A stretch of 64,000 nucleotides of DNA from a virus, in IMG/VR virus record IMGVR_UViG_3300023174_000079, positions 54,974 to 118,973 of that record. One strand, given 5' to 3'. The stretch's first letter is position 1, and the number at the start of each line of letters is the position of its first letter. Below are positions 1 to 64,000 of this stretch, one piece after another. The notes under the pieces were generated by a model that worked only from the letters and a program-made list of their open reading frames with translations, ran no database searches and was not told the origin of the DNA. The position numbers and the translations under genes were made by a program.

Positions 1-86
1 TTTGACAATGCATTCTCATCAAGCATCGTTGCTTCGCTATTCATTGAATCAAGTTTCTTAAAAATATTATCAATCTCTTTACTCAT
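1..86 (-). CDS. 5' end of a gene running off the window, probably UvsX/RecA-like recombinase
   Basis: ATG at 86 (minus) reads MSKEIDNIFKKLDSMNSEATMLDENALS; has its own TTGATT-16-TATAAT promoter; position downstream of gp43 is typical of uvsX in T4-like phages; catalytic motifs lie outside the window. Confidence 0.45.
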   Translation of the reverse strand, partial: MSKEIDNIFKKLDSMNSEATMLDENALS

Positions 87-130
87 ATAGTACCTATTAT
101 ACTGTCATATTATTTGTAATCAAGAGCATA

Positions 131-165
131 AAATAAAAAAAACGCCCGACCTAAGCCGGGCGTTT
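131..165 (-). terminator. Rho-independent terminator
   Basis: Stem AAACGCCCG(140-148)/CGGGCGTTT(157-165), followed on the minus strand by a T-run, just after the stop of ORF 196-555. Confidence 0.8.
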
Positions 166-195
166 AATCTGGTTTCTTTGAGAGCAGATTACGGT

Positions 196-555
196 TTACT
201 CATCAAAAAGCTTTACAACTGCAGGCTCGGTAGTCGGTGTAGCTGCAGGAGCTGTAAAGAGCTTGCTATACTGATCAACAAGACGAGGATCATTGTCAAC
301 ATCGACGCCGACAACAACGTTAGCATAGTGATACTTCCAAGTCGTGCCATTCTCCTTTGACTTATCACCGACGAATTCGCGGAAATAAAGAGGAATAGTC
401 TGAACGTTAAGCTGACCCTGTTGAGTTGGCTGGACGTGAATAATAGCGGGGTTCTTTACAAGAAAGGACGCACCGTTGTCTACATCACCAACAGCCTCGC
501 CAATAATAGTGCGGCCGATGTGATCAATGAAGGTAAGAAGTTTTGTTTCGCTCAT
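196..555 (-). CDS. Hypothetical protein, possibly small Sm/SH3-like beta-barrel of T4-like phages
   Basis: 119-aa ORF between gp43 and uvsX, IIGE..FLVKNPAII beta-strand pattern, followed by a terminator. Confidence 0.6.
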   Translation of the reverse strand: MSETKLLTFIDHIGRTIIGEAVGDVDNGASFLVKNPAIIHVQPTQQGQLNVQTIPLYFREFVGDKSKENGTTWKYHYANVVVGVDVDNDPRLVDQYSKLFTAPAATPTTEPAVVKLFDE

Positions 556-592
556 ATCTCTTATATATTAAGCTATCGATTATTAAAATCAA

Positions 593-3181
593 CTAATTCA
601 TGCCAAGAAGATCGAAAAGATCAATTTGTACGTCATTACCGGGCTTCTTTACTGTCCAGTTAACTGCTTCATAAAAACGCTCAATAACTGAATAGATAAT
701 CTTTTCAAACATCTTCTCATAGTCGATCTCAAACACTGATTGAAACTCCTTTGGATAGTAATATTTGTATCCTACAACAGATAGACCGAAACTATTTGGC
801 TTCTTAACCTCAAAGAAGCGTACCTTATCACCTGACGCCATCTTCTCGTATTTTCTTTCAATACCAAATCTATCAAGAAGAATATTATGGTAGTACGCAG
901 CTTTAACATGCTTAGGCATTCCTTTTACTGTCTCAAAGCCGCTGCATCGGTTAGCGTATTTTTCATATCCTTTTACACCCATCACAAATGCAATGTCCTC
1001 GAGAGGTAAACTCTTAAAGATTTCATACGTCTCGTTAAATATTTTATTTGTCATTGTGTAGTCTTTGGTAAGAAGCATTGTTTCAATAATCTTCTTTACA
1101 TAAGGTTTGATAGGAGCAGGCATTGTAGTACGTACTACTTCAACGCCTGTATACTTAAACTTTTTACCTGGTATACCTTCAACGTCGAGAGTATGTAGAA
1201 CATAGCGCTTCTTAGCTAAGAATAAACCTACATCTGCAATCGCTTCACGTTTGAACACTAGACGGCAGTCCTTTGATCCTAAAGAACTCTTTCCCCATAC
1301 AATAATCTCCTTATTTAAATGATCTTCAATTTCTTCGACTGCCTTATAGTACTCAGGTGCAACATTACCGTCTTTATCAAAGACGGGTATTTTTTTCGCT
1401 TTAACTAAATGCTTAATAGAAATGTAGCTAGAGTCGGTATCGTTATAGATAATAGGAGAATTCTCTTGCAATTCTTCATCGGATAACCCGGTATTCGTTT
1501 TAATATAATCCGTTAAGATACGATTAGATTCCTTAATAACTGCTTGACCTGTAAGCGTGATTGAATTTGCTAAATCGTCATCTCCAAGTGGACTGTGTTT
1601 GTTACCGAAGTATCCATATACAGTGTTCATCAAGATCTTTATTGTATGTTGACGAATATTAAGCCGATCTACTTCAACTTGAAGATCTTTATATTCCTGT
1701 GTATCATCCTTAAGAGTAACAAGCTTCTTTTTAGCTTTTGTAAGCTGCTTCTTTACTTCAACACGCTTACTGTAATAGTAATCAATTGTATCAGGAATGA
1801 TGCCTTTCTCTTTTTGTGTAAACAAGATCTTAGCTCTTGAGATAGCTATCTCTTCCTGCTTAACAAACGAAGCAAACTTATCATGATTGAGCGTAAAAGT
1901 CTGCCCATTAACATGCTTGATTGTTATATCTTTTTCTGTACTGTTAACAATCTTCCCGACTTTTGTCTCGGGTGAAAGATTTAACGTGATCATCGTGTTT
2001 GGATACAGGCTATTTGCGTCAAGAGATACTATATGCTCTTGGAATCCTTTCTGAGGATCGGCAACATAAGCGCCTTCGTTCTTTGGACCTTCTTTAACAT
2101 CTTTAACAAACGTAGGGATACGCTTATCTTTTAACCGAGCTCGTATGGAGCAAAGCCCGGTAATGACTGACAGTGATCCTAGAGCACCTTCAAACGTCGT
2201 AAGACCAGCGTACGCGATCATTCTCAATAATTGAATGTACTGAAGTTTTTGTTCCAGTCTTACAAGCAGATTAACGTCTTGAATATTGTAATCAACGAAT
2301 GTATCCCAATCACCATCTGCTAGTTCTGTAAGATTTTGATCACCGTAATCAATCTTTCTCTCCTGTAATTCAATTTCACCGATTGCATCTAGCTTATAGG
2401 ACTCGCGTAATGTCTGACAAAAGCGCTTATAGATATCGAGATAATCTACACAAGAAAGCCCTTCAATGTGCCATTTGACTTGCTCTCTACCATACTTTCC
2501 CATAAACGTTCTTGAACGTAATGAACCTGCAGGAGAAAGTCTTTGCATAGCCTCTTCGCCAAGAACCTTTCTTACCCTATTAATAACATACGGTACGTCA
2601 AAGAACTCTGAGTTCCATCCTGAAAGAATATCTGGATAATCTTTGCTAAAGAAATCTACAAACTTACGTAGTAATTCCTCTTCAGTCTTACATGCTATAT
2701 AAACAACATCAGATGATTTAGCTGTATAAGGCTTAAGTCCCCAAGAATAAAATTTCTTCGTAATTGTATCATAAATGGTAATAATATTAATTGTATCGTT
2801 CGGATCTTGGGGATCAGGAAATGCATCTGGTGAATAGGTCTCGATATCGATAAAATGTACCTTCAATTGATGCTTTGTAAAATCGGGCTTTTCATTCTCT
2901 TGCCAGTATGCATCGATTAAGAACTGTTGATAGACGTTAAAGTTTTCAAAGACTCTTGTTACTTTATTATCCTTAAGATACCGCGAACGATCGTATTGAT
3001 TCCTAAATCTCTTCTTCTTTAACTTAGTATTGAAGATGCTCATAGCATCAGGAGCATTATTTGTCTCAAGATAAATGTATGGCTCGTACGTAGAGGGTAT
3101 TGTTATTCGTTTACCGTTTTCATCCCAAGTATGAAGGTAAATTGTCTGTTCTTGCGGAGAGTATGAAACGTTCCTATACAC
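593..3181 (-). CDS. 43: Family B DNA polymerase (T4 gp43-like)
   Basis: Exonuclease motifs DIET, GWNSEFFD, YNIQD; polymerase motifs SLDANSLYP, KILMNTVYG, YNDTDS, KKRY; C-terminal clamp-binding-like LFDLL. Confidence 0.97.
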   Translation of the reverse strand: MYRNVSYSPQEQTIYLHTWDENGKRITIPSTYEPYIYLETNNAPDAMSIFNTKLKKKRFRNQYDRSRYLKDNKVTRVFENFNVYQQFLIDAYWQENEKPDFTKHQLKVHFIDIETYSPDAFPDPQDPNDTINIITIYDTITKKFYSWGLKPYTAKSSDVVYIACKTEEELLRKFVDFFSKDYPDILSGWNSEFFDVPYVINRVRKVLGEEAMQRLSPAGSLRSRTFMGKYGREQVKWHIEGLSCVDYLDIYKRFCQTLRESYKLDAIGEIELQERKIDYGDQNLTELADGDWDTFVDYNIQDVNLLVRLEQKLQYIQLLRMIAYAGLTTFEGALGSLSVITGLCSIRARLKDKRIPTFVKDVKEGPKNEGAYVADPQKGFQEHIVSLDANSLYPNTMITLNLSPETKVGKIVNSTEKDITIKHVNGQTFTLNHDKFASFVKQEEIAISRAKILFTQKEKGIIPDTIDYYYSKRVEVKKQLTKAKKKLVTLKDDTQEYKDLQVEVDRLNIRQHTIKILMNTVYGYFGNKHSPLGDDDLANSITLTGQAVIKESNRILTDYIKTNTGLSDEELQENSPIIYNDTDSSYISIKHLVKAKKIPVFDKDGNVAPEYYKAVEEIEDHLNKEIIVWGKSSLGSKDCRLVFKREAIADVGLFLAKKRYVLHTLDVEGIPGKKFKYTGVEVVRTTMPAPIKPYVKKIIETMLLTKDYTMTNKIFNETYEIFKSLPLEDIAFVMGVKGYEKYANRCSGFETVKGMPKHVKAAYYHNILLDRFGIERKYEKMASGDKVRFFEVKKPNSFGLSVVGYKYYYPKEFQSVFEIDYEKMFEKIIYSVIERFYEAVNWTVKKPGNDVQIDLFDLLGMN

Positions 3182-3187
3182 ACCAAT

Positions 3188-3216
3188 AGTATACTACCAC
3201 TAATTATTGCAATCAA
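3188..3216 (-). promoter_or_regulatory. sigma70-type promoter of gp43 (leaderless)
   Basis: Minus strand TTGATT-17-TATACT-6 nt-GTG. Confidence 0.7.
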
Positions 3217-4451
3217 GCCTTAATACCATTAATAGCATTAAGCAACTTTCTATCTTTATGACCGAAGGGAAGTGTATGAAGCTCAACATATTTGTTGATA
3301 TTGTCCTCGTTCTCTAACCAACGATCTTCAGCCATCTTACGCATTTTAGCAGATATGTTCATATATCTACCTTTCTTAGAGAGAACATCATCCACGATAT
3401 CAATCATCTCCTCACCGGTGTCAAACTTATACGGCGCGTTTTCGTACGTAACAAGATTCTGACAGGCAATTGGCAAACCGTAGCAGCATGCTTCGACGAG
3501 CTTAAGATCAGATTTTGCTTTGTTAAACGTATTATCCTGAAGAGGAGCGACCATCATCTGGACATTCAAGCTAGCAATCTTTTCTGGATATCTATAGAGG
3601 GTCTCCCATGGGTGGTATTCAAACTCTTTGCTCTGAATAAGATCATGAAGTGGTAGTGGGTATGCACCGAGGAATACCCACTGATATTTGTCCTTTGTTG
3701 CGCGAATTACCTGATTAACATGCGCAAAGTCATCATTTTGTCCAACACGATTATCAACATCAAAATGAGCTCCAGAGCCGGCGTAAAGAATTCGAGGCTT
3801 CTTTTGATAGCGATCGTAATTATCTGAAATTTTCTTTTCGTTATAGAAGTTTCCCATCCAGAATTTTGGCGGGTAATTAGGAATAACAGTAACGTTCTTG
3901 TTAGCAGTTTTACCCATATAGTACTCTTTCATGAAATCACAGGTTACTGTAATCTCATCGCACAGCTCCATAATCTCTTGTGCTGTTTTGCGAATTTCAG
4001 GATTAACAAAAGCTGGCTTGAACTTATTGTACTCGGGAATATCTTCACTAAACACGAGATCATCAATCTCGTAAATAATTCTAAAACCTAATTGCTTACT
4101 AAGCTCTTTAAGAAATTTAACAAATTGAAGCTGATGCGGCGTGGCTTGACGTTGAATGCGTACGCATTCTGTTCCTCGAAAATAATTCGGATCAAAACAC
4201 ATCATCGTACTACCGTGTACAACCATCTTTTGATGAGCGTTTAAGATATGTTCAGGCCAAATCAATCGCCAAAATCCACAACCGCTATAATCTGCATAGT
4301 AATTCATTACTCGTTTTAACGAGAGTTCAGGAGGTTGTGGTAGGGCCTCGGGTACAGATTGTTGTATAGGCTGCATCCCGAATGGCGCCACAAAGGGAGA
4401 AGTGAAAGGTGAGGCAAAGGGCGATGCAAACGGGCTCGGTGTCATGTTCAT
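3213..4451 (-). CDS. GT-B fold glycosyltransferase (GT4-like), candidate DNA-modifying enzyme
   Basis: SGCGFWRLIWP, IIYEIDD, APLQDNTFNKAKSDLKLVE motifs typical of phage GT-B enzymes; located between gp46 and gp43. Confidence 0.8.
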   Translation of the reverse strand: MNMTPSPFASPFASPFTSPFVAPFGMQPIQQSVPEALPQPPELSLKRVMNYYADYSGCGFWRLIWPEHILNAHQKMVVHGSTMMCFDPNYFRGTECVRIQRQATPHQLQFVKFLKELSKQLGFRIIYEIDDLVFSEDIPEYNKFKPAFVNPEIRKTAQEIMELCDEITVTCDFMKEYYMGKTANKNVTVIPNYPPKFWMGNFYNEKKISDNYDRYQKKPRILYAGSGAHFDVDNRVGQNDDFAHVNQVIRATKDKYQWVFLGAYPLPLHDLIQSKEFEYHPWETLYRYPEKIASLNVQMMVAPLQDNTFNKAKSDLKLVEACCYGLPIACQNLVTYENAPYKFDTGEEMIDIVDDVLSKKGRYMNISAKMRKMAEDRWLENEDNINKYVELHTLPFGHKDRKLLNAINGIKA

Positions 4452-4455
4452 ATAA

Positions 4456-6267
4456 TTATATGGCAGTGTCTACGTAATCAACGCGTTTTGTAATACCATT
4501 ACTCTTTTCCAGGAAAATAACATCACCGGTAGCTGCTTTCACGCTTTCTTTACGGTGACTGATAACCATGATGCTTTCGTTATATTTTTCAACACGCTCC
4601 TTCAGTACATTAATAACAAGTTCGATACCACGAGCATCTAAACTCGAATCAAATAGTTCGTCGTAAATACTAAAGTTAAAACATACATCACCCTGTAATC
4701 TACGCATATCCATGAATGTAAAGAGACAAGCAAGGTCCATATTCTTTCTCTCAGCTCCGCTAAAATTAAAATACGAACGCTGTGCTCCTTTAATATCAAC
4801 GATTTCCTCTTCAAAATATTCATTAAACGTACAAATACAGTTGGCGTCCATTTTCTGAAGATAGTAAGCAAGTTTGCTATTAAACAATTGAAGTATTTTC
4901 TTAACAATATATGACTTTACACCTTCCTCTGAGACAACAAATTTTACAACATCTAATACGTTTGTTGTTTCTTTAATTGTTTCAAGACCAGTTGTCAATC
5001 TTGTAAGCTCTTGCTGCTTTTCATCGATTAATGTATCAAACTGCGTTGACGCTTGCTCGAGATCTTTTAAATCCTGATCAAGCATTGTTTGCCATTCATT
5101 TAATTGAATTAAACGTGCTTGTCGATTTTGTTGATCTTTTATTTCGAGATTATATGCATGAATACTATTTTCTAATGTACTGATCTTAGTGTTGACATCA
5201 TTACGCTTTAAAACAAGTGTCGACTCAATATCAGTCTGGTCATTAATAATTTGTTTATGATCTTCAATGTCGTTAGTAAGCTTCTGCTTTTCCTTCTTAA
5301 TATGGTCCTTATCAGTTTCTTTGATCGAGCGTAAACATGTGGGGCATTTATCTTTATCTGTACCTACGGCATTTATTTGTTTTTGAATTTGTGTTATCAA
5401 TGTTTGACTCTCACTTCTTGTGTGTCTACAAGCTTGTATCTTATCATCGACTTTAGTATTAGCATCTTTGAGCTTGGTGATAGCAGCATTAATATTATCA
5501 ATACTTTTTTCTTTAAAAGAATTTATTATTTCTGTCACTTCAACAATTTCTTTAGCATTATTAATCTTTCGTTGTGTGTACTTTTCATGCTTTTGCTTTC
5601 GTTCATCAAGAGTATTGTCTCGCTGACGAATATAGCTTCTAAGAACCTTATCTACTTCCTCATACCTAGTACCTTCAATATCAAGAGATTTTTTATTTTC
5701 TGTTACATCGGCTTTTAACAAGGTCGACATATTACTGAATACACCGAGATTAAAAATATCTTCAATAAATTTTCTCTTTTCTTGTTTCTTTTTCGCCATA
5801 AACGGAGTAGTGTTGTTTATGGTCATAATCACACAATTCTGAAATATTTCAGGCGTGCAATTAAACTTCTTCATAATGAAGTTATTTGTATTTGAAATAC
5901 TATCTCTTGTTTTATCCTCATCGTTAATATAGATAAAGCATTTTGAGGGCTCTAATGTACGTACAATTTTAATATTTTCAATGGTATCAAATTGATTAAT
6001 TGTTGCTTCTAATATAACTTCGCAGTTTTTCTTGTTGATGCTATTAACAATAAATTCTTTTTTAAGATCTCTAAGTGTTTCACCAAATACAGCAAAGTTG
6101 ATAGCATCAGCTATTGTCGATTTACCGACACCATTTTGTCGATCCTCCTTGTCTTTATTGATACCTGTAATAATATGGAGACCACGTTTAAAGTCTACAG
6201 TAACAGGGGCATTACCGACGGAGAGAAAATTCTTTATCGTTATATTTTTGAAATTAATTTGTTTCAT
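4456..6267 (-). CDS. 46: gp46 SMC/Rad50-like recombination ATPase
   Basis: Walker A NGVGKS, zinc hook CPTC, signature FSGAE, Walker B YDELFDSSLD, ISH. Confidence 0.96.
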   Translation of the reverse strand: MKQINFKNITIKNFLSVGNAPVTVDFKRGLHIITGINKDKEDRQNGVGKSTIADAINFAVFGETLRDLKKEFIVNSINKKNCEVILEATINQFDTIENIKIVRTLEPSKCFIYINDEDKTRDSISNTNNFIMKKFNCTPEIFQNCVIMTINNTTPFMAKKKQEKRKFIEDIFNLGVFSNMSTLLKADVTENKKSLDIEGTRYEEVDKVLRSYIRQRDNTLDERKQKHEKYTQRKINNAKEIVEVTEIINSFKEKSIDNINAAITKLKDANTKVDDKIQACRHTRSESQTLITQIQKQINAVGTDKDKCPTCLRSIKETDKDHIKKEKQKLTNDIEDHKQIINDQTDIESTLVLKRNDVNTKISTLENSIHAYNLEIKDQQNRQARLIQLNEWQTMLDQDLKDLEQASTQFDTLIDEKQQELTRLTTGLETIKETTNVLDVVKFVVSEEGVKSYIVKKILQLFNSKLAYYLQKMDANCICTFNEYFEEEIVDIKGAQRSYFNFSGAERKNMDLACLFTFMDMRRLQGDVCFNFSIYDELFDSSLDARGIELVINVLKERVEKYNESIMVISHRKESVKAATGDVIFLEKSNGITKRVDYVDTAI

Positions 6268-7322
6268 ATTTCGCTTGCGCGTTTATATAAATCAGCACAA
6301 TACTTGATTATATTCTCTTTGTTGTCAATATCTAGCACGTTAATAAATTCCTCAATAGTTGCCTGCATATTCACCCCAGTTGATTCATAACCCTTATCGT
6401 CAATATTGTAATTATTTTCCGTATAGGTATAATCTGTAGTAAATGCTAATGGCTTATAGACAGAAAACTTTTGAATTAAAGCGTCAATAGCATCACTATT
6501 TGCTTTCTTATCGACAACAAATTTAACAAAATTACCGTTAACCATTTCATTAATATCTGCGCCAGTCAGCGACTTAGCGTTCGTCAATTCAGTAAGTGAT
6601 ATCTTTCTGTGCTTTGGTGATATATTATTTTCAAAGAAATTATAATTTAGTGTTTCAAGGTCGAGAGTATAATACCCTTTAATACCACCTAGGTCGCCAA
6701 AATCCATCTCAAACGGATTACCGACATATACGATTGTACCGTCATTATATACTCTTTCGTCTCTAAGATGGAAGTGACCTGACATCACAAGCTTTGCTTT
6801 AGTAAGCAGATCACGAGTCTTAGTACCGTGATCACATGTCTTAAAGCTGTTCATTTTAAAGCTCTCAATTTCTAAATGCCCAAAAATAGCATCAGATTTT
6901 GGTAAATCTGAAATATCGCCTCCCCAGGGAATAAATGTAAACGTCTTGCCAAAGAGAGTACTCGTTGTTGTTTCACTAATAACAGTTAAATTTTTTCTAC
7001 CACTAAGAATGGATAATGAATTAACGTCGGAACGATCCTTATAATAGGCGTCGTGGTTACCGACGATCATAACTACATTAAACTCACTTAGCTTATCTAA
7101 AACTAGACTTGCAACATGTAATGTAGAAACGGATATGTCACTTCTATGATGATAGAAGTCACCAAGAAATAAGACATCTCTAATATCTTGCTTTTTAAGC
7201 TCCGATACAAACCAATCACACCATTCTAGAGCAACTTGATGCCATGTAGTAGAATCAAGATGTACTCCTAAATGTAGATCGGAAAATATAGCTACTTTTG
7301 ATTTGTTTAAAAATAAATCCAC
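6264..7322 (-). CDS. 47: gp47 Mre11/SbcD-like nuclease
   Basis: DLHLG, GDFYH, GNHD, GHFH phosphoesterase motifs; adjacent to gp46. Confidence 0.95.
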   Translation of the reverse strand: MDLFLNKSKVAIFSDLHLGVHLDSTTWHQVALEWCDWFVSELKKQDIRDVLFLGDFYHHRSDISVSTLHVASLVLDKLSEFNVVMIVGNHDAYYKDRSDVNSLSILSGRKNLTVISETTTSTLFGKTFTFIPWGGDISDLPKSDAIFGHLEIESFKMNSFKTCDHGTKTRDLLTKAKLVMSGHFHLRDERVYNDGTIVYVGNPFEMDFGDLGGIKGYYTLDLETLNYNFFENNISPKHRKISLTELTNAKSLTGADINEMVNGNFVKFVVDKKANSDAIDALIQKFSVYKPLAFTTDYTYTENNYNIDDKGYESTGVNMQATIEEFINVLDIDNKENIIKYCADLYKRASEI

Positions 7323-7324
7323 AA

Positions 7325-7936
7325 TTATTCGTCAGCGTCATCACCTGTGGGCTCAATATAAATATGAGCACCGTTATTTTCTTCAGGGTTAAGCATTAAT
7401 TCTGTATAGACTTTTTCTCTATACTCGTTAATGGCTTCATGATGCTTCTTTTCTTTTTTAATTCTATTAATAAAAGCGTGAAATGCAATAGTAGTGAAAT
7501 ATGAAAACGGACTAAATCCACAATCGATCTTAAACTTCTTATTCTTTAATGCTGAAAACATCTTAACAACAGCATCGCCGACCATATCTTCCTTATACGA
7601 ATAATTTAAAAAATTAGGGGCATAAGAAAGACCGTTGGCTATTTTATTAATACTTTCACACAGCTTATCAGTCATTGTGTCTGTTTTATAGTAGTTTCTT
7701 ATTTCGTCTTCGAATTCTCGGCTATTGACGTAATGAACCTTATCCTTTGGCTTGATCTTTTTAGGTGTTTCAACTTCATCAGCAATAGGCAGCGTCTGAA
7801 TAATCTCTTGTGGAAGAACCTCTACGATATCTTCCTCCTCGGATGTGAGATTAAGATCTAAGATAATAGGATCAGCTTTAGCCTTCTTACTTTTCTTCGA
7901 TTTCTTTGATTGCAAATGGGATGTGTTCTTTTTCAT
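7325..7936 (-). CDS. 55: gp55 late-transcription sigma factor
   Basis: HYVNSREF, IANGLSYAPNFLNYSYKEDMVGDA, PFSYFTTIAFHAFINRIKKEKK. Confidence 0.93.
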   Translation of the reverse strand: MKKNTSHLQSKKSKKSKKAKADPIILDLNLTSEEEDIVEVLPQEIIQTLPIADEVETPKKIKPKDKVHYVNSREFEDEIRNYYKTDTMTDKLCESINKIANGLSYAPNFLNYSYKEDMVGDAVVKMFSALKNKKFKIDCGFSPFSYFTTIAFHAFINRIKKEKKHHEAINEYREKVYTELMLNPEENNGAHIYIEPTGDDADE

Positions 7937-9350
7937 AAAGTGCTTGTCGTTTTAATGCATGTGCAGCGCTATAGCGGAGATCATCAGTAATATCAAATAT
8001 TATAAGCTTAGTTTTATCTTTATGCAACCTAAGACCTCTACCAATCGATTGAACAATTTTTATCTTGGCCTTACCACCGCATGCAAAGATTATATAATGT
8101 AAATTTTTAATATTGATTCCGGTTGAGAAGATTTTTGATATAGCTACTACCACGACATTGCTATTAGTCTCCATGAGCTGTCTGACTCTATCACGCTCCT
8201 CTACTTCAACTTCTCCGCGAATAAAAAAGCATTGTTTCTCAGGCATCATACGCTGAACGATATCGAATAATAGTTCGCCGTGTTGGATATAATCAACCAT
8301 TATAAGAGAATTTTGATTCAGACCCTTAGTAAGCTTTGCAATGAGTTCGTTTCGAAAGGTGGAGGTCGTGAGGTATTCTAGTTCTTCTCTATATGCATTT
8401 CCGCCATCAGTTTTTTTTGGTACGTTCTTATGTAAAAGTTTAATAACCTGAATTGATGCATTACTTACATAGTTATCTTGTCTTAGATCGTAGCTATTTT
8501 TTTCATAGATAACCGGGCCAATCTTACCGATAATATTCCATTGATCTAAGCTCTCCTCAGGCATTGTACCTGTAAATCCAAACCTATAAGGTGTTTTAAT
8601 TTTCTTAAGAATATCGTTTACTTTATTACCTTTACGAATTTTATGTACTTCATCGACAATTAACAGGTCGATGTCCTCCAGCCAATCTAAATTACTATTT
8701 TTGCTTTGTAAGATACCAAGATTTGATACAATTACGTTAGATGATAGATCTAAATCATCGTCACCTGTCCATTTTGAAACTTTAAATGGTACACCGTAAT
8801 CAATAAAATCTTGATAGGTCTGCGATGCAAGACCACGATCTGGTACAATAAAGAGACATTTAAAGTCTTGTTTATTGTATGGTGACATATAGAGTCGATA
8901 GACTTTGGAAATTAGTGAAGCTGACGTTAGTGTTTTGCCACCTGCAGTAGCAAGAATAATAGTACCCCTTCCATTAAAAAGACATTCCTTTACGATATCT
9001 TCTTGATAGTCTCTAAGGCTTAATTTAAGTGGGTATATTTCATTTTTAAAATCTAACTGTTGATGCCAACCGTGTCTTGCTGGTACAACCTGATCAAAAA
9101 CATCTTTATTATATTCAATTTCACCTACGTATTGCTGACTGGTGAGAAACTTTTTAATCTCAACAAAAAGACATGGCTCAAATCTACCGGTTGGTGTTAT
9201 CGCGTAGGTTCGCGAAGGCATAAACCTACCTCGTCTACGCATAAAATGTGCTGCTTCATTTTTTACAGAGAAATGCTCACGTATTTCATCAAACATATCA
9301 CCTGATAATACACCGAGTCTTTTTTTCTTATCGTAATCAAATTTTATCAT
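7887..9350 (-). CDS. uvsW: UvsW SF2 helicase
   Basis: LRDYQ, ATAGGKT, DEVH, TGT, QSIGRGLR. Confidence 0.95.
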   Translation of the reverse strand: MIKFDYDKKKRLGVLSGDMFDEIREHFSVKNEAAHFMRRRGRFMPSRTYAITPTGRFEPCLFVEIKKFLTSQQYVGEIEYNKDVFDQVVPARHGWHQQLDFKNEIYPLKLSLRDYQEDIVKECLFNGRGTIILATAGGKTLTSASLISKVYRLYMSPYNKQDFKCLFIVPDRGLASQTYQDFIDYGVPFKVSKWTGDDDLDLSSNVIVSNLGILQSKNSNLDWLEDIDLLIVDEVHKIRKGNKVNDILKKIKTPYRFGFTGTMPEESLDQWNIIGKIGPVIYEKNSYDLRQDNYVSNASIQVIKLLHKNVPKKTDGGNAYREELEYLTTSTFRNELIAKLTKGLNQNSLIMVDYIQHGELLFDIVQRMMPEKQCFFIRGEVEVEERDRVRQLMETNSNVVVVAISKIFSTGINIKNLHYIIFACGGKAKIKIVQSIGRGLRLHKDKTKLIIFDITDDLRYSAAHALKRQALYEKEHIPFAIKEIEEK

Positions 9351-9736
9351 GTTGTCTCAAGCTGCATTATCTTGATAATATTTGATATATCATATGAACA
9401 GCTACTTAGCGTTTTTTCGGAACGTTCGAGAAGTTCAACAAGAAGATCAGTGTCTTGAATTTGCTTGTTAATATCTTGAATCCTGCTATGTTTATCGGCA
9501 GTAGCAGCAATAACAGGTTGTGTTAGTTTAACAGCGCTCGTATGATCGATTTCTGACATAATATCAGCTTTTACTTTATCTTTTTGCTTCTTAAGCTGAT
9601 TAATATGTGATTTCAATCGAATCATTCTTCCTGTCCATTTATGCTTTATAGCAGGAAGACGAAGCTGATAATCTTTAAGATTGAGTTCGTTAATCTTAAG
9701 ATCTTCTTCTAATTCTTTAATGTATTCTTCAAGCAT
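9347..9736 (-). CDS. uvsY: UvsY recombination mediator
   Basis: Helical protein EEDLKINELNL...LPAIKHKW...YDISNII upstream of uvsW; ATG at 9736 preferred over the ORF-track start. Confidence 0.75.
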   Translation of the reverse strand: MLEEYIKELEEDLKINELNLKDYQLRLPAIKHKWTGRMIRLKSHINQLKKQKDKVKADIMSEIDHTSAVKLTQPVIAATADKHSRIQDINKQIQDTDLLVELLERSEKTLSSCSYDISNIIKIMQLETT

Positions 9737-9771
9737 TAACCTTAAATATAATATAAGATACCTAAAAATCA

Positions 9772-10029
9772 ATGAGTAAATTTAACAGGCTTGTAGAAGA
9801 ACTTTTATCTGAAATGGCAGCGAATGTCGCTGGTGGTGCTGGTGCTGTTACAGGTCCGGTAACATCGGGTAATTACGGAAATCAGTTTCCCTCACAAAAT
9901 GATAGTGCATATGCACCTAATGATGCACGCGTACCTACTATACTAGGTGTTAAATCTTCAGGTAAAAAGAAAAAAAAGAAAGTTAAAGTACCTATTCAGC
10001 GTAGAAGTATATATTTACCGAGAATGTAA
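9772..10029 (+). CDS. Small putative virion-internal protein containing a copy of the gp23 N-arm and a poly-Lys tail
   Basis: MSKFNRLVEELLSE leader; YGNQFPSQNDSAYAPNDARVPTIL matches gp23 residues 79-102 at 21/24; KKKKKK tail. Confidence 0.85.
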   Translation: MSKFNRLVEELLSEMAANVAGGAGAVTGPVTSGNYGNQFPSQNDSAYAPNDARVPTILGVKSSGKKKKKKVKVPIQRRSIYLPRM

Positions 10030-10040
10030 TAACTATCTGT

Positions 10041-10466
10041 ATGGATAGCGGACATTGGCTTTTGAGTGAAGGTGTTATTATTGATGAGAATACTTTTGGG
10101 TTTATCTATTTGATTGTTAATACTATTAATAATAAAAAGTATATCGGTAAAAAGCAATGCACTAGTCGTATCAAGCGTAGACCATTAAAGGGTAAGAAAA
10201 ATAATCGGATTGATTATAAGGAATCTGATTGGAGATCCTATACAAGCTCGTCTAATGAGCTCAATGCAGATATAGAGAAGTATGGAAAGGATAAATTTAT
10301 ATTTAAAATTTTACGTACTTGTGATTCAAAGTGGGCTTTAGCGTACTATGAAATAAAAGAACAGTTAGGTGAAGATGTACTTTTGCGTGATGATTATTAT
10401 AATGGAATTTGTAACGTACGTATTGGTAAGGCTCCTAAGCTCGAGCTTGCAAAATTTAAACTATAA
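10041..10466 (+). CDS. GIY-YIG endonuclease
   Basis: FGFIYLIVNTINNKKYIGKK, YTSSS, YYNG. Confidence 0.85.
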   Translation: MDSGHWLLSEGVIIDENTFGFIYLIVNTINNKKYIGKKQCTSRIKRRPLKGKKNNRIDYKESDWRSYTSSSNELNADIEKYGKDKFIFKILRTCDSKWALAYYEIKEQLGEDVLLRDDYYNGICNVRIGKAPKLELAKFKL

Positions 10467-10478
10467 TATTATACTGTT

Positions 10479-11057
10479 GTGGTGATCGAAAGCTGTACAT
10501 TTAATCAGTTTAATCTTCAGTTGATTAGCTTTGAGTCTATTTTTAAAAATATCGAAGTTGCTTTTATTAATGATCTCGCAAAATATCAGCTTTTACCAAC
10601 AAAGAAAGTAACGAGAGATATTAAGAAATTACTATATCATCATATTTTTTACGGTACATGTGAATGTCTCTTAAGGCGTGAATCAAGGGAACGGGTTGTA
10701 TTGCTCAAGGCAATGCAATTAGATTTAACCGGTTTTCAAGTTTTGCAATACTTCGATAAGGAAATAATTCAAAAACACGTTGATCAGATAGCTCTAAAGG
10801 TAGCGAGATTATTACCAATAAACATGTATGGTTATGAAAATATAGAATTTTGTTCACTCAAGCATTTGTATTCAAAGCGTGATGGTAATGTTATTGAACT
10901 TATCGAACGTATACGATCTTATGCATGGACAAAGGATTTTACGCGGTCACATTATACGTTTGCAAAAGTCAGAGGGTTTGTAAAGCGTAATGAATTGACT
11001 TTTTTAAGTGAGAAGTACTTTAATCAACTTAAAACAAAGCAACTTCTCTATGTATAA
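10479..11057 (+). CDS. Hypothetical protein
   Basis: 192-aa ORF preceded by TTGCAA-17-TATACT. Confidence 0.65.
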   Translation: MVIESCTFNQFNLQLISFESIFKNIEVAFINDLAKYQLLPTKKVTRDIKKLLYHHIFYGTCECLLRRESRERVVLLKAMQLDLTGFQVLQYFDKEIIQKHVDQIALKVARLLPINMYGYENIEFCSLKHLYSKRDGNVIELIERIRSYAWTKDFTRSHYTFAKVRGFVKRNELTFLSEKYFNQLKTKQLLYV

Positions 11058-11073
11058 GTATTAAATACTTATA

Positions 11074-11523
11074 ATGAAATTTCTTGATAAACTTAATAAG
11101 CAATGGACTCTACTAGATGAGGATGATGCTACACAAGTTCCTGATAATACAGCGGATGCTGCAGCTCCTGATCCTAATGCAATTCCAAAGCCTGCTACAG
11201 GTGAGCTAGCGCAAGTAGCTCCTGAAGGCTATGTCGGTCTTGTAAAGCTGTTAGCAAAGGCAACAGCTATGAATTTTCCTGCTGGTGCGCTTGATGAAAT
11301 TTTTAGAACAGATATTACAGCTGAGAACGCTTTTCCTATGCAGACTGCTCTCGAAGCTGCTATTAAGCAGAATGAAATGTACAGCGACAATCCAGAAAGA
11401 TTACAAAATATAAATTATAATAAATTTGCTAATAGCATTAACGCTGGAAATTTTATAAACAAATATAAGCAGCTTCTTGCAGCTATGAAAAAGCAAGATC
11501 CATATTTAAAAGATGAGCTTTAA
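11074..11523 (+). CDS. Putative head-internal protein
   Basis: TAAATA-6-ATG; MKFLDKLNKQWTLLDE leader followed by an acidic/Pro/Ala linker. Confidence 0.6.
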   Translation: MKFLDKLNKQWTLLDEDDATQVPDNTADAAAPDPNAIPKPATGELAQVAPEGYVGLVKLLAKATAMNFPAGALDEIFRTDITAENAFPMQTALEAAIKQNEMYSDNPERLQNINYNKFANSINAGNFINKYKQLLAAMKKQDPYLKDEL

Positions 11524-12802
11524 AAGTTTAAAAGATATTTACGCGGAAAAATGTATAGGTGCACCTGTAGGTTTGATGCCTAGGCAGGCTGTAATCTTAT
11601 CTAAATTTGTTACCGAGGGTGGAGCAGCTGGTCATATGGATCATCCTTTCGATTTACCGCAAGTCAAAACAGGTAGAGATTTAATTAATGTTTTTAATAA
11701 AACGATTCAATCAATACAGAAAAATCCGCCTTCAGTAAAAATTGACGGTGTTAATGCCTCAATAAAGCTTGTTACAAACCCTGACGGTAGTATGGAATTT
11801 GGTCTTGATCGTGGATCAAATAAGCCGCTTGATGTAAAAGGCGTAACAAGAGCAGATCTCAATAGTAGGTTTACTGAAGGTCACGGAATGATCGAGGTTG
11901 GCGGTATTGTATTAGATATTTTTAATAAGGCTCTCCCTACTATAAAAGACGATTTAGCAAAGCTTGGTTTCTTTAAAAAGCCTCTACTCCTTAATATGGA
12001 ATATGTAAAGGGCGGTACAAATGTCATTGGTTACGCAGATAATTTTCTTGCTATTCACGGTATTAACGAAATTTATGAAGTTAAAAGCCCGGTTAAAGGA
12101 TCTATCTCTCGTGCAACAAGAGAGATTTCCTATAATCCTGAAGTATTGCAAGATCTTATTGATAAAGTTAATAAAATTGCGAAGAATTATGGATTTAAGA
12201 TTCTTGGTTCAGTACCTGCTAAGTTAAAGAATAGGGTCGATCTCACCTCAACGCTTAATACTGAATTAACAGTTAAATACTCTGACCATACAGCAGAAAC
12301 TAAAACATTAAAAGCTTGGCTTGAACAAAGCAAGAACCCACGTGGACAAAAGATTACCTTATCAAATGGAAAGAAGGTCGATGCACTTAGTAAGCAAGTC
12401 TATATGGATATTCTTAATGGTGTAGCGCTAGATCAATACATTAAGGACGGTAATAAGGAAGACGAAAAAGCAGCTATAAGTGGTGCGGTCTTTTACCATG
12501 CGGTTCGTCTTTTGGGTCAGAAGATTATCGATTCTATGACTTCTGAAATGGGAGATATTAACAATCACGAAGGTGTTGTAATACGTGATTCGTCAATCTC
12601 ATCAAAGCCATTTAAGCTTACCGGTAATTTTATTGTCCGAGGTCTTGAGTCAAGATTTGCACAACAAGATAATGAAGAAGTTTCAGGGTTGTTGCAGAAT
12701 ATTGCTACAGCAAACGGTCTCTATGTTAATTCACCGTACGATCGCGCGACCGGTGGTACGGGAGCCGGTGGCGGTACACGAGTTGGTGCAGAGGTTAGCT
12801 AA
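11513..12802 (+). CDS. ATP-dependent ligase/nucleotidyltransferase-fold protein (RNA-ligase-like, DUF6267-like)
   Basis: GGAAGHMDHP, motif I KIDG, EGVVIRD, and terminal KLTGNF resemble ligase motifs I, IV and V. Confidence 0.65.
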   Translation: MSFKSLKDIYAEKCIGAPVGLMPRQAVILSKFVTEGGAAGHMDHPFDLPQVKTGRDLINVFNKTIQSIQKNPPSVKIDGVNASIKLVTNPDGSMEFGLDRGSNKPLDVKGVTRADLNSRFTEGHGMIEVGGIVLDIFNKALPTIKDDLAKLGFFKKPLLLNMEYVKGGTNVIGYADNFLAIHGINEIYEVKSPVKGSISRATREISYNPEVLQDLIDKVNKIAKNYGFKILGSVPAKLKNRVDLTSTLNTELTVKYSDHTAETKTLKAWLEQSKNPRGQKITLSNGKKVDALSKQVYMDILNGVALDQYIKDGNKEDEKAAISGAVFYHAVRLLGQKIIDSMTSEMGDINNHEGVVIRDSSISSKPFKLTGNFIVRGLESRFAQQDNEEVSGLLQNIATANGLYVNSPYDRATGGTGAGGGTRVGAEVS

Positions 12803-12803
12803 T

Positions 12804-13421
12804 ATGAAATACAAAGCTTTAGTTGAAAATATCATAGCAGACATTAAGCCTACAGGGTCAAAGGCTGTCTTTGTTTTTGGAAGAATGAACCCCCCTACTC
12901 TCGGCCATGAATTGTTAATAGCAAAAGCTGTTGAAGTCGGTAGAGCTGAACATTGCGATACATTTGTTATTCTTTCAAAAACACAAGATACTAAAAAGAA
13001 CCCTGTTCCATATAACGACAAGCTTGCAGCTATAAATGCTGCTCTTCCGCGTGTTAATTTTATAGATTCAGAAAAAATTAAAACTTTATTTGATGCCGTA
13101 CAGTTTTTAATCGATAGTGGTTATACTGATTTAATACTTGTTTGTGGTAGTGATCGGGCAGCGGAATATGATGCTCTATTTAACAAATATATTAATAATC
13201 CAGATCCAGAAAAACGCTTAGCATTAACTAGCTTTAAAACAGCTGTCGCCGGTGCAAATAGAGATCCGGATAGTGATGATGCTTCTGGTATAAGCGCTAC
13301 GAAGGCTCGTAATTTAGCAAAAGCTGGAGACTTTGAAGCTTTTAAAAAAATATTACCTACACAAATGCCTGAAAATCAGGCTAAGGTTTTATTTGATGAC
13401 ATTCGAAAGAACTTAAAATAA
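12804..13421 (+). CDS. HIGH-family (cytidylyl/adenylyl) nucleotidyltransferase
   Basis: FGRMNPPTLGH, VCGSDR, RDPDSD..GISATKAR; ATG at 12804 follows the upstream stop. Confidence 0.85.
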   Translation: MKYKALVENIIADIKPTGSKAVFVFGRMNPPTLGHELLIAKAVEVGRAEHCDTFVILSKTQDTKKNPVPYNDKLAAINAALPRVNFIDSEKIKTLFDAVQFLIDSGYTDLILVCGSDRAAEYDALFNKYINNPDPEKRLALTSFKTAVAGANRDPDSDDASGISATKARNLAKAGDFEAFKKILPTQMPENQAKVLFDDIRKNLK

Positions 13422-13422
13422 A

Positions 13423-14046
13423 TTAAGCTTCGAGCATCTTTATCATTCCGTAGACAGCATCTTCAACCCTTTCTTTTGGCTGGCTACGCATAAGTTCTTT
13501 AATTTTATTAATTAAGTTTTCACCGCCAGCATCTATACTCTTATAGAGATCTTGTTCTGTCTTTTCTTCAATCTCAATATCGTGATCAACTCTGTGCTTA
13601 AAATCTTCGTAATCCTTATAACCGAGCACACTATTAATGTTATCTGTAGCTTTGCTTAATTTATCTGCTACCCAAGGCTCAATTTCACTATCACAAGGTA
13701 TAATGTCGTAGAGCATCGCTGCCATTTTTGTAATTCTGTAAAGGTTTTGCTTTGCCATATTGGATGCCTTGTGTTCGGGATGTTCACCGGTATGTGTAAA
13801 TTCATCGTCTTCATTATCATAATCGCTATGTTTTTTCTTCCTTGCAAATACCATATCATCTTCCGATTTTACGTCTTCTTCACTCCACTCGCACTCACAA
13901 TCTTCTGCTGCTTGATTACACTTAAGACATTTTCTCATAGGTGCGCCATTTTCGCTATCTTCAGCGTTTGGGCCAAGGCCTACATTTTCCTGTAAGAACA
14001 CTCTTGTACTATAGAGGGTATTAAGATCATCAATATAACTACGCAT
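13423..14046 (-). CDS. Conserved T4-like phage protein, probable head-internal protein
   Basis: MAKQNLYRI..AAML....EIEPWVADKLSKA helical motif; TAAATA promoter upstream of ATG 14046; the longer ORF-track start overlaps an opposite-strand gene. Confidence 0.7.
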   Translation of the reverse strand: MRSYIDDLNTLYSTRVFLQENVGLGPNAEDSENGAPMRKCLKCNQAAEDCECEWSEEDVKSEDDMVFARKKKHSDYDNEDDEFTHTGEHPEHKASNMAKQNLYRITKMAAMLYDIIPCDSEIEPWVADKLSKATDNINSVLGYKDYEDFKHRVDHDIEIEEKTEQDLYKSIDAGGENLINKIKELMRSQPKERVEDAVYGMIKMLEA

Positions 14047-14080
14047 ATGTAAATATTTATTCTCGCAATTAAATAATATT

Positions 14081-14389
14081 ATGCAAAGTTTATTTGAATC
14101 ACGCTTTATTGAAGTATTAGAAAAAAACGGACCGAGCTTATCTATTAAGCGTGGTGAAAAGCTCCCCGTAAGTCGTGGCGGTGGGTTAACTGCAAAGGGT
14201 CGTGCCAAATATAATCGCGCTACAGGATCACATCTCAAGGCCCCTGTTACAGGTAAGGTTAAGAAGGGGTCTAAGGCATCTAAGCGTAGAAAGAGTTTTT
14301 GTGCTAGAAGTAAAGCTTGGATTCCTGCAGGCGGCTGCGCTGGCAAGAAGACAAGAGGTTGTGCTGCGAGGAGGAGATGGAAATGCTAA
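14081..14389 (+). CDS. Small basic protein (DUF6321-like)
   Basis: GGLTAKGRAKYNRATGSHLKAPV...RRKSFCARS...ARRRWKC; TAAATA-5-ATG. Confidence 0.75.
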   Translation: MQSLFESRFIEVLEKNGPSLSIKRGEKLPVSRGGGLTAKGRAKYNRATGSHLKAPVTGKVKKGSKASKRRKSFCARSKAWIPAGGCAGKKTRGCAARRRWKC

Positions 14390-14535
14390 CGTTCAGACAA
14401 TTTATTATAGAAAAAAAGGTTAAGCGCGATCGTTGCTTAAGAAGAGCGGATTCAGTCTATGGTAAAAAAACGTCTGCTTATAAGTCTGGAGCTGTTGTAA
14501 AATGCCGTCAAGGAAAAATCTGGAAAAAGAAATGA
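14383..14535 (+). CDS. Small basic protein with capsid-targeting-like N-terminus
   Basis: MLTFRQFIIE; D.C..RA...YG..TSAYKSGAVVKCR motif (DUF5872-like N-terminal part). Confidence 0.65.
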   Translation: MLTFRQFIIEKKVKRDRCLRRADSVYGKKTSAYKSGAVVKCRQGKIWKKK

Positions 14536-14780
14536 AATTTAATGACCTTTATCAAATATTAATGGAAGACTTTTCAAAAGAAAAGTCCCAAGGGCTTCAT
14601 GGATGGTTTTCGCGTAATAAGGGAAAAGGCTGGGTCGATTGCAAAACGGGTAAACCTTGTGGTAGACAAAAAGGTGAAAAGAGAAGAAGCTATCCAGCCT
14701 GTCGACCAACAATGGCTATGTGTAATAGTAGAAAGAGACTCAAAAAAGGCTCCAAACGAATTTCTTGGAAGAAAAAATAA
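14532..14780 (+). CDS. Small basic Cys-containing protein (DUF5872-like C-terminal part)
   Basis: MKFNDLYQILME; GLHGWF...WVDCKTGKPCGR...YPACRP. Confidence 0.7.
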   Translation: MKFNDLYQILMEDFSKEKSQGLHGWFSRNKGKGWVDCKTGKPCGRQKGEKRRSYPACRPTMAMCNSRKRLKKGSKRISWKKK

Positions 14781-14785
14781 TTATA

Positions 14786-15196
14786 ATGAAAACTTTTAAA
14801 AATTTTATCGAAAATAGACCTATACTCGGTGTTACGGAATATATAACAATAGATGGGATCGGATCTGTTGTCGCAAAAATAGATAGTGGTAATGAAGCTT
14901 ATAATGTTCTACACGGTGTAGATATTGAAGACAGCGGAGATGATACCGTGACCTTTACTACTATTAATGACAAAAAAATTACACTCCCTCGCACTGGTAG
15001 TATTGATATCAATATTGGCAGTGGTAACATCGAAACCCGTCCAACGGTTGTACTCGATATTATTCTAAGAGATATACCTCATAAAGGCATTACCTTTAGT
15101 ATCGCTGATCGAGCGGATAATGAACAACAGGTGTTAATAGGAGAGCCGTTTATTAAACGGCTCAACGCTCTCGTAGATGTTAAGAGAGCTGTTTAA
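14786..15196 (+). CDS. Retropepsin-like aspartic protease (RimK-associated/putative ATP-dependent Zn protease family)
   Basis: AKIDSGN catalytic motif, RPTV, FSIADR, VLIG; N-terminal MKTFKNFIE. Confidence 0.8.
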
Positions 15197-15840
15197 AACA
15201 AATTTCTGTTTTGCGCAAACTCAATAAACTTGTAAAACTCAGCACGTGAGCTATCACCGTTTTCAAGAAATGCACCGGACATTCTCGCAGTTCTCATTGT
15301 TGAGTCGTGTTTTATACCACGATTTGAGCAGCAAGTATGCTTAGCTTCAATCATAACAGCTACACCGGCGTTATTTTCACATACTGTATCAATAAAACTA
15401 GCTATTTGATTTGTTAGGTTTTCCTGTACCTGTGGACGGCGAGCAAACCAATCTACAATTCTATTAAGCTTACTCAATCCAATAACTTTACCATCAGCGC
15501 GTGGAATATATGCAACGTGTGCATATCCTGTAAACGGTAACCAGTGATGTGCGCAAAGGCTAGTCAATTTAATATTATTCTGACAAACCATACCGTCATA
15601 TTTATCGACATTGTCGAACGCTGTTATTTTTGGAGGTGGCGTAAAGCAACCCTGACAGATGTCATACATATACGCCTTAGCAACACGTCGCGGCGTGTCA
15701 ATAGCGTTTGGATCTGATTCAAAATCAAAACCAAGGGTATTCATAAATTTACCAAAATGTTTAGCTGCTGCTTCGACACGCTTTTTCATTTCTGCTTCTG
15801 TTAAAACAATGTTACTATTTGAGTTTTTTAATTCAGTCAT
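15193..15840 (-). CDS. folE: GTP cyclohydrolase I
   Basis: [39 protein letters not shown]. Confidence 0.96.
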
Positions 15841-15931
15841 ACAACATATATTAATATATTAACCTTTTAAAGCAACTTTTTTTTATTTGATCTGAGCACG
15901 AAAAGGTGGTGATGACAGCATAAATATTAAT

Positions 15932-16759
15932 ATGAATAACATCAAATGTTTAGAATGTGGCAAGGAATTTAAATTTCTTAATAATACACATCTTAAAAGA
16001 CATAATTTAGCTATACAAGAATATAAAAATAAGTGGAATATTAAAGAGAGTTTGGTTTGTGATGATTTAAAGAAGGTAAGAGGTGATTATACGCGTGGTA
16101 AGACATACGAGCAGATACATGGAAAAGCTACAGCGCAGAGATTAAAAGAGTTGAGATGTATACATACAACTAATCAAATGAATGACGTAAATCAGCGTTT
16201 ATTAAGAAAAAAGGTTTGCGGTAAATGGGCGGCTAACGCTGATGAATATTTATCACGTACCAGTAAGATGAAAATTGCTTGTCAGAATCCCGATGTTATA
16301 AAGCGTCGCAGAGAGACATTGTTGAAGCGATACAATACATCTAATACGCTGAGAATACAACCACGTTTTTCAAAAATGGCTTATGAATATATTAAAAATT
16401 ATATCAAACAGAATAATCTTGATGTATCATGCTGCTATTATGCAAAAGGCGGTATTAATAATAGAGAATATGTTTATTTTGATTCTGATACACAAAAACA
16501 TATTATGTTTGATCTTGTTGTAATCAATAGCGAAACAAAGAAAATAGAATTAATTTTCGAATATAATGGCCCGTTTCATTGGACGGAAGATGATGTTAGG
16601 CAAGATCCGTATAGTTCATCGACTTGGTTTAAAACAAATTCTATGACTAAGCTAGAATCATATAATTATGATCAATATAAATTAAATATCGCAAAAAAAA
16701 TTAGCACAAATGTTGTCGTTTATTGGCTACGTGATAACCGTATCGAACAAGTTAAATGA
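15932..16759 (+). CDS. Putative homing endonuclease (Zn finger plus PD-(D/E)XK/Vsr-like C-terminal domain)
   Basis: CLECGKEF...HLKRH, GKTYEQIHG repeat, FDLVV...IFEYNGPFHW; late promoter. Confidence 0.65.
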   Translation: MNNIKCLECGKEFKFLNNTHLKRHNLAIQEYKNKWNIKESLVCDDLKKVRGDYTRGKTYEQIHGKATAQRLKELRCIHTTNQMNDVNQRLLRKKVCGKWAANADEYLSRTSKMKIACQNPDVIKRRRETLLKRYNTSNTLRIQPRFSKMAYEYIKNYIKQNNLDVSCCYYAKGGINNREYVYFDSDTQKHIMFDLVVINSETKKIELIFEYNGPFHWTEDDVRQDPYSSSTWFKTNSMTKLESYNYDQYKLNIAKKISTNVVVYWLRDNRIEQVK

Positions 16760-16778
16760 TCTAACATAAATAATAAAG

Positions 16779-17207
16779 ATGAAGTATAATCGAATCATTT
16801 TGGAGAGCTTACAGAAAGTAGCTCTAAAGAAAGTACGCATTAAGGTTGACCCTATTAATGTTAGCCAAGGTGCAGATTTATCAAATTGTAATGGTTATGA
16901 GGGGTATGTATTAGCTGAAGATCGAGAAATTACAAAAGTTTTAGTTATTACCCCTGATCAAGAAAATGATATGTCAATAATGGATATACCTAACGAACAT
17001 CTCGAACAACTCGCTAATGTTAATGAAAATTTAACAGCTTTAAAAGAGTTTATCTTACTGGCGCTTGATATTGCTAGTGACGATCCTCTTATTCAAAACA
17101 TTAATGCCTGTGAGTCGATTGACGATGTTGAGGTGTTTTTAAAAGATAGAGGGTTGACAGATGAAGATATAACAAATCTTTATAAATATTATATCGCCAA
17201 TGAATAA
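16779..17207 (+). CDS. Hypothetical late protein
   Basis: TAAATA-6-ATG; MKYNRIILES leader; SH3-like YEGYVLAE segment. Confidence 0.65.
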   Translation: MKYNRIILESLQKVALKKVRIKVDPINVSQGADLSNCNGYEGYVLAEDREITKVLVITPDQENDMSIMDIPNEHLEQLANVNENLTALKEFILLALDIASDDPLIQNINACESIDDVEVFLKDRGLTDEDITNLYKYYIANE

Positions 17208-18126
17208 TTTCGACGCATTAGCTAAAGTTGTAACTGGCGAATCAACGATAGGTGATTACGTCCGAGCTGCAGGTAGAGCAGCTGCACGTACACCCGGTGC
17301 TGTTATAACAGCACCGTTTAAAGCTGCAAAAGCTGCTATTAAGGGTACCGTACAACTTCCAGGTCGTGCTATACAGGCTGTTGGTAAGACTATTAGTGGA
17401 GCTGGAAAGCTCTATAATGTACTCGGTGCTGGTCAAACGGGCGGTGGAGCCGAATTATTACAAAGCATTGGTGGTAATATTTCAAAAGCTGGTGGTGCTA
17501 TAGCGGATGTACCTACAAAAATTCATAATGCTATTGTTGCATATGGTCAGAGTGCTGATTTTAAGCGGAAGTACTTAAGCGATTATAAAAACTATGTTAA
17601 TTCTACATATCAAAGATTACCTGATAGGCAGAAAAAACAAATTAAATCAGCCAAGGATATTACTGAAATTGAAAAGATACTTAAAAACTCAATACCTGGA
17701 ATTACCGATAATCAAGTCAAGAATGTAACAACTTCCTTCTTTAAGGGAGGTAAAATAAAAAATGATCCCAAGGTTAAAAATATACTTACAAATACTCCAG
17801 CTCCTACGCCTACTAGAACACCTACGTCGGTCCCTGTATCTACTCCTACACCGACTTCTACATCTACACCGACTTCCGCGCCGGCTAACACATTAAATAC
17901 CTCTCAAATTAAACCAAGAATAAAAGCAAATCGTTCAATGGTCAATGACATCGCTAATGGAATAATCTACAAGTATATGGGTAGATCAAGCGGTGGTTGG
18001 TATGTTTATGACCCGAAGACAAAGACGATAGACCCTGCCCCTATCGACCCACAGGAACAAAAGCGTGTAGCAGAACTTTGGCGTAAAAAGGAGATTGCTA
18101 ATATGACATCTCGCCACAAAAAATAA
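17200..18126 (+). CDS. Hypothetical protein with Gly/Ala-rich amphipathic N-terminus and Pro/Thr linker
   Basis: 308-aa ORF; PTPTRTPTSVPVSTPTPTSTSTPT linker. Confidence 0.7.
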   Translation: MNNFDALAKVVTGESTIGDYVRAAGRAAARTPGAVITAPFKAAKAAIKGTVQLPGRAIQAVGKTISGAGKLYNVLGAGQTGGGAELLQSIGGNISKAGGAIADVPTKIHNAIVAYGQSADFKRKYLSDYKNYVNSTYQRLPDRQKKQIKSAKDITEIEKILKNSIPGITDNQVKNVTTSFFKGGKIKNDPKVKNILTNTPAPTPTRTPTSVPVSTPTPTSTSTPTSAPANTLNTSQIKPRIKANRSMVNDIANGIIYKYMGRSSGGWYVYDPKTKTIDPAPIDPQEQKRVAELWRKKEIANMTSRHKK

Positions 18127-18130
18127 ATTT

Positions 18131-18328
18131 ATGCCATATAATATTCAAAAATCTAAAGCTGGCTATAAAGTACGCTATAAGAAGGGCGGTAAGATGCATA
18201 CAGTACCCGGTGCTTCAACGTCAAAAGAAAAGGCTAGAAAACGTATTGCTGCTATAGAGATAAGCAAACACGCGCATGAAAGCTTTAATCAAGTCGTAGA
18301 AAAATTACTAAAAACTCTAATCTTCTAG
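18131..18328 (+). CDS. Small basic hypothetical protein
   Basis: MPYNIQK...SKEKARKRIAAIEISK, a pattern common in small phage proteins. Confidence 0.65.
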   Translation: MPYNIQKSKAGYKVRYKKGGKMHTVPGASTSKEKARKRIAAIEISKHAHESFNQVVEKLLKTLIF

Positions 18329-18457
18329 TTGATTTATTTTTCACGTGGAATAACTAATAGAGAATATAGGATTTGAGAGAAGGGACGAAAGAGAGTTATT
18401 AATTTTTTTCTGCGATCTTTACGTTGATTTCTAACTTTTCTAAGTCATACTATCTTT

Positions 18458-19123
18458 ATGAGCTATCAGAGTACTAAACTTATCGAACTTGGATCATGTG
18501 CTTTTAGACAATGGAGAGCTACATCGCATTGTTCAAAAATTCACGGCTATCAATTAATGGCTAAATTCTATTTCGGTGGATCTACATTAGATGATAAAAA
18601 TTGGATCGTTGACTTTGCAAATCTTAAACAACTTAAAGCAACACTACAGCAACAATTCGATCATACATTATGTGTAGCTAAGGATGATCCTTTGCTTGAA
18701 ATATTTCAACACTTACATAATATGGGAGGATGTGATGTCCGTATCATGGATGGTGTAGGTATTGAGAAAACTGCTGAATATTGTTTTAAAGCAGCTCAGA
18801 CATTTATAAAGGAAGCATATGGTGATCGTTGTTGGGTAGAAAGAGTTGAAGTATTTGAGCATGAAGCAAATTCAGCTATCTATAGTGAACCGAGACCTGT
18901 TGTTTATTCAACAAGCATCTCATCAATAGCTCCATCTACACCAACAGTAGCTGAGCCTATCATACAACAAAACGTCGAACAACTTCAAATACCCTTAGAA
19001 GCACCAACTACAGAACAACCAGTAGCTGAGCCACCTAAAGCGGGTCCTGTACCACTCCGTCCCAATGTCACAAATGGCTACTCCGGTCTCTTTGATAATA
19101 TTCGCTGGGGTGCAAGTCGGTGA
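18458..19123 (+). CDS. queD: 6-carboxy-5,6,7,8-tetrahydropterin synthase (QueD/PTPS) with Pro-rich C-terminal extension
   Basis: HCSKIHGY, WIVDF, FDHTL, GIEKTAE, VEVFEH..NSA; TTGATT-16-CATACT-6-ATG. Confidence 0.9.
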   Translation: MSYQSTKLIELGSCAFRQWRATSHCSKIHGYQLMAKFYFGGSTLDDKNWIVDFANLKQLKATLQQQFDHTLCVAKDDPLLEIFQHLHNMGGCDVRIMDGVGIEKTAEYCFKAAQTFIKEAYGDRCWVERVEVFEHEANSAIYSEPRPVVYSTSISSIAPSTPTVAEPIIQQNVEQLQIPLEAPTTEQPVAEPPKAGPVPLRPNVTNGYSGLFDNIRWGASR

Positions 19124-19524
19124 ACGCTGAATACGCTCATCAGTTATTTGGTGGTGAGATCTCTGATCATTTTAAAATACAAGGTAAATTAGCACCTGAC
19201 TTTGTAAATAATATTCTTAATAATGATCGAAAGTTAGAAGACATTTATAACTCACAAGTTAAACCAGTTGGCAATGTTACTGTAACTAATTCACCGACAA
19301 ATATGAGTATGGATGCGCTCATCGAGCGTCAACCCGATCCACTTGTCTTACAATTACAAAATACCCTGTCGAAGGTAGCTCAAGAATACGGATTAACGTC
19401 AGATAATCAAACAAACATAGACTTTAAACCAGCATTAAAAGATCAATCAGTTGATGATATGCAACAAGCAAATGATGCTGTAATGAAAGCTTTGGAAGAA
19501 CTTAAGTCTTTGGGCGAGATTTAA
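19120..19524 (+). CDS. Hypothetical protein
   Basis: 134-aa ORF coupled to queD by a GTGA overlap. Confidence 0.55.
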   Translation: MNAEYAHQLFGGEISDHFKIQGKLAPDFVNNILNNDRKLEDIYNSQVKPVGNVTVTNSPTNMSMDALIERQPDPLVLQLQNTLSKVAQEYGLTSDNQTNIDFKPALKDQSVDDMQQANDAVMKALEELKSLGEI

Positions 19525-20335
19525 CTGAATCAGACGGACTATACTCCTTTGTATTTGTAACAGGCATAATACCTTTAAATACATGTGTTACGTAACGACA
19601 AAGCTCGGATCGTACGATATGATCTTCCGTTAATTCGACACATTGTACGCCGTGTTCTTTAGCATCATCATTATCGAAAGCTTTATAGACAGTATTAAAT
19701 CCTGATTTACCATAAGGTAGATCAGATTGATCAGGGTCACCACATATAATCATCTTACTAAATTCACCCATACGCGTAAAAAGAGTTTGTAACTCTCTGA
19801 TAGTTAAATTCTGACTTTCATCACAACACACAAATTTAACAGCGAAGTGTAGCCCACGTGCAAAATTAATAGGGCAAATTGTAATCCTGTTATCTTTATG
19901 AAGACGGTGTATCTGAGGCTCGGTTACAAGCTCTGAAAATTTTTCATTAAACGGTGTCATATATACATTAACCTTTTCATTAATGTCACCAGGTAAGTAG
20001 CCGAGCTTTGAATCTGAGCTCTCTACAGCTGAACGTACAAGAACAATATCTGAAACCTTCTTCATATTAAGAAGCTGAAGACCGAGATACATTGAAAGAA
20101 TAGTTTTCGATGTACCTGCTGGTCCTTTAAGAATCATAAGTTTAGTATTCTTATCAAGGAATAAATTAATGATTTCTTTTTGTTTATCTGTCCAAGGAAG
20201 CTCTCGGACATTAAGAGTAAAATCAATTTTTTCTCTTTGGGCTACATAGGGTGATGTATCTTTGACCTCTGAATTGACACCGGTCTTAGATGTTATAACG
20301 GTCGCGGCTTTCGCCGTGCGTTTAGATTTTTTCAT
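19502..20335 (-). CDS. phoH: PhoH-family ATPase
   Basis: GPAGTSKT, LGYLPGD, FARG, DESQN, GDPDQSD, IVRS. Confidence 0.93.
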   Translation of the reverse strand: MKKSKRTAKAATVITSKTGVNSEVKDTSPYVAQREKIDFTLNVRELPWTDKQKEIINLFLDKNTKLMILKGPAGTSKTILSMYLGLQLLNMKKVSDIVLVRSAVESSDSKLGYLPGDINEKVNVYMTPFNEKFSELVTEPQIHRLHKDNRITICPINFARGLHFAVKFVCCDESQNLTIRELQTLFTRMGEFSKMIICGDPDQSDLPYGKSGFNTVYKAFDNDDAKEHGVQCVELTEDHIVRSELCRYVTHVFKGIMPVTNTKEYSPSDSVKSRPKT

Positions 20336-20349
20336 CTATTAATATTTAA

Positions 20350-21108
20350 TCAAATTTGATCTTGATTGCGTAAATCTATAAATAAAGCTTTATCTATATA
20401 TTCAAAACTCAACTTATCACCTTTTTCGAATTCATGTTTTGCCTTACTGCTTACCTGTTTGATGTAAATAGTGCCATGCTTCTTAAGATTACCTAAAGTT
20501 GGGTATGGGTATAAACCTATATTCCTTACATCGCTCTCACATTTAAATATCCACACTCTCTCACCATCATTTAAGGTTATTTTAAAAGGCTTAATCTGAG
20601 GATGTAAATGCCCGGGTTTATATATATCCTTCATTCGCTTACCTTTTCTTGGATCCTGCCATTCATTACCCATGCGCTCTTTCATAGTAACACCCAATTG
20701 CCGCATACTTGTTAATCTGCCTAAATTAATATACATATCATGATATTCCATATTACCTTTCATCTTTCGATGATAGTTTTTACGATTCTCTACCATCTGA
20801 TTGTACGTGCGATCGTTAATATTACTTCCGTTTTCAGGCACAAGATTTGCCCATTCTACTGAAGACACCACATTATAATAATCACTCCAGTATAATGCCT
20901 TAATATGCAGATCAGAAATATTATCACATATTTCAATAATTTTTGTATCGATACACGAACCATGCTTTTGCAGATGTCTCTTCCAGAAACTACCTGAACC
21001 CTTATATCTATAGCATTTTTTTATATCATCAGTCGTCTTTTTACAGAGATATTTTAATCCTGTCTTTTTGTGGGTTTTTATCATAAGATAATGCTTTAAC
21101 TCATTCAT
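20350..21108 (-). CDS. GIY-YIG-variant homing endonuclease (Seg-like)
   Basis: YLMIKTHKKTGLKYLCK, YKGSG..WKRHL, WANLVPENG; TATAAATA immediately upstream. Confidence 0.75.
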   Translation of the reverse strand: MNELKHYLMIKTHKKTGLKYLCKKTTDDIKKCYRYKGSGSFWKRHLQKHGSCIDTKIIEICDNISDLHIKALYWSDYYNVVSSVEWANLVPENGSNINDRTYNQMVENRKNYHRKMKGNMEYHDMYINLGRLTSMRQLGVTMKERMGNEWQDPRKGKRMKDIYKPGHLHPQIKPFKITLNDGERVWIFKCESDVRNIGLYPYPTLGNLKKHGTIYIKQVSSKAKHEFEKGDKLSFEYIDKALFIDLRNQDQI

Positions 21109-21201
21109 CTATATATTTATATCACCGCCTGTCACTTCACCTCCTGTATATAATAATATATTATAGTTGATATACGTATAGGTGGTTATATAATAGATAA
21201 T

Positions 21202-22026
21202 ATGCATGCTAACAATACTCTCAGTATATCTGAAAATTTTTATTCTATTCAATGTGAAGGTCATACAACTGGCTACCCTGCTTATTTTATTCGTTTAAAG
21301 GGCTGTAATTTGAGCTGTGGTCTCTCTACTAAGCACTTATTAGAAGTTAAGCAACAAGGTCGCGGAAATATTGATTCCGGTAGCTTTGTCGGTGATTTAC
21401 ATAAAAACGGTAGTGCCACGTGGACGTGTGACTCTGCTCCTATTTGGCTATTCGGTGATGAAATGTCGTATGAAAAATTAACCCGCAGTTGGACTGAAGA
21501 GGGAATCTTTAATTGGATTAAAGAAGGTCGTGTACATCTTATATGGTCAGGTGGTGAACCAACAATTCCTAAGCATCAAAATGCTATTATCGGCTTTCTG
21601 GATTGGTTTCATGCAGATGATAAATTTCCCTCTAGTTATAACGAAATAGAAACAAACGGTACTTTTTATATTGAAGATAAACTTTTTACTTGGTTGCAAC
21701 AAATTAACTGTTCTGTAAAGCTTGCAAATTCCGGTATGGAGAGAGATCGCCGTATTGTACCTGATGCTATTAAGCGTATTATGGAGCATAAAAATTATTG
21801 GTTTAAATTTGTTATATCAGCTGAGAATGATTTGTTGGAGATTATTAAAGATTTTATAGATCCGTTTAATATACCATGGTCACGTGTTATTATGATGCCA
21901 GGACTAGATTCACAGGATGATTTCCATGAGAGAACAGAATTTGTTCTTCAGATGGCGAAGAAATATGGTTTTATCGGTCTTACGAGGCTTCATATTAGCG
22001 CTTGGGATAAGACGACAGGTGTTTGA
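21202..22026 (+). CDS. queE: 7-carboxy-7-deazaguanine synthase (radical SAM)
   Basis: FYSIQCEG, FIRLKGCNLSC...CDS, SGGEP, EIETNGT, SVKL, FKFV, RLH. Confidence 0.9.
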   Translation: MHANNTLSISENFYSIQCEGHTTGYPAYFIRLKGCNLSCGLSTKHLLEVKQQGRGNIDSGSFVGDLHKNGSATWTCDSAPIWLFGDEMSYEKLTRSWTEEGIFNWIKEGRVHLIWSGGEPTIPKHQNAIIGFLDWFHADDKFPSSYNEIETNGTFYIEDKLFTWLQQINCSVKLANSGMERDRRIVPDAIKRIMEHKNYWFKFVISAENDLLEIIKDFIDPFNIPWSRVIMMPGLDSQDDFHERTEFVLQMAKKYGFIGLTRLHISAWDKTTGV

Positions 22027-22057
22027 TAAATTATTGTCTACTGTTAAATAACATAAT

Positions 22058-22810
22058 ATGAGAATAGCAATAAGTGGTTCAGCTTGTCAAGGAAAAAGTA
22101 CTTTAATTGATGATATTATTAAAAAATGGCCGATGTATGCACGGTCTGCAGAATCATATCGTAAGATAATTAAGGAGGAGAATATTCCTCTTAATAAAGA
22201 AGTTACAGAAGACGGTCAATGGAGAATTCTTAATTGTTTAATCGACGATATTCAAAAAACATCAAAAGATGATTATGTACTTTTTGATCGTTGTACACTA
22301 GATAACCTTGTTTATTCACTTTGGGCTAACAGTAAGGATTCATTGAAGATAAGTGATGAGTTTGTTAAAAAGTGTATTCCTCTTATTAAGGAGACAATGC
22401 ATTCTTTGGATATTATCTTTTTTACACCAATTACAAAGTTTTCACCTATTCCAAAAGAGGCTCGAGAGACTCGTAATATTGAAGAAGAGTATATTAAGGA
22501 AATCGATAACTTATTTAAAGCAATTGAACACAGCTACACGCGAACTGGTGCATCTCCTTTTTTCCCTGATGAAGATCGACCACCAATTATTGAATTATTT
22601 GGTACTAGAGAGGAGCGTATTGCTATGGCAGAACTTTATATAAACGATGATGGTAATGCTGTCGTTGAGGAGACGAGTGTTCTAGATGGAAACAACCTTG
22701 ATTTAATTGATAAATTAATGGGTGATCAGAAAGATGCTCAAAAAGCAGAACTCGACGAAGAGAAGTTCCGTACCGGTATTATTCGTGCAAAAAATTTAGG
22801 CGAAGAATAA
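22058..22810 (+). CDS. P-loop nucleotide kinase (AAA_28/NadR-like)
   Basis: ISGSACQGKST, FDRCTLD. Confidence 0.8.
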   Translation: MRIAISGSACQGKSTLIDDIIKKWPMYARSAESYRKIIKEENIPLNKEVTEDGQWRILNCLIDDIQKTSKDDYVLFDRCTLDNLVYSLWANSKDSLKISDEFVKKCIPLIKETMHSLDIIFFTPITKFSPIPKEARETRNIEEEYIKEIDNLFKAIEHSYTRTGASPFFPDEDRPPIIELFGTREERIAMAELYINDDGNAVVEETSVLDGNNLDLIDKLMGDQKDAQKAELDEEKFRTGIIRAKNLGEE

Positions 22811-22812
22811 GC

Positions 22813-23586
22813 TTAATAGGTAACAAGCAAGCGTACGTTAAAGTTTGTACCACTTCCGGTGGCCCCTGGAATAGGTGTACCAATGTTGAGGGTATATGTA
22901 AAGGTATTACCTGCTGTTGTAATACTACTAATATACGGTACATTACTAAGCGGCGATGTGAGTGTGGTGGCTGGAGCAATTGTAAACATTGCAGAGTTAA
23001 GTGTTGATGCTATAGTTGTTGGTACTGTTAGGTAGAAATTAGAATCTGTCCAGGTTTGACTTGAAGCATTACTAGCGTTTTGTGCTACATTAACTGTCGC
23101 TGTGGTATCATAGATATTTTTATTAGCAGTCAACGACTTATTCATTGTTGCAAGGCTAGCTGATGCAGCAGTAAGCTGAGTGAATAAGCTCGTATACATC
23201 GGATTACCTGTATAATCAAGACTTGTTGGTGTTGCACTTACAATGAGACCGTTGGTAATAGTAAAGCTATCATAATAATTATTACTATTAAGCTTAATAG
23301 GTGCTGTATCGGTCCAGCCCTTTTGACCCCCTGTTGTAAAGTATTGTGACGCTGTTAACGTAACTGTATTAATACCACCAATAAAGACAGCGTTATTACC
23401 GGTAAGATCACCTACTACAGTCGCATTACCGCTAATATCAGTACGTACTACATTAAAACTACCAAAAGGGATAATCTGCGTACCGTTTGTTGTCTGTAAA
23501 ATGAGATAATCCGTCGATGTAGCAAGCTGAGCTTGCGGTAAATTAAGAAGACTCACAGAAGTACTGTTGGTAGGGTTTGTTGCCAT
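22813..23586 (-). CDS. Putative virion structural protein (Thr/Ser/Asn-rich, beta-rich)
   Basis: TATAAATA late promoter; LLNLPQAQ...DYLILQT N-terminal motif seen in fibre/baseplate proteins. Confidence 0.6.
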   Translation of the reverse strand: MATNPTNSTSVSLLNLPQAQLATSTDYLILQTTNGTQIIPFGSFNVVRTDISGNATVVGDLTGNNAVFIGGINTVTLTASQYFTTGGQKGWTDTAPIKLNSNNYYDSFTITNGLIVSATPTSLDYTGNPMYTSLFTQLTAASASLATMNKSLTANKNIYDTTATVNVAQNASNASSQTWTDSNFYLTVPTTIASTLNSAMFTIAPATTLTSPLSNVPYISSITTAGNTFTYTLNIGTPIPGATGSGTNFNVRLLVTY

Positions 23587-23622
23587 CGATAGTATTTATA
23601 GTAATATATATAGAATAACCAT

Positions 23623-24465
23623 ATGCCTGGAAAAATTGGAGTTGGAATTATAACGTGTGAGCGATTAGATTATCTTAATAATTTATTAGATTCTATTGAT
23701 AAGGAAGTAGCAGGTATTGATTTTCTAATCATAATAGACGATGGTAATAAAAAAACTATGCATTCACACCCTAAAGTAAACTTTATAAATCATACAAACG
23801 GTAGAGTAGGTGTTGGTAAAGCAAAAAATATGGCTCTAAAGAAATTATATGAACAAGAATGTGATTATATTTTTCTTATTGAAGATGATATGGTTATTAT
23901 CGATCAATCAATTTTTAAGCAATATGTAACAGCGTCAAAGATTAGCGGTATTCAGCATTTTAATTACGGACCAGGATCTCCCTTTAATCGTAAACAAACT
24001 ATTAAGAATTTTGACCTTCACAATAGACACCTTTTAGAGGAAGAAACTGAGCCTAATCCACGCGCTATTATTGATTACAAAGATATTAAAATAGCTCTAT
24101 ATAAACACGTTACCGGTACGTGTTCTTTCTATACACGTAAGGCAATAGATATAGTTGGATATATTGATGAAAACTACAAGAACGCTTGGGAGCATGTAGA
24201 TCATACGTATAATATCATTAAGGCGAAATTACATCCTCCTTTTTGGTGGTTTGCTGATCTTGCTAATAGCCATAGACTTATTGAGCCGCAGAAAAACGCA
24301 ATCGGTAACAGCTCGACATCTAAGAATACTAATGAATGGATGGAGAATGTAAGAGTAAATGCAGAGAAATATAAAGCAAAACACGGTCACTATCCAGCAG
24401 AAGCTTTTGATACTGATCTTAGCAACGTGACATCTATTCTTAAAAAATTAAAACCCAATGAATGA
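23623..24465 (+). CDS. GT2-family glycosyltransferase
   Basis: GIITCER, IIDDG, GVGKAKN, FLIEDD, GYIDE..WEHVD. Confidence 0.85.
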   Translation: MPGKIGVGIITCERLDYLNNLLDSIDKEVAGIDFLIIIDDGNKKTMHSHPKVNFINHTNGRVGVGKAKNMALKKLYEQECDYIFLIEDDMVIIDQSIFKQYVTASKISGIQHFNYGPGSPFNRKQTIKNFDLHNRHLLEEETEPNPRAIIDYKDIKIALYKHVTGTCSFYTRKAIDIVGYIDENYKNAWEHVDHTYNIIKAKLHPPFWWFADLANSHRLIEPQKNAIGNSSTSKNTNEWMENVRVNAEKYKAKHGHYPAEAFDTDLSNVTSILKKLKPNE

Positions 24466-25873
24466 TCTTACACTTATTACCTGTTCTTTTAATACACCCG
24501 ATATAACACTAACAATGTTAAGATCGTGGATGTCAGTGCATAATAGTACACAGAGACTTGTCTTAGTAGATAATTCTACAGATGATAAAACTAAAGGACT
24601 GCTATTTGACAATAAGATACCATATACATCACGTCCAGGGCTTAGTCATGGTCAAGGCGTTAACGAAGCATTAAAGCTCTGTAAAACGAAATACGCTCTT
24701 TTAGTCGATACAGATGTTATCTTTTTAAAAAATCATACTGATATTTTTGAGCAATTTAAATCCATGGATCTAGCTATCATGGGTAAGGTTGAAGGTGATC
24801 GAGGTGGTAAGAAAATCTATAATAGAGTTAATCCGTGGCATTGTTTCATCGACGTTGAAAGGATTAAAGAACATGGCATTACTTTCTTTAATGAGGAAAA
24901 AATGAAGAATAGTTTTAAAACCGATAAAATTTATGATATTGGGTCAACTTTCTTGGAAGATATAAAGAAAGCAGGATTAAAAATCGGTAATGTTGATTTA
25001 GAAAAAAATTACTTCCTTCATCTCGAAGGAATGAGCTGGTATAAAAATAAATTTAATCCAAATCAAGAAGATACAGGAATTGACTTTGGCGGTACACATA
25101 ATAATTCTGCGTTTGTACAGGTATACGATCAAAAATATAATTACTTTAAAGAGTTAAAGAAGCGATACGATGATATAAAAGTATCTAATAAATTTATTTA
25201 CGAAGAACCAATATTACTTGTAAAATTTCCAACAAGAGAGCGTAAGGAGAAATTCTTTACAATGTTAGACAAATATTATAAGCTCTTATCAGGTAAAAAT
25301 AATGTCAAGTTTCTTATAACCTGTGATAGTGATGATAACACTATGAATAATGATGAGGTTAAAGAGAAATTTAAAACATATAAAAATTTAACTGTTGAAT
25401 ACGGTAATAGTAAATCAAAAATTGAAGCTTGTAACGTTGGTCTCGATAGTCATAAATTTCAAATTGTTTTGCTTGCATCTGATGATATGGAGCCTGTTAT
25501 TAAGGGCTATGATTCTATTATTATTGATGGTATGTGTAAAAATTTTCCAGATTTTGATGGTGTATTATGGTTTAATGATGGATTTCAAGGTAATAGGCTA
25601 AACACATTATGTATTCTAGGGCATACATATTATAATCGATTTAATTATATCTATCATCCAATATATAAGTCGCTTTATTGTGATGCTGAGTTTACTATAG
25701 TATCACAGACTCTTAATAAAGTGAAGTATTTCAACGATGTTATTATTAAGCATGTACAATATAGTATTGTTAAAGAGGAGCCAGATCAGCTATACTTAAG
25801 AAATGATGGTCTCGAAAATATCGATAAATTATCTTTCTTACAGAGACAAAAAATAAATTTTGACCTAAAATGA
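24458..25873 (+). CDS. Two-domain GT-A glycosyltransferase
   Basis: First domain VDNS...LVDTD; second domain KFPTRER...LASDDM...YCDAE. Confidence 0.8.
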   Translation: MNDLTLITCSFNTPDITLTMLRSWMSVHNSTQRLVLVDNSTDDKTKGLLFDNKIPYTSRPGLSHGQGVNEALKLCKTKYALLVDTDVIFLKNHTDIFEQFKSMDLAIMGKVEGDRGGKKIYNRVNPWHCFIDVERIKEHGITFFNEEKMKNSFKTDKIYDIGSTFLEDIKKAGLKIGNVDLEKNYFLHLEGMSWYKNKFNPNQEDTGIDFGGTHNNSAFVQVYDQKYNYFKELKKRYDDIKVSNKFIYEEPILLVKFPTRERKEKFFTMLDKYYKLLSGKNNVKFLITCDSDDNTMNNDEVKEKFKTYKNLTVEYGNSKSKIEACNVGLDSHKFQIVLLASDDMEPVIKGYDSIIIDGMCKNFPDFDGVLWFNDGFQGNRLNTLCILGHTYYNRFNYIYHPIYKSLYCDAEFTIVSQTLNKVKYFNDVIIKHVQYSIVKEEPDQLYLRNDGLENIDKLSFLQRQKINFDLK

Positions 25874-26586
25874 AAATAAAAGCGTATACTATTTTTACAG
25901 ATTCGCATAAGCGTATGTTTTGTGATTATTTGATGACGTCATTTCCGTTCAGACAAGAGATTGAACTAACTGTTTTGTATAGGGATCAAGCCTGTAAGAC
26001 AGCGGAGTTTGAGACGAATGGATGGAAAGATACGATGAAAGAGAAAGCGAAGTGTTTTGTCGACGGTATTACGAGCTGTAAGGAGGATGAAGTCTTTATG
26101 TTTATCGATCCTGATATTCAGTTCTTTGGAGATTTTTACGATGACATTAAGCAGGCTTTAGACACTTGCGATGTTGTTTGGCAGAATGACGTTATTGGAG
26201 GTGTTAATACGGGTTTTTTTGCCGCGCGAAGCACGAAAGCGACGCGTGGCTTCTTTAAAACTGTGCTCGGTAATTTAGACTCTGATCAATTTAAACAAGA
26301 ACAAGAACTTGCTAACTATCTTCTTAGACAGATACATCTCTACCCGACAATTAACTTTAAGTGGAAATTTTTACCTAATACGTATTGGACTTACGGTCAT
26401 ATTGCTGCACAGCCCAAGAAAGATAACAGCGGGCTAAAGGGAAGCTGGAAGCAAGAAGACGATGACTTTGATATACCAACTGATATTAAAATGCACCACG
26501 CTAACTGGACGTTGGGTGTAGATAATAAAGAAACAATACTTCAAATCGTCCGCGACAAGTATAAAAATATATATGACCAAAAATAA
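25870..26586 (+). CDS. Nucleotide-diphospho-sugar transferase (GT77-like)
   Basis: FIDPDIQF, VNTGFF, EQELAN, HHANWT. Confidence 0.75.
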   Translation: MKIKAYTIFTDSHKRMFCDYLMTSFPFRQEIELTVLYRDQACKTAEFETNGWKDTMKEKAKCFVDGITSCKEDEVFMFIDPDIQFFGDFYDDIKQALDTCDVVWQNDVIGGVNTGFFAARSTKATRGFFKTVLGNLDSDQFKQEQELANYLLRQIHLYPTINFKWKFLPNTYWTYGHIAAQPKKDNSGLKGSWKQEDDDFDIPTDIKMHHANWTLGVDNKETILQIVRDKYKNIYDQK

Positions 26587-27427
26587 TTTTGTTGATGATT
26601 CATTTTATATAACAGAACAGCTTCAGACTGACGAGCCGTTTGGATGCGGCAAGATAGGTAATTGTGAGCTAATGTGCTTGTACAATTATTTTTTATATAA
26701 CCATAAAAATCAACCTGTCAGCTGGATGCCTATAGTTGAAGCGGAAATCTATAATAATGCTGGCGTGTTTCCGCAAACGGAAGCCGCGCGTATTGAGTTT
26801 GTAGAAGAGATTATACGAAGCATGCCATATCTTGACGCATTGGCCTCGTGGTCTTCTTTTAACCGTGGTTTTGAAGATCGCTTTATACGTAAATATTCAC
26901 CGAATTGCCGGCAAATAGACTTGCAGAGTCTTGAGCCATTTTATTTCGGAGCACCGTGGACCGAGTATCTTAGAGATAAGAAAGTTCTAGTTATATCGCC
27001 ATTTATAGAATCAATAAAAGTGCAGTACGCAAAACGCGAAGCTCTCTGGAAAGACCCGCGTATATTACCTGATTTTGATCTCATTACCCTTAAACATCAA
27101 CATTCGCCTGGCATAGATATCCCAAGCAAATATGAGAATTGGCTAGATATGATTAATCATTATAAGACTCTGTTAGATGATATTAATTACGATATTTTGC
27201 TTATTGGAGCTGGTGCCTCAGCGTTACCACTTGTAGCGCATGCACGTAAAACCGGAAAGAAGGGTATACATCTCGGTGGTCCATTACAACTCCTATTCGG
27301 TATAAAGGGAAGTAGATGGAATAACAGTAGTGTTGGAAAACACTTTTATAACGATTCATGGATCAGGCCATCAATCGAGGAGACACCACACAAGTTCAAA
27401 AACATAGAAGACGGTTGCTACTGGTAA
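26573..27427 (+). CDS. Putative glycosyltransferase (GT-D/DUF1792-like)
   Basis: KIGNCE, KKVLVISPF, DILLIGAGA, IHLGGPLQLLFGIKG.RW. Confidence 0.6.
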   Translation: MTKNNFVDDSFYITEQLQTDEPFGCGKIGNCELMCLYNYFLYNHKNQPVSWMPIVEAEIYNNAGVFPQTEAARIEFVEEIIRSMPYLDALASWSSFNRGFEDRFIRKYSPNCRQIDLQSLEPFYFGAPWTEYLRDKKVLVISPFIESIKVQYAKREALWKDPRILPDFDLITLKHQHSPGIDIPSKYENWLDMINHYKTLLDDINYDILLIGAGASALPLVAHARKTGKKGIHLGGPLQLLFGIKGSRWNNSSVGKHFYNDSWIRPSIEETPHKFKNIEDGCYW

Positions 27428-27464
27428 TCGGTAATATAAGCGCCTATAATACATCAAATATAGT

Positions 27465-28313
27465 ATGGTAATCGATTTCAAAAATTTAAGACCAAGCGCT
27501 GATTATCCTGTCTATCCGCCTTACCACAAGGGTGATTATTTGGAAGAATATTTTTATAAGTTTTATGTAAAAAATAAAGGCGAATTTGATAAGACTGGAT
27601 ACACGTTAATACCAATCTTTTGGACAAACGTTTATATTACGAATAAAAACGTAAATCTTATTCAGCATTACATTGATAACCTACCGCCAGGTAAATATTT
27701 TACTGTATCGCAACACGACGATGCTGTAAAAGAAAAACTACCTGAAGGTGCACTAAGCTTTGAAGCAGGTGGAAATAAAGACGGCATACCGATCCCATTA
27801 ATTTGTTCACCTCTACCTGACGAACTCACGAAACCCGCAGATAAGGAAAAACTTTGCTCATTTACAGGCTCCGTTACCCATGACATAAGGAATAGAATAT
27901 ATCATTTACATGGTGGTGATTCAGATTTTAGCTTTGTTAATAAAAACTGGAATCCAACCGTGTGTGATAATGATTTACAGTTATTTGTAGAGAGAACAAA
28001 GCGTTCAAAATTTACGCTTTGTCCGCGTGGTTATGGGGCACAAAGCTTTAGATTATATGAAGTGCTTCAACTGAATTCTGTACCAGTTATTGTTTATGAT
28101 AAGAGATGGTTTCCCTTCGAAAATACTATTGACTGGAACAGCTTTTGCGTACTCATACATAGTAACGATATACACCTAATTAAAGATAAAATAACCAGTA
28201 TTAACGATCAACAATACAGCGACATGCTCTTAAAAGGAAAGCAAATCTATAAAGAGTATTTTACTATGGAAGGTATGTCAAGAAATATTCTCAATATATT
28301 AAAAGCAAAATGA
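27465..28313 (+). CDS. Exostosin-like glycosyltransferase (GT47)
   Basis: SKFTLCPRGYGAQSFRLYEVLQLNSVPV. Confidence 0.85.
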   Translation: MVIDFKNLRPSADYPVYPPYHKGDYLEEYFYKFYVKNKGEFDKTGYTLIPIFWTNVYITNKNVNLIQHYIDNLPPGKYFTVSQHDDAVKEKLPEGALSFEAGGNKDGIPIPLICSPLPDELTKPADKEKLCSFTGSVTHDIRNRIYHLHGGDSDFSFVNKNWNPTVCDNDLQLFVERTKRSKFTLCPRGYGAQSFRLYEVLQLNSVPVIVYDKRWFPFENTIDWNSFCVLIHSNDIHLIKDKITSINDQQYSDMLLKGKQIYKEYFTMEGMSRNILNILKAK

Positions 28314-29107
28314 GTATTGTCGTTAATCATATTTCCGGGTGCAGACACGGTAATCAATTGTGTCAGTATATGTATGGTAGGATTCTGTCTGAAAAATTAA
28401 AGTTTAAGCTTTTTGGAATTGATCAAAGACATAGAGAGTTTGCTTTAAATGGCTTTAATCTTAATTACAATCAACCTGAATATGCGTATTACGATACACC
28501 TATTCAACAAATAGGGACGAGCAGCAATTATGAATATTCAGCAGGTCTTGATTGGGCACATCCTAATATCAGTATTGATAATATCTGCGCCGATACAACA
28601 CCAAGAAGAATTATATTAGAAGGGTTCTTTCAAAGAAAAGAATATTTTATACCCTATAAAAAACAGATTAAAGATTGGTATAATTTTATCAATTATGATA
28701 TCCCTCAGGACCACGCTGCGATACATATAAGACTCGGCGATTTACGAGAAACTAATCATCCTGATCTTTTACCGCTTGAATATTATCAACAGGCACTTGA
28801 CATGCTAAACTTTAATCATCTTACTATTTGCACAGATACACCTACAGATAGTGAATACATCTTACCTTTTGTTAAAAAGTATAATGCACAAATTTTTACC
28901 GGTAACGAGAGAGAAACAATTTGCTTTTTATCTTGCCACAACAATCTAGTACTGAGTGTTGGTTCTTTTAGCTTCTGGGCAAGCCTTTTTAGTAATGGCT
29001 CAAATATTATAAATGCTATTCCAACAAAAGGTAATAATAGAATTGACCCTAAAAACGGTGTAGACTTACTCCTACAAGGTCCGAATTACAAATATATAAA
29101 ACTATAA
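28310..29107 (+). CDS. alpha-1,2-fucosyltransferase-like (GT11)
   Basis: GNQL, EGFFQ, IHIRLGD, SFSFWAS. Confidence 0.85.
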   Translation: MSIVVNHISGCRHGNQLCQYMYGRILSEKLKFKLFGIDQRHREFALNGFNLNYNQPEYAYYDTPIQQIGTSSNYEYSAGLDWAHPNISIDNICADTTPRRIILEGFFQRKEYFIPYKKQIKDWYNFINYDIPQDHAAIHIRLGDLRETNHPDLLPLEYYQQALDMLNFNHLTICTDTPTDSEYILPFVKKYNAQIFTGNERETICFLSCHNNLVLSVGSFSFWASLFSNGSNIINAIPTKGNNRIDPKNGVDLLLQGPNYKYIKL

Positions 29108-29895
29108 TGAAGGTTATAACAGGTACAAAAAAAGGATTCTTTGCACTCTCAAACGATACCGCTAGACAAATATCACACTGTATTAAAAATAACGAAGAGT
29201 GGTTTGTTAAGTGGGGTAACGATACTCTCTATTGCGACCCTGTACACGGTGATAATGTATGGGAATATTACTTTAAACAACAATATCCTCTTCAAGAAAT
29301 CTTTCAAGTTGTAGGTGATTATACCGAGCTTGTTTTACTAAAAAATAATAGTTTTAGAACAACGATGAATTACATTTATAATAATCATTTTATTCTAAAT
29401 GATTCAACAGTACAGAAGCTATCAGGTCATTATGATCTATTTGACAAAAATAATATACTCGGTGTACACATACGGCGTACGGATAAATTCCTGATAGGGA
29501 TGCACGGTACTACGTTTAAGCATGCACCTGTCGATTTAGCACTGTTTCAGCAAGAAATTGATAAAGTGATTAATGATTATGATTATCTCTATCTTGCAAC
29601 AGACTGTGAAGAAGCGGTAAAGTTTATTAAAAAATGTTACGGCGAAAAAGTCATTTATAATATAAATGCCGTGCGTGGTCAAAACGCTATCAGTATACAC
29701 GATAATTATAAGCACATATCAGGATACATTAAAGGACTTAATGTATTAACAGATGTCATCTTATTGTCGAAATGTAGGCATTTAATTCGATCGTCATCGA
29801 ATGTATCTATAACATCTCTCTATTTAAATTTAGATTTGACACAGCTAAACCTGAATGAAAAATACCACGGTGATTCAGAGGCAGAACTTTTATGA
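29107..29895 (+). CDS. NodZ/GT23-like fucosyltransferase
   Basis: GVHIRRTDK, YLATD, DVILLSKC..LI...SNVS. Confidence 0.8.
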   Translation: MKVITGTKKGFFALSNDTARQISHCIKNNEEWFVKWGNDTLYCDPVHGDNVWEYYFKQQYPLQEIFQVVGDYTELVLLKNNSFRTTMNYIYNNHFILNDSTVQKLSGHYDLFDKNNILGVHIRRTDKFLIGMHGTTFKHAPVDLALFQQEIDKVINDYDYLYLATDCEEAVKFIKKCYGEKVIYNINAVRGQNAISIHDNYKHISGYIKGLNVLTDVILLSKCRHLIRSSSNVSITSLYLNLDLTQLNLNEKYHGDSEAELL

Positions 29896-30662
29896 GAACA
29901 AATTGGCCGTCATTTGATGAATCAATGAAGTATTGTCGTAATTATACGACGAGAAAAAAAGATTTTGATAAATGGGATTTTTTAGTAAAAAAATATAACG
30001 AAATTAAAAATAGAGAGCAGCAAGAACAAAAAATACCTAAGATATTACATCAAATATGGGTTGGAAAAAATATGCCAGAGAGAGAAAAAGAGTTCTGTGC
30101 GCAAGCTCAAAGAGCTCTCCCGCTTGACTGGGAGTACAGGCTGTGGAGAGATGATGATGTTAATAAATTACCTAATTTTACGCAAGTCGATCTCTATAAC
30201 AAGACACCAAGCTTGGGTCAAAAGTCTGACTTATTAAGACTTTATGTTCTATGTGAATTTGGTGGCGTATATTGTGATACAGATTTTATTTTAAACAAAC
30301 CGTTTGACGATTTATTGGATCTCGATTTTTTTGGAGGCGTTGTCTACGATGATGTACCTAATATCGCAAATAGTGTAATGGGTAGTAGTCCAAAAAATCA
30401 ATTAATTCAAGATATGCAAATCCTAGACGAGCCAATGCGTTATAGTGATGGCATGGATATCATCAATACAACAGGACAGGGGTTGGTGACGAGTAAAATC
30501 TTTAAAAACAAAGATACATTTAATAATTTCGTCGTACTACCGAATTTGTTTTTATATCCTTTTCCAAATTGCCCATCATGTCGAGAATCCGGACCGGATT
30601 ATAGAAATTATATAACCGAGGAAACTTATTGCTGTCACTTATGGCATGGTTCGTGGATGTGA
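29892..30662 (+). CDS. GT32 (Och1-like, DXD) glycosyltransferase
   Basis: IPKILHQIWVG, SDLLRL..L...GGVYCDTD, HLWHGSW. Confidence 0.88.
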   Translation: MRTNWPSFDESMKYCRNYTTRKKDFDKWDFLVKKYNEIKNREQQEQKIPKILHQIWVGKNMPEREKEFCAQAQRALPLDWEYRLWRDDDVNKLPNFTQVDLYNKTPSLGQKSDLLRLYVLCEFGGVYCDTDFILNKPFDDLLDLDFFGGVVYDDVPNIANSVMGSSPKNQLIQDMQILDEPMRYSDGMDIINTTGQGLVTSKIFKNKDTFNNFVVLPNLFLYPFPNCPSCRESGPDYRNYITEETYCCHLWHGSWM

Positions 30663-30699
30663 GTAGATATACAAGAAAAAGCATGTAAATAATTTTTTT

Positions 30700-31320
30700 A
30701 TGATGGTTAATTTGTTTGAATCGATTGAAAAATACAACATGAATATTACTGGCGTAATTCACGTCGGTGGTCATTTCGGAGAGGAATATGATTCATACAA
30801 AGCAATTAGTACAATAGATAACATTGTGTTTTTTGAACCTGATAGAGAGAGCTTTATAAAGTTAAAAGAAAAAACATCACACGACACAAAAGTCATATGC
30901 ATCAACAAAGCACTCGGACCCTTTTCATGTAAAGCAACACTATACAGGACGCCTAACCAAGGTGGTGAATCGAATTCAATTCTTGAACCACACAAGCATA
31001 CGCACATTTATCCAGGAATTGTCTTCACAAACAAAGAAACTGTCGATGTCGAGCCTCTCGATAAATTTGAGCCTACCACATCATTAAATTTTCTAAATAT
31101 GGATGTTCAAGGCGCAGAACTTAACGTCCTGTTAGGCGCATCAAATACCCTTAAAAATATTCAGTATATTTTAACAGAAATAAATACAGATGAACTGTAT
31201 AAAAACTGCGCTCTCGTAGAAGACTTAGATTACTTTCTCGGTAAATATGGTTTCAGGCGCGTTGAAACAATTTTAGATAGAGACAGCCAGGCATGGGGCG
31301 ATGCGCTTTATATAAAATGA
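30700..31320 (+). CDS. FkbM-family methyltransferase (copy 1)
   Basis: IHVGGHFGEE, FFEP, MDVQGAELNVL, WGDALY. Confidence 0.88.
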   Translation: MMVNLFESIEKYNMNITGVIHVGGHFGEEYDSYKAISTIDNIVFFEPDRESFIKLKEKTSHDTKVICINKALGPFSCKATLYRTPNQGGESNSILEPHKHTHIYPGIVFTNKETVDVEPLDKFEPTTSLNFLNMDVQGAELNVLLGASNTLKNIQYILTEINTDELYKNCALVEDLDYFLGKYGFRRVETILDRDSQAWGDALYIK

Positions 31321-31943
31321 GTTATATTGATGTAAATCGCGCTATTAACAATTACGGTATGAATATTACCGGTGTTATTCATGTTGGAGGCCACTACGGT
31401 GAGGAATATAGTACATATAAGAGCATACCGACAATCAGTAATATAGTTTTTTTTGAACCTGATGAATCGAGTTTTATAAAACTGAAAGAAACAACGGCAC
31501 ACGATAGTTGCGTTACATGCTTTAAAACCGGTCTTGGTCCTTTCTCCGGTAATGCTAAATTTTATAGATCCTTAGATTGCGAAGGACAAGCTAACTCAAC
31601 ACTACAGCCATTAATTGTAAAAGATATATACCCATCAATAAAATTCACCGAAATATCTACAATAGAAATAGAAACACTAGATAGTTATAATTTTCCGACA
31701 GATTATAATCTACTTAATATGGATGTTCAGGGTGGTGAGTTAAATGTTTTGCTAGGTGCAACTGATACCTTGAAGAGGATACAGTACATACTAACAGAAG
31801 TTAATACAGCTGAACTATATAAAAATTGTGCGCTAATTGAAGATTTAGATTATTTTCTCGGAAAGCACGGATTTAAAAGAATTGAAACAGGGCTCGAGTC
31901 TGAAACTCAGACATGGGGAGACGCTCTCTATATCAAAGTATGA
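31317..31943 (+). CDS. FkbM-family methyltransferase (copy 2, tandem paralogue)
   Basis: IHVGGHYGEE, MDVQGGELNVL, WGDALY; ATGA overlap with copy 1. Confidence 0.88.
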   Translation: MSYIDVNRAINNYGMNITGVIHVGGHYGEEYSTYKSIPTISNIVFFEPDESSFIKLKETTAHDSCVTCFKTGLGPFSGNAKFYRSLDCEGQANSTLQPLIVKDIYPSIKFTEISTIEIETLDSYNFPTDYNLLNMDVQGGELNVLLGATDTLKRIQYILTEVNTAELYKNCALIEDLDYFLGKHGFKRIETGLESETQTWGDALYIKV

Positions 31944-32575
31944 AATTAAAAGATTATTATAAACAGAGCGTCGATATGAATGAACGTGTAGACGAGGGTG
32001 GAAATCGTATTGACGGATGGGCTTCAATGCATTACGGTGTATTTTCGAAAATTGTAAATGACAATAACTATAAAAAAATAGCTGAAATTGGTGTAGGTTA
32101 CGGTACACATGCAAAATATATCTTAGAACACTGCAAGGATATTGAGCAGCTGTATCTTGTGGATCCTATGGTTAACTACCCTAACGATTATTTTGCTATT
32201 GATATAATGAATCAAGAAGCAGAAATTTCTGGTAATAATTTTAATGAGCTTTATGTTTTAATAAACGACTATTTATCTGCACATCAAAACTATATATGGT
32301 TTAGAAAAAAAAGTCTTGAAGTGACAGAGGCTGAGATAGCTAATGCTAGTTTAGACGCTGTTTTTATAGATGGCGCCCATGATTACGACAACGTGTTGGC
32401 TGATTTATTTTTCTGGTCAAAAAAAATTAAACCTGGTGGTCAAATATTAGGTGATGATTTCTGGATAGGTGATATTAAGCGTGCTGTAGATTTCTTTTCA
32501 ACATCCACTACCATATCATATGATTTATTAAGACTACCGCATAAGGAGTATTATATCTATAGATTTAAATTTTAA
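31940..32575 (+). CDS. Class I SAM methyltransferase (Methyltransf_24-like)
   Basis: AEIGVGYG, VFIDGAHDY, KPGG..GDD. Confidence 0.85.
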   Translation: MKLKDYYKQSVDMNERVDEGGNRIDGWASMHYGVFSKIVNDNNYKKIAEIGVGYGTHAKYILEHCKDIEQLYLVDPMVNYPNDYFAIDIMNQEAEISGNNFNELYVLINDYLSAHQNYIWFRKKSLEVTEAEIANASLDAVFIDGAHDYDNVLADLFFWSKKIKPGGQILGDDFWIGDIKRAVDFFSTSTTISYDLLRLPHKEYYIYRFKF

Positions 32576-32580
32576 AATAC

Positions 32581-33429
32581 ATGATAACTATAAACTACGA
32601 AACAAATTTTGGTAATTGTATGTTCCAATATGCTTTTGCAAGATTACATGCCGAGGTAAATGGATTTAATTTACAAAGTGATTTTAAATATAGAAATATC
32701 CTAGATACAACAGACCACAGGCCCGGCGAAAACGAAAGAAATATCGGAAGCACTGCTACTATACATGATATAGTATACGACTCTTTTAGAAGGGACCATG
32801 GTTCGAACTATATGAGATTGTCACCCGATATGAGCTATTATATCAACGGGTATTTTCAGGATGCAGATTTATTTAACAATAACAGAGATCTTGTAAGAAG
32901 TTTCTTTAAGACACCTGAAGTATTAGATGTGAATACAGAGGACACTTTTGTTACGATAAGGCTTGGAGATTTTGTTAAAACAGGACAGGACTCAGAGATA
33001 ATAGATTATAATTGGTATATATCTGTTCTAGAGCAAATGCCCGGTAAGAAATTTATACAAGTTTGTGATTATAAAGGCACAAACCCGGATTATACGGCTC
33101 AGTTTATAAATACTGATCACGAAAAGAAATACATAGACCGTATCGTTAGTGCAGTTGATGGGTGTGAGGTATCATACATGGATCCTGATACTTCGAAGGA
33201 TTTTAGGAAATATTTTCAATATAAAAATATTGTATGTTCGAATAGTACGTTTGCTTGGTGGGGATGTTTTTTGAGTGATGCAGCAACTAATATTATTTCG
33301 TTTAATAAATTTGGATTTAAAGGTCTAGCGGAAATTGTTAGTCACGGACCTCATGTAAATAACTTACGTAACATTAAAAATATAGCGCATATAGTTGATG
33401 GAGGATTTTGTGATGTTACAAAATTGTAA
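32581..33429 (+). CDS. alpha-1,2-fucosyltransferase-like (GT11)
   Basis: GNCMFQYA, GYFQ, IRLGDF, NSTFAWWG. Confidence 0.85.
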   Translation: MITINYETNFGNCMFQYAFARLHAEVNGFNLQSDFKYRNILDTTDHRPGENERNIGSTATIHDIVYDSFRRDHGSNYMRLSPDMSYYINGYFQDADLFNNNRDLVRSFFKTPEVLDVNTEDTFVTIRLGDFVKTGQDSEIIDYNWYISVLEQMPGKKFIQVCDYKGTNPDYTAQFINTDHEKKYIDRIVSAVDGCEVSYMDPDTSKDFRKYFQYKNIVCSNSTFAWWGCFLSDAATNIISFNKFGFKGLAEIVSHGPHVNNLRNIKNIAHIVDGGFCDVTKL

Positions 33430-34030
33430 GATCTTTATTTTACATCATATTCCCGCAGCTTATCGTAAGCAAAAACTACAGGAAGATCTTAATAAAGTAA
33501 ATTTGATGTATCCGATAGAATGGGTAGAAGATTTTTTACCTGAAGATATTAAACACATAAAATGTAATATAAAGCTTACTGAGCTTTCTTTAACCCTCAA
33601 ACATCAATATGTTTTTGAGCAAATAGTTCAGCAGAAACTACCCTATGGCATTATTTTTGAAGATGATGTTGATTTACTTAGTGTAGATAATCTACAATGT
33701 TTTATTGAAAAAAGTATAGAAGAGATAAATGAAGCGCAAGGCGATATGTTGTGGATCGGTGATGCCTGGGTTGGGAAATATACAATTCCAAAAGAATGTA
33801 AATTAGCAAATAAACTTTCATATTTCTCTGAAAACTGCTGGTCTAGATGTACACATGCTTATATAATAAGCCTACAAGGCGCTAAGACAATGCTTGAAAA
33901 CTATAACTATGACTATGCTATTGATCATCTTTTTAATCATATTAAGCGACAGAATTCTTTAAATATCGGTTGGACGGAGCCCGGTTTAATACAAAAAACA
34001 GCTGAGGGGTTATGGCAAACAATAATGTAA
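33413..34030 (+). CDS. GT25-family glycosyltransferase
   Basis: SLTLKH, IIFEDD, CTHAYIISLQGA, AIDH. Confidence 0.8.
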   Translation: MLQNCKIFILHHIPAAYRKQKLQEDLNKVNLMYPIEWVEDFLPEDIKHIKCNIKLTELSLTLKHQYVFEQIVQQKLPYGIIFEDDVDLLSVDNLQCFIEKSIEEINEAQGDMLWIGDAWVGKYTIPKECKLANKLSYFSENCWSRCTHAYIISLQGAKTMLENYNYDYAIDHLFNHIKRQNSLNIGWTEPGLIQKTAEGLWQTIM

Positions 34031-34034
34031 AGCA

Positions 34035-35027
34035 ATGAATAAAGACAAGACAAAAATAGGTTTTTTTATACGTCACTTTACCGAGTGCGGAACAGAAGTA
34101 TCTATTTACGATTATGCAGATCATAATGAAACAATTTTAGGAAATGAAAGCGTCATATTAAGCTTTACGAAGGAAGCTCATGCATTATATGGAAAACCAT
34201 ATAATGAAAGTGTGTTTGAAAAATTCAATAAGCGATTTAAGGTTATACAAGCCAATAATTTTGATGAAATTCGTAATATTGTCGATCGTGAAAAAATAAA
34301 CGTATATTATACGCAAGTTTGGGGTATACCAGAAGAACATCCATACGGTGATATTAATAATACGAAATATTTTGTACACTGCGTCTTTGATGCTGTCGCA
34401 CCTCGTGGCGATATATATGTACCGATAAGCGATCAAATTAATAAAAAGAATAATACAAACTTTACTGTACTACCGTATATGGTACGAGTAGGTACAAATG
34501 CAGAGAATCTTCGCACGCAATTGAATATACCTAAAGATGCGATTGTGTTCGGCCGACACGGTGGTACAACATCTTTTGATATACCTATAGCAAGAGAAGC
34601 TGTAGCTGAAGTAGCTAGGAATAATAAACATATATATTTTATTTTTCTTAATACCCCTGCTTTTTGTGAACCGCTGCCGAATGTAATACATCTACCGTGC
34701 GAGGTCGATATAGAAAAGAAAAGAACTTTTATTAATACATGTGATGCTATGATTCATGGTCGAACTCATGGCGAAACTTTTGGTCTCGCTATTGGAGAAT
34801 TTGCAATGTGTTTGAAGCCTGTTATTTGCTGTAATCAATTTCTCGACTGGGCTCATCTTGATATACTTGGCGATAAGGCGGTTATATATAACAGTAAGGA
34901 TGAGCTAGTTAATATTTTAACAAACTTCGAACCTAAGAAATACGATATGACAGATAATGGCTATACAAAATATACGCCCGAGTACGTTATGTCAATCTTT
35001 AAAGCGCTGATTAACAAAGTTGTATAA
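34035..35027 (+). CDS. GT-B (GT4-like) glycosyltransferase
   Basis: GTEVSIYDYA, FGRHGG..SFD, CDAMIHGR..GETFGLAIGEF. Confidence 0.8.
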   Translation: MNKDKTKIGFFIRHFTECGTEVSIYDYADHNETILGNESVILSFTKEAHALYGKPYNESVFEKFNKRFKVIQANNFDEIRNIVDREKINVYYTQVWGIPEEHPYGDINNTKYFVHCVFDAVAPRGDIYVPISDQINKKNNTNFTVLPYMVRVGTNAENLRTQLNIPKDAIVFGRHGGTTSFDIPIAREAVAEVARNNKHIYFIFLNTPAFCEPLPNVIHLPCEVDIEKKRTFINTCDAMIHGRTHGETFGLAIGEFAMCLKPVICCNQFLDWAHLDILGDKAVIYNSKDELVNILTNFEPKKYDMTDNGYTKYTPEYVMSIFKALINKVV

Positions 35028-35672
35028 ATGAATACCAGTATACCATCATTTCAAGTTTTCTCTTACGCAAATTCAAATATTTCAAACGAGGTTTGTGATT
35101 ATCAGAAAGCGGTTTTTGATAGATTTAATCTATCTGTTGATCAAATTAAAGTGAATGTTGATCATAGTGTATATGGTCATGGTGATTTTTTAAACGAAAA
35201 AGCAAGAAATAGTAATAGTAAATATATAATATTTTTCGATGTAGATTGTATTCCGCTAACGTCGAATTTATACGATATTATTATTAATGAGCTAGAAAAA
35301 GAACAATGTATTATAGGTATTGAGCAATTATGTAATAGTAATCCTCATAATCATCTATATGCTGGTCCTGCTTGCCTTGCGTTTCCCGTCTCACTTTATA
35401 AAGAGCTCGGATGCCCGTCGTTAATTCAAAACAATAGAAGCGATGTTGCGGAAGAGCTGACATGGATATGTGAAGAGAATGATATTAAAGTCAAATATTT
35501 TACAGCTATTTCTTCTGAAATACCAAAGTGGAAATTAACAAGCGAAAGAAATTTTGGCATAGGCACAACTTATAGTTATAATCATGTTGATGTATTATAT
35601 CATCAATTTGAAATTCGCATGGGATGTGATCGATTTATAAATAAATGCAAATCCATTCTCAAGCAACACTAA
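35028..35672 (+). CDS. Putative GT-A glycosyltransferase
   Basis: HGDFL, IIFFDVDCIP DXD motif, SDVAEEL. Confidence 0.65.
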   Translation: MNTSIPSFQVFSYANSNISNEVCDYQKAVFDRFNLSVDQIKVNVDHSVYGHGDFLNEKARNSNSKYIIFFDVDCIPLTSNLYDIIINELEKEQCIIGIEQLCNSNPHNHLYAGPACLAFPVSLYKELGCPSLIQNNRSDVAEELTWICEENDIKVKYFTAISSEIPKWKLTSERNFGIGTTYSYNHVDVLYHQFEIRMGCDRFINKCKSILKQH

Positions 35673-35677
35673 TACAA

Positions 35678-36319
35678 ATGAAAAACAAAACATTAACAGA
35701 AATAGGAATACACTATGGAACGGACAAAGCAACGTTTCATGGATTTACAGACATCTATGATAGATATTTTACGCCTCTTAGAGACAAGCAGCTTAATATT
35801 TTAGAGATTGGTATTGATAGAGGATACTCCATACTTACGCTTAGAGATTACTTTATTAATAGTCAAATATATGCTATCGATTGTTTAGATAAGAGTCACC
35901 TATCCGGTGATCGTTTTATTTTTAATATAGGTGATCAGGCTGATAGAAATTTTATGCAACACCTGTTCCGGGGTATCGAATTTGATATTATTATCGATGA
36001 TGGTGGTCACGGTATGGAGCAACAGCAAGTCACGCTTGAGGAAATGCTTCCAAGATTAAAATCAGGAGGCATTTATGTTCTTGAAGATCTGCATACAAGC
36101 TATGAATACGGTTACACAGGCAACAAGGATGATAATACTACTCTCACATTGATCGAAAATATTAATAATTTATCTGCAGTTAAAAAAAATAATTTCTTCA
36201 TCAACGATTTAACAGAAGTGCAGCGTCAAATTAACGCTTGCAATGTATACTATAACGATACTGCTAGTGGCGAAGCTCACCGTGGTAAATCAATCACATC
36301 TGTTATCTATAAAAAATAA
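35678..36319 (+). CDS. SAM-dependent sugar O-methyltransferase (MycE/TylE-like)
   Basis: GTDK...H, LEIGI, GDQAD, DIIIDDGGH, GGIYVLEDLHTSY. Confidence 0.85.
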   Translation: MKNKTLTEIGIHYGTDKATFHGFTDIYDRYFTPLRDKQLNILEIGIDRGYSILTLRDYFINSQIYAIDCLDKSHLSGDRFIFNIGDQADRNFMQHLFRGIEFDIIIDDGGHGMEQQQVTLEEMLPRLKSGGIYVLEDLHTSYEYGYTGNKDDNTTLTLIENINNLSAVKKNNFFINDLTEVQRQINACNVYYNDTASGEAHRGKSITSVIYKK

Positions 36320-36320
36320 A

Positions 36321-37091
36321 ATGTCAGATTACTGTACAGTACTATTGACTAATGATGCGTATTTCGAGCGAATGCTACATACGTTGAGCGGTATCTTACA
36401 ATTCGTCTGCAGTTCAGACATAGTAATTGTTATTGGTGATGATCTTAAAGAATCTACTAAACTATCTCACCCTCTCCTAGGACATGAAAAAGTAAGAATA
36501 CAATATTTTCCTGATATTAAATTTAGCAATAACTTTAATATTAAATTCAATACATTACATAGAACACACTGGACCGAAAAATTTTTAACAAAAAAATTTC
36601 AATATCATAAATTTAACATCTTTAACCAATATTTCAAACAATGGAAATTTATACTGTATATAGATTCCGGCGCGACAATCTTTAGCTCCATCGACAGGAT
36701 GTTCAACGCAAAAAGAGTCGGTAAGTTTTGTGCACACAGCGACGGTTACCCAAATAACCCGTGGTTTTTAAAACGACAATTTGACGATACAGATTCGCTT
36801 TTTTCCGAGTTAACTAATACATATAATCTTGAAATAGATTATCCGCAAACAACAATAAAGTTATTTGATACCAACTTAATAGAAGAAAATACATTCAACG
36901 AAATTTATGATCTAGCCGAAAAATGGCCTATTTCACTCACTAACGATCAGGGTATCCTGGCTCTTTATTTTACAGCTATTAAAAATAAATGGGAACAAAT
37001 ACAACTAGGAGATGAAGACTATTGGTACTATGATTTTCATATACGACCAACAAAAGTTGATAAGCCTCATATAATTGTTAAATACGTCTAA
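36321..37091 (+). CDS. GT8-like glycosyltransferase
   Basis: KFNIF, LYIDSG, NDQGILAL. Confidence 0.7.
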   Translation: MSDYCTVLLTNDAYFERMLHTLSGILQFVCSSDIVIVIGDDLKESTKLSHPLLGHEKVRIQYFPDIKFSNNFNIKFNTLHRTHWTEKFLTKKFQYHKFNIFNQYFKQWKFILYIDSGATIFSSIDRMFNAKRVGKFCAHSDGYPNNPWFLKRQFDDTDSLFSELTNTYNLEIDYPQTTIKLFDTNLIEENTFNEIYDLAEKWPISLTNDQGILALYFTAIKNKWEQIQLGDEDYWYYDFHIRPTKVDKPHIIVKYV

Positions 37092-37095
37092 TAAT

Positions 37096-37629
37096 ATGTT
37101 TTATTCACAAATCGGTCAAGATGAATTTGTTTTTAATACTGCGAGTAAATACCTAAGCACAAAAAAGGATTTTACCTTTTTAGATATTGGATGCCAGGAT
37201 TATGAGCATATCAACAACACGTATTACTTAGAAAAGGTACATAACTGGAGAGGTGTAGCGATTGATATTGACGGTCAGTGGAGTCAGAACTGGATTAATA
37301 ATAGAAAAAATTCTGTATTTGTTGCTACAGATGCAACTACCGCCGACTACGGTAAAATATTACAAGATAATAATATGCCGACAGTAATAGATTATTTGAG
37401 TCTAGACTTAGAGCCACCACCGCTCACCCTGAAAGCACTGCATCGACTGCTTGAGTATAATTATACGTTTAATATTGTTACATACGAAACAGACTATTAT
37501 CGGGAAAATGAATACGGCGTCGATTCTCTTAGAAAACCTTCTCAAGATCTCTTTAAGTCGAAAGGTTATGTTCTTGTACAAGAAGGGCGTCAAGATGATT
37601 TTTATATACATAGCAGTTTACTGACTTGA
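37096..37629 (+). CDS. FkbM-like methyltransferase
   Basis: YSQIGQDEFV, FLDIG, NNTYYLE, IDYLSLDLE. Confidence 0.8.
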   Translation: MFYSQIGQDEFVFNTASKYLSTKKDFTFLDIGCQDYEHINNTYYLEKVHNWRGVAIDIDGQWSQNWINNRKNSVFVATDATTADYGKILQDNNMPTVIDYLSLDLEPPPLTLKALHRLLEYNYTFNIVTYETDYYRENEYGVDSLRKPSQDLFKSKGYVLVQEGRQDDFYIHSSLLT

Positions 37630-37661
37630 CCTTTCAAATAAAGTTATTATATTAATGTGAT

Positions 37662-38654
37662 ATGAAAACAGCATTAGTACTTGGTGCCGGGGGATTTATA
37701 GGCAATCATTTGGTTAATCGTCTCAAGGATGAAGGTTATTGGGTAAGAGGAGTAGATTTAAAATATAATGAATATCAGCAAACGCGTGCTGATGATTTTG
37801 TAATTGGAGATCTTACAGATCCCGTCGTAGTACGAAATGTAATGTGGGGACCCGATCAACGTGCGTATAGTATAAACCCGTTTGATGAAGTATATCAATT
37901 AGCAGCTGATATGGGTGGAGCTGGTTATATTTTTAGTGGCGAAAACGACGCAAACGTAATGCATAATTCTGCTACAATAAATCTCAACGTTGCTGATACC
38001 GCTGTACGAAACCATATTAAACAGCTTTTTTATAGCAGCAGCGCCTGTATGTATCCAGAACACAACCAACTTGATCCAAATAATCCAAATTGCGAGGAGA
38101 GTAGCGCTTATCCTGCTAATCCCGATAGTGAATATGGCTGGGAAAAACTCTTTAGTGAGCGACTATATCTCGCTTACCAGCGCAACTACGGTTTAAATGT
38201 ACGTATTGCGCGCTTTCATAACATCTTCGGGCCGCTTGGTTCCTGGAACAATGGTAAAGAAAAATCACCTGCAGCTATCTGTCGTAAGGTAGCACAAGCC
38301 GAAAATAACGGTGAAATTGAAATTTGGGGTGATGGAGAACAAACAAGAAGCTTTCTTTATATTGATGAGTGTCTTGAAGCGGTAAGACGATTAATGTTAT
38401 CTGAATTTACTGGACCGGTTAATATTGGATCAGATGAAATGGTAACAATTAATAAGCTTGCTGATATTGCATGTAAAGTTGCAAATAAGAATCTTACAAA
38501 AAAGCATATAACCGGACCACTTGGTGTAAGGGGCCGTAATTCAGACAATAGATTAATTAAGGAAAAGCTTAATTGGGCACCTTCACAGCCCCTTGAGCAA
38601 GGTATTGCTAATACGTATAACTGGATCCATGAACAGTTAAATAAGAGCAATTAA
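37662..38654 (+). CDS. GDP-mannose 3,5-epimerase (extended SDR)
   Basis: GAGGFIG, LAADMGGAGY, YSSSACMYP, PDSEYGWEK, RFHNIFGP, EKSPAAICRK, GVRGRNSDN. Confidence 0.9.
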   Translation: MKTALVLGAGGFIGNHLVNRLKDEGYWVRGVDLKYNEYQQTRADDFVIGDLTDPVVVRNVMWGPDQRAYSINPFDEVYQLAADMGGAGYIFSGENDANVMHNSATINLNVADTAVRNHIKQLFYSSSACMYPEHNQLDPNNPNCEESSAYPANPDSEYGWEKLFSERLYLAYQRNYGLNVRIARFHNIFGPLGSWNNGKEKSPAAICRKVAQAENNGEIEIWGDGEQTRSFLYIDECLEAVRRLMLSEFTGPVNIGSDEMVTINKLADIACKVANKNLTKKHITGPLGVRGRNSDNRLIKEKLNWAPSQPLEQGIANTYNWIHEQLNKSN

Positions 38655-38655
38655 A

Positions 38656-39351
38656 ATGCCAATTGATAAAAATATATTTCAAACATATAAGACAAGAGCT
38701 ATACCAGATTTTATGGAAAAGCTCATTGATGAGCTTAAAAATAAAAATCCTGATTATGAATATTTTCTTTTTGATGATGATGATATTCATCAATTTATAA
38801 GTGATAATTATAGCAAGGATATTCAACAGGCATATAGTAAGCTTCATATAGGGGCCGCAAAAGCTGATTTTTGGCGATATTTAGTTTTATATAAACATGG
38901 TGGTATTTATATAGATTTTGATTCGTATCCTCGTTGTGAGCTTAACGATATAATTCGAGAAACAGATTCTGCTATTATAACGCGTGAAGGTAATCCAGAT
39001 TATTTTGTTCAATGGTGCTTATTCTTTGGTAAAGAACATCCTGTCTTGAAAAAGACAATTGAATATACAGCAGAGAATATTCTTGAAGCTAAAGAGACAA
39101 AAATACTCAAATTAACAGGACCTGTTGTCTATACAAGAGCTATAAAAGATTATTATAGTTTTATTCCCTTTAAAGATTCTATTCACGACTTGACAGATGA
39201 TCATATCAACCAATTGATATCACAAAACACTAACGACGGTACGAGATTCTTTAAAACAGACTATGATAATCTTATAGATTTTCATCATGAGCATTTTAGT
39301 TATTTGTACGAGCCATACACTAGCGTTAAACATTGGATACAACAGCAATAA
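38656..39351 (+). CDS. GT32 (Och1-like) glycosyltransferase
   Basis: IFQT, KADFWRYLVLYKHGGIYIDFD, LTGP. Confidence 0.88.
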   Translation: MPIDKNIFQTYKTRAIPDFMEKLIDELKNKNPDYEYFLFDDDDIHQFISDNYSKDIQQAYSKLHIGAAKADFWRYLVLYKHGGIYIDFDSYPRCELNDIIRETDSAIITREGNPDYFVQWCLFFGKEHPVLKKTIEYTAENILEAKETKILKLTGPVVYTRAIKDYYSFIPFKDSIHDLTDDHINQLISQNTNDGTRFFKTDYDNLIDFHHEHFSYLYEPYTSVKHWIQQQ

Positions 39352-39389
39352 AAACTTGATAAACAAATTTAATATAGTATCATCAATCT

Positions 39390-39977
39390 ATGATTATTAA
39401 CGTACCTATCTACGACGGCGACCTCATTCACTCACGCTTTGCATATAAGCATTTTCGTAAGAATACCCTCCCTATTGGTAATATTGTAGCGTTTAGAGCT
39501 CCTATGAAGGTTGAGGCTGAGGGAATGGTCGATAATGAAGATATTCTTAATGCTGATTACATCTACAGTGACGATGCAATTAACTTCTGCTGGGAAATTC
39601 CTAACCTTGATCCGTTTGGAGCTGTAGCGTTTCAGCGCTTACTCAATACGCAGATTGCTAATATTCTTAGTGCTAAGTATCTTCATGCTCCTATTGAGGT
39701 TGACGGTGATGATCTTATGGTTCATAAGGAGCATAATCAAGGCGGTGTTACGCAGATGAAAGGTAAGTGCAGTGTTAGCATTACATATTCAAAGAACGGA
39801 GTCGCTCTAGGTCACACCGGTATTAATATTGAAGCTGGAAAGAAGGCACCTGCTTTTGCTTTTTCTACTAGACTTGGCGAAGAAGAAGCTCAGCAGTTTA
39901 TGAAAGATATTATTGAGGTATTTTACGCGATGGTCGAGGATATTTTCCTTGCAACCTGCAAGCTCACACTAGCATAA
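39390..39977 (+). CDS. DUF366-family protein (lipoate/biotin-ligase-like fold)
   Basis: YDG, IVAFRAP, MVDNED, QRLL, GDDL, KCSVSI, HTGINI pattern; own TTGATA-16-TATCAT-6-ATG promoter. Confidence 0.7.
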   Translation: MIINVPIYDGDLIHSRFAYKHFRKNTLPIGNIVAFRAPMKVEAEGMVDNEDILNADYIYSDDAINFCWEIPNLDPFGAVAFQRLLNTQIANILSAKYLHAPIEVDGDDLMVHKEHNQGGVTQMKGKCSVSITYSKNGVALGHTGINIEAGKKAPAFAFSTRLGEEEAQQFMKDIIEVFYAMVEDIFLATCKLTLA

Positions 39978-40021
39978 TACTAAACTTAAAAAATATCATC
40001 ATTCATAGTGTAAATAATATT

Positions 40022-40912
40022 GTGAATGATGATTATTACGGTTTTATATATCTTTGGGAAAACACACATCCAGGAGCAAAAATACACAAAAAATATATTG
40101 GTCAACATATAGGCGCTGTTGATGACGGATATATTGGGTCAGGTGCTATCTTTATAAAAAGATTTTATAGTAAAAAATATAGAGGGTGTTGGAAAAGAGA
40201 AATATTACAATACTGCAATGATCTAGAAGCATTAAATGCTGCCGAAAAAAGCTGGATAGCAGCAAGTAATGCGCTAGTTGATCCGATATACTGCAATATA
40301 AGAGAAGGAGGTAAAAACGGTAAATTAGGTAAACATACACGTAAGAAACTATCAGAGAGTTTAAAGGGTAGATCAGCATGGAATAAAGGTAAAAAGGGTG
40401 AATATAAACAAAGTCAACAGGCGATTTTGAATCGTATTAATACACGAACATATAACATGTCGAAATTATATGAAAAAGATAATAAGCAGATTCTAAAATA
40501 TCTCAAACAAAATGGATGGGTAAAAGCTACTGAGATATCAAAAATTCTTAATAGAAGTTGCTCTGCCTCTGTCTATAAAAAGCGAATTAAAATACTAATA
40601 GAGCAAAATAAAATAAAGATGTATAGTTTTGGATATAATGATATACGGTATGTTCAACCGAATTTTTCTTTTGAAAATATTATTATAAATTTAATAACTG
40701 AAAATAAAAAACAAACCGCGAGAGATATTTGTAATAAACTATGTACACAATTTAATATTAATAATGGAAAATATAAAGTACAGAGTATATTGCAACAATT
40801 GCAGAAGCAAAATAAAATTAAACAATACAGAGGTTATCGCAAAAATTATTACTGTTTAATTGATAACAATATAGCTGGCAATTATACTAATATAAAATAT
40901 GACAATTTTTGA
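40022..40912 (+). CDS. GIY-YIG homing endonuclease with NUMOD3-like motif
   Basis: YGFIYLWEN..KYIGQH, YIGSG, YCNIREGG, KKLSESLKGRSAWNKG; TAAATA-5-GTG. Confidence 0.85.
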   Translation: MNDDYYGFIYLWENTHPGAKIHKKYIGQHIGAVDDGYIGSGAIFIKRFYSKKYRGCWKREILQYCNDLEALNAAEKSWIAASNALVDPIYCNIREGGKNGKLGKHTRKKLSESLKGRSAWNKGKKGEYKQSQQAILNRINTRTYNMSKLYEKDNKQILKYLKQNGWVKATEISKILNRSCSASVYKKRIKILIEQNKIKMYSFGYNDIRYVQPNFSFENIIINLITENKKQTARDICNKLCTQFNINNGKYKVQSILQQLQKQNKIKQYRGYRKNYYCLIDNNIAGNYTNIKYDNF

Positions 40913-41270
40913 TTTTATATCAAGTGTTCTTTTTACAAAAGAAAAGACTTGTCTAAATTCAGTTGATGAGGAGGGTAATTTCTCTCCATATATGCTTAAC
41001 AGGTGGTGTAGTATGTATTCGAAAACAACTGCAACATTTAGCAATTTACTGAACAGATATATTGGTATCTTTGAAGATAAAAAGGATCTTTATAGTTTAT
41101 TTGTAGCTGTTATGCCTAAAGTTTCATCAAAACGAATTTCTTATATTAAGAAAATTAAAGAAGAAAAAAAGGAAGAAAATAGCGATATTGGAATGCTTGC
41201 GAATAATTTAGAACTCTCAGAGAGGGAAATTAAACAATATATTGCATTTTCTGAAACTCTGTCTAATTAA
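40899..41270 (+). CDS. 62: Clamp-loader small subunit (gp62-like)
   Basis: FDFISSV..K, FSPYMLNRWCS, YIKK, LSEREIKQY. Confidence 0.75.
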   Translation: MTIFDFISSVLFTKEKTCLNSVDEEGNFSPYMLNRWCSMYSKTTATFSNLLNRYIGIFEDKKDLYSLFVAVMPKVSSKRISYIKKIKEEKKEENSDIGMLANNLELSEREIKQYIAFSETLSN

Positions 41271-41276
41271 ACGTAT

Positions 41277-41744
41277 ATGGTAGCCGATATTGACATGCTT
41301 GGTCCTCTCCCGAAAAGCTTAATTGACTTTTCTTCACTCCCTAAAAATTCATTTAACTCTGTTTTTTACGGTTATAACTTAAAGCAAGTACTCGATGATA
41401 TTCTTCTTTGTACATTTGTCGATGAAACAGAAGATGGTTCAAGTATTATTCGCAACGGATTACATGTCCCTGTTAATACAGACACAAAGGCATGGCGAAT
41501 TGGCGAGGTAATTCTCGCTGGCCCTAATGTTCGTTATGCTAAGGTTGGAGATTTTGTTTGTTTTCCAAACAATCTCGGCGTACCAGTTGCTAATATCGAT
41601 ATCGATAACTACGGTACTCTTAGGAAAGGTATTTTCTTAAACGAGCAGCGTATCTTTGGTATTTGTTCACTAAGAGGAGATGATAATGAAAGCGTCGCTG
41701 CCAACCTTAAAAAGCCTACTACTAAACAACGTCGTCGAGATTAA
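41277..41744 (+). CDS. GroES-like co-chaperonin
   Basis: DDILL, GLHVP, GEVILAGP..KVGDFVCFP, FLNEQRIFG. Confidence 0.75.
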   Translation: MVADIDMLGPLPKSLIDFSSLPKNSFNSVFYGYNLKQVLDDILLCTFVDETEDGSSIIRNGLHVPVNTDTKAWRIGEVILAGPNVRYAKVGDFVCFPNNLGVPVANIDIDNYGTLRKGIFLNEQRIFGICSLRGDDNESVAANLKKPTTKQRRRD

Positions 41745-42063
41745 ATTTAATCGACGTCGCCCAAAGGCTGGCGCTGGGTTAACTCGACGCATGCTCTGTA
41801 CTAATTCGCTTACCCTACTTAATAGTCCAGAAGGTAGGCTAGCGCTTAATTATAAACGTGCTATTAATATGCCTAAATTTGACCCTAATGCTAAAGATCT
41901 TATTATTACCTGGGATATCTTTATGCAGGACTATAGGTGTATTAATATGATAGCTTGTGATCTAATACAAGTTATACCAGCTAATAAAACGTTTTGGACA
42001 TTTTTTAACGAAAAGCTTGCTGGACTTTCGGCTCCACAAAAGGTGAGCTTCATGAACTCATGA
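41686..42063 (+). CDS. SH3/WYL-like protein (DUF2693-like)
   Basis: VVEIKF......RRMLCT...ITWDI....YRCI. Confidence 0.6.
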   Translation: MKASLPTLKSLLLNNVVEIKFNRRRPKAGAGLTRRMLCTNSLTLLNSPEGRLALNYKRAINMPKFDPNAKDLIITWDIFMQDYRCINMIACDLIQVIPANKTFWTFFNEKLAGLSAPQKVSFMNS

Positions 42064-42407
42064 CATCAGTAGAAGAAATTGAACAAATAATTAAACCATT
42101 CCTTCTACTGAAGGCAACGTTTACTATTGATAATAAAGTTATCAAACAGGGTAAGTTACAGCTTTTTTGTATAAAGGATTTCTTCTGCACTTTTACTCTT
42201 CTCGGAATAGAGAAAGAAAATAAGAAAGTAATTTATGAGCTTCCGTATCCATTCTCTATTAAGTGTAATACTAATAGTATAGAGTTTGACTATACGCTTG
42301 AATCTTTTTGTATATCAAATAACGCTATAAAGGAACTAACAGATAAAGTTAAACTAAACAAGACATCAAAATTTTTTAATAAAAAAGTCATTGCTAACTT
42401 TAGTTAG
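42060..42407 (+). CDS. Hypothetical protein
   Basis: 115-aa ORF coupled by an ATGA overlap. Confidence 0.65.
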   Translation: MTSVEEIEQIIKPFLLLKATFTIDNKVIKQGKLQLFCIKDFFCTFTLLGIEKENKKVIYELPYPFSIKCNTNSIEFDYTLESFCISNNAIKELTDKVKLNKTSKFFNKKVIANFS

Positions 42408-42424
42408 GCGCGTATACTATACTA

Positions 42425-44056
42425 GTGGCTGTAAGTTTAATATCACAATTTCCTATTAGTTTTACCCCGAGCAAGCTTCAAATCGACGTAATTAATCGAA
42501 TTGAAAAGGCATTTAATACTGGTAAAAAGTTTGTTGTCTGCTGTGCTCCGACAGGATCAGGTAAGAGCTTTATTGCTAAAACACTAGCTAATGCTAGTAC
42601 TATGCCGAGTAAAACATTTGAGCAATTAATTCGTAGTTATGATGCTTATAAAATGGATTTTGATGGTAATTATTCTTATGAACAGGAATGTAAGGACGAA
42701 CCTGCTTTTGGTACATTTGCTCTAACCATAACAAAATCTCTTCAAGATCAATATCAAGAGCTTTTTAATGATACTAATTTACTTAAAGGCAAAACAAACT
42801 ATGTCTGCGATGTTGATAAGAATTACGACGCCGAACTAGCACCCTGTACATTTGCACCTACATTGAGGGATAACTGCTGGGCTGAAAATAGATGCCCATA
42901 CTACAACGCACGCAATGAAGCAATGTTAGCAAACTTTGCTGCTCTTAATTATAAGATGTTTTTATCTCTCCCATCTCATATCAAGCAAAAAAACTTTTTA
43001 ATTTGCGATGAAGCTTCTGAGCTCGAAGACGAACTCATTCGACAGTTTTCTGCTGAAATTAATTATGAGAAACTTGACAATTATAATATATCCTGTGATA
43101 TACTAGTTACAGATAATCGTGACAGAGCTTATAATTGGATAGGTGTTCTTCTAGAAAATATTACAAACGAACTAACAGCATTTCTAAATAAAGCTAATAA
43201 AAAACAAAATTTAATACCACAGTCTGAAAAAATAAAATATCAGTTCTTAAAAAACATGCATAGGTCACTGACTATTATTAGTACCCACTGGCATGAGTGT
43301 GAGTTTGTTATCGACATTGACTCAAAGCGTGTTATCTTAACTCCTCTCCATGCTAATACACTTTCGAAGTATATTTTTAATCACGGTGAAAAAGTTGTGC
43401 TTATGTCTGCAACAATCATCGATCATAAGCATTTTGCAAAGTCTCTAGGTATTACAGATTACGAATATGTTGAGGTTGATAGTACATTTGATCCTGCTAA
43501 GTCTCCAATTTATATCTCCTCTAAATATAAGCTTAACTATAAAACCTTAAATAATGCTCTACCAGGGATATGTGAGCAAATAAGGACAATTATAGATCAT
43601 CATAAAACTGATAAAGGAATTATTCATACTCACTCGAATGATATTACATCGTTTATTAAGGATAGATTAAAGAGCAATAAAAGACTTCTCTGTAGAGATA
43701 CTAATAATACAAACGAAGAGATTTTAAAAATTCATAGTGAGAGTGTTGAACCTACTATTCTCGTATCACCGTCGCTTGTCTATGGTATTGATCTTAAGGA
43801 TGATCTTGCGAGATTTCAAATTATCGTTAAATTACCCTTCCTACCGCTTTCATCAAAGCGGATCAAAAGGTTATTTGATTTAGACAGCGCTTGGTATGAA
43901 AATAAGATGCTTAACGCCGTTGTTCAGGCATCAGGCCGAGCTACACGTAATAAGGACGATTATTCTAGTACGTATATTTTAGATGGAAACTTTATAAACG
44001 TAGCAAAAAGAGCGAAGGGTAAGCTACCAAAATATTTTATCGACCGTATTCATTAA
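42425..44056 (+). CDS. DinG/XPD-family helicase
   Basis: APTGSGKS, KGKTNYVC...C...C..CPY (Fe-S region), DEA, MSAT, GIDL, KLPF, QASGRATR..DD. Confidence 0.9.
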   Translation: MAVSLISQFPISFTPSKLQIDVINRIEKAFNTGKKFVVCCAPTGSGKSFIAKTLANASTMPSKTFEQLIRSYDAYKMDFDGNYSYEQECKDEPAFGTFALTITKSLQDQYQELFNDTNLLKGKTNYVCDVDKNYDAELAPCTFAPTLRDNCWAENRCPYYNARNEAMLANFAALNYKMFLSLPSHIKQKNFLICDEASELEDELIRQFSAEINYEKLDNYNISCDILVTDNRDRAYNWIGVLLENITNELTAFLNKANKKQNLIPQSEKIKYQFLKNMHRSLTIISTHWHECEFVIDIDSKRVILTPLHANTLSKYIFNHGEKVVLMSATIIDHKHFAKSLGITDYEYVEVDSTFDPAKSPIYISSKYKLNYKTLNNALPGICEQIRTIIDHHKTDKGIIHTHSNDITSFIKDRLKSNKRLLCRDTNNTNEEILKIHSESVEPTILVSPSLVYGIDLKDDLARFQIIVKLPFLPLSSKRIKRLFDLDSAWYENKMLNAVVQASGRATRNKDDYSSTYILDGNFINVAKRAKGKLPKYFIDRIH

Positions 44057-44068
44057 TAAATACTTTAA

Positions 44069-44905
44069 GTGCACCTACAGACTTTTCATTTTGAAATTCG
44101 TGATCTATTAACTCAGTTTGTTACTGCGTTTGATGATATTATTATTAATAGATACGATAAGAATCGCGTACCTAAAAATAAAGTACAAGTAAGATATGTA
44201 TATGCACCAAAACAGCGTGTTCTTTATGATCTCGTTAATTTAGCGCAAAATATAACAGTACCGGTTGTTTCCGTTAGTATAAGCAATGTTGCAAGAGATG
44301 AGGCACGTGTCTTTAATAAAATAAATGGATATTATTTCCCAAGCGGAACTAGTGATATATCAACAGGTTCAACGTCAGTGCACTATAATAGCCCTGTCCC
44401 TGTTAATATTACCGTTAATATGTCAATTATGACAAAATTTCAAACTGATATGGATCAGATTTTGTCTAACTTTATACCATACAATAATCCCTATATTATT
44501 CTCTCATGGAAAGTTCCAACTGATTTAGTTACAGATGGATTTGCTGTTCCACAGGAAATTAGAAGCGAGGTTTTATGGAGCGGGTCAGTGAGTCTAAATT
44601 ACCCTACTGATATATCAGCGAATGAGAAATATAAAATTGTAGGCGATACTTCATTTACTATCAAAGGCTGGTTATTCCCTGCGACTCAAGACCCTGTCGG
44701 TAATATCTTTTATATCGATAGTAACTTCTACGCTACAAGTCTTCTTACTTCAGTTGCCGAACTCACTGCAAATACTTACACATACCCTGTCAGCACAAAA
44801 CTTGTTACGGAGGTTGAAAGACTATCAACATACGGCTATCCGCAAATTACAAATAATATCACATACACCACATCTAATTCAGAAGCACCAAATCTGTATT
44901 TATAA
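44069..44905 (+). CDS. 15: gp15-like tail terminator/sheath stabiliser
   Basis: IRDLLTQFVTAFDDIII, V.YVYAPKQR, PVPVNI, DMDQILSNFIPY, FTIKGWLF. Confidence 0.8.
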   Translation: MHLQTFHFEIRDLLTQFVTAFDDIIINRYDKNRVPKNKVQVRYVYAPKQRVLYDLVNLAQNITVPVVSVSISNVARDEARVFNKINGYYFPSGTSDISTGSTSVHYNSPVPVNITVNMSIMTKFQTDMDQILSNFIPYNNPYIILSWKVPTDLVTDGFAVPQEIRSEVLWSGSVSLNYPTDISANEKYKIVGDTSFTIKGWLFPATQDPVGNIFYIDSNFYATSLLTSVAELTANTYTYPVSTKLVTEVERLSTYGYPQITNNITYTTSNSEAPNLYL

Positions 44906-44947
44906 TTGATATTCTACTAAATACTCATTAAGTAATTGTGTTGAATT

Positions 44948-46717
44948 ATGGTCGATTCTAATAGAGAAAGTACATTCGGTAGAGAGTTAATGAAGTATGT
45001 TTCATCAAAGCTTCCCTACCAGTCCTATGATATTAACGATAAGATTAAGGCGTTAAATCCAAAATATGAGGATTTTTATGGAAAAGGTACAGATAGAATA
45101 GGAGCTTTAACACGGCAGTCGGTGTCATCGTCTATTGCAATGACCGATGACCAGTACGCAAGCATTCTCCAAAATAAGGATTATCACGATTTTATGTACG
45201 CCAATATCCAACCGGATAAAGGTCGTCGACTCATGGATTATCGTGTTATGGCAGCTTATTCAGAGGTTGCTGATGCGTTGGATGAGATCTGTGACGAATT
45301 TATTAATAAAGATGATCAGGGTGAAATAGTAAAGCTTAACTTTATTGACTCAGGTCTATCTGAGACGCAAAAATCGAAAGTTAAGAAAGAGTTTCAAAAG
45401 TATATCGGTTATTTTGATCTTGAGCATAAAGGATGGGAATATGTTCGACAGATGCTTGTTGACGCCGAAATTTATTGGGAACATATTATTCACAAAAAAT
45501 ATCCAAAGGAGGGTATCTTAGGCGTTGTTGCAATTCCCTCCGATGTAATTGATCCAGTTTTTGAAAACGTTCAAAATATGATCGTTAAGGGCTATCTCTT
45601 ACGTAAGCCTATTTACGATGCAAAAAATCCTGGCAAGGTGGCAAAGACTGAGCTTATTCCGATGGATATAAATCAGGTAACTTATATTAACTCTGGTATC
45701 TGGAATGAGAGCAAGAATTTAAGATTACCGTTTATTGAAAATGCACGTCGTGCTTATCGTCAGTTGAGTCTTATTGAAGACTCTATTGTTATCTATCGTC
45801 TTGTAAGAGCTCCAGAACGTCTTGTATTCAACGTTGATGTTGGCAATATGCCGCCGCCAAAAGCTGAGGCCTATCTCCGTAAGCTTATGACCAATTACTG
45901 GTCAAAGCGGACGTATGATTCTAATCAAAGTGCGACGGTACAGAAATTTAATCCTCAGTCTATGCTTGATAGCTTCTGGTTTGCCAAGCGTGCAGGCTCT
46001 GAAGGAACCTCTGTTACTCAACTTGCAGGAGGTGCAAATCTTGGTGAGTTAACAGATCTTATGTACTTTGTTAAGAAGTTATATAAGTCGCTTAAGGTAC
46101 CGTCAACACGTCTTAATCCTGATGATCCGTATAAGGATGGTGCAGATATTCTTAGAGAAGAGCTTAAGTTTGCACGATTTGTTATCCGTCAGCAACAGCG
46201 TTTTGCTTCAGGTCTTAAGAATGGTTTTATTACCCATCTTAAGTTAAAAGGTATTTACGAAGAAATGCGTCTTAAGGAGACACATATCGATCTCACCTTT
46301 AACGTACCTACAAATTTCTACGAATTACGCGAACAACAAAAGTTTCAGCTTAGAGCTGAGAACTTTAATACTATTACCACAAGCGACTTCATCTCTAAGA
46401 CCTACGCTCAGAAAAAATATCTTGGATGGAACGATTCTGAGGTTATGGCAAATAGAGAATTCTTACGTAAGGATAAAGAACTTATGTGGGAGCTATCGCA
46501 AATTGAAAATACAGGTCCTGACTGGCGGGAGGCTGGATCACTTGTACCTGGAGCCGAAGGCGCAGGCGGTGGTGGTGGAGCTCCCGCCGGTGGTGGAGCC
46601 CCTCCGGCATTTGGACCAGCTCCAACAGGCGGTGAAGAAGCGCCTCCAGAAGCCGGGGCACCTGAAGTTGCAGGTGCAGCTACACCAGCACCAGCCGGTG
46701 AGGCGCCTCCTGCTTAA
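44948..46717 (+). CDS. 20: gp20 portal protein
   Basis: YRVMAAYSEVADALDEI, EDSIVIYRLVRAPERLVFNVDVGNMP, L.GGANLG, REELKFARF. Confidence 0.97.
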   Translation: MVDSNRESTFGRELMKYVSSKLPYQSYDINDKIKALNPKYEDFYGKGTDRIGALTRQSVSSSIAMTDDQYASILQNKDYHDFMYANIQPDKGRRLMDYRVMAAYSEVADALDEICDEFINKDDQGEIVKLNFIDSGLSETQKSKVKKEFQKYIGYFDLEHKGWEYVRQMLVDAEIYWEHIIHKKYPKEGILGVVAIPSDVIDPVFENVQNMIVKGYLLRKPIYDAKNPGKVAKTELIPMDINQVTYINSGIWNESKNLRLPFIENARRAYRQLSLIEDSIVIYRLVRAPERLVFNVDVGNMPPPKAEAYLRKLMTNYWSKRTYDSNQSATVQKFNPQSMLDSFWFAKRAGSEGTSVTQLAGGANLGELTDLMYFVKKLYKSLKVPSTRLNPDDPYKDGADILREELKFARFVIRQQQRFASGLKNGFITHLKLKGIYEEMRLKETHIDLTFNVPTNFYELREQQKFQLRAENFNTITTSDFISKTYAQKKYLGWNDSEVMANREFLRKDKELMWELSQIENTGPDWREAGSLVPGAEGAGGGGGAPAGGGAPPAFGPAPTGGEEAPPEAGAPEVAGAATPAPAGEAPPA

Positions 46718-46728
46718 TAAATACTGTT

Positions 46729-47808
46729 ATGGATTGCTCTGCCGTAACACCAATTTCAGCTTTTCAAAGCTCAAATTTATCTAGTAAAATAAATTCTTTC
46801 AGTCGGCTTGGCGATCGAATTACCCGATCGCTTGGTGCGCCGATGATTAATATCGAAATTCACCAAGATCAGCTATTTGAATTTATCTCACAGGCTTGTG
46901 AAATGTTTACCAAATATGCAGGATATACAGAAGAATATCTTGTTTTTAATTCCGATCTTTATAAAGATGGTGTCGGTATAAAACTCGATGATTTGTTTAG
47001 TATAACGCCTTATTTCAATCGCATCAACGTACCGAGTTCTACAGTATATGCCGCTACTTCAACAATCCCAGGAAGCTTCTTTAGTGCGTCACCAGCTCTT
47101 TCAAGTACATATGCTACGGGTATTTTTCAAAATCAAATTCTCACGACAACAGCTTATCTTAGTGTTATAAACTATAATAGTTCAGTAGCTGGTATCTTCG
47201 CACCATCAAGTAATAGTCAGCAACAAATCGTTAATAGTTTTGACTATGACATCATGGATTACAGAAAAGTCGTTGATATCTTTAATTTTGAAGAGGGTTC
47301 ATCCGATGGTGTTAACACACTCTTTACTATTGAGCAAACTCTCGCACAGCAAACCTATTTCAGTTACGCAATGGGTAACTACGGATTCGATCTTATTAGT
47401 TGGTATACATTAAAGAATTGGCTTGAAGTCAGAGAAAAATTACTCGCCATTAGACGTTCGTTTACGTTTGACCCTCGTACTCAGACCCTAGTCTTTTATC
47501 CACCTCCACGTACACCTGGTTCAGGTAGTAAGTTCTGGGGTACAGTAGCGTGTTATGTTGAGAGACCTCTACGTGACGTTATTAAAGAACAGTGGGTATA
47601 TCAATATGCACTTGCCTTGAGTAAGATAGCGGTAGGTAACGTGAGAGGTAAGTATGGTAATACAGCACTATTTGGCGGTGGTTCGATTAATTACAACGAT
47701 CTATTAAGTCAAGGCTTAGAAGAAAAAAAGAAACTCGAAGACCAACTCTTTACTGGCGCGTCACCAGGAATGGGCGATGCTATGCCTCCTCAATTTTTTG
47801 TAGGATAG
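46729..47808 (+). CDS. 13: gp13-like neck protein
   Basis: RSLGAPMINIEIHQDQ, WVYQYALALSK, GKY....LFGG.SIN. Confidence 0.85.
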   Translation: MDCSAVTPISAFQSSNLSSKINSFSRLGDRITRSLGAPMINIEIHQDQLFEFISQACEMFTKYAGYTEEYLVFNSDLYKDGVGIKLDDLFSITPYFNRINVPSSTVYAATSTIPGSFFSASPALSSTYATGIFQNQILTTTAYLSVINYNSSVAGIFAPSSNSQQQIVNSFDYDIMDYRKVVDIFNFEEGSSDGVNTLFTIEQTLAQQTYFSYAMGNYGFDLISWYTLKNWLEVREKLLAIRRSFTFDPRTQTLVFYPPPRTPGSGSKFWGTVACYVERPLRDVIKEQWVYQYALALSKIAVGNVRGKYGNTALFGGGSINYNDLLSQGLEEKKKLEDQLFTGASPGMGDAMPPQFFVG

Positions 47809-47809
47809 T

Positions 47810-48268
47810 ATGATCCCACTTAACGGTAAGGGTAAGTTTAAGCAGGGTATCTTTAAGCCAAAAAATCAAACAAAATATATCGGCAAAGAAGATCCTGTAT
47901 ACCGTTCAGGCTGGGAGTTAAAATTTTTTAGATGGTGTGATGACAATCCTAATGTTGTTGAGTGGGCATCGGAGGCAATAATTATACCCTACGTTAGTCC
48001 AATTGATCGTAAGGTACATAGGTATTATACGGATGGCGTTGTTGCAATAAAAGAGGGTAATATAATAAAAAAATATATTATTGAGATTAAGCCAAGTGCA
48101 CAAACCGTATTACCTGTAAAGGGTAAAAAACGTATGTCGACAATGATTTACGAGACAGCACGTTATGCTCAGAATCAGGCAAAATGGGATGCCGCTAAAA
48201 AGTGGTGCAATAAATACGGTTACAACTTTTTAATCTTAACAGAAAAAGAGTTAGGTATAGATAAATAA
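47810..48268 (+). CDS. 4: gp4 head-completion protein (TnsA-like nuclease fold)
   Basis: G.FKPKN..KY.G, YRSGWE, WASE...IPY.SP.D..VHRYY.D, IEIKP, N.AKW.AA, ILTEKEL. Confidence 0.93.
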   Translation: MIPLNGKGKFKQGIFKPKNQTKYIGKEDPVYRSGWELKFFRWCDDNPNVVEWASEAIIIPYVSPIDRKVHRYYTDGVVAIKEGNIIKKYIIEIKPSAQTVLPVKGKKRMSTMIYETARYAQNQAKWDAAKKWCNKYGYNFLILTEKELGIDK

Positions 48269-48291
48269 CTATTCGGACAATAAATATCTTT

Positions 48292-48954
48292 ATGTCACTA
48301 CGATTATTAGTTGAAACACCGGCCTCAGAAGAGCAATTCGAGTATATTGAAGAGCAGAAAAATCTTAAAGGTCAATCTGTAATGAAGATTCGTGGCCCTT
48401 ATATGGCTTGCGAAGAGGTTAATAAGAACAAGAGAATCTATACAGAGTCGGATATGGAGCGTGAAGTTAATCGTTACGTCCAAGAAATGGTTATCCCTAA
48501 GCGTGCATTAGGTGAATTAAACCACCCTGCTTCAGCTGAAGTTGATCTCGAAAGAGCATGTCATATGGTTACCTCTTTACGTAAGGATGGTAATATTATC
48601 ATAGGTGAATCAATCGTTCTTTCAACCCCTGTTGGTCAAATTGTTCGTTCGCTTATTAATGATGGCGTTAAAGTCGGCATGTCAAGTCGTGCTCTTGGTC
48701 AGCTTGAAGAGCAATCTGATGGAATTAATCGTGTCAATGAAATGCGTCTTATTGCCGTTGACTGCGTAGCTGATCCAAGCTGTCCTAAAGCTTTCGTTAA
48801 CGGTATTCTTGAATCAAAGCAATTCGTTCTTGGCATGGATGGAAAACTTGAAGAAGTTTATGAATCTCTTGAAAAGAGTATTCGCGGCTTACCTCGCCAT
48901 GATGTCGCTTCATTCTTAAGAGAACAAATTCTTACCTTTCTCTCAAAACTTTAA
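48292..48954 (+). CDS. 21: gp21 prohead protease
   Basis: NKNKRIY, ALGELNHP, GMSSRALG, DCVADPS. Confidence 0.95.
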   Translation: MSLRLLVETPASEEQFEYIEEQKNLKGQSVMKIRGPYMACEEVNKNKRIYTESDMEREVNRYVQEMVIPKRALGELNHPASAEVDLERACHMVTSLRKDGNIIIGESIVLSTPVGQIVRSLINDGVKVGMSSRALGQLEEQSDGINRVNEMRLIAVDCVADPSCPKAFVNGILESKQFVLGMDGKLEEVYESLEKSIRGLPRHDVASFLREQILTFLSKL

Positions 48955-48959
48955 TTAAT

Positions 48960-49400
48960 ATGATTTCTACACCTACATCTAATCCACTTAAAGTACAGCG
49001 CGATAATCTCGCTAAACAGATTGCTGCTGCAAAGGCGAGCGGTAAAGAGGATATTATTAAGAAATTGTCTCCTAACTATATAGCTGTAAAAAAGAAGCTC
49101 GAGTCACAGGAAAAAGTCAAAGCTAGTAAAGCTGTTGCTGATGCTGGTAAGAACCCTAAAGAAGCTTCTGATATTGCCGATGAACTTACAGGTGGTGAAG
49201 AAAAGCCTAATGAAGCTAATGAAGAGAGACTAAATAAAATTATGACTAAAAACGAAAGCACTAATATTGCTAACTTTTTAAAGGCTGTTTCTCAAAAAAA
49301 TTACGCCCAGGCCGATAAGTATTTACAAGGTGTAGTCGAATCTAAGCTCAAAGCTTCTATCGACAAAGCTATCCAAAAATCAACAATTTATGCAAAATAA
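48960..49400 (+). CDS. Putative prohead core protein (gp67/gp68-like position), with a possible internal start at 49242
   Basis: Lies between gp21 and gp22; C-terminal FLKAVSQKNYAQA...VVESKL helix; internal TAAATA-5-ATG. Confidence 0.55.
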   Translation: MISTPTSNPLKVQRDNLAKQIAAAKASGKEDIIKKLSPNYIAVKKKLESQEKVKASKAVADAGKNPKEASDIADELTGGEEKPNEANEERLNKIMTKNESTNIANFLKAVSQKNYAQADKYLQGVVESKLKASIDKAIQKSTIYAK

Positions 49401-50268
49401 TATCTCCGAACTCCTCAAGGCCGCTACAAAGGACATTCTTACAGAAGATGTTCTTAAGGAAATTGAAAGCGCCTATGAAGCCTCAGTCGACGCTAAAGTT
49501 CAACTTCACGTTGAAAAGGCTCTTAACGAACAGGACGAAGATTATGCTAGTAAGCTTGAAACTCTTTTAGAAGCTGTTGACGCTGATCATACAGCCAAGC
49601 TCGAAAAAGTTGTCGAAGCTCTTGACGCTGATCGTGCTCGTAAGCTTAAGCAAATCGTTGAAAAATATGAAACAGCTCTCACAGAAGAGGCTACCAATTT
49701 TAAGAGTGAAATGATCGATCAGGTCAGCAATTATCTCGAACTTTATCTTGAAGAGAAGCTCCCAGTAGCTGAAATTCAAGAAGCTGTCAACAATAAGCGT
49801 GCTGCTTCCGTTTTAAACGAGATGCGTAACATGCTTTCTGTTGACATGGCTCTCGCCCAAGAGAGCATCCGTGATGCCGTCGTTGATGGCAAAACAAGAA
49901 TTGATGAAGCTGCTAGTCAGCTTGAAACCGCTAATAAGCGGATTGCTACATTAACTGAGCAGTTAAACACTGTTAATGCGAGCTTAACACTCGAGAAGAA
50001 GATTTCTTCACTCGACGAGGATAAGAAGAAGTATATGAAAAAGATGCTTGGTTCAAAGTCCGCTAAGTTTATCGCTGAAAACTTTGATTACACTCTCGGT
50101 CTTTATGAGAAATCTGAAGAAGAGCGGTTCAACAATCTTGTTACCGAAGCTAGGGAAGAAACAGTCACAACAGCTGTTGATCGCCCGATAATCGAGGAGT
50201 CCGTTGAGACTCCTGCAAGTGAAGATCGTGCATTCAATCTTTACTTGAACGAGCTTCATAAGTACTAA
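49390..50268 (+). CDS. 22: gp22 prohead scaffold protein
   Basis: Acidic coiled coil with VSNYLE.Y, immediately upstream of gp23. Confidence 0.85.
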   Translation: MQNNISELLKAATKDILTEDVLKEIESAYEASVDAKVQLHVEKALNEQDEDYASKLETLLEAVDADHTAKLEKVVEALDADRARKLKQIVEKYETALTEEATNFKSEMIDQVSNYLELYLEEKLPVAEIQEAVNNKRAASVLNEMRNMLSVDMALAQESIRDAVVDGKTRIDEAASQLETANKRIATLTEQLNTVNASLTLEKKISSLDEDKKKYMKKMLGSKSAKFIAENFDYTLGLYEKSEEERFNNLVTEAREETVTTAVDRPIIEESVETPASEDRAFNLYLNELHKY

Positions 50269-50365
50269 GTTTTATTTTCTTCTAAAGAATAGAAGATTTA
50301 TTGTTGAGGGATTTTCCCCTGAATAGAAATTAAGGTCGACAAAAAGAAAGAAATTTTTTAAAACT
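50259..50365 (+). promoter_or_regulatory. Putative late promoter (TAAGTA) and structured 5' leader of the major capsid gene
   Basis: TAAGTA at 50259; hairpins TCTTCTA/TAGAAGA (50278-50296) and AGGGGA/TCCCCT (50307-50321); A/U-rich run before the ATG. Confidence 0.5.
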
Positions 50366-51871
50366 ATGTCAAAATCAATCCGTCCTTCACAGTCCTACAT
50401 CGATGAGAGAAGCGCTAAGACATTGCTTGAGAAGTGGAGTCCTGTATTGGATTACACATCCAACAACGTTGCTGCGATTGAAGACGATCATACCCGCTTG
50501 AACACCGCCATCCTCCTTGAGAACCAAGAGAAGTGGTGCTTTGAAGCCTCCAACAGTGATGCTGGTGGTGTCTTCGGTTCAAACGCTACATTCAACCAGT
50601 ATGGCAATCAGTTCCCTTCACAGAACGATAACGCCTATGCTCCGAATGATGCTCGTCTTCCTAAGATCCTCATCCCGATGATCAGGCGTACATTCCCTGA
50701 GCTCATCACTAACGAAATCGTTGGTGTTCAGCCCATGAGTGGTCCAGTCGGTCTTGCTTTTGCACTCCGTTATAAGTACGAACCTACTTCCCTCGGCTAT
50801 CAGAGTGGATCGCTTGATGCTTCAAGCACACAGCAGTACAGCACAGCTAGTAATGCTCTCCTCTCCGCTAACCCTGAATTAGGTTATCAGTACCTCAACA
50901 CAGCCTTCACCGGCGCCAGCTCTTCAGCTCTCTCCGGTGCTACAGGTTACTTCACAATGGTTCCTGAAGATCAGGGCGTTGCCGCACTCCTCGGCCAGTT
51001 CGAGTTGTCCAGCAACATTCCTCAGATCGTCGTTTCCTTCGAGAAGACAGCAGTTGAAGCCGGCACCCGCCGTCTTGCAGCTCGCTGGTCCGTTGAGCTC
51101 GAACAGGATCTTAAGAACATGAACGGTATCGATATCGATACTGAGCTCACCAACGCTATGTCGTATGAGCTTCAGGCCGAAATCGACCGTGAAATGATCA
51201 TTCGTATGATCCAGACAGCCCTCAATGCCGGTTACGGCGTTGGGTTCTCCGTCTGGAATCCTGCTTCAGCCGATGGTCGCTGGCTCGTTGAGCGTAATCG
51301 TGACTTCTATCAGAGACTCATCGTTGAGGCTAATCGTATTGCCGTCCGTAACCGCCGTGGTTCCGCCAACTTCATCGTTGGTACACCTCGCGTTTGCGCG
51401 ATCCTTGAAATGCTCCCTGAATTCCAGTGGGTACCCGTTCAAGGCTCTGTCAATACTCAGCCCGTCGGTGTTGCAAAGGTAGGTTCCTTAGCTGGTCGCT
51501 TCAATGTTTACCGTGATACACGTACAGAGGCTCAGTTCGAGGCTAACGCCGGGGGTAACTTCGGTGGTAAGGGTGGTTTCCCAACTAACGTTGGTGGAAC
51601 TAGCGCCCAGACTCGTACTACCCGTCTCGACTACGCACTTCTCGGTTACAAGGGACCTGAATTCTACGACACCGGTATCATCTACTGCCCATACATCCCT
51701 GTTATGGTTCAGCGTACTATCGGTCCTAACGACTTCAGTCCCCGTGTTGGCTTGCTCACCCGTTACGGTGTCGTTGATAATATCTTTGGTGCAAACCTTT
51801 ATTATCACGTTATCGTTCTCCAGGGTCTCAGCACAGCCTTCACACCGGCTACGCAGTCTGTCTACTTCTAA
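50366..51871 (+). CDS. 23: gp23 major capsid protein
   Basis: LLEKWSPVL, LLENQ, GVQPMSGPVGLAFALR, R.LAARWSVELEQDL, EIDRE, YCPYIP, P.VGLLTRYG. Confidence 0.98.
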   Translation: MSKSIRPSQSYIDERSAKTLLEKWSPVLDYTSNNVAAIEDDHTRLNTAILLENQEKWCFEASNSDAGGVFGSNATFNQYGNQFPSQNDNAYAPNDARLPKILIPMIRRTFPELITNEIVGVQPMSGPVGLAFALRYKYEPTSLGYQSGSLDASSTQQYSTASNALLSANPELGYQYLNTAFTGASSSALSGATGYFTMVPEDQGVAALLGQFELSSNIPQIVVSFEKTAVEAGTRRLAARWSVELEQDLKNMNGIDIDTELTNAMSYELQAEIDREMIIRMIQTALNAGYGVGFSVWNPASADGRWLVERNRDFYQRLIVEANRIAVRNRRGSANFIVGTPRVCAILEMLPEFQWVPVQGSVNTQPVGVAKVGSLAGRFNVYRDTRTEAQFEANAGGNFGGKGGFPTNVGGTSAQTRTTRLDYALLGYKGPEFYDTGIIYCPYIPVMVQRTIGPNDFSPRVGLLTRYGVVDNIFGANLYYHVIVLQGLSTAFTPATQSVYF

Positions 51872-51902
51872 GAAGTATACACGATCCTCGAAAGATCAAA
51901 AA

Positions 51903-51936
51903 GAAAACCCGGTCGAAAGACCGGGTTTTCCCTTTT
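51903..51936 (+). terminator. Rho-independent terminator after gp23
   Basis: GAAAACCCGGTC-GAAA-GACCGGGTTTTC followed by CCTTTT. Confidence 0.9.
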
Positions 51937-51981
51937 ATATTGTTGTAAAAAAAGCGTCACATGCTGAATAAATAATAGTAT

Positions 51982-52488
51982 ATGGCATACGAAACCGTCC
52001 TCAATACACCAGTTCTTATCAGTACTGTACCTTCATCAACTGTAAACGCAACTGGTTATGCTTCCACACTTAAGCTTAACATAAGTGCAACAACACTCGG
52101 CAATGCACTAACAGATGAAGTTTGTACACTTAGTATTGTTACTAGTGCAAATAGTGATTATGCTTCACTTAGTTCTGCCGGTGGCACAACAATTAATTTA
52201 TCTCTTAGCTCGCCAACAGTTTTAGCAACTCCTCAAGTATGGCCTGGTCAAATAGCTACATCTACATATAGCAATACAACAAAATCTGCTACACTGACAA
52301 TTACCTTCCCACAGCGCTCCCTCCTCACAACATCAATTAGCTTATCAGCTAATGCTAATACAACAATTGTTGATCCTACAAAGACATCTGTTGTTGATAA
52401 CTTCTTCTTCTTAACCGGTAGCCCTGATGTAAACCATCAAGTCCGTACAACCGGTGGTCAGGCTAACCTACAGGCATACCTCGGCTAA
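51982..52488 (+). CDS. Putative virion (capsid decoration-like) protein
   Basis: TAAATA-7-ATG; Thr/Ser-rich beta protein directly after gp23 with its own terminator. Confidence 0.55.
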   Translation: MAYETVLNTPVLISTVPSSTVNATGYASTLKLNISATTLGNALTDEVCTLSIVTSANSDYASLSSAGGTTINLSLSSPTVLATPQVWPGQIATSTYSNTTKSATLTITFPQRSLLTTSISLSANANTTIVDPTKTSVVDNFFFLTGSPDVNHQVRTTGGQANLQAYLG

Positions 52489-52509
52489 TATAAATTAATA
52501 TATAAAAAG

Positions 52510-52539
52510 AAAAAGCCCTGGCTTAAGCCAGGGCTTTTT
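52510..52539. terminator. Bidirectional terminator
   Basis: Perfect palindrome AAAAAGCCCTGGCTTAAGCCAGGGCTTTTT between convergent genes. Confidence 0.9.
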
Positions 52540-52564
52540 GTGTTACAACAACTAACAAGCTAAA

Positions 52565-53473
52565 TTATTGACCCATTGCCTTCTCCGTATACACGTTTGT
52601 GTCACCAAGAAATTTCGGAAGAAGGTGTCTATTACTAGCGCGTGTCGGATTGATATCTAGCGATCCACGACGAGAATAGAGAAGAGTAACCACACAATCT
52701 ACAACTTCCTTATGCTCCATAATACTTGTAAGAAGCTTTTCAGCACAAAATTCATGGAATTCATTAACCTCACGCAATGAAACAATCTGCTTAAAGAGTG
52801 AGACAGGATCAACTGATGTACCTTTTGTAATAATATTAATATAAGCAGCCCCTGTATCCTTTTGCTTTGTATGTCTACAACGTGATCTTAGAGCATTTGT
52901 AAAATATTTGTTATCACAAAGTGTCCCGCCGTTAGATCTTTCAATAAATTTAAGATGATTTTCCTTAGCGCTATAATCGGTAATCTCAACACCATTAGCT
53001 CTGTTTATAATGTCATACAAATCGGTGTAGTCGTTAAGAGGAAAAAGGCCTGTAGAGCCTGATTTAAAAAATTTAACCTTTACCTCCTTACCAATAGCAT
53101 TTGTAAGATCAATGGTTATTTGTCTCTCGTAATTTGTAATAGCCTCTTCAACAGTATCGCCCATCTTACACATATCAAATGAATTCATATAGAGCTTCGC
53201 TGACTTTGACTCTACCATAAACTCTGAATCAGCAGGGTATACATACTTAATAGTACCGGCAATAGGTACACCACTATTCAAAAGAAATGTTGCTTCGTGA
53301 CAATGCCATGTATCAAAACCTACAAACTCATCACCTTTAATTCCCCACCCTTCACGAGCGAGAATTCTTGGCATGGGGTTGAGAAGTGATGGATCAAATT
53401 GCTCGGTATATACAGCATATGAAGCCGATGAACCAAGAGTCTTAGAAGCAATGTCAGTTATATTTGTTGTCAT
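52565..53473 (-). CDS. queF: NADPH-dependent preQ0 reductase, long (two T-fold) type
   Basis: QueF motif VESKSAKLYMNSF, RSRCRHTKQKD (catalytic Cys/Asp positions), NEFHEFC, RRGSLDINP. Confidence 0.88.
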   Translation of the reverse strand: MTTNITDIASKTLGSSASYAVYTEQFDPSLLNPMPRILAREGWGIKGDEFVGFDTWHCHEATFLLNSGVPIAGTIKYVYPADSEFMVESKSAKLYMNSFDMCKMGDTVEEAITNYERQITIDLTNAIGKEVKVKFFKSGSTGLFPLNDYTDLYDIINRANGVEITDYSAKENHLKFIERSNGGTLCDNKYFTNALRSRCRHTKQKDTGAAYINIITKGTSVDPVSLFKQIVSLREVNEFHEFCAEKLLTSIMEHKEVVDCVVTLLYSRRGSLDINPTRASNRHLLPKFLGDTNVYTEKAMGQ

Positions 53474-53475
53474 AA

Positions 53476-54027
53476 TTATTGTAGTTTTATTTTAATAGCT
53501 TCCATTCGTTCTTCAACTGTTCCTTTTAGTCGAACGAGTTTATTTTCTAGTAAATCATTATATGAAATAATAGCTTGTTCAAACGTTTCAATCATTTTGT
53601 TTCTAAACTCCACATCAGTACTTCTCTCTCCATCATCAATAAGAGCTACATCATAAGGATCAGTATAAAAAATAATATCATATTGAGTAATAAGCTTTTT
53701 AAAAACGTTCTTCGTATATTCAAATACCCACTTCGGAACACTACCTTCTATATGAAGATATCCTGTATAACATAGTCCATCGAGAATACAACGATCAAGT
53801 ATAGCCCCCTTTGTCTCCCTAAATCTTAGAACGTTCTCGATATGTTTATTCGTGATTAAGCATTGCGTTAAACCCGTACCCTCTTCATTAATAGGAACAT
53901 TAAACTCACGCTTTACTAGCCTCGTAACCTCATCTACAAACTCAAACCGATCGCTATAGATTTCTTTACAAGCCTTCAGTAATGTAGTTTTACCAGAACT
54001 CTGAACCCCAGAAAAGCTTATTAACAT
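53476..54027 (-). CDS. P-loop nucleotide (dNMP) kinase-like protein
   Basis: FSGVQSSGKTT, LDRCILD, DDGER, LKGTVEER. Confidence 0.8.
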   Translation of the reverse strand: MLISFSGVQSSGKTTLLKACKEIYSDRFEFVDEVTRLVKREFNVPINEEGTGLTQCLITNKHIENVLRFRETKGAILDRCILDGLCYTGYLHIEGSVPKWVFEYTKNVFKKLITQYDIIFYTDPYDVALIDDGERSTDVEFRNKMIETFEQAIISYNDLLENKLVRLKGTVEERMEAIKIKLQ

Positions 54028-54043
54028 ATATCAATTATAGAGA

Positions 54044-54391
54044 CTACTTTGCCCACTTGCCACGATTAACAATCTCAGCAATAATACTATAGACAGAGAT
54101 ATCGAGAAATGCATCGAAGACAGACTCGTTAGCTGATTCTAGGCTATTTTTTCTAAGAACAAGATTGATCAATCGCTGCAGCTTATCATTAAGACGAACA
54201 ACAATGGCTGAAATTGAAGCCTTTCTTTCATCAGGTGTTACTAACGAAGATCCGAGAGAAATATTACCCGGACCGTAGTCAAACTGCTTCTTACAGAATG
54301 TAAGATAATGTTCGTGCTGAATCTTTTTGAATTCGACACATGTATCAGGATATTGTGTTTCTATTGCTTTTACTATTTCATCTATGCTCAT
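54044..54391 (-). CDS. Nucleotide-modification-associated domain 1 (DUF1599; MazG/dUTPase-like helical fold)
   Basis: KKQFDYG, VRLNDKLQRL, ESVFDAFLDISVYSII. Confidence 0.75.
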   Translation of the reverse strand: MSIDEIVKAIETQYPDTCVEFKKIQHEHYLTFCKKQFDYGPGNISLGSSLVTPDERKASISAIVVRLNDKLQRLINLVLRKNSLESANESVFDAFLDISVYSIIAEIVNRGKWAK

Positions 54392-54941
54392 AATTTTCTA
54401 AAAATTGATACCACATTACACTCCCAAGAGAGTGTAACTGGCTAATTACAGTTTCCTCTGAAAGACCAGTAATATTAATAGCATGAGACACAATAATCTC
54501 ACCTTCGTCAACAGCAGGTATAACTCTATGAATAACAGCACCAGCGGTCGTATAGCCTGCTTTAATAGCTCTTACCTGTGGATCTTTACCTTTAAGATCT
54601 GGATACTCAGTTATAAGTCCAGGGTGCAAATTATAAATATTTTTATACTTCTTACAAATCTCTTTTGGAATTATTCTCAAATATCCATGTAGAGTAATAA
54701 GCGGGTTCTTATATGGCTTAAGCGCTTTTTTATAATCTTTTAGTTCAGGATTCTTAGGTAATGTTATCCAGCAGCTTAATTTACCCTCATCCTTAGCCTG
54801 TTTAAGCATTATGTTTACACCATCATCATTTTGCCGGTTAGTAATAATTGCAGTAGGTACCTTACCAGTATGTTGAATTATATTATTCAATTCTGTACCG
54901 CTCTGACTAAAGAATGCTATCCAATTTTTATCTACCTGCAT
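54378..54941 (-). CDS. PurN-like formyltransferase (DpdN-like candidate preQ1 formyltransferase)
   Basis: FFSQSGTE, LHGYLRII, NLHPGL, GAVIHRV...VDEGEI; same operon as queF. Confidence 0.82.
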   Translation of the reverse strand: MQVDKNWIAFFSQSGTELNNIIQHTGKVPTAIITNRQNDDGVNIMLKQAKDEGKLSCWITLPKNPELKDYKKALKPYKNPLITLHGYLRIIPKEICKKYKNIYNLHPGLITEYPDLKGKDPQVRAIKAGYTTAGAVIHRVIPAVDEGEIIVSHAINITGLSEETVISQLHSLGSVMWYQFLENYEHR

Positions 54942-55744
54942 AAGATCTTCTTAAACATTTTAGTATTATAATCTATAATTTCCATCTCATCTTTTGTTAC
55001 CTGGTGGTCGATAAGATCAGCAAGCTTTGTGGATGGCTTTGTCGGAAGACCGTACTCAGCATCATACTTCATATTATGAATAGCAGCAACAATCGGATTA
55101 CTTGTATCACAACTTGCAATATTAAAAATATTATGATTCAAGTAATAACGGAATTCCTTAGCTAAGGAGCAACCAAGAAGATGATGTGGTTTATTCCAAT
55201 TCCAGATACCTGAATCAATAAGCTGACTAATAAACCGCTGACGTCCTGAGCACCAACGTTCGAGTTGAGTATGACCCTCACCGGTATGTTCATAATAAGA
55301 GAAGTCAAAGCTTATCGCTATCATATCAGCATTTTCAGACATATACTTGTAACACTCAATAAGCTGCTGCCACGTTTTGCCTTGAACAGCTCCGATTGCC
55401 CTTGTCACAAATTCACTCTTAATTTGCTTGATGTTCGTCTTCCAGACATTAAAGCTTTCTATCGTTGCCATGTTATTCTCGAGAACATCTGGTACAATAA
55501 ACATATTAGGCTTGAGATCAAGGACAGCAGCTAAAAACTTACTACCCTCAAATGCATGTCCAAGCTCGAAAATAGAGTTATCAAGAAGTACTTCGCGGTT
55601 ATAAACTTCACGAGCTGTTTTAAAATATTGGTAATACTTTGGATGCGACTCAAATAAATGTACCAAAGCATAATCAAAATCATTATACAGTGTTGACGTT
55701 TGTAGTATAGAAATAGGAGATTCGTGTGAAACCTTAATTAGCAT
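54932..55744 (-). CDS. TGT-fold (DpdA-like) 7-deazaguanine-handling enzyme
   Basis: LLDNSIFE, IVPDVL, GAVQG, HHLLG, SCDTSNP map onto TGT barrel motifs; first gene of the queF operon. Confidence 0.7.
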   Translation of the reverse strand: MLIKVSHESPISILQTSTLYNDFDYALVHLFESHPKYYQYFKTAREVYNREVLLDNSIFELGHAFEGSKFLAAVLDLKPNMFIVPDVLENNMATIESFNVWKTNIKQIKSEFVTRAIGAVQGKTWQQLIECYKYMSENADMIAISFDFSYYEHTGEGHTQLERWCSGRQRFISQLIDSGIWNWNKPHHLLGCSLAKEFRYYLNHNIFNIASCDTSNPIVAAIHNMKYDAEYGLPTKPSTKLADLIDHQVTKDEMEIIDYNTKMFKKILCR

Positions 55745-55780
55745 ATCCAGATTATAGGTGTAAATAATGGTATATCAAGT

Positions 55781-58558
55781 ATGGATTATCCAAAATATTA
55801 CGGCAATTATATGGGCATCGTCGTACAAAACAATGATCCTCAATACAGAGGTCGTGTCAAGGTATTCGTGCCGCATATCACGCCAACAGTCTATAAGAAC
55901 TGGATAGAAAATAGCGATCAACAACCTGCTGTTGATCGTGTGTTTAAATTTATTGGCTCAAACATAGGAAGTGATCTTACAAATATTATTGACGACTTAA
56001 AATTAATTCTTCCTTGGGCTGAAATTGCCTCTCCTATTACCGGAGAATCAAGCGCTGGTCGGTACCATGCAGCGTCAAAGAAAGCAACTACAAGTGACGG
56101 TAGTAACTATAATTACCTCTTCGGATCAAACCCGACGCCATATTCTCAAAATTCTGACAATATAGCTGAAAAACCAGGTCATATCTATGATATGGCGACT
56201 GTCAATCTAAGTGATGCATTTAATAACCCTCAACTTACAAACGTTAATAATGTCAATAAGCTAAGCTATAACTATACTCCAGAGTGTTATAGTAATAGTG
56301 GTAAAGGTTCCTTTGCTGTTCCAAATGTAGGATCACACGTATGGGTATTCTTTAATGCTGGTGACCCATTAAAGCCGGTTGTTTTTAGCGTTTCGTACGG
56401 TGCTTCAGAATGGAATTCCATTTATGACGCTGTAGCAGGTCAACCCGGGTTAGACTATCCCGGTGAATGGGAGAATGCATCAACAGGATCCGGTACTATT
56501 AACGCCGAAACCTATCGCAACAAGTATGTTATCAATCAAAAAGGTGGTACATTAGCTTTTGTAAATACAGATAATAGAGAGATTTTAAAGCTAACTCATT
56601 ATTCAGGATCATTCAAAGAGTTTAATAATCAGGCTAATATTGAACTCGCAACCAATAATGACCAGAAACTAGTCCTCGGCGACTTGTTTCAAACAGTTAG
56701 AGGTACGAGAAACGAATTTACCCAACGTGATTATGATAACGTTATCGCAGGAGATCACTATCGTAAGGTCGGTGATTTAAATGTCGCGCTCTATCAGCAG
56801 TGGAAATCAATTATGAATCCAATTGCTGATATCAGGCAATTATTCGATATTCGTAGAACAAATGGTGTTGTAGATAACAGCGTAGCTAATTTATTAAAAC
56901 TTAATGGTACCGGTCAAACAAAAAATGGAAACCCAGCATTATGCCCTGTTTGCGCTGATGCTAATAATACAGTACTAGCTCTCAATAATTCGTTTGCACC
57001 TGGTTATAGAGCCATGACAAACACTGTATATACAGGTAATACTATTGGTGATGGTGTTGGTAAACAAACTCTGACTGGCTTGGACTCGATAATTCGTGAT
57101 GTTACTCCAAGTAGTTTTCTCGCTGGTTTAAATGTAGGATCTCTTCTTAATTTAATTAAATCGACTGTCGGTCCTTTTAATCCACAAGCTAGTGTTATTA
57201 CTGCTTTCACAGGTGGTAATACATCTACAGCTATTGTAGGTACCGATCGATCTACATTGCCTCATAGACCAGGTTTTCCTGCCGGGCATAAATGCCCAGC
57301 TTGCGGTGGTACGGGATTAAGTCCGAGTTCATTTAATGGTGTCTGGGCAGTAGAGACAAAGAAGACTGTCGATCTGCCAAACATGATGCTTGCTGCAGTA
57401 CCACAGCTAGCAAAGCTTGAAGCTCTTATGGGCCAAGGTGGTTCAGAGATTTTAGAAATTACAAAACATAAAGTCGAAACTATTGGCACGGTAATGAATG
57501 ATTGGGGGGCTATTCGTATTGACCCTTTAGGTAAGATGGAACCAGCTTATGTTCAAGTACATCCTGGTGCTTCATTAACGATTAACAAACCGTCACCGCT
57601 TATTGAGCAAGTTATGGTCGATGATCTCCCGGGCGGTACATATACTCTCAATGTCTGTAATCGCTATAATGTTCTTGTTGGAGCAGGTGGAGTTAATCTC
57701 AAGTCTTATGGTGTAGTTAATATCTCCGGTGCTATGACAAATATTGCCGGCGAACAGGTTAACATAGGTAGTGCAAATGAAGTCAATATTGACGGTGGTA
57801 AACGCTTGTCGCTCGTTGGAGATATCGTTCATATTAAACAGCGTAATAACGAACAAGTGCTACTTGATGGTGATGTCGGTATTTCAGGTAATCTATACAT
57901 TAAAGGTGGAGTGTATGTTGAACAGAATCTTGCAGCTCAATCCACCGATACCCCTCAGCGTAAGCGTCAAACCGACTCTACTATTGTTAAGGGTAGCCCA
58001 GTATCAGATATGTGTACTGGTGTTGCTATTCCGATGGATACAGCGGGTCAAGTTCTTGATCCTACAACAAGAGAATTAAAACCAGGAGGTGGTACACCAG
58101 TGTATATGGGATACACGGATACAACAAGACCTGTCGGTGGGATTCCCGTAGGCACAGTTATCGGTCAGGTTATTGTAGGTGGGGTTACGTATAGTGTAAC
58201 TGCAATTGCAGCAAACGTAACAGGTGTCGCAAGTGGTGGCTTGATGATTAATGGTACAGGCTCAACAAATTTAAGCTTAAGAGGCTTACCGCCTTCCGAG
58301 GTGCAAAAATTGATTAATGCATCAAAGATACCGACTTCTGGTGGAGCTAATCAATTCCCAATTATGAATCTCGGTACAGGTGCTCATGCTGACTCACACG
58401 TTATGGCGCCTCATACTCATAGTCATGATGAAGGTGAAGTGGGCTCTCACATGGCTATACGTCAAATAGCTATGTCGGGTTTAGTTGCTTACGATAATAC
58501 AGACTTCGGCGACACTAAGACAGCTAAGCCATATGATAAGGTATCTTATCTTGCTTAA
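55781..58558 (+). CDS. 5: gp5-like baseplate hub/spike protein
   Basis: Y.G.VVQNNDP...GRVKV..P OB fold, PNVGSHVWVFF..GD, HYSGSFKEF, beta-helix repeats, C-terminal HTHSH. Confidence 0.8.
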   Translation: MDYPKYYGNYMGIVVQNNDPQYRGRVKVFVPHITPTVYKNWIENSDQQPAVDRVFKFIGSNIGSDLTNIIDDLKLILPWAEIASPITGESSAGRYHAASKKATTSDGSNYNYLFGSNPTPYSQNSDNIAEKPGHIYDMATVNLSDAFNNPQLTNVNNVNKLSYNYTPECYSNSGKGSFAVPNVGSHVWVFFNAGDPLKPVVFSVSYGASEWNSIYDAVAGQPGLDYPGEWENASTGSGTINAETYRNKYVINQKGGTLAFVNTDNREILKLTHYSGSFKEFNNQANIELATNNDQKLVLGDLFQTVRGTRNEFTQRDYDNVIAGDHYRKVGDLNVALYQQWKSIMNPIADIRQLFDIRRTNGVVDNSVANLLKLNGTGQTKNGNPALCPVCADANNTVLALNNSFAPGYRAMTNTVYTGNTIGDGVGKQTLTGLDSIIRDVTPSSFLAGLNVGSLLNLIKSTVGPFNPQASVITAFTGGNTSTAIVGTDRSTLPHRPGFPAGHKCPACGGTGLSPSSFNGVWAVETKKTVDLPNMMLAAVPQLAKLEALMGQGGSEILEITKHKVETIGTVMNDWGAIRIDPLGKMEPAYVQVHPGASLTINKPSPLIEQVMVDDLPGGTYTLNVCNRYNVLVGAGGVNLKSYGVVNISGAMTNIAGEQVNIGSANEVNIDGGKRLSLVGDIVHIKQRNNEQVLLDGDVGISGNLYIKGGVYVEQNLAAQSTDTPQRKRQTDSTIVKGSPVSDMCTGVAIPMDTAGQVLDPTTRELKPGGGTPVYMGYTDTTRPVGGIPVGTVIGQVIVGGVTYSVTAIAANVTGVASGGLMINGTGSTNLSLRGLPPSEVQKLINASKIPTSGGANQFPIMNLGTGAHADSHVMAPHTHSHDEGEVGSHMAIRQIAMSGLVAYDNTDFGDTKTAKPYDKVSYLA

Positions 58559-58715
58559 GATATTCCTTTTTATTAAGCATCCAATCTAATAAAGCTCTCT
58601 CAAAACCTACATCCCTACCGGCACGTTCAGACATATACCATTTATTTCTAAGTATATGCTCTCTCTCCGCTGCAAACTTCTTATAGAGTAAAGTGTCCTC
58701 TAGAAGAAGTGTCAT
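58524..58715 (-). CDS. DUF4032-like small protein
   Basis: AEREHILRNKWYMSERAGRDVGFERALLDW; TAAATA-5-ATG. Confidence 0.75.
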   Translation of the reverse strand: MTLLLEDTLLYKKFAAEREHILRNKWYMSERAGRDVGFERALLDWMLNKKEYLKQDKIPYHMA

Positions 58716-58726
58716 AAAGGTATTTA

Positions 58727-59266
58727 TTAAGACGTATAAATTGTCTCGTTACATAGAATAAAAATCGTAAAACTACTAAATGATTGATAAGCCGGAACAC
58801 TCTTTGTATTAAAAGCATTTTCGTAGAGCGATTCAAGAGTAATATCGATATTTGAAATTTTTGACAAACAATGACCGTCAATAGGGTATACGCCCTTTTT
58901 TAAGAAGGCGTAACATTCATCGCAGGATAGATTATACTCTTTAAGTAAATTTTTATATACATCTATATCAATATTGTCTGTTGTTAAGATAGTATTAAAT
59001 TTTCTAAGTTGATTAATAAGAGGAAAATATTTTTCGCGTATATGTATTTTTATACCTCTAAAAAAAACAGCTTCAAGATTAGCTGTCGGTAAAACATGAA
59101 TAATATCTTTTGTATTATATTTTGATTTTACTTTAATACGCTGTTGATCGTACAAACTCTTTAATTGAAAGCCAATAATACTATATGGGTATTTCTTTTC
59201 AGAAAGAACAGAAAATTTATCAAGCTCTAATGGCTCTTGTGTATTATTAATATCAACTAATGTCAT
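58727..59266 (-). CDS. Hypothetical protein
   Basis: 179-aa ORF; TGGATA-17-TATAAT-6-ATG. Confidence 0.65.
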   Translation of the reverse strand: MTLVDINNTQEPLELDKFSVLSEKKYPYSIIGFQLKSLYDQQRIKVKSKYNTKDIIHVLPTANLEAVFFRGIKIHIREKYFPLINQLRKFNTILTTDNIDIDVYKNLLKEYNLSCDECYAFLKKGVYPIDGHCLSKISNIDITLESLYENAFNTKSVPAYQSFSSFTIFILCNETIYTS

Positions 59267-59308
59267 GTCTGTATTATACTACAGACTCAGACTATTATCC
59301 ACTTTGAA

Positions 59309-59695
59309 TTAATGTGTACCTAGCGCATGATTTATTATTAATGCAACGAAGGTTGTAATTGTCGCAATCACCGCTGTTGTTAAACCTGCTCTCAATTGAT
59401 GTGATCCAGCAGCAGCTACTTTCTTGTTTTCAAACTCATGTGATATTTGATATGAAATGTGAGAGAATCTCTCGTTAACAATTTCTGTAATATTATCAAA
59501 CTTCAATGACATTTCACTCTCCATGGATTTAAAACTTGAATCAAGTTTTTCTTCAAGAGAATCTAATCTATGCTCAATACTTGTAATTTGATTTAGGATA
59601 GATGGCTTGCCATTACCTTGATAAACGGTTTTATACAAATATTCAACATCAGACTTTAGCTTATTAATTTCAGCTGGTTTAATAGAAACACGCAT
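59309..59695 (-). CDS. Coiled-coil protein with C-terminal transmembrane helix (possible lysis/membrane protein)
   Basis: VYQGNGKPS, coiled coil, hydrophobic AGLTTAVIATITTFVALII. Confidence 0.6.
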   Translation of the reverse strand: MRVSIKPAEINKLKSDVEYLYKTVYQGNGKPSILNQITSIEHRLDSLEEKLDSSFKSMESEMSLKFDNITEIVNERFSHISYQISHEFENKKVAAAGSHQLRAGLTTAVIATITTFVALIINHALGTH

Positions 59696-59715
59696 ATAAA
59701 ACGAAATATATAAAA

Positions 59716-59949
59716 TTATTTAATCTGGAAGGAATATGAAAGAATACCTTTTGGAAGAGAATATACTTTTCCCTGCATTTTTCCCTGCCTACTCTTTACA
59801 ACAACCGTTAGCTTATCTTTTGTTACAACAGGTCCATTGATAATTTCAACATCACCAAGGTTGATCTTATAACTCGTAATTCCGTTCTCGGTATCAAACA
59901 CGGATATAGTATTTTTGTTTGCTGCGACTGCAGAATATAACTTCGCCAT
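59716..59949 (-). CDS. Hypothetical late protein
   Basis: MAKLYSAV... start at 59949 preceded by TAAATA-5-ATG. Confidence 0.6.
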   Translation of the reverse strand: MAKLYSAVAANKNTISVFDTENGITSYKINLGDVEIINGPVVTKDKLTVVVKSRQGKMQGKVYSLPKGILSYSFQIK

Positions 59950-60007
59950 AATAGTATTTATGAATATATGGTAATTTATGTTATTAAGATAAATAATTCT
60001 GTAGTAT

Positions 60008-62125
60008 ATGCCGACAATCACTAAGATTTTATTTCGCCGTGGTCTAGATAGCTCACGCCAGACCGTAACTCTTAATTTAGGAGAGCCTGGATATAGCACA
60101 GATACAAAGCGCTTATTTGTCGGCGATGGCGTTACACCAGGAGGTACGGCTGTCGGTATTGTTAATTACGGTGCTATAGCAGCTCTTTCAGGTAGCTATA
60201 CTTACAGTTCGGTACAGACAAATCTCGCGCAGGCAGCGTTTATTAAGCTTAGTGCTGCTAATATTGGAGATATTGTTTATGATCAAGCTAGCACATCAGT
60301 TTATAGCGTATCAAGTATTACTAATAACGGTGTAACGAATTTCATCGCTCTTTCAAACCTAGTACATTTTTATAGCACGACAGATTATAATACAAATCAA
60401 TTTTACTATAATGGCGCGAAATTAACAATACAAAATGGTCAAAACGGTCAGGGCTATGGTGTTGGTATTAACGAGCTTAATTCTTCTGTGACTGCCGGTT
60501 CTCCTACACTCTCAGGCGGAAGCGGTGGTGTACTCGGCGTTAAGACAGGTGGTATTGGTAATGCTTTTATAGCTCCTGGATCAAATAATAGCGTAAAGAT
60601 TACAAATAGTACAGGATCTGTAACTGATGTTATTATCGGTCAAAATCAATTTTTAGGCCAAACAAATGTAGGTAGTGCTACATTAAGAGCTGTAACTCTT
60701 GTAGCTACTGGTGGTATTACGCTAAGCGCTTCATCTGACACTCTTAGCTTTAATGCTCCGGTAGGTATACCGCAGAGCGGTGGATTTTTAACAGGTGTAT
60801 TAAGCGCTTTAAATATTTATAGTGGTAAATTTGTAACAGATGTTACACCTGTCGGATCAAATGATGTTGTTAATTTGAATTATATAAACAGTAATTTTAA
60901 TTGTATAACGCCTGCTCTTTTATCAAAATATCTACCACTTACAGGCGGTACAATGTCAGGGTCGTTGTCAACCACAAGTTATGTTGCAGCTAATAACGGT
61001 TTTTATTCAAGAAATAATTACACAGGTAGCTATACCGGTGGCATCGTTGTTGATTACGTAACAGGTAATGGTAGAATTAGTGTCGGTACTGCTGATGCAA
61101 TAACGTTTTACAACGGCGGACTTGCTTCAACAGCTCTATTAACTCTTTCAGGCAGTAATGTGGGTATTGGTACAAGTTCACCCAATGCTGCTCTTTCTTT
61201 TGGAACAGGTTATGTTGGTACACCGAGTCAAGCTAATGTAGTTCGTCTTTATGATAACGGTTCTAATAGCTATGGCTTTGGCATATCACCAAATACATTA
61301 AACATCGTTTCACCAGCTAATACACTATTTACCAATAATAGTTTAAGCGCTATATATATTGCTAGCACAGGTAATGTTGGTGTCGGTACAACAGCACCGA
61401 GCTATGTACTCGATGTAGCTAGTACAAGTGGTGTTGTAAGATTTACAAAAACCGGTGGCTCGTCAAGTTATATTGTTAACGGTGCTACTAGTAGTACCTT
61501 TTCATATGATGTTGCAGGTAATAATGCTTGGTCAGTAGAAGCTAATACAGTCGGTGCCTTTACTAATGGTACTCGCCGATTAACAATTGACTCTTCTGGT
61601 AGTGTTTATACTAACGGCGGGACACTAAGTGCTTCACGTTTATACGCTACTAATAATACACCAACATCGAATAGTGAATTAACAACCAAAACTTACGTAG
61701 ATTCAATACTACCAGCTGGAACTGTAGCATATTACGCTGCTACTACACCACCTACTGGCTGGCTTAAGGCAAATGGAGCTGTACTATCGCGTACAACATA
61801 TGCAAATCTTTTCACAGCTATTGGATTAACCTGGACACAAACCGGTGATGGGCCTACAAACTTCCGTCTCCCGGATTTACGCGGTCAGTTTATTCGCGGA
61901 TATGATGATGGAGCAGGTGTTGACTCAGGCAGAGGATTTGGTACAAATCAAACTGATGCGTTTAAGAGCCATACTCACTCGTACACTTATAGAAGCGGTA
62001 CAGCTAATCAATCAGGAAGTTCTACACCGTGCTGGAATGGTACTTCAACACAACAGACAGGTGCTACCGGTGATACTGAAACCCGTCCAAAGAACGTAGC
62101 CCTCCTTGCCTGTATTAAGTACTAA
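60008..62125 (+). CDS. Tail fibre protein with N-terminal Mtd/hyaluronidase-like anchor and C-terminal collar domain
   Basis: RRG....LGEPGYSTDTKRLFVGDG; GNVGIGT repeats; PAGTV..YA..TPPTGWL.ANG..LSRTTYA.LF.AIG, LPDLRGQFIRG, SHTH, ETRPKNVALL.CIKY. Confidence 0.9.
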   Translation: MPTITKILFRRGLDSSRQTVTLNLGEPGYSTDTKRLFVGDGVTPGGTAVGIVNYGAIAALSGSYTYSSVQTNLAQAAFIKLSAANIGDIVYDQASTSVYSVSSITNNGVTNFIALSNLVHFYSTTDYNTNQFYYNGAKLTIQNGQNGQGYGVGINELNSSVTAGSPTLSGGSGGVLGVKTGGIGNAFIAPGSNNSVKITNSTGSVTDVIIGQNQFLGQTNVGSATLRAVTLVATGGITLSASSDTLSFNAPVGIPQSGGFLTGVLSALNIYSGKFVTDVTPVGSNDVVNLNYINSNFNCITPALLSKYLPLTGGTMSGSLSTTSYVAANNGFYSRNNYTGSYTGGIVVDYVTGNGRISVGTADAITFYNGGLASTALLTLSGSNVGIGTSSPNAALSFGTGYVGTPSQANVVRLYDNGSNSYGFGISPNTLNIVSPANTLFTNNSLSAIYIASTGNVGVGTTAPSYVLDVASTSGVVRFTKTGGSSSYIVNGATSSTFSYDVAGNNAWSVEANTVGAFTNGTRRLTIDSSGSVYTNGGTLSASRLYATNNTPTSNSELTTKTYVDSILPAGTVAYYAATTPPTGWLKANGAVLSRTTYANLFTAIGLTWTQTGDGPTNFRLPDLRGQFIRGYDDGAGVDSGRGFGTNQTDAFKSHTHSYTYRSGTANQSGSSTPCWNGTSTQQTGATGDTETRPKNVALLACIKY

Positions 62126-62140
62126 GCTATAATATAGCTA

Positions 62141-62506
62141 GTGAAGGTTTATAATTATAATCCCGATAATAGACTCTATACATTTGAAGAGGAAGCCGAT
62201 CCAGATCCTCTTGCTCCCGGTAGATGGTTAATACCGGCATATGCCACAACTATTAAACCACCTGAGGTAGGTGAGAGTCAAATAGCAATCTTTAAAGAAG
62301 AAGAGCAGGAGTGGGAAGTAGAGGTAATCAAACAACCTTCCATGCCTTATTATATTTTAAGAGCACGCGAATACCCTCCTATATTTGAATACATTGATGG
62401 TATTGTAAAGAATGATCACGAACAAATTAATAAGTATATTAGGGCTTGTCAAGAAGTAAAAGCTAAATATCCTAAACCCGATACAATAGACAATTATGAA
62501 ATTTGA
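62141..62506 (+). CDS. Tail fibre assembly chaperone-like protein
   Basis: VYNY......Y..EEEADPDPL..G.WLIPAYATTIKPP, R.REYP, VKAKYPKP. Confidence 0.8.
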   Translation: MKVYNYNPDNRLYTFEEEADPDPLAPGRWLIPAYATTIKPPEVGESQIAIFKEEEQEWEVEVIKQPSMPYYILRAREYPPIFEYIDGIVKNDHEQINKYIRACQEVKAKYPKPDTIDNYEI

Positions 62507-62723
62507 TAAACTAATAGAAGACTTTAATGTTTTACCAAAGAGTCAAAACGCTATTCAATCTGGACCTGATATTGGTATGACAACAGGGGATATAGCAGGT
62601 ACTTTTCCTAATCGAAATGGAGCTGTTATCGGTAATCTTTTACCTGATAATGTTCAAGTAAAACTCAAGAAAAAACACATCAATAAGATTTGTAATCTTC
62701 TGTCTTTAGCTCTTAAAGACTAA
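62496..62723 (+). CDS. Small putative head-internal protein
   Basis: MKFDKLIED leader, Gly-rich middle, Lys-rich end. Confidence 0.55.
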   Translation: MKFDKLIEDFNVLPKSQNAIQSGPDIGMTTGDIAGTFPNRNGAVIGNLLPDNVQVKLKKKHINKICNLLSLALKD

Positions 62724-63199
62724 TCAGTTATTTCCCAAGGAAATACAATCCAAGAATCATTTGGATATTCTGTAACGTAATAATCAGGAACAAATGTTGT
62801 ATGTGGTTTGGTGAAAAGGGTAGCGAACCTAAGATTATTAAGACCATAATTAGTCGCTAATTCATTCTTAATATACTCAAGGGTCGACCCACCATCGGAT
62901 ATATCATCAACAACTAATACCTTATCGTCACGATGTTTAAGAGCTAGACTATGACCAGGTTCTTGAATAGAGATAATAAACCCTGACTTCACATTCTTTT
63001 CATTGTACGTCTGTACGGAGAAGTTATGAACAATCTTTACATTAAGTCTATAGGCAAGTAGAGTGCCTGGGATCATTCCACCTCGACCAATCGTAATAAT
63101 AACATCAGGAATAAAATTATCGCCCTTAAGAAGTTCTTCAAGACTTGTTACACCATAAAAGATATCTGTCCAACCAAGGTTTTTAACTACTGTATCCAT
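62720..63199 (-). CDS. Type I purine phosphoribosyltransferase (Gpt-like)
   Basis: IGRGGMIP, PRPP loop VLVVDDISDGGST, WIVFPWE; TTGATT-16-TATAAT-6-ATG. Confidence 0.88.
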   Translation of the reverse strand: MDTVVKNLGWTDIFYGVTSLEELLKGDNFIPDVIITIGRGGMIPGTLLAYRLNVKIVHNFSVQTYNEKNVKSGFIISIQEPGHSLALKHRDDKVLVVDDISDGGSTLEYIKNELATNYGLNNLRFATLFTKPHTTFVPDYYVTEYPNDSWIVFPWEITD

Positions 63200-63233
63200 T
63201 TAAGCATTATATTATAAATGCTTTTTAAATCAA

Positions 63234-63554
63234 TTACTTTTTAACAAGAGCCCCAGCAGCTTTACTCAAGCGCATACAATCAACAACAATTCCGCTATAA
63301 TCGCCTTTTTGAGCACATACAGTTATACTCTTAATGAGCTTAGAAATTTCTTTTGGAGCTTTAATCTCTTCATTATCTTGACCGAGGTCACCGGATGTTA
63401 TACCCTGATCAAAAGTAGGACTAACTCCTGTTGATAATTGATTCTTGGTTGTCGAATGATTAATGTTCGCTGGTAAATTAACGCCGCTAGCAAGATCGCT
63501 ATTCTCTCTTACCTGTGCGTACGACTCATAGATGGCATACATATCATTAACCAT
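63234..63554 (-). CDS. Putative head-internal/late protein
   Basis: TAAATA-6-ATG; MVNDMYAIYESY..VRE leader. Confidence 0.6.
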   Translation of the reverse strand: MVNDMYAIYESYAQVRENSDLASGVNLPANINHSTTKNQLSTGVSPTFDQGITSGDLGQDNEEIKAPKEISKLIKSITVCAQKGDYSGIVVDCMRLSKAAGALVKK

Positions 63555-63570
63555 ATATACTATTTAGTAA

Positions 63571-63798
63571 ATGAGTAGGAAGAAACCAAAGATTGATATC
63601 GAGGAAATTAAAGAAGAGCTCAAGAATACTTGGTTTTGGTATAAAGTGTGTGAAGGATGTGAGACTGTGGTGATGTATGTAGAGACCTTTTGTCCGAAGT
63701 GTCGTGGATATCACTTCGATGAAAATCGTAAGCGTGTCATTAATGAAATCGTTTTAAAATACGAAGAAAAAATTAAGAGGAGTAATGACTTGGGATAA
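63571..63798 (+). CDS. Zinc-ribbon protein
   Basis: CEGC...CPKC. Confidence 0.65.
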   Translation: MSRKKPKIDIEEIKEELKNTWFWYKVCEGCETVVMYVETFCPKCRGYHFDENRKRVINEIVLKYEEKIKRSNDLG

Positions 63799-63985
63799 TC
63801 GGGGTATAGTGGTCGAGATGCTGACTTAAGAACACTACACGATCCATTAGTATTTTCTTTTCCTGACCTTTAGCCTTTTTAGCTCTTGTGTATAAATCCA
63901 AGACCATGTCTGAGGTAATGAGAGTTGTAATCTTCTTCTCATAAACAGGAGTATCACGCTCCTTCTTTTTTGTTGTCATGGCCAT
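63773..63985 (-). CDS. Hypothetical protein
   Basis: 70-aa ORF with TAAATA just upstream. Confidence 0.5.
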   Translation of the reverse strand: MAMTTKKKERDTPVYEKKITTLITSDMVLDLYTRAKKAKGQEKKILMDRVVFLSQHLDHYTPIIPSHYSS

Positions 63986-64000
63986 AATATTTAATCCTTT

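Follow-up and report, generated by a model that had tools for sequence, protein, structure and literature searches.

ORF85, an 85-residue protein encoded by the 64,000-nucleotide stretch of viral DNA analyzed here (i.e., the window), is one form of a widespread, uncharacterised class of proteins that carry a copy of the N-terminal arm of the major capsid protein, and this class includes the product of T4 gene 61.1. Judged by its sequence, ORF85 is classed among the known head proteins with targeting leaders, of which it appears to be a new form. The explanation that we favour, and for which we put the chances at about even, is that ORF85 is a head-targeted, protease-processed peptide that would use the contacts of the capsid arm. 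In T4, contact with the scaffold, control of head length and stabilisation of the shell are all driven by the N-terminal segment of the capsid protein. A conserved, separate copy of this arm, combined with the leader and Glu logic of the internal proteins, would be a component or regulator of head assembly that has so far gone unrecognised. Since T4 gp61.1 and its counterparts in hundreds of cultured phages have the same layout, this can be tested directly in the best-studied phage.

ORF85 Copies the Mobile N-terminal Segment of the Capsid Protein

The gene for ORF85, its parts and the capsid gene of the window are as follows.

9772..10029, + strand: ORF85, 85-aa small protein (translation; stop codon included)
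9772..9813, + strand: ORF85 leader, residues 1-14 (MSKFNRLVEELLSE), ending in L-S-E; capsid-targeting-like, predicted helix
9814..9945, + strand: ORF85 residues 15-58, counterpart of the capsid N-terminal segment, beginning just after the Glu and running to ...PxIL (BLASTP, joint alignment and hhalign)
9946..9987, + strand: ORF85 residues 59-72 (GVKSSGKKKKKKVK), Lys-rich insertion relative to the capsid protein (14-residue hhalign gap)
9988..10026, + strand: ORF85 residues 73-85 (VPIQRRSIYLPRM), copy of capsid IPMIRRTFPEL (joint alignment and hhalign)
50366..51871, + strand: major capsid protein, Gp23 family, 501 aa (Pfam PF07068, E=2e-86)
50540..50704, + strand: capsid residues 59-113, the segment copied in ORF85 (hhalign; L113 corresponds to T4 L106 by phmmer)

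The open reading frame reported in the initial annotation of this DNA (9772-10029, + strand) translates to the same 85 residues. That annotation had also claimed that ORF85 residues 35-58 match capsid residues 79-102 at 21 of 24 positions and that 13 of the 21 identical residues use different codons, and we obtained the same counts. The DNA under this match is identical at 53 of 72 nt, and its longest exact run is 8 nt. The similarity is longer than these 24 residues. BLASTP aligned a wider stretch of the two proteins (26/37 identical, E=3e-14), and hhalign aligned ORF85 residues 12-85 with capsid residues 59-113 over 58 columns (probability 99.4%, E=3e-21). A joint alignment of the small and capsid proteins agrees with the profile-profile limits: the match starts at the Glu before xxNVAGG and ends with IPMIRRTFPEL in the capsid protein and with VPIQRRSIYLPRM in ORF85. 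Overall, the consensus sequences of the small-protein and capsid families have 39 of 59 columns in common.

The Lys-rich stretch of ORF85 is located between PxIL and (I/V)P. Because VPIQRRSIYLPRM aligns with capsid IPMIRRTFPEL, this stretch is a 14-residue insertion and not a tail. Hence, of the earlier description of a 24-residue match fused to a terminal poly-Lys tail, the match stands in extended form, but the terminal tail does not, as the hhalign alignment places the Lys stretch internally. The length of the insertion varies from about 6 to more than 25 residues across the ORF85 family.

In a phmmer search of solved structures, the capsid protein of the window matched T4 gp23 at E=9e-31, with its residues 61-113 aligned with T4 gp23 residues 66-106 and its L113 placed on T4 L106. 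The first 65 residues of T4 gp23 are reported to be removed (PMC7136217). T4 L106 is described as the first ordered residue of the unexpanded head, and upstream of it the gp23 segment is inside the unexpanded head, probably on the scaffold core (PMC9546572). After expansion, the gp23 segment is external and consists of an extended arm and a 25-residue N-fist, which touches four subunits and forms the Soc sites, as described for the expanded head (PMC9546572, PMC9958956). Because the limits of the match are those of the T4 N-fist and N-arm segment, ORF85 copies exactly the mobile N-terminal segment. The copied segment is, by alignment, the same as that of mature T4 gp23, which is mobile and moves from an internal to an external position upon expansion. 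The two differ in that the T4 gp23 segment is covalently part of a shell subunit, while ORF85 is a separate protein with a Lys-rich insertion. ORF85 matched 0 Pfam families and did not match the HK97-fold body model of PF07068; the Pfam match in the window capsid protein covers residues 99-388, and most of it lies downstream of the shared residues 59-113. An AF2 model of ORF85 contained a helix at residues 3-19 and coil elsewhere, including the capsid copy (mean pLDDT 65). The modelled coil is as expected for an arm that would become ordered only on a partner.

The Leader and the Presumed Processing Site

The N-terminus of ORF85 is MSKFNRLVEE-LLSE, with F4, L7, V8 and E10, and the alignment of its homologues revealed that M1, F4, L12 and E14 are at least 90% conserved. 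In T4, the first 10 residues of IPIII are reported to suffice for head targeting, residues 4 and 7 of the capsid-targeting sequence to direct targeting and residues 8 and 10 to direct processing, and gp21 to cut after L/I-x-E (PMC9026906). The ORF85 leader is of the IPII/IPIII type, with an aromatic residue at position 4, hydrophobic residues at positions 7-8 and Glu at position 10. Thus, the earlier proposal of a capsid-targeting-like leader fits the T4 pattern, given the conserved F4 and the hydrophobic-x-E site ending in Glu. The L-S-E14 motif with its conserved Glu is a predicted site of the gp21 type, and the head module of the window contains a gene for the presumed processing enzyme:

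48292..48954, + strand: prohead protease (Peptidase_S77, gp21 type; Pfam PF03420, E=2.6e-33; phrog_207, head maturation protease)

Cleavage after this Glu is predicted to yield a mature peptide of 71 aa that is basic, with a pI of about 10.6.

It had also been suggested that the shared motif follows a Glu in both proteins. This was borne out, as the homology starts at the Glu that precedes the capsid N-terminal segment, and Glu10 of T4 gp61.1 (discussed below) is aligned with Glu65 of gp23. The Glu|x-x-N-V-A-G-G spacing is alike in the small and capsid proteins, with one extra residue in ORF85. The Glu before the shared segment is found in C-F-E in the window capsid protein and in L-R-E or I-Q-E in its relatives. 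Because the window sequence is C-F-E and not L/I-x-E, the cleavage site of the window capsid protein is placed by position only, and phmmer places T4 Glu65 elsewhere than at this C-F-E.

Among the T4 head proteins, IPII and IPIII are similar to ORF85 in their 10-residue leaders, which begin MKTYQEFIAE and have an aromatic residue at 4, hydrophobic residues at 7-8 and Glu at 10. They are described as basic products cut by gp21 (PMC9026906), and the product of ORF85 is likewise basic. Unlike ORF85, they are folded proteins without gp23 similarity or a capsid-arm copy after the leader. Another internal protein, IPI, is reported to be an inhibitor of a host restriction enzyme (PMC3012670). The 80-aa gp67 of T4 is, like ORF85, small, and is described as a prohead core protein processed by gp21 (PMC9026906). 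In a comparison by eye, however, it was rejected as a relative because it is strongly acidic and has no visible similarity to ORF85 or the gp23 arm.

Conservation and Genomic Context of the Small Gene

A word-indexed search identified 45 close homologues of ORF85 with lengths of 71-96 aa, in whose alignment the leader, the core and the C-terminal motif are all conserved; Q76, R77 and R78 of ORF85 are at least 90% conserved. From scans of IMG/VR, 39 distinct small proteins and 28 distinct capsid N-regions were extracted. When a family profile built from 43 members was searched against 1.84 billion cluster representatives, 304 clusters (50% identity) were found at E<=1e-3 and 43 at E<=1e-10, and most of the 304 clusters are of 60-100 aa. 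Pairwise dN/dS, based on 22 unsaturated pairs, is about 0.26 overall, with values of 0.30 for the leader, 0.22 for the copy and 0.31 for the tail. The homologues and the selection at the protein level that the initial annotation had anticipated are therefore both found, and the small gene is conserved and more than an oddity of a single window. On this comparative evidence, ORF85 is to be regarded as a real, functional small gene under purifying selection. A search of a protein atlas returned unnamed viral clusters only, and blastn and tblastn searches of GenBank phages with the window region, ORF85 and two family members (P0207 and P0191) returned no match.

The surroundings of the small gene in the window are as follows.

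9347..9736, - strand: uvsY-like gene, divergent neighbour (weak Pfam UvsY match, E=0.0019, below the curated cut-off)
9742..9757, + strand: conserved TTAAATATAATATAAG box, located between the starts of uvsY (9736) and ORF85; putative late promoter
10041..10466, + strand: GIY-YIG (SegE-like) gene, 141 aa (Pfam PF19835, E=3.6e-29)

This arrangement recurs. A divergent uvsY-like gene is found within 300 nt in 82 of the 84 distinct loci with enough upstream DNA, and in 67 of 80 loci the small gene is followed, no more than 200 nt away, by a GIY-YIG gene of the same orientation; in the window, this distance is 11 nt. The GIY-YIG neighbour behaves as a core gene and not as a sporadic homing endonuclease. 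We also considered whether the small gene could be the footprint of a homing endonuclease; this was rejected because the GIY-YIG gene is fixed beside the small gene (67/80 loci). The N-terminus of the 141-aa GIY-YIG product (MD.GHW.L.EG) is highly conserved among 66 distinct N-termini, and the product is not as long as T4 SegE (annotated CDS, 618 nt).

The small gene is also preceded by a conserved box. A box that contains TAAATA precedes the small-gene start by 7-35 nt in the 37 loci listed. The consensus of T4 late promoters is TATAAATA. Since the TAAATA box resembles the T4 late promoter, it suggests late expression of the small gene. Elsewhere in the window, a 14-mer (TAAATAATAGTATA/TAAATAATGGTATA) that is a candidate late-promoter box occurs at 51969-51982 and 55761-55774 (+ strand), where it directly precedes the open reading frames at 51982, just after the capsid gene, and at 55781. 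In related loci, the same 14-mer also precedes the small gene. With one mismatch allowed, it has 8 matches, compared to 3.5 expected.

Relationship to the Capsid Proteins of the Same Genomes

The earlier proposal that the copy co-varies with each genome's own capsid protein was examined with 14 small/capsid gene pairs from the same record and 6 further pairs, which were matched solely because their contigs are equally long; the two genes are separated by 35-40 kb. Across these 20 pairs in the joint alignment, same-genome identity is 0.511, compared to 0.472+-0.010 for a shuffled null (p=0.0005). It is between clades that this excess arises; for the clade of the window, no excess of same-genome similarity was found (p=0.53, 16 pairs). 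The proposed co-variation consequently holds between clades but not within the window's clade. The small proteins of the window's clade are more similar to the capsid proteins of their own clade (0.526) than to the small proteins of other clades (0.359). The small protein of a 100%-complete relative (G023) is 72% identical to its own capsid segment, while its best other matches are 53% to a capsid protein and 56% to a small protein. A small paralogue that tracks the sequence of its parent gene across deep clades represents an unusual mode of evolution.

A maximum-likelihood tree of the segment (40 rows and 44 columns, with long branches) intermixes small and capsid sequences. A single clade of small proteins, defined before the tree was seen, was rejected by the AU test (p=0.0022). 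In the tree, the small protein of G023 groups with its own capsid protein. The small protein of G007 (L047) groups with the capsid protein of G011 (L132) with support of 98/95. These two proteins share a short variant, AGPG..LG.WTD.G, and are identical at 22 of 33 residues, while their DNA is only 58% identical, and in each of the two records the record's own partner carries the common variant. The DNA of similar small and capsid segments is 58-74% identical. The small proteins P0031, P0040 and that of G007 diverge in the copy, while the motif in their capsid proteins is invariant. The GGGRVNVQDD variant occurs only in small genes (2/2 hits); a scan for capsid genes with this variant hit only the two small-gene contigs. 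The G007/G011 resemblance, the diverging small proteins and the GGGRVNVQDD variant all speak against a model in which each copy simply matches its own capsid protein.

T4 gp61.1, Matisse gp29 and Other Proteins with Capsid-arm Copies

The link to cultured phages came only through the use of T4's own gp23 arm as a query. A search with T4 gp23 residues 61-110 gave 1705 places, distributed over 1495 records. In Klebsiella phage Matisse, the additional place is CPT_Matisse29 (gp29), a protein of 162 aa annotated as "major capsid protein; T4 gp23-like". Its C-terminal 47 residues read ...MLE/DMVAGDSGG...NIGPKVLGVTRAGKRKKK, and it matches residues 61-100 of the Matisse gp23 at 22 of 40 positions (E=3e-12). 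Relatives of Matisse gp29 are found in 1281 records, T4 gene 61.1 among them, and 583 phage records cover at least 80% of gp29 (tblastn).

T4 gp61.1 is a protein of 54 aa with the sequence MKTFKEFIKE-DMVAGDSGGNPENISIGTTSGAVVNKGPEQIPKKKKEESKEKEE, in which the leader is followed by DMVAGDSGG...KKKK. Its residues 2-38 match gp23 residues 57-93 at 17 of 37 positions (E=1e-9), with Glu10 on the cleavage-site Glu65. The pattern M-K-T-[FY]-[KQ]-E-F-I was found at exactly three places in the whole T4 genome, which are ipII, ipIII and 61.1:

T4 NC_000866, 19130, 65718 and 66415, minus strand: M-K-T-[FY]-[KQ]-E-F-I sites (pattern scan)

The alignment of gp23 residues 57-65 (QAFGSFLTE) with the gp61.1 leader (KTFKEFIKE) hints that this kind of leader resembles the end of the capsid propeptide. 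The T4 internal proteins could thus have acquired their targeting leader from that end, which would be a possible origin of the capsid-targeting sequence. The T4 and Matisse paralogues also share lineage-specific residues with their capsid proteins (17 and 19 of 38 within the same genome, compared to 15 and 15 across genomes).

A layout that consists of a Glu-ended leader, a copy of the N-terminal segment of the phage's own gp23 and a basic run is found in T4, Matisse and the window. Like ORF85, gp61.1 (phrog_1823) contains a Glu-ended leader of the targeting type, a gp23 N-fist copy that starts xMVAG(D/G) and a Lys run, and the leader of P0207, a member of the ORF85 family (MKTFKEFIQED), is identical to that of gp61.1 at 10 of 11 positions. 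In contrast to ORF85, the copy in gp61.1 stops near gp23 Pro93 and is followed by an acidic tail without a QRR/FPEL-like end. Matisse gp29 (phrog_2086) is similar to ORF85 in its copy of the N-fist and arm of its own capsid protein and in its basic end, but an additional domain of about 115 residues precedes this part, so that its "leader" is internal. The positions of the genes also differ: T4 61.1 and Matisse gp29 are encoded beside the primase gene (gene 61 in T4), while ORF85 is encoded between uvsY and the GIY-YIG gene. The primase region around T4 61.1 is an early-gene region, which counts against the reading that we favour.

At the profile level, ORF85 matched 0 PHROG families at E<=0.001, including phrog_1823 and phrog_2086, both of which are PHROGs of unknown function. 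P0207 matched phrog_1823 at E=0.0051 only, over residues 1-15. When a gp61.1 profile made of two sequences was compared with the ORF85 family by hhalign, the probability was 66-72% and E about 3-5e-5, and this link is mostly confined to the leader junction. It should be noted that gp61.1 and ORF85 are alike in layout, while membership of one sequence family is not established. A weak profile link would be expected if the middle part follows the capsid protein of each lineage.

In the literature, gp61.1 is listed as a conserved hypothetical protein (PMC3468402) and is also mentioned in PMC12895675. Our search for papers on gp61.1, gp23-like second copies, the N-fist and targeting sequences found no study of these proteins. 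The initial annotation had stated that no protein of this kind had been described; this is right insofar as no paper was found, but the layout itself is known in the form of T4 61.1/phrog_1823 and Matisse gp29.

The module of leader, arm copy and Lys run is also found fused to other domains (P0218, P0226, P0274, P0182-P0187 and P0228), with a GNAT acetyltransferase in front in P0218, DUF5661 behind in P0228 and unnamed domains in the others. The GNAT and DUF5661 fusions would fit a carrier or anchor role of the module.

Possible Roles of the Processed Peptide

If ORF85 is a head-targeted and processed peptide, its helical leader of the T4 capsid-targeting type would take the protein into the prohead core, where the gp21-type protease would cleave behind the Glu that corresponds in position to the one in the capsid protein. 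The partners of the resulting basic peptide would be those of the capsid arm, i.e., first the scaffold core and later arm or fist sites of the shell, with its Lys tract facing the DNA. We infer the packaging, cleavage and binding partner of the ORF85 product, as well as any contact with DNA, from the features described above. A complex prediction with two copies of capsid residues 115-501 and ORF85 residues 15-85, with alignments for each, gave no answer in two runs (score 0.00), which does not weigh on the question of binding in either direction.

The initial annotation had proposed that the peptide occupies a vacant arm site, which is possible. In T4, the fists facing the portal are described as disordered (PMC7136217). 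No second Gp23-family gene of the gp24 type was found in the window's own record or in any of five clade records (5/5; 60-88% complete), and the only such sequence in a 100%-complete relative is a 116-aa fragment; as the other records searched are incomplete, these results do not amount to proof of absence. A further-reaching version, which we hold to be rather unlikely, is that T4-like phages, including T4 itself through 61.1, make a trans-acting spare arm that acts as a staple between genome and shell. The leader would then load the peptide, the prohead protease would trim it to the same N-terminus as that of the capsid protein, and the trimmed peptide would insert into donor-less fist or arm sites beside the vertices or the portal, where the Lys tract would hold DNA. 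Such a staple would be expected to co-evolve with the capsid protein.

Alternatively, ORF85 could be an assembly regulator, in which case the peptide would compete with the capsid N-terminal segment for its partner, be it the scaffold core, adjacent subunits or the protease. In this way it would adjust nucleation, the size of the head, the timing of cleavage or expansion, before being degraded or leaving. The copy is exactly the segment tied to scaffold contact and to the control of capsid length in the account of PMC9546572, and it carries the same Glu site. However, the conserved Lys tract and QRR motif are not explained by competition alone, and cargo fusions such as those with GNAT and DUF5661 suit a carrier or anchor better. 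We consider regulation by competition a doubtful explanation.

Capsid-sensing defences such as Lit/Gol and CapRel exist. ORF85 could accordingly be read as a counter-defence decoy, a free copy of the capsid N-terminus or of the protease site that would titrate a host sensor of the capsid or the prohead protease. A decoy must follow the capsid sequence of its own clade, as the copy does, and activation of CBASS by phage proteases is reported in a 2026 preprint (PMC12991175). A cytoplasmic decoy, however, needs neither a head-targeting leader nor a DNA-like Lys tract, and the near-universal family with its fixed position (82/84 loci) is unlike typical anti-defence genes, which are variable. A decoy role is, in our opinion, improbable.

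The intermixed tree raises the question of whether the small gene serves as a gene-conversion donor or acceptor for the 5' part of the capsid gene and diversifies the N-fist, with the protein being of secondary importance. The groupings of the G007 small protein with the G011 capsid protein (98/95) and of the G023 small protein with its own capsid protein are what such exchange would leave. Exchange of this kind is nevertheless very improbable, given that the DNA of similar segments is only 58-74% identical, that exact runs in the window do not exceed 8 nt, and that the leader and tail have no counterpart in the capsid protein and yet are under purifying selection (dN/dS 0.30 and 0.31). Finally, the reading of ORF85 as an inert remnant of a partial capsid-gene duplication beside a mobile GIY-YIG endonuclease, to which the SegE-like gene 11 nt downstream might point, is refuted for practical purposes by the conservation data, i.e., the 304 clusters, the dN/dS of 0.26, the conserved start, leader and upstream box and the fixed position of the GIY-YIG gene itself (67/80 loci).

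Additional Small Proteins of Related Type

Two genes downstream of ORF85, at 11074-11523 of the window (+ strand), a 149-aa protein is encoded whose N-terminus is again a conserved leader of this type (MKFLDKLNKQWSLLDE; 34 distinct N-termini) and continues into a stretch rich in Ala, Pro and Asp. With this leader, it may be another head-targeted protein. In G023 (L235, 66247-66420, minus strand), a second small open reading frame starting MIRRGFPALITSDIVNVQPMSGPVGLAFALR encodes, again as a separate protein, a copy of the capsid segment that comes next (Pfam Gp23 positions 6-61, E=2e-12). The segment copied in this L235 open reading frame is presumably the region homologous to the T4 Gol peptide.

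Follow-up and report, generated by a model that had tools for sequence, protein, structure and literature searches.

A DpdA3-type operon of an uncultured T4-like phage that may replace guanine with a formylated 7-deazaguanine at the nucleotide level

The operon is found at positions 52565 to 55744, on the minus strand, of a 64,000-nucleotide stretch of viral DNA (IMGVR_UViG_3300023174_000079:54974-118973; hereafter, the window) from an uncultured T4-like phage whose genome coverage is 54%. Five tightly packed genes are located between a sigma-70-type promoter and a strong terminator (Table 1). In order, they encode a DpdA3-subfamily protein with a TGT fold, a PurN-like formyltransferase resembling DpdN, a DUF1599/Nmad1 protein, an AAA_28 kinase and a bimodular QueF. 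The first two pairs of neighbouring genes overlap by 10 and 14 nt, and the last two pairs are separated by 16 and 2 nt. The five-gene operon and its terminator had been predicted from the DNA alone; the ORF list yields exactly the five named minus-strand ORFs, and the terminator hairpin was recovered where expected. Four of the five predicted gene identities are also supported, the exception being the "MazG-like" label given to the Nmad1/DUF1599 protein.

The predicted promoter is likewise present, and its position is conserved. Of 66 related viral contigs, 64 have the pattern 30 to 42 nt upstream of their DpdA3 start, versus 1.4% of 20,000 random windows. Promoter-like matches across the whole region show no enrichment (12 found, 14.2 expected). 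Because the -10 hexamer ends 6 nt from the DpdA3 ATG, the operon mRNA would be leaderless or nearly leaderless. Transcription may be early, from this host-type promoter.

Table 1. Features of the operon and of associated genes in the window
Feature	Position	Strand	Basis
DpdA3-subfamily TGT-fold enzyme, 270 aa, proposed guanine/7-deazaguanine base exchanger	54932..55744	-	homology and predicted fold
DpdN-like PurN-family formyltransferase, 187 aa	54378..54941	-	PF00551
DUF1599/Nmad1 four-helix protein, 115 aa	54044..54391	-	homologues, protein atlas, BFVD
AAA_28 P-loop kinase, nucleoside/nucleotide type, 183 aa	53476..54027	-	AAA_28, PHROG 2107
Bimodular QueF, 302 aa, preQ0 to preQ1	52565..53473	-	QueF_N and QueF domains
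Sigma-70-type promoter TTGATA-16-TATAAT	55751..55778	-	11/12 consensus matches
Intrinsic terminator hairpin, common to the operon and a converging plus-strand gene	52510..52539	-	13-bp stem, 7 G-C pairs, T run
FolE (GTP cyclohydrolase I)	15193..15840	-	PF01227 5.3e-50
QueD-like protein, 221 aa, with C-terminal extension	18458..19123	+	PF01242 4.6e-16; phrog_2389
QueE-like radical SAM enzyme	21202..22026	+	phrog_2076 3.5e-41; TIGR03963 1.2e-16
Second AAA_28 kinase paralogue, 250 aa, directly 3' of QueE	22058..22810	+	orthologues
Purine phosphoribosyltransferase (PRT)	62720..63199	-	PF00156 1.3e-19; best match xanthine-guanine PRT
T4 gp43-type family B DNA polymerase	593..3181	-	phrog_262 6.5e-195

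The original prediction called for the first gene product to be placed among DpdA and TGT proteins. It belongs to the DpdA3 subfamily by full-length similarity (tblastn) to the immuto DpdA protein YP_010114477 (45% identity, 94% of the query, E 5e-61) and to gp056 of Campylobacter phage CP220 (43% identity, 95% of the query, E 1e-48), and it matches phrog_19058 (4.3e-53). No Pfam or NCBIfam family matches the protein, and the Pfam TGT family (PF01702) is absent at E values up to 0.1. Its profile has no sequence-level match to PDB chains at E up to 10, and its hhalign comparison with the DpdA of phage 9g is not significant. The AlphaFold2 model (pLDDT 92.5) matches tRNA-guanine transglycosylases by Foldseek (E 1e-8, probability 1.00) and by VIA-align (Z 18.0, rmsd 3.0 Å, 232 of 270 residues, spanning model residues 1-270).

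Three aspartates, D55, D86 and D213, are invariant in 22 sequences and are placed at the ends of strands b3, b4 and b8 in the model. They were mapped by strand topology and spacing, not by residue-level alignment, to Asp95, Asp130 and Asp256 of bacterial DpdA, which stand at the corresponding strand ends in the structural sections of the bacterial DpdA report (PMC10164549). The same sections describe a zinc site (CXCX2CX22H) and a large b8/a8 insertion, Ins8, that are conserved in DpdA and TGT and serve as the platform for tRNA or DNA contacts. DpdA3 shares the TIM-barrel fold, and by topology probably the placement of the aspartates, with bacterial DpdA, phage DpdA1 and DpdA2, and TGT, but differs from them in this platform, as it does in the missing Pfam match. 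The C.C..C motif of a CXCX2C...H zinc site occurs in 0 of 150 DpdA3 representatives, and just residues 215-250 (about 36) lie between b8 and a8 in the model, versus the 128-residue Ins8 of bacterial DpdA. Acidic proteins make up 94% of 133 DpdA3 representatives, and the median pI is 5.5.

The formyltransferase matches Formyl_trans_N (PF00551; 1.8e-17, 64 bits, cut-off 26), and its closest solved relatives are GAR transformylases (E 2e-9). Residues N104, H106 and D145, the Asn-His-Asp set that is catalytic in PurN, do not vary among 16 homologues. To judge from its sequence, a PurN-like enzyme with this intact N-H-D triad can formylate an amine. Formylation of preQ1 by DpdN is a prediction in the literature too (Cui et al. 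2023, PMC10516641).

The third protein had been described as a MazG-like member of the Nmad1/DUF1599 family. Probable membership of the family is backed by structure and protein-atlas matches: DUF1599 clusters account for 27 of 30 matches in the protein atlas, and the top BFVD matches carry the name Nmad1 (best E 2.2e-6). Its own match to PF07659 is under the cut-off (E 0.016, 16 bits, cut-off 25), and 8 of 13 homologues match that family (best E 1.8e-4). The likeness to MazG was not supported: neither by sequence nor by fold did the searches link the protein to MazG or to any pyrophosphatase. There are 0 matches to PDB sequences; with the model, Foldseek has 2p06 as its best lead (probability 0.63) and finds nothing that reaches E 1e-3, VIA-align returns generic helical matches alone (Z 7.6 or lower), and hhalign against a PF18909 protein and against immuto PRA-PH is not significant. 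The gene tracks the formyltransferase gene, which is present in 50 of 51 loci with DUF1599. Perhaps the protein clears dGTP, or it may assist the formyl step.

Both domains of QueF score over their cut-offs (QueF_N 4e-23, QueF 2.3e-10). The protein also aligns with TIGR03138 over positions 12-267 of 275 (1.8e-50), with 172 bits versus a cut-off of 293. Its translation contains ESKSAKLY and a Cys followed by T..Q.D; ESKSAKLY and that Cys are presumably the QueF motif and the catalytic Cys. The preQ0 pathway claimed for this phage was also found: FolE, QueD and QueE are encoded in the window, and QueC is located outside it, 1 kb before its start (G000:C1:53205-53966). Homology shows FolE, QueD and QueE, along with QueC, to be predicted makers of preQ0, which QueF would convert to preQ1. 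DpdA3 is thus co-encoded with a 7-deazaguanine synthesis pathway. The end product is most likely 2'-deoxy-7-(formylamino)methyl-7-deazaguanosine (fdPreQ1) in place of all or nearly all dG. A separate glutamine amidotransferase is encoded near QueC, so the final base could differ from fdPreQ1. The purine PRT matches PRK09177 under the cut-off (3.5e-23). It has a homologue in all 5 DpdA3 phage records tested, and the gene is embedded in the DpdA3 cluster in immuto and in locus L083.

The kinase matches AAA_28 (1.1e-12, 49 bits, cut-off 27) and PHROG 2107 "thymidylate kinase" (2.8e-25). Its profile matches the deoxynucleoside kinase (dNK) 8puu (2.4e-5), the thymidylate kinase (TMPK) 2pbr (6.5e-5; full length, positions 1-182 on 1-189) and NadR ribosylnicotinamide kinase (2.9e-4). 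Residues G7, G12, K13 and T15 (Walker A), D78-R79 and R135 are invariant or nearly so. The AAA_28 family includes nucleoside kinases as well, and a P-loop protein can be no more than an ATPase. Two related phage contigs, both near-complete, encode orthologues of the second paralogue, beside QueE, with 57% and 53% identity.

The kinase gene is found in the cassettes of 66 of 71 related viral contigs, and four of the five misses are contigs that end <1.4 kb after DpdA3. Among viral contigs with enough DNA it accompanies DpdA3 in 66 of 67, a count drawn from loci that are not phylogenetically independent, and it is present in 3 of 5 MAG contigs with enough DNA. Only 21 of 50,697 phage records contain the kinase family, and 18 of these are exactly the DpdA3-bearing Campylobacter and immuto records. 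In those 18 the distance between the two genes is no more than about 0.8 kb, and in the Campylobacter phages they are adjacent. The phage record CC_R7 has a kinase paralogue but lacks any match to DpdA3 at 1e-5. At three diverged DpdA3 loci the neighbourhood is without a kinase: L073 has none within 10 kb or in its entire 106-kb contig (48% complete), and L085 and L086 have none within 6 kb. In Chryseobacterium phage MA9V-3, a distant DpdA3-like gene is abutted by an unrelated small AAA_18/AAA_33 P-loop gene.

Variant cassettes contain further nucleotide enzymes. A PF18909 dATP/dGTP diphosphohydrolase (about 8e-21) occupies the DUF1599 slot in L046 and L055, and the copy in L056 is identical. 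PF18909 and DUF1599 are mutually exclusive in three large contigs tested. An inorganic pyrophosphatase is present in the cassette of L057, HIT proteins in those of L047 and L059, and 17 of 71 loci have an IMPDH/GMP-reductase homologue. Of the three large contigs, the two with DUF1599 (91% and 88% complete) contain no MazG, PRA-PH or HD match.

The operon is a further member of a known fdPreQ1-type cluster. Flavobacterium phage immuto_2-6A has four of the five genes, in the order DpdA3-DpdN-kinase-QueF, at 45, 40, 31 and 38% identity, together with a purine PRT and preQ0 genes. DUF1599 lies between DpdN and the kinase in the window operon, whereas immuto instead encodes, two genes upstream of DpdA3, a hydrolase of the MazG class, PRA-PH. 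Immuto also has a family A polymerase, in contrast to the T4-like backbone and family B polymerase of the window phage, whose preQ0 genes are scattered over 40 kb. In immuto DNA, dG is undetectable and fdPreQ1 reaches 345,000 per 10^6 nt (Cui et al. 2023, PMC10516641 Table 1). The original prediction had named this precedent, with its PurN-like DpdN and divergent DpdA, correctly. It had also described the roles of the kinase and Nmad1 proteins as not established, which agrees with the immuto study: the immuto "thymidylate kinase" is unremarked, "kinase" and "DUF1599" occur 0 times in Cui et al. 2023, and "kinase" and "pyrophosphat" occur 0 times in one supplement.

In the Campylobacter Firehammervirus CP220, dG is fully replaced as well. 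Its DpdA3 gene (43% identity) is followed directly by an AAA_28 kinase gene (36.5%), and a second paralogue of the kinase and a weak match to the PRT are present too. CP220 differs in being without QueF and formyltransferase, in having an HD/AAA_33 fusion upstream and in its end product, the amide dADG. The HD/AAA_33 protein beside DpdA3 has a weak PNK match and could be an RNA-repair-type enzyme.

The reading toward which we lean slightly is that the operon is the part of a DpdA3-type 7-deazaguanine system that tailors and inserts the base, with chemistry that would take place on free deoxynucleosides or deoxynucleotides before replication and would yield fdPreQ1. The sugar-phosphate would come from dGTP or host-derived dGMP. 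The stripped-down DpdA3 would swap guanine for the deazaguanine base on dGMP (or dG), using the double-displacement chemistry of its family, and the formyltransferase would have either the base or the GAR-like aminomethyl nucleotide as its substrate. The product would be phosphorylated by the AAA_28 kinase, perhaps also by the paralogue beside QueE. Host NDP kinase would then make the dNTP, and the phage gp43 polymerase, which would need to accept the modified dNTP, would incorporate it. Guanine released by the exchange may be turned back into GMP and GTP by the purine PRT and so enter FolE again.

Such a nucleotide-pool route had been proposed from the presence of the kinase and a MazG-like Nmad1 protein. 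The searches for a pyrophosphatase link gave the second argument no support. The route is strengthened by the near-constant pairing of DpdA3 with the kinase, by the nucleotide hydrolases in variant cassettes and by the loss of the polynucleotide-binding insertion in DpdA3. In phages, other well-studied cases of complete base replacement (T4 hmC, Z-genomes and dU phages) arise at the dNMP/dNTP level. Cui et al. 2023 also cite free dADG nucleoside in cells infected with CP220. Against this route, all characterized members of the TGT/DpdA superfamily have a polynucleotide as substrate, and insertion after replication is what the authors who named DpdA3 propose (Cui et al. 2023). The comparative evidence favours the pre-replicative reading over that published proposal and is not proof of it.

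If insertion is post-replicative, DpdA3 would act on finished phage DNA, replacing its guanine with preQ1 or formyl-preQ1, and dPreQ1 in DNA may be what DpdN formylates. Side tasks, such as guanine-pool management or service as a DpdB-like ATP-dependent helper, would then fall to the kinase, DUF1599 and other nucleotide enzymes. The TGT fold with its three invariant aspartates suits this arrangement, and all tested DpdA enzymes insert bases into DNA (Cui et al. 2023). Bacterial DpdA requires an ATPase partner, DpdB (PMC10164549), so an NTPase adjoining a DpdA need not on its own point to nucleotide chemistry; the three loci with no kinase nearby also speak for this arrangement. However, DpdB is ParB-like, whereas the DpdA3 partner matches TMPK, dNK and NadR kinases full-length, and the phage 9g DpdA1 cluster has no annotated kinase. 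The dGTP diphosphohydrolase, pyrophosphatase, HIT protein and GMP-reductase homologue of the cassettes are hard to fit with a swap at the DNA level. DpdA3 is without Ins8 and the zinc site, which carry DNA and tRNA contacts. It also failed in an E. coli DNA-insertion assay, and its complete replacement is the highest known for any DpdA, the other systems reaching 0.1-30% (Cui et al. 2023). We regard post-replicative insertion as rather unlikely.

A mixed arrangement seems improbable. Here the PRT would join the deazaguanine base to PRPP, the formyltransferase and kinase would act on the ribonucleotide, ribonucleotide reductase would make the deoxy form, and DpdA3, staying on DNA like the rest of its family, would just mop up residual G. 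There is a model for the first step in ToyH, which couples a deazaguanine base to PRPP in toyocamycin synthesis. The PRT in all five DpdA3 phage records is consistent with this arrangement, and the natural substrate of PurN is a ribonucleotide. Yet the PRT matches xanthine-guanine PRT best, in keeping with plain guanine salvage; RNA too would receive modified ribonucleotides, and other well-studied pre-replicative phage pathways begin at dNMP. The signature gene is DpdA3, with its polynucleotide platform lost, and not the PRT, and ribonucleotide reductase was not found in 119 kb of the incomplete genome. It is very improbable that the genes raise the supply of queuosine precursors for the tRNA of host or phage, as was once suggested for phages that have Que genes but no DpdA (Hutinet 2019, PMC6884629). 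The homologous clusters of immuto and CP220 accompany fully substituted DNA (Cui et al. 2023), and the tRNA-binding insertion is missing from DpdA3. The formyltransferase, moreover, has no role in queuosine synthesis.

In its most specific form, the pre-replicative reading makes DpdA3 the first TGT-superfamily enzyme to act on a free deoxynucleotide or deoxynucleoside, in a self-feeding pathway that would replace G completely with the help of a dedicated kinase, a dGTP-clearing hydrolase and a guanine-recycling PRT; we hold this evenly poised. If true, it would stand beside the T4 hmC and Z-genome pathways as their counterpart for guanine, and the published view, in which every 7-deazaguanine enters DNA post-replicatively, would be overturned. 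The T4 hmC route uses the dCTPase gp56, the dCMP hydroxymethylase gp42 and the dNMP kinase gp1, and Z-genome phages use MazZ, PurZ and DatZ. The shared scheme is a hydrolase, then a base-changing enzyme acting on dNMP, then a dedicated kinase. The difference is that the base changer here would be a transglycosylase swapping the whole base, for which we know of no precedent in the T4 hmC or Z-genome pathways. Nucleoside 2'-deoxyribosyltransferases carry out base exchange on a free deoxynucleoside via a covalent glycosyl-enzyme, the same type of reaction as proposed for DpdA3, but they have an unrelated fold and a Glu nucleophile, and no sequence or fold link to DpdA3 was seen. A further likeness to Z-genome phages is that the PF18909 gene of some DpdA3 cassettes belongs to the MazZ family.

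The source contig (118,973 bases, 54% complete by CheckV) comes from a T4-like myophage, and the window carries a corresponding gene set: a gp43-type polymerase, gp46/47-like nuclease subunits, a gp55-like late sigma factor, UvsW/UvsY-like proteins, portal, major head protein and baseplate hub. Five minus-strand ORFs lie between the head and hub genes, at precisely the coordinates of the original prediction, and are joined by overlaps of 10 and 14 nt followed by gaps of 16 and 2 nt. The promoter and hairpin terminator proposed for this operon were both found. FolE, QueD and QueE are encoded in the window, and QueC lies 1 kb ahead of its start. A megablast search with the whole operon against phage records returned no match.

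The first protein has no match in Pfam or NCBIfam, and shares 45% identity with the annotated DpdA of Flavobacterium phage immuto_2-6A and 43% with gp056 of Campylobacter phage CP220. Both of these proteins are called DpdA3 by Cui et al. (PMC10516641). Its model (pLDDT 92.5) is a TGT-type TIM barrel according to Foldseek (E 1e-8), and superimposes on TGT structures with Z 18.0 and an rmsd of 3.0 A over 232 residues. Next comes a PurN-family formyltransferase with invariant N104, H106 and D145. The third is assigned to DUF1599/Nmad1 through weak HMM matches, a protein atlas and viral structure matches. The fourth is an AAA_28 P-loop kinase whose profile matches deoxynucleoside kinase, NadR ribosylnicotinamide kinase and, over the full length, thymidylate kinase; the fifth is a bimodular QueF. 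In immuto_2-6A the order is DpdA3, a small ORF, a formyltransferase, a "thymidylate kinase" and QueF, and the DNA of that phage shows no dG peak and 345,000 fdPreQ1 per 10^6 nt (PMC10516641). The window operon is a diverged member of the same system with DUF1599 added, and its gene set is already known. The kinase is mentioned neither in the accessible text of that paper nor in its one text supplement. Searches of literature outside subscription papers found no report that assigns a role to the kinase or to DUF1599, or that places DpdA3 on nucleotides.

Coordinates of features in the window, elsewhere on the contig (G000:C1, the whole contig) and in related loci (L numbers)
Feature	Position	Strand	Remark
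Major head protein gene	50366-51871	+	Flanks the operon
Hairpin terminator	52539-52510		
Five-gene operon	52565-55744	-	
Weaker promoter-like site	53489-53516	-	Immediately ahead of QueF
Promoter TTGATA-16-TATAAT	55778-55751		
Baseplate hub gene	55781-58558	+	Flanks the operon on the other side
Second AAA_28 kinase paralogue	22058-22810	+	Directly after QueE; 70-aa acidic tail
Glycosyltransferase run	23623-39351	+	16 kb
DUF366 protein	39390-39977	+	Match at 9.3e-24
Adenylylsulfate (APS) kinase gene	G000:C1:2310-2837	+	Match at 1.1e-45
Large terminase	G000:C1:35834-39897	-	Apparently split or invaded
Stand-alone class-II glutamine amidotransferase	G000:C1:51585-52268	-	About 3 kb before the window, near QueC, beside a glycosyltransferase
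Variant cassette with HIT protein and reductase inserts	L047:10803-12826		
Variant cassette with HIT protein and reductase inserts	L059:5800-10321		
Most compact cluster seen (MAG contig)	L083:701-8943		8.3 kb, one strand

The DpdA3 family comprises 403 representative clusters (E 1e-30 or better) and is nearly confined to viruses, as a search of one genome per species for 185,579 species yielded 7 MAG contigs. Three invariant Asp residues are placed at the ends of b3, b4 and b8 of the model. The Asp residues at corresponding positions of bacterial DpdA act in acid/base chemistry, base recognition and nucleophilic attack, and its 128-residue b8/a8 insertion (Ins8) is a platform for DNA or tRNA in DpdA and TGT (PMC10164549). 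DpdA3 has only about 36 residues at the site of Ins8, and the Zn motif is found in 0 of 150 representatives; these losses, seen by comparison with the bacterial DpdA structure, are new. The proteins are mostly acidic. Comparison of the DpdA3 profile with phage 9g DpdA by hhalign did not reach significance and so gave no residue-level alignment to any characterised DpdA. A search of PDB sequences with the profile was negative up to E 10. Two 447-aa representatives (P0016 and P0068) join DpdA3 to the formyltransferase, as predicted fusions or gene-calling/frameshift artefacts. A third (P0014, 419 aa) has a 160-aa C-terminal extension with a faint GNAT acetyltransferase match (E 0.047) and is a candidate fusion. 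The extension of P0127 resembles DUF1599 by eye; this fusion was rejected, with hhalign giving E 0.009 and a probability of 4.5%, and Pfam and our own HMM giving nothing.

Promoter-like matches are not commoner than chance across the region (12 versus 14.2 in shuffles). However, 64 of 66 related contigs, compared with 1.4% of random windows, carry the same pattern 30-42 nt ahead of the start of DpdA3; it precedes the operon-internal genes in 1/56, 3/51, 8/66 and 22/59 loci. Because its position is conserved, and because it is rare both in random windows and before most internal genes, the DpdA3 promoter is very probably real. The spacing from the end of the -10 hexamer to the DpdA3 ATG is 6 nt, so the message would be leaderless; this conserved leaderless arrangement is new. 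Early expression is suggested by the presence of a host-type promoter among late structural genes. Of the counts for internal genes, the last (22/59) refers to QueF, which may therefore also be transcribed alone.

Relatives of DpdA3 (41-86% identity) were retrieved on 71 viral contigs, 66 of which have the kinase within the cassette. Four of the remainder (L026, L035, L061 and L071) are cut contigs, and L073 truly lacks the kinase, also across its whole 106-kb contig. DpdA3 is followed by formyltransferase, DUF1599, kinase and QueF in 48 loci, by formyltransferase, kinase and QueF in 5, by kinase and QueF in 6, by the kinase alone in 5, and by DUF1599 and kinase in 1; the cassette is cut at the contig end in 5, and L073 has none of the four genes within 10 kb of DpdA3. 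The kinase is the constant partner of DpdA3, since it is present throughout the cassette types while the other genes come and go with the presumed end product. Its family occurs in 21 of 50,697 phage records. Of these, 18 are the DpdA3-bearing records of Campylobacter phages and immuto, where the two genes are within about 0.8 kb of one another (adjoining in Campylobacter phages), two are further contigs of one of the DpdA3-bearing phages, and one, CC_R7, has only a paralogue-like kinase match and no DpdA3 match. Because of this restriction to DpdA3 phages, a general dNMP kinase like T4 gp1 was rejected as an explanation. In Chryseobacterium phage MA9V-3, a distant DpdA3-like gene adjoins an unrelated small AAA_18/AAA_33 P-loop gene. 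Of the 7 MAG contigs, 5 have enough DNA to judge; 3 have the kinase, and L085 and L086 do not. The window holds a second kinase paralogue, as does CP220, and a pair of kinases would match phosphorylation in two consecutive steps.

The DUF1599 protein was originally taken to be MazG-like, and this found no support: sequence, profile and fold comparisons revealed no tie to any pyrophosphatase, and PDB fold searches with its model gave generic helical matches only. Of the 51 loci that have it, 50 also have the formyltransferase, and the protein may serve the formyl step instead. Complex prediction for the two proteins gave a score of 0.00 (mark 0.32), which weighs neither for nor against a contact.

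Other enzymes of nucleotide metabolism occur in variant cassettes. A PF18909 dATP/dGTP diphosphohydrolase occupies the DUF1599 slot in L046 and L055 (L056 is an identical copy). In three large contigs PF18909 and DUF1599 are mutually exclusive, and the two large DUF1599 contigs have no MazG, PRA-PH or HD match. This slot exchange and complementary distribution are new, as are the inorganic pyrophosphatase in the L057 cassette and the HIT proteins in L047 and L059. Seventeen of 71 loci have a GMP-reductase homologue, a PRA-PH hydrolase lies two genes ahead of DpdA3 in immuto_2-6A, and CP220 has an HD/AAA_33 protein near DpdA3. All DpdA3 phage records tested (5/5) encode a xanthine-guanine-type phosphoribosyltransferase (PRT). 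Its presence within compact clusters, namely those of immuto_2-6A and L083 (QueE, PRT, QueD, FolE, DpdA3, formyltransferase, kinase, QueF, QueC), is also new. In L047 and L059 an ornithine cyclodeaminase/mu-crystallin-family reductase lies between the formyltransferase and DUF1599, and in L049 and L060 a cupin is inserted after DpdA3; these inserts and the HIT proteins may lead to other preQ1 derivatives.

The most economical model, which we consider somewhat better than an even bet, is a nucleotide-level route organised like T4 hmC synthesis. dGMP would come from a hydrolase, DpdA3 would exchange its base (or that of dG), and the kinase would phosphorylate the product for incorporation by the polymerase. 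Through the PRT, the released guanine would return to the pool of GTP on which FolE draws. Formylation of the nucleotide would be chemically natural, because PurN acts on GAR, to which an aminomethyl-deazapurine nucleotide is similar. Against this route, all characterised TGT/DpdA family members, to our knowledge, act on polynucleotides, three diverged loci (L073, L085 and L086) have no kinase, and DUF1599 co-occurs with the formyltransferase and has no pyrophosphatase tie. Related loci are kin, so locus counts overstate independence. The published base swap in finished DNA, which agrees with the known polynucleotide substrates, appears rather unlikely given a DpdA3 with little at the site of the Ins8 platform and a constant kinase partner. 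A hybrid based on the PRT, a gene found in every DpdA3 phage record tested, is more doubtful still. Prior to the discovery of DpdA3, a modified-dGTP route had been mentioned for phages of Campylobacter (Hutinet et al. 2019, PMC6884629).

At stake is how DpdA3 phages attain 100% G replacement, and why DpdA3 resisted reconstitution. If the nucleotide-level route is true, the TGT superfamily gains a small-molecule branch, and DpdA3, kinase and formyltransferase form a short set that could provide an enzymatic route to 7-deaza-dGTP analogues, which find use in sequencing and PCR. The cultured and harmless Flavobacterium phage immuto_2-6A makes the question directly testable.

The glycosyltransferase run contains at least a dozen such genes (GT2, GT11, GT25, GT47-like and DXD types), three methyltransferases (two FkbM-type) and a nucleotide-sugar epimerase. 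It is unusual for a T4-like phage, and its target could be DNA, virion or host surface. The glutamine amidotransferase has orthologues in 2 of 5 DpdA3 phage records tested and none in immuto_2-6A or CP220; it could provide ammonia for QueC or be a sign of a further deazaguanine derivative. In the terminase region, a 655-aa ORF has a LAGLIDADG domain ahead of Terminase_6N, and Terminase_6C is on a separate 410-aa ORF. The contig also encodes an APS kinase. A copy of the DUF366 protein with 65% identity occurs in L045, 6 kb from the cassette.
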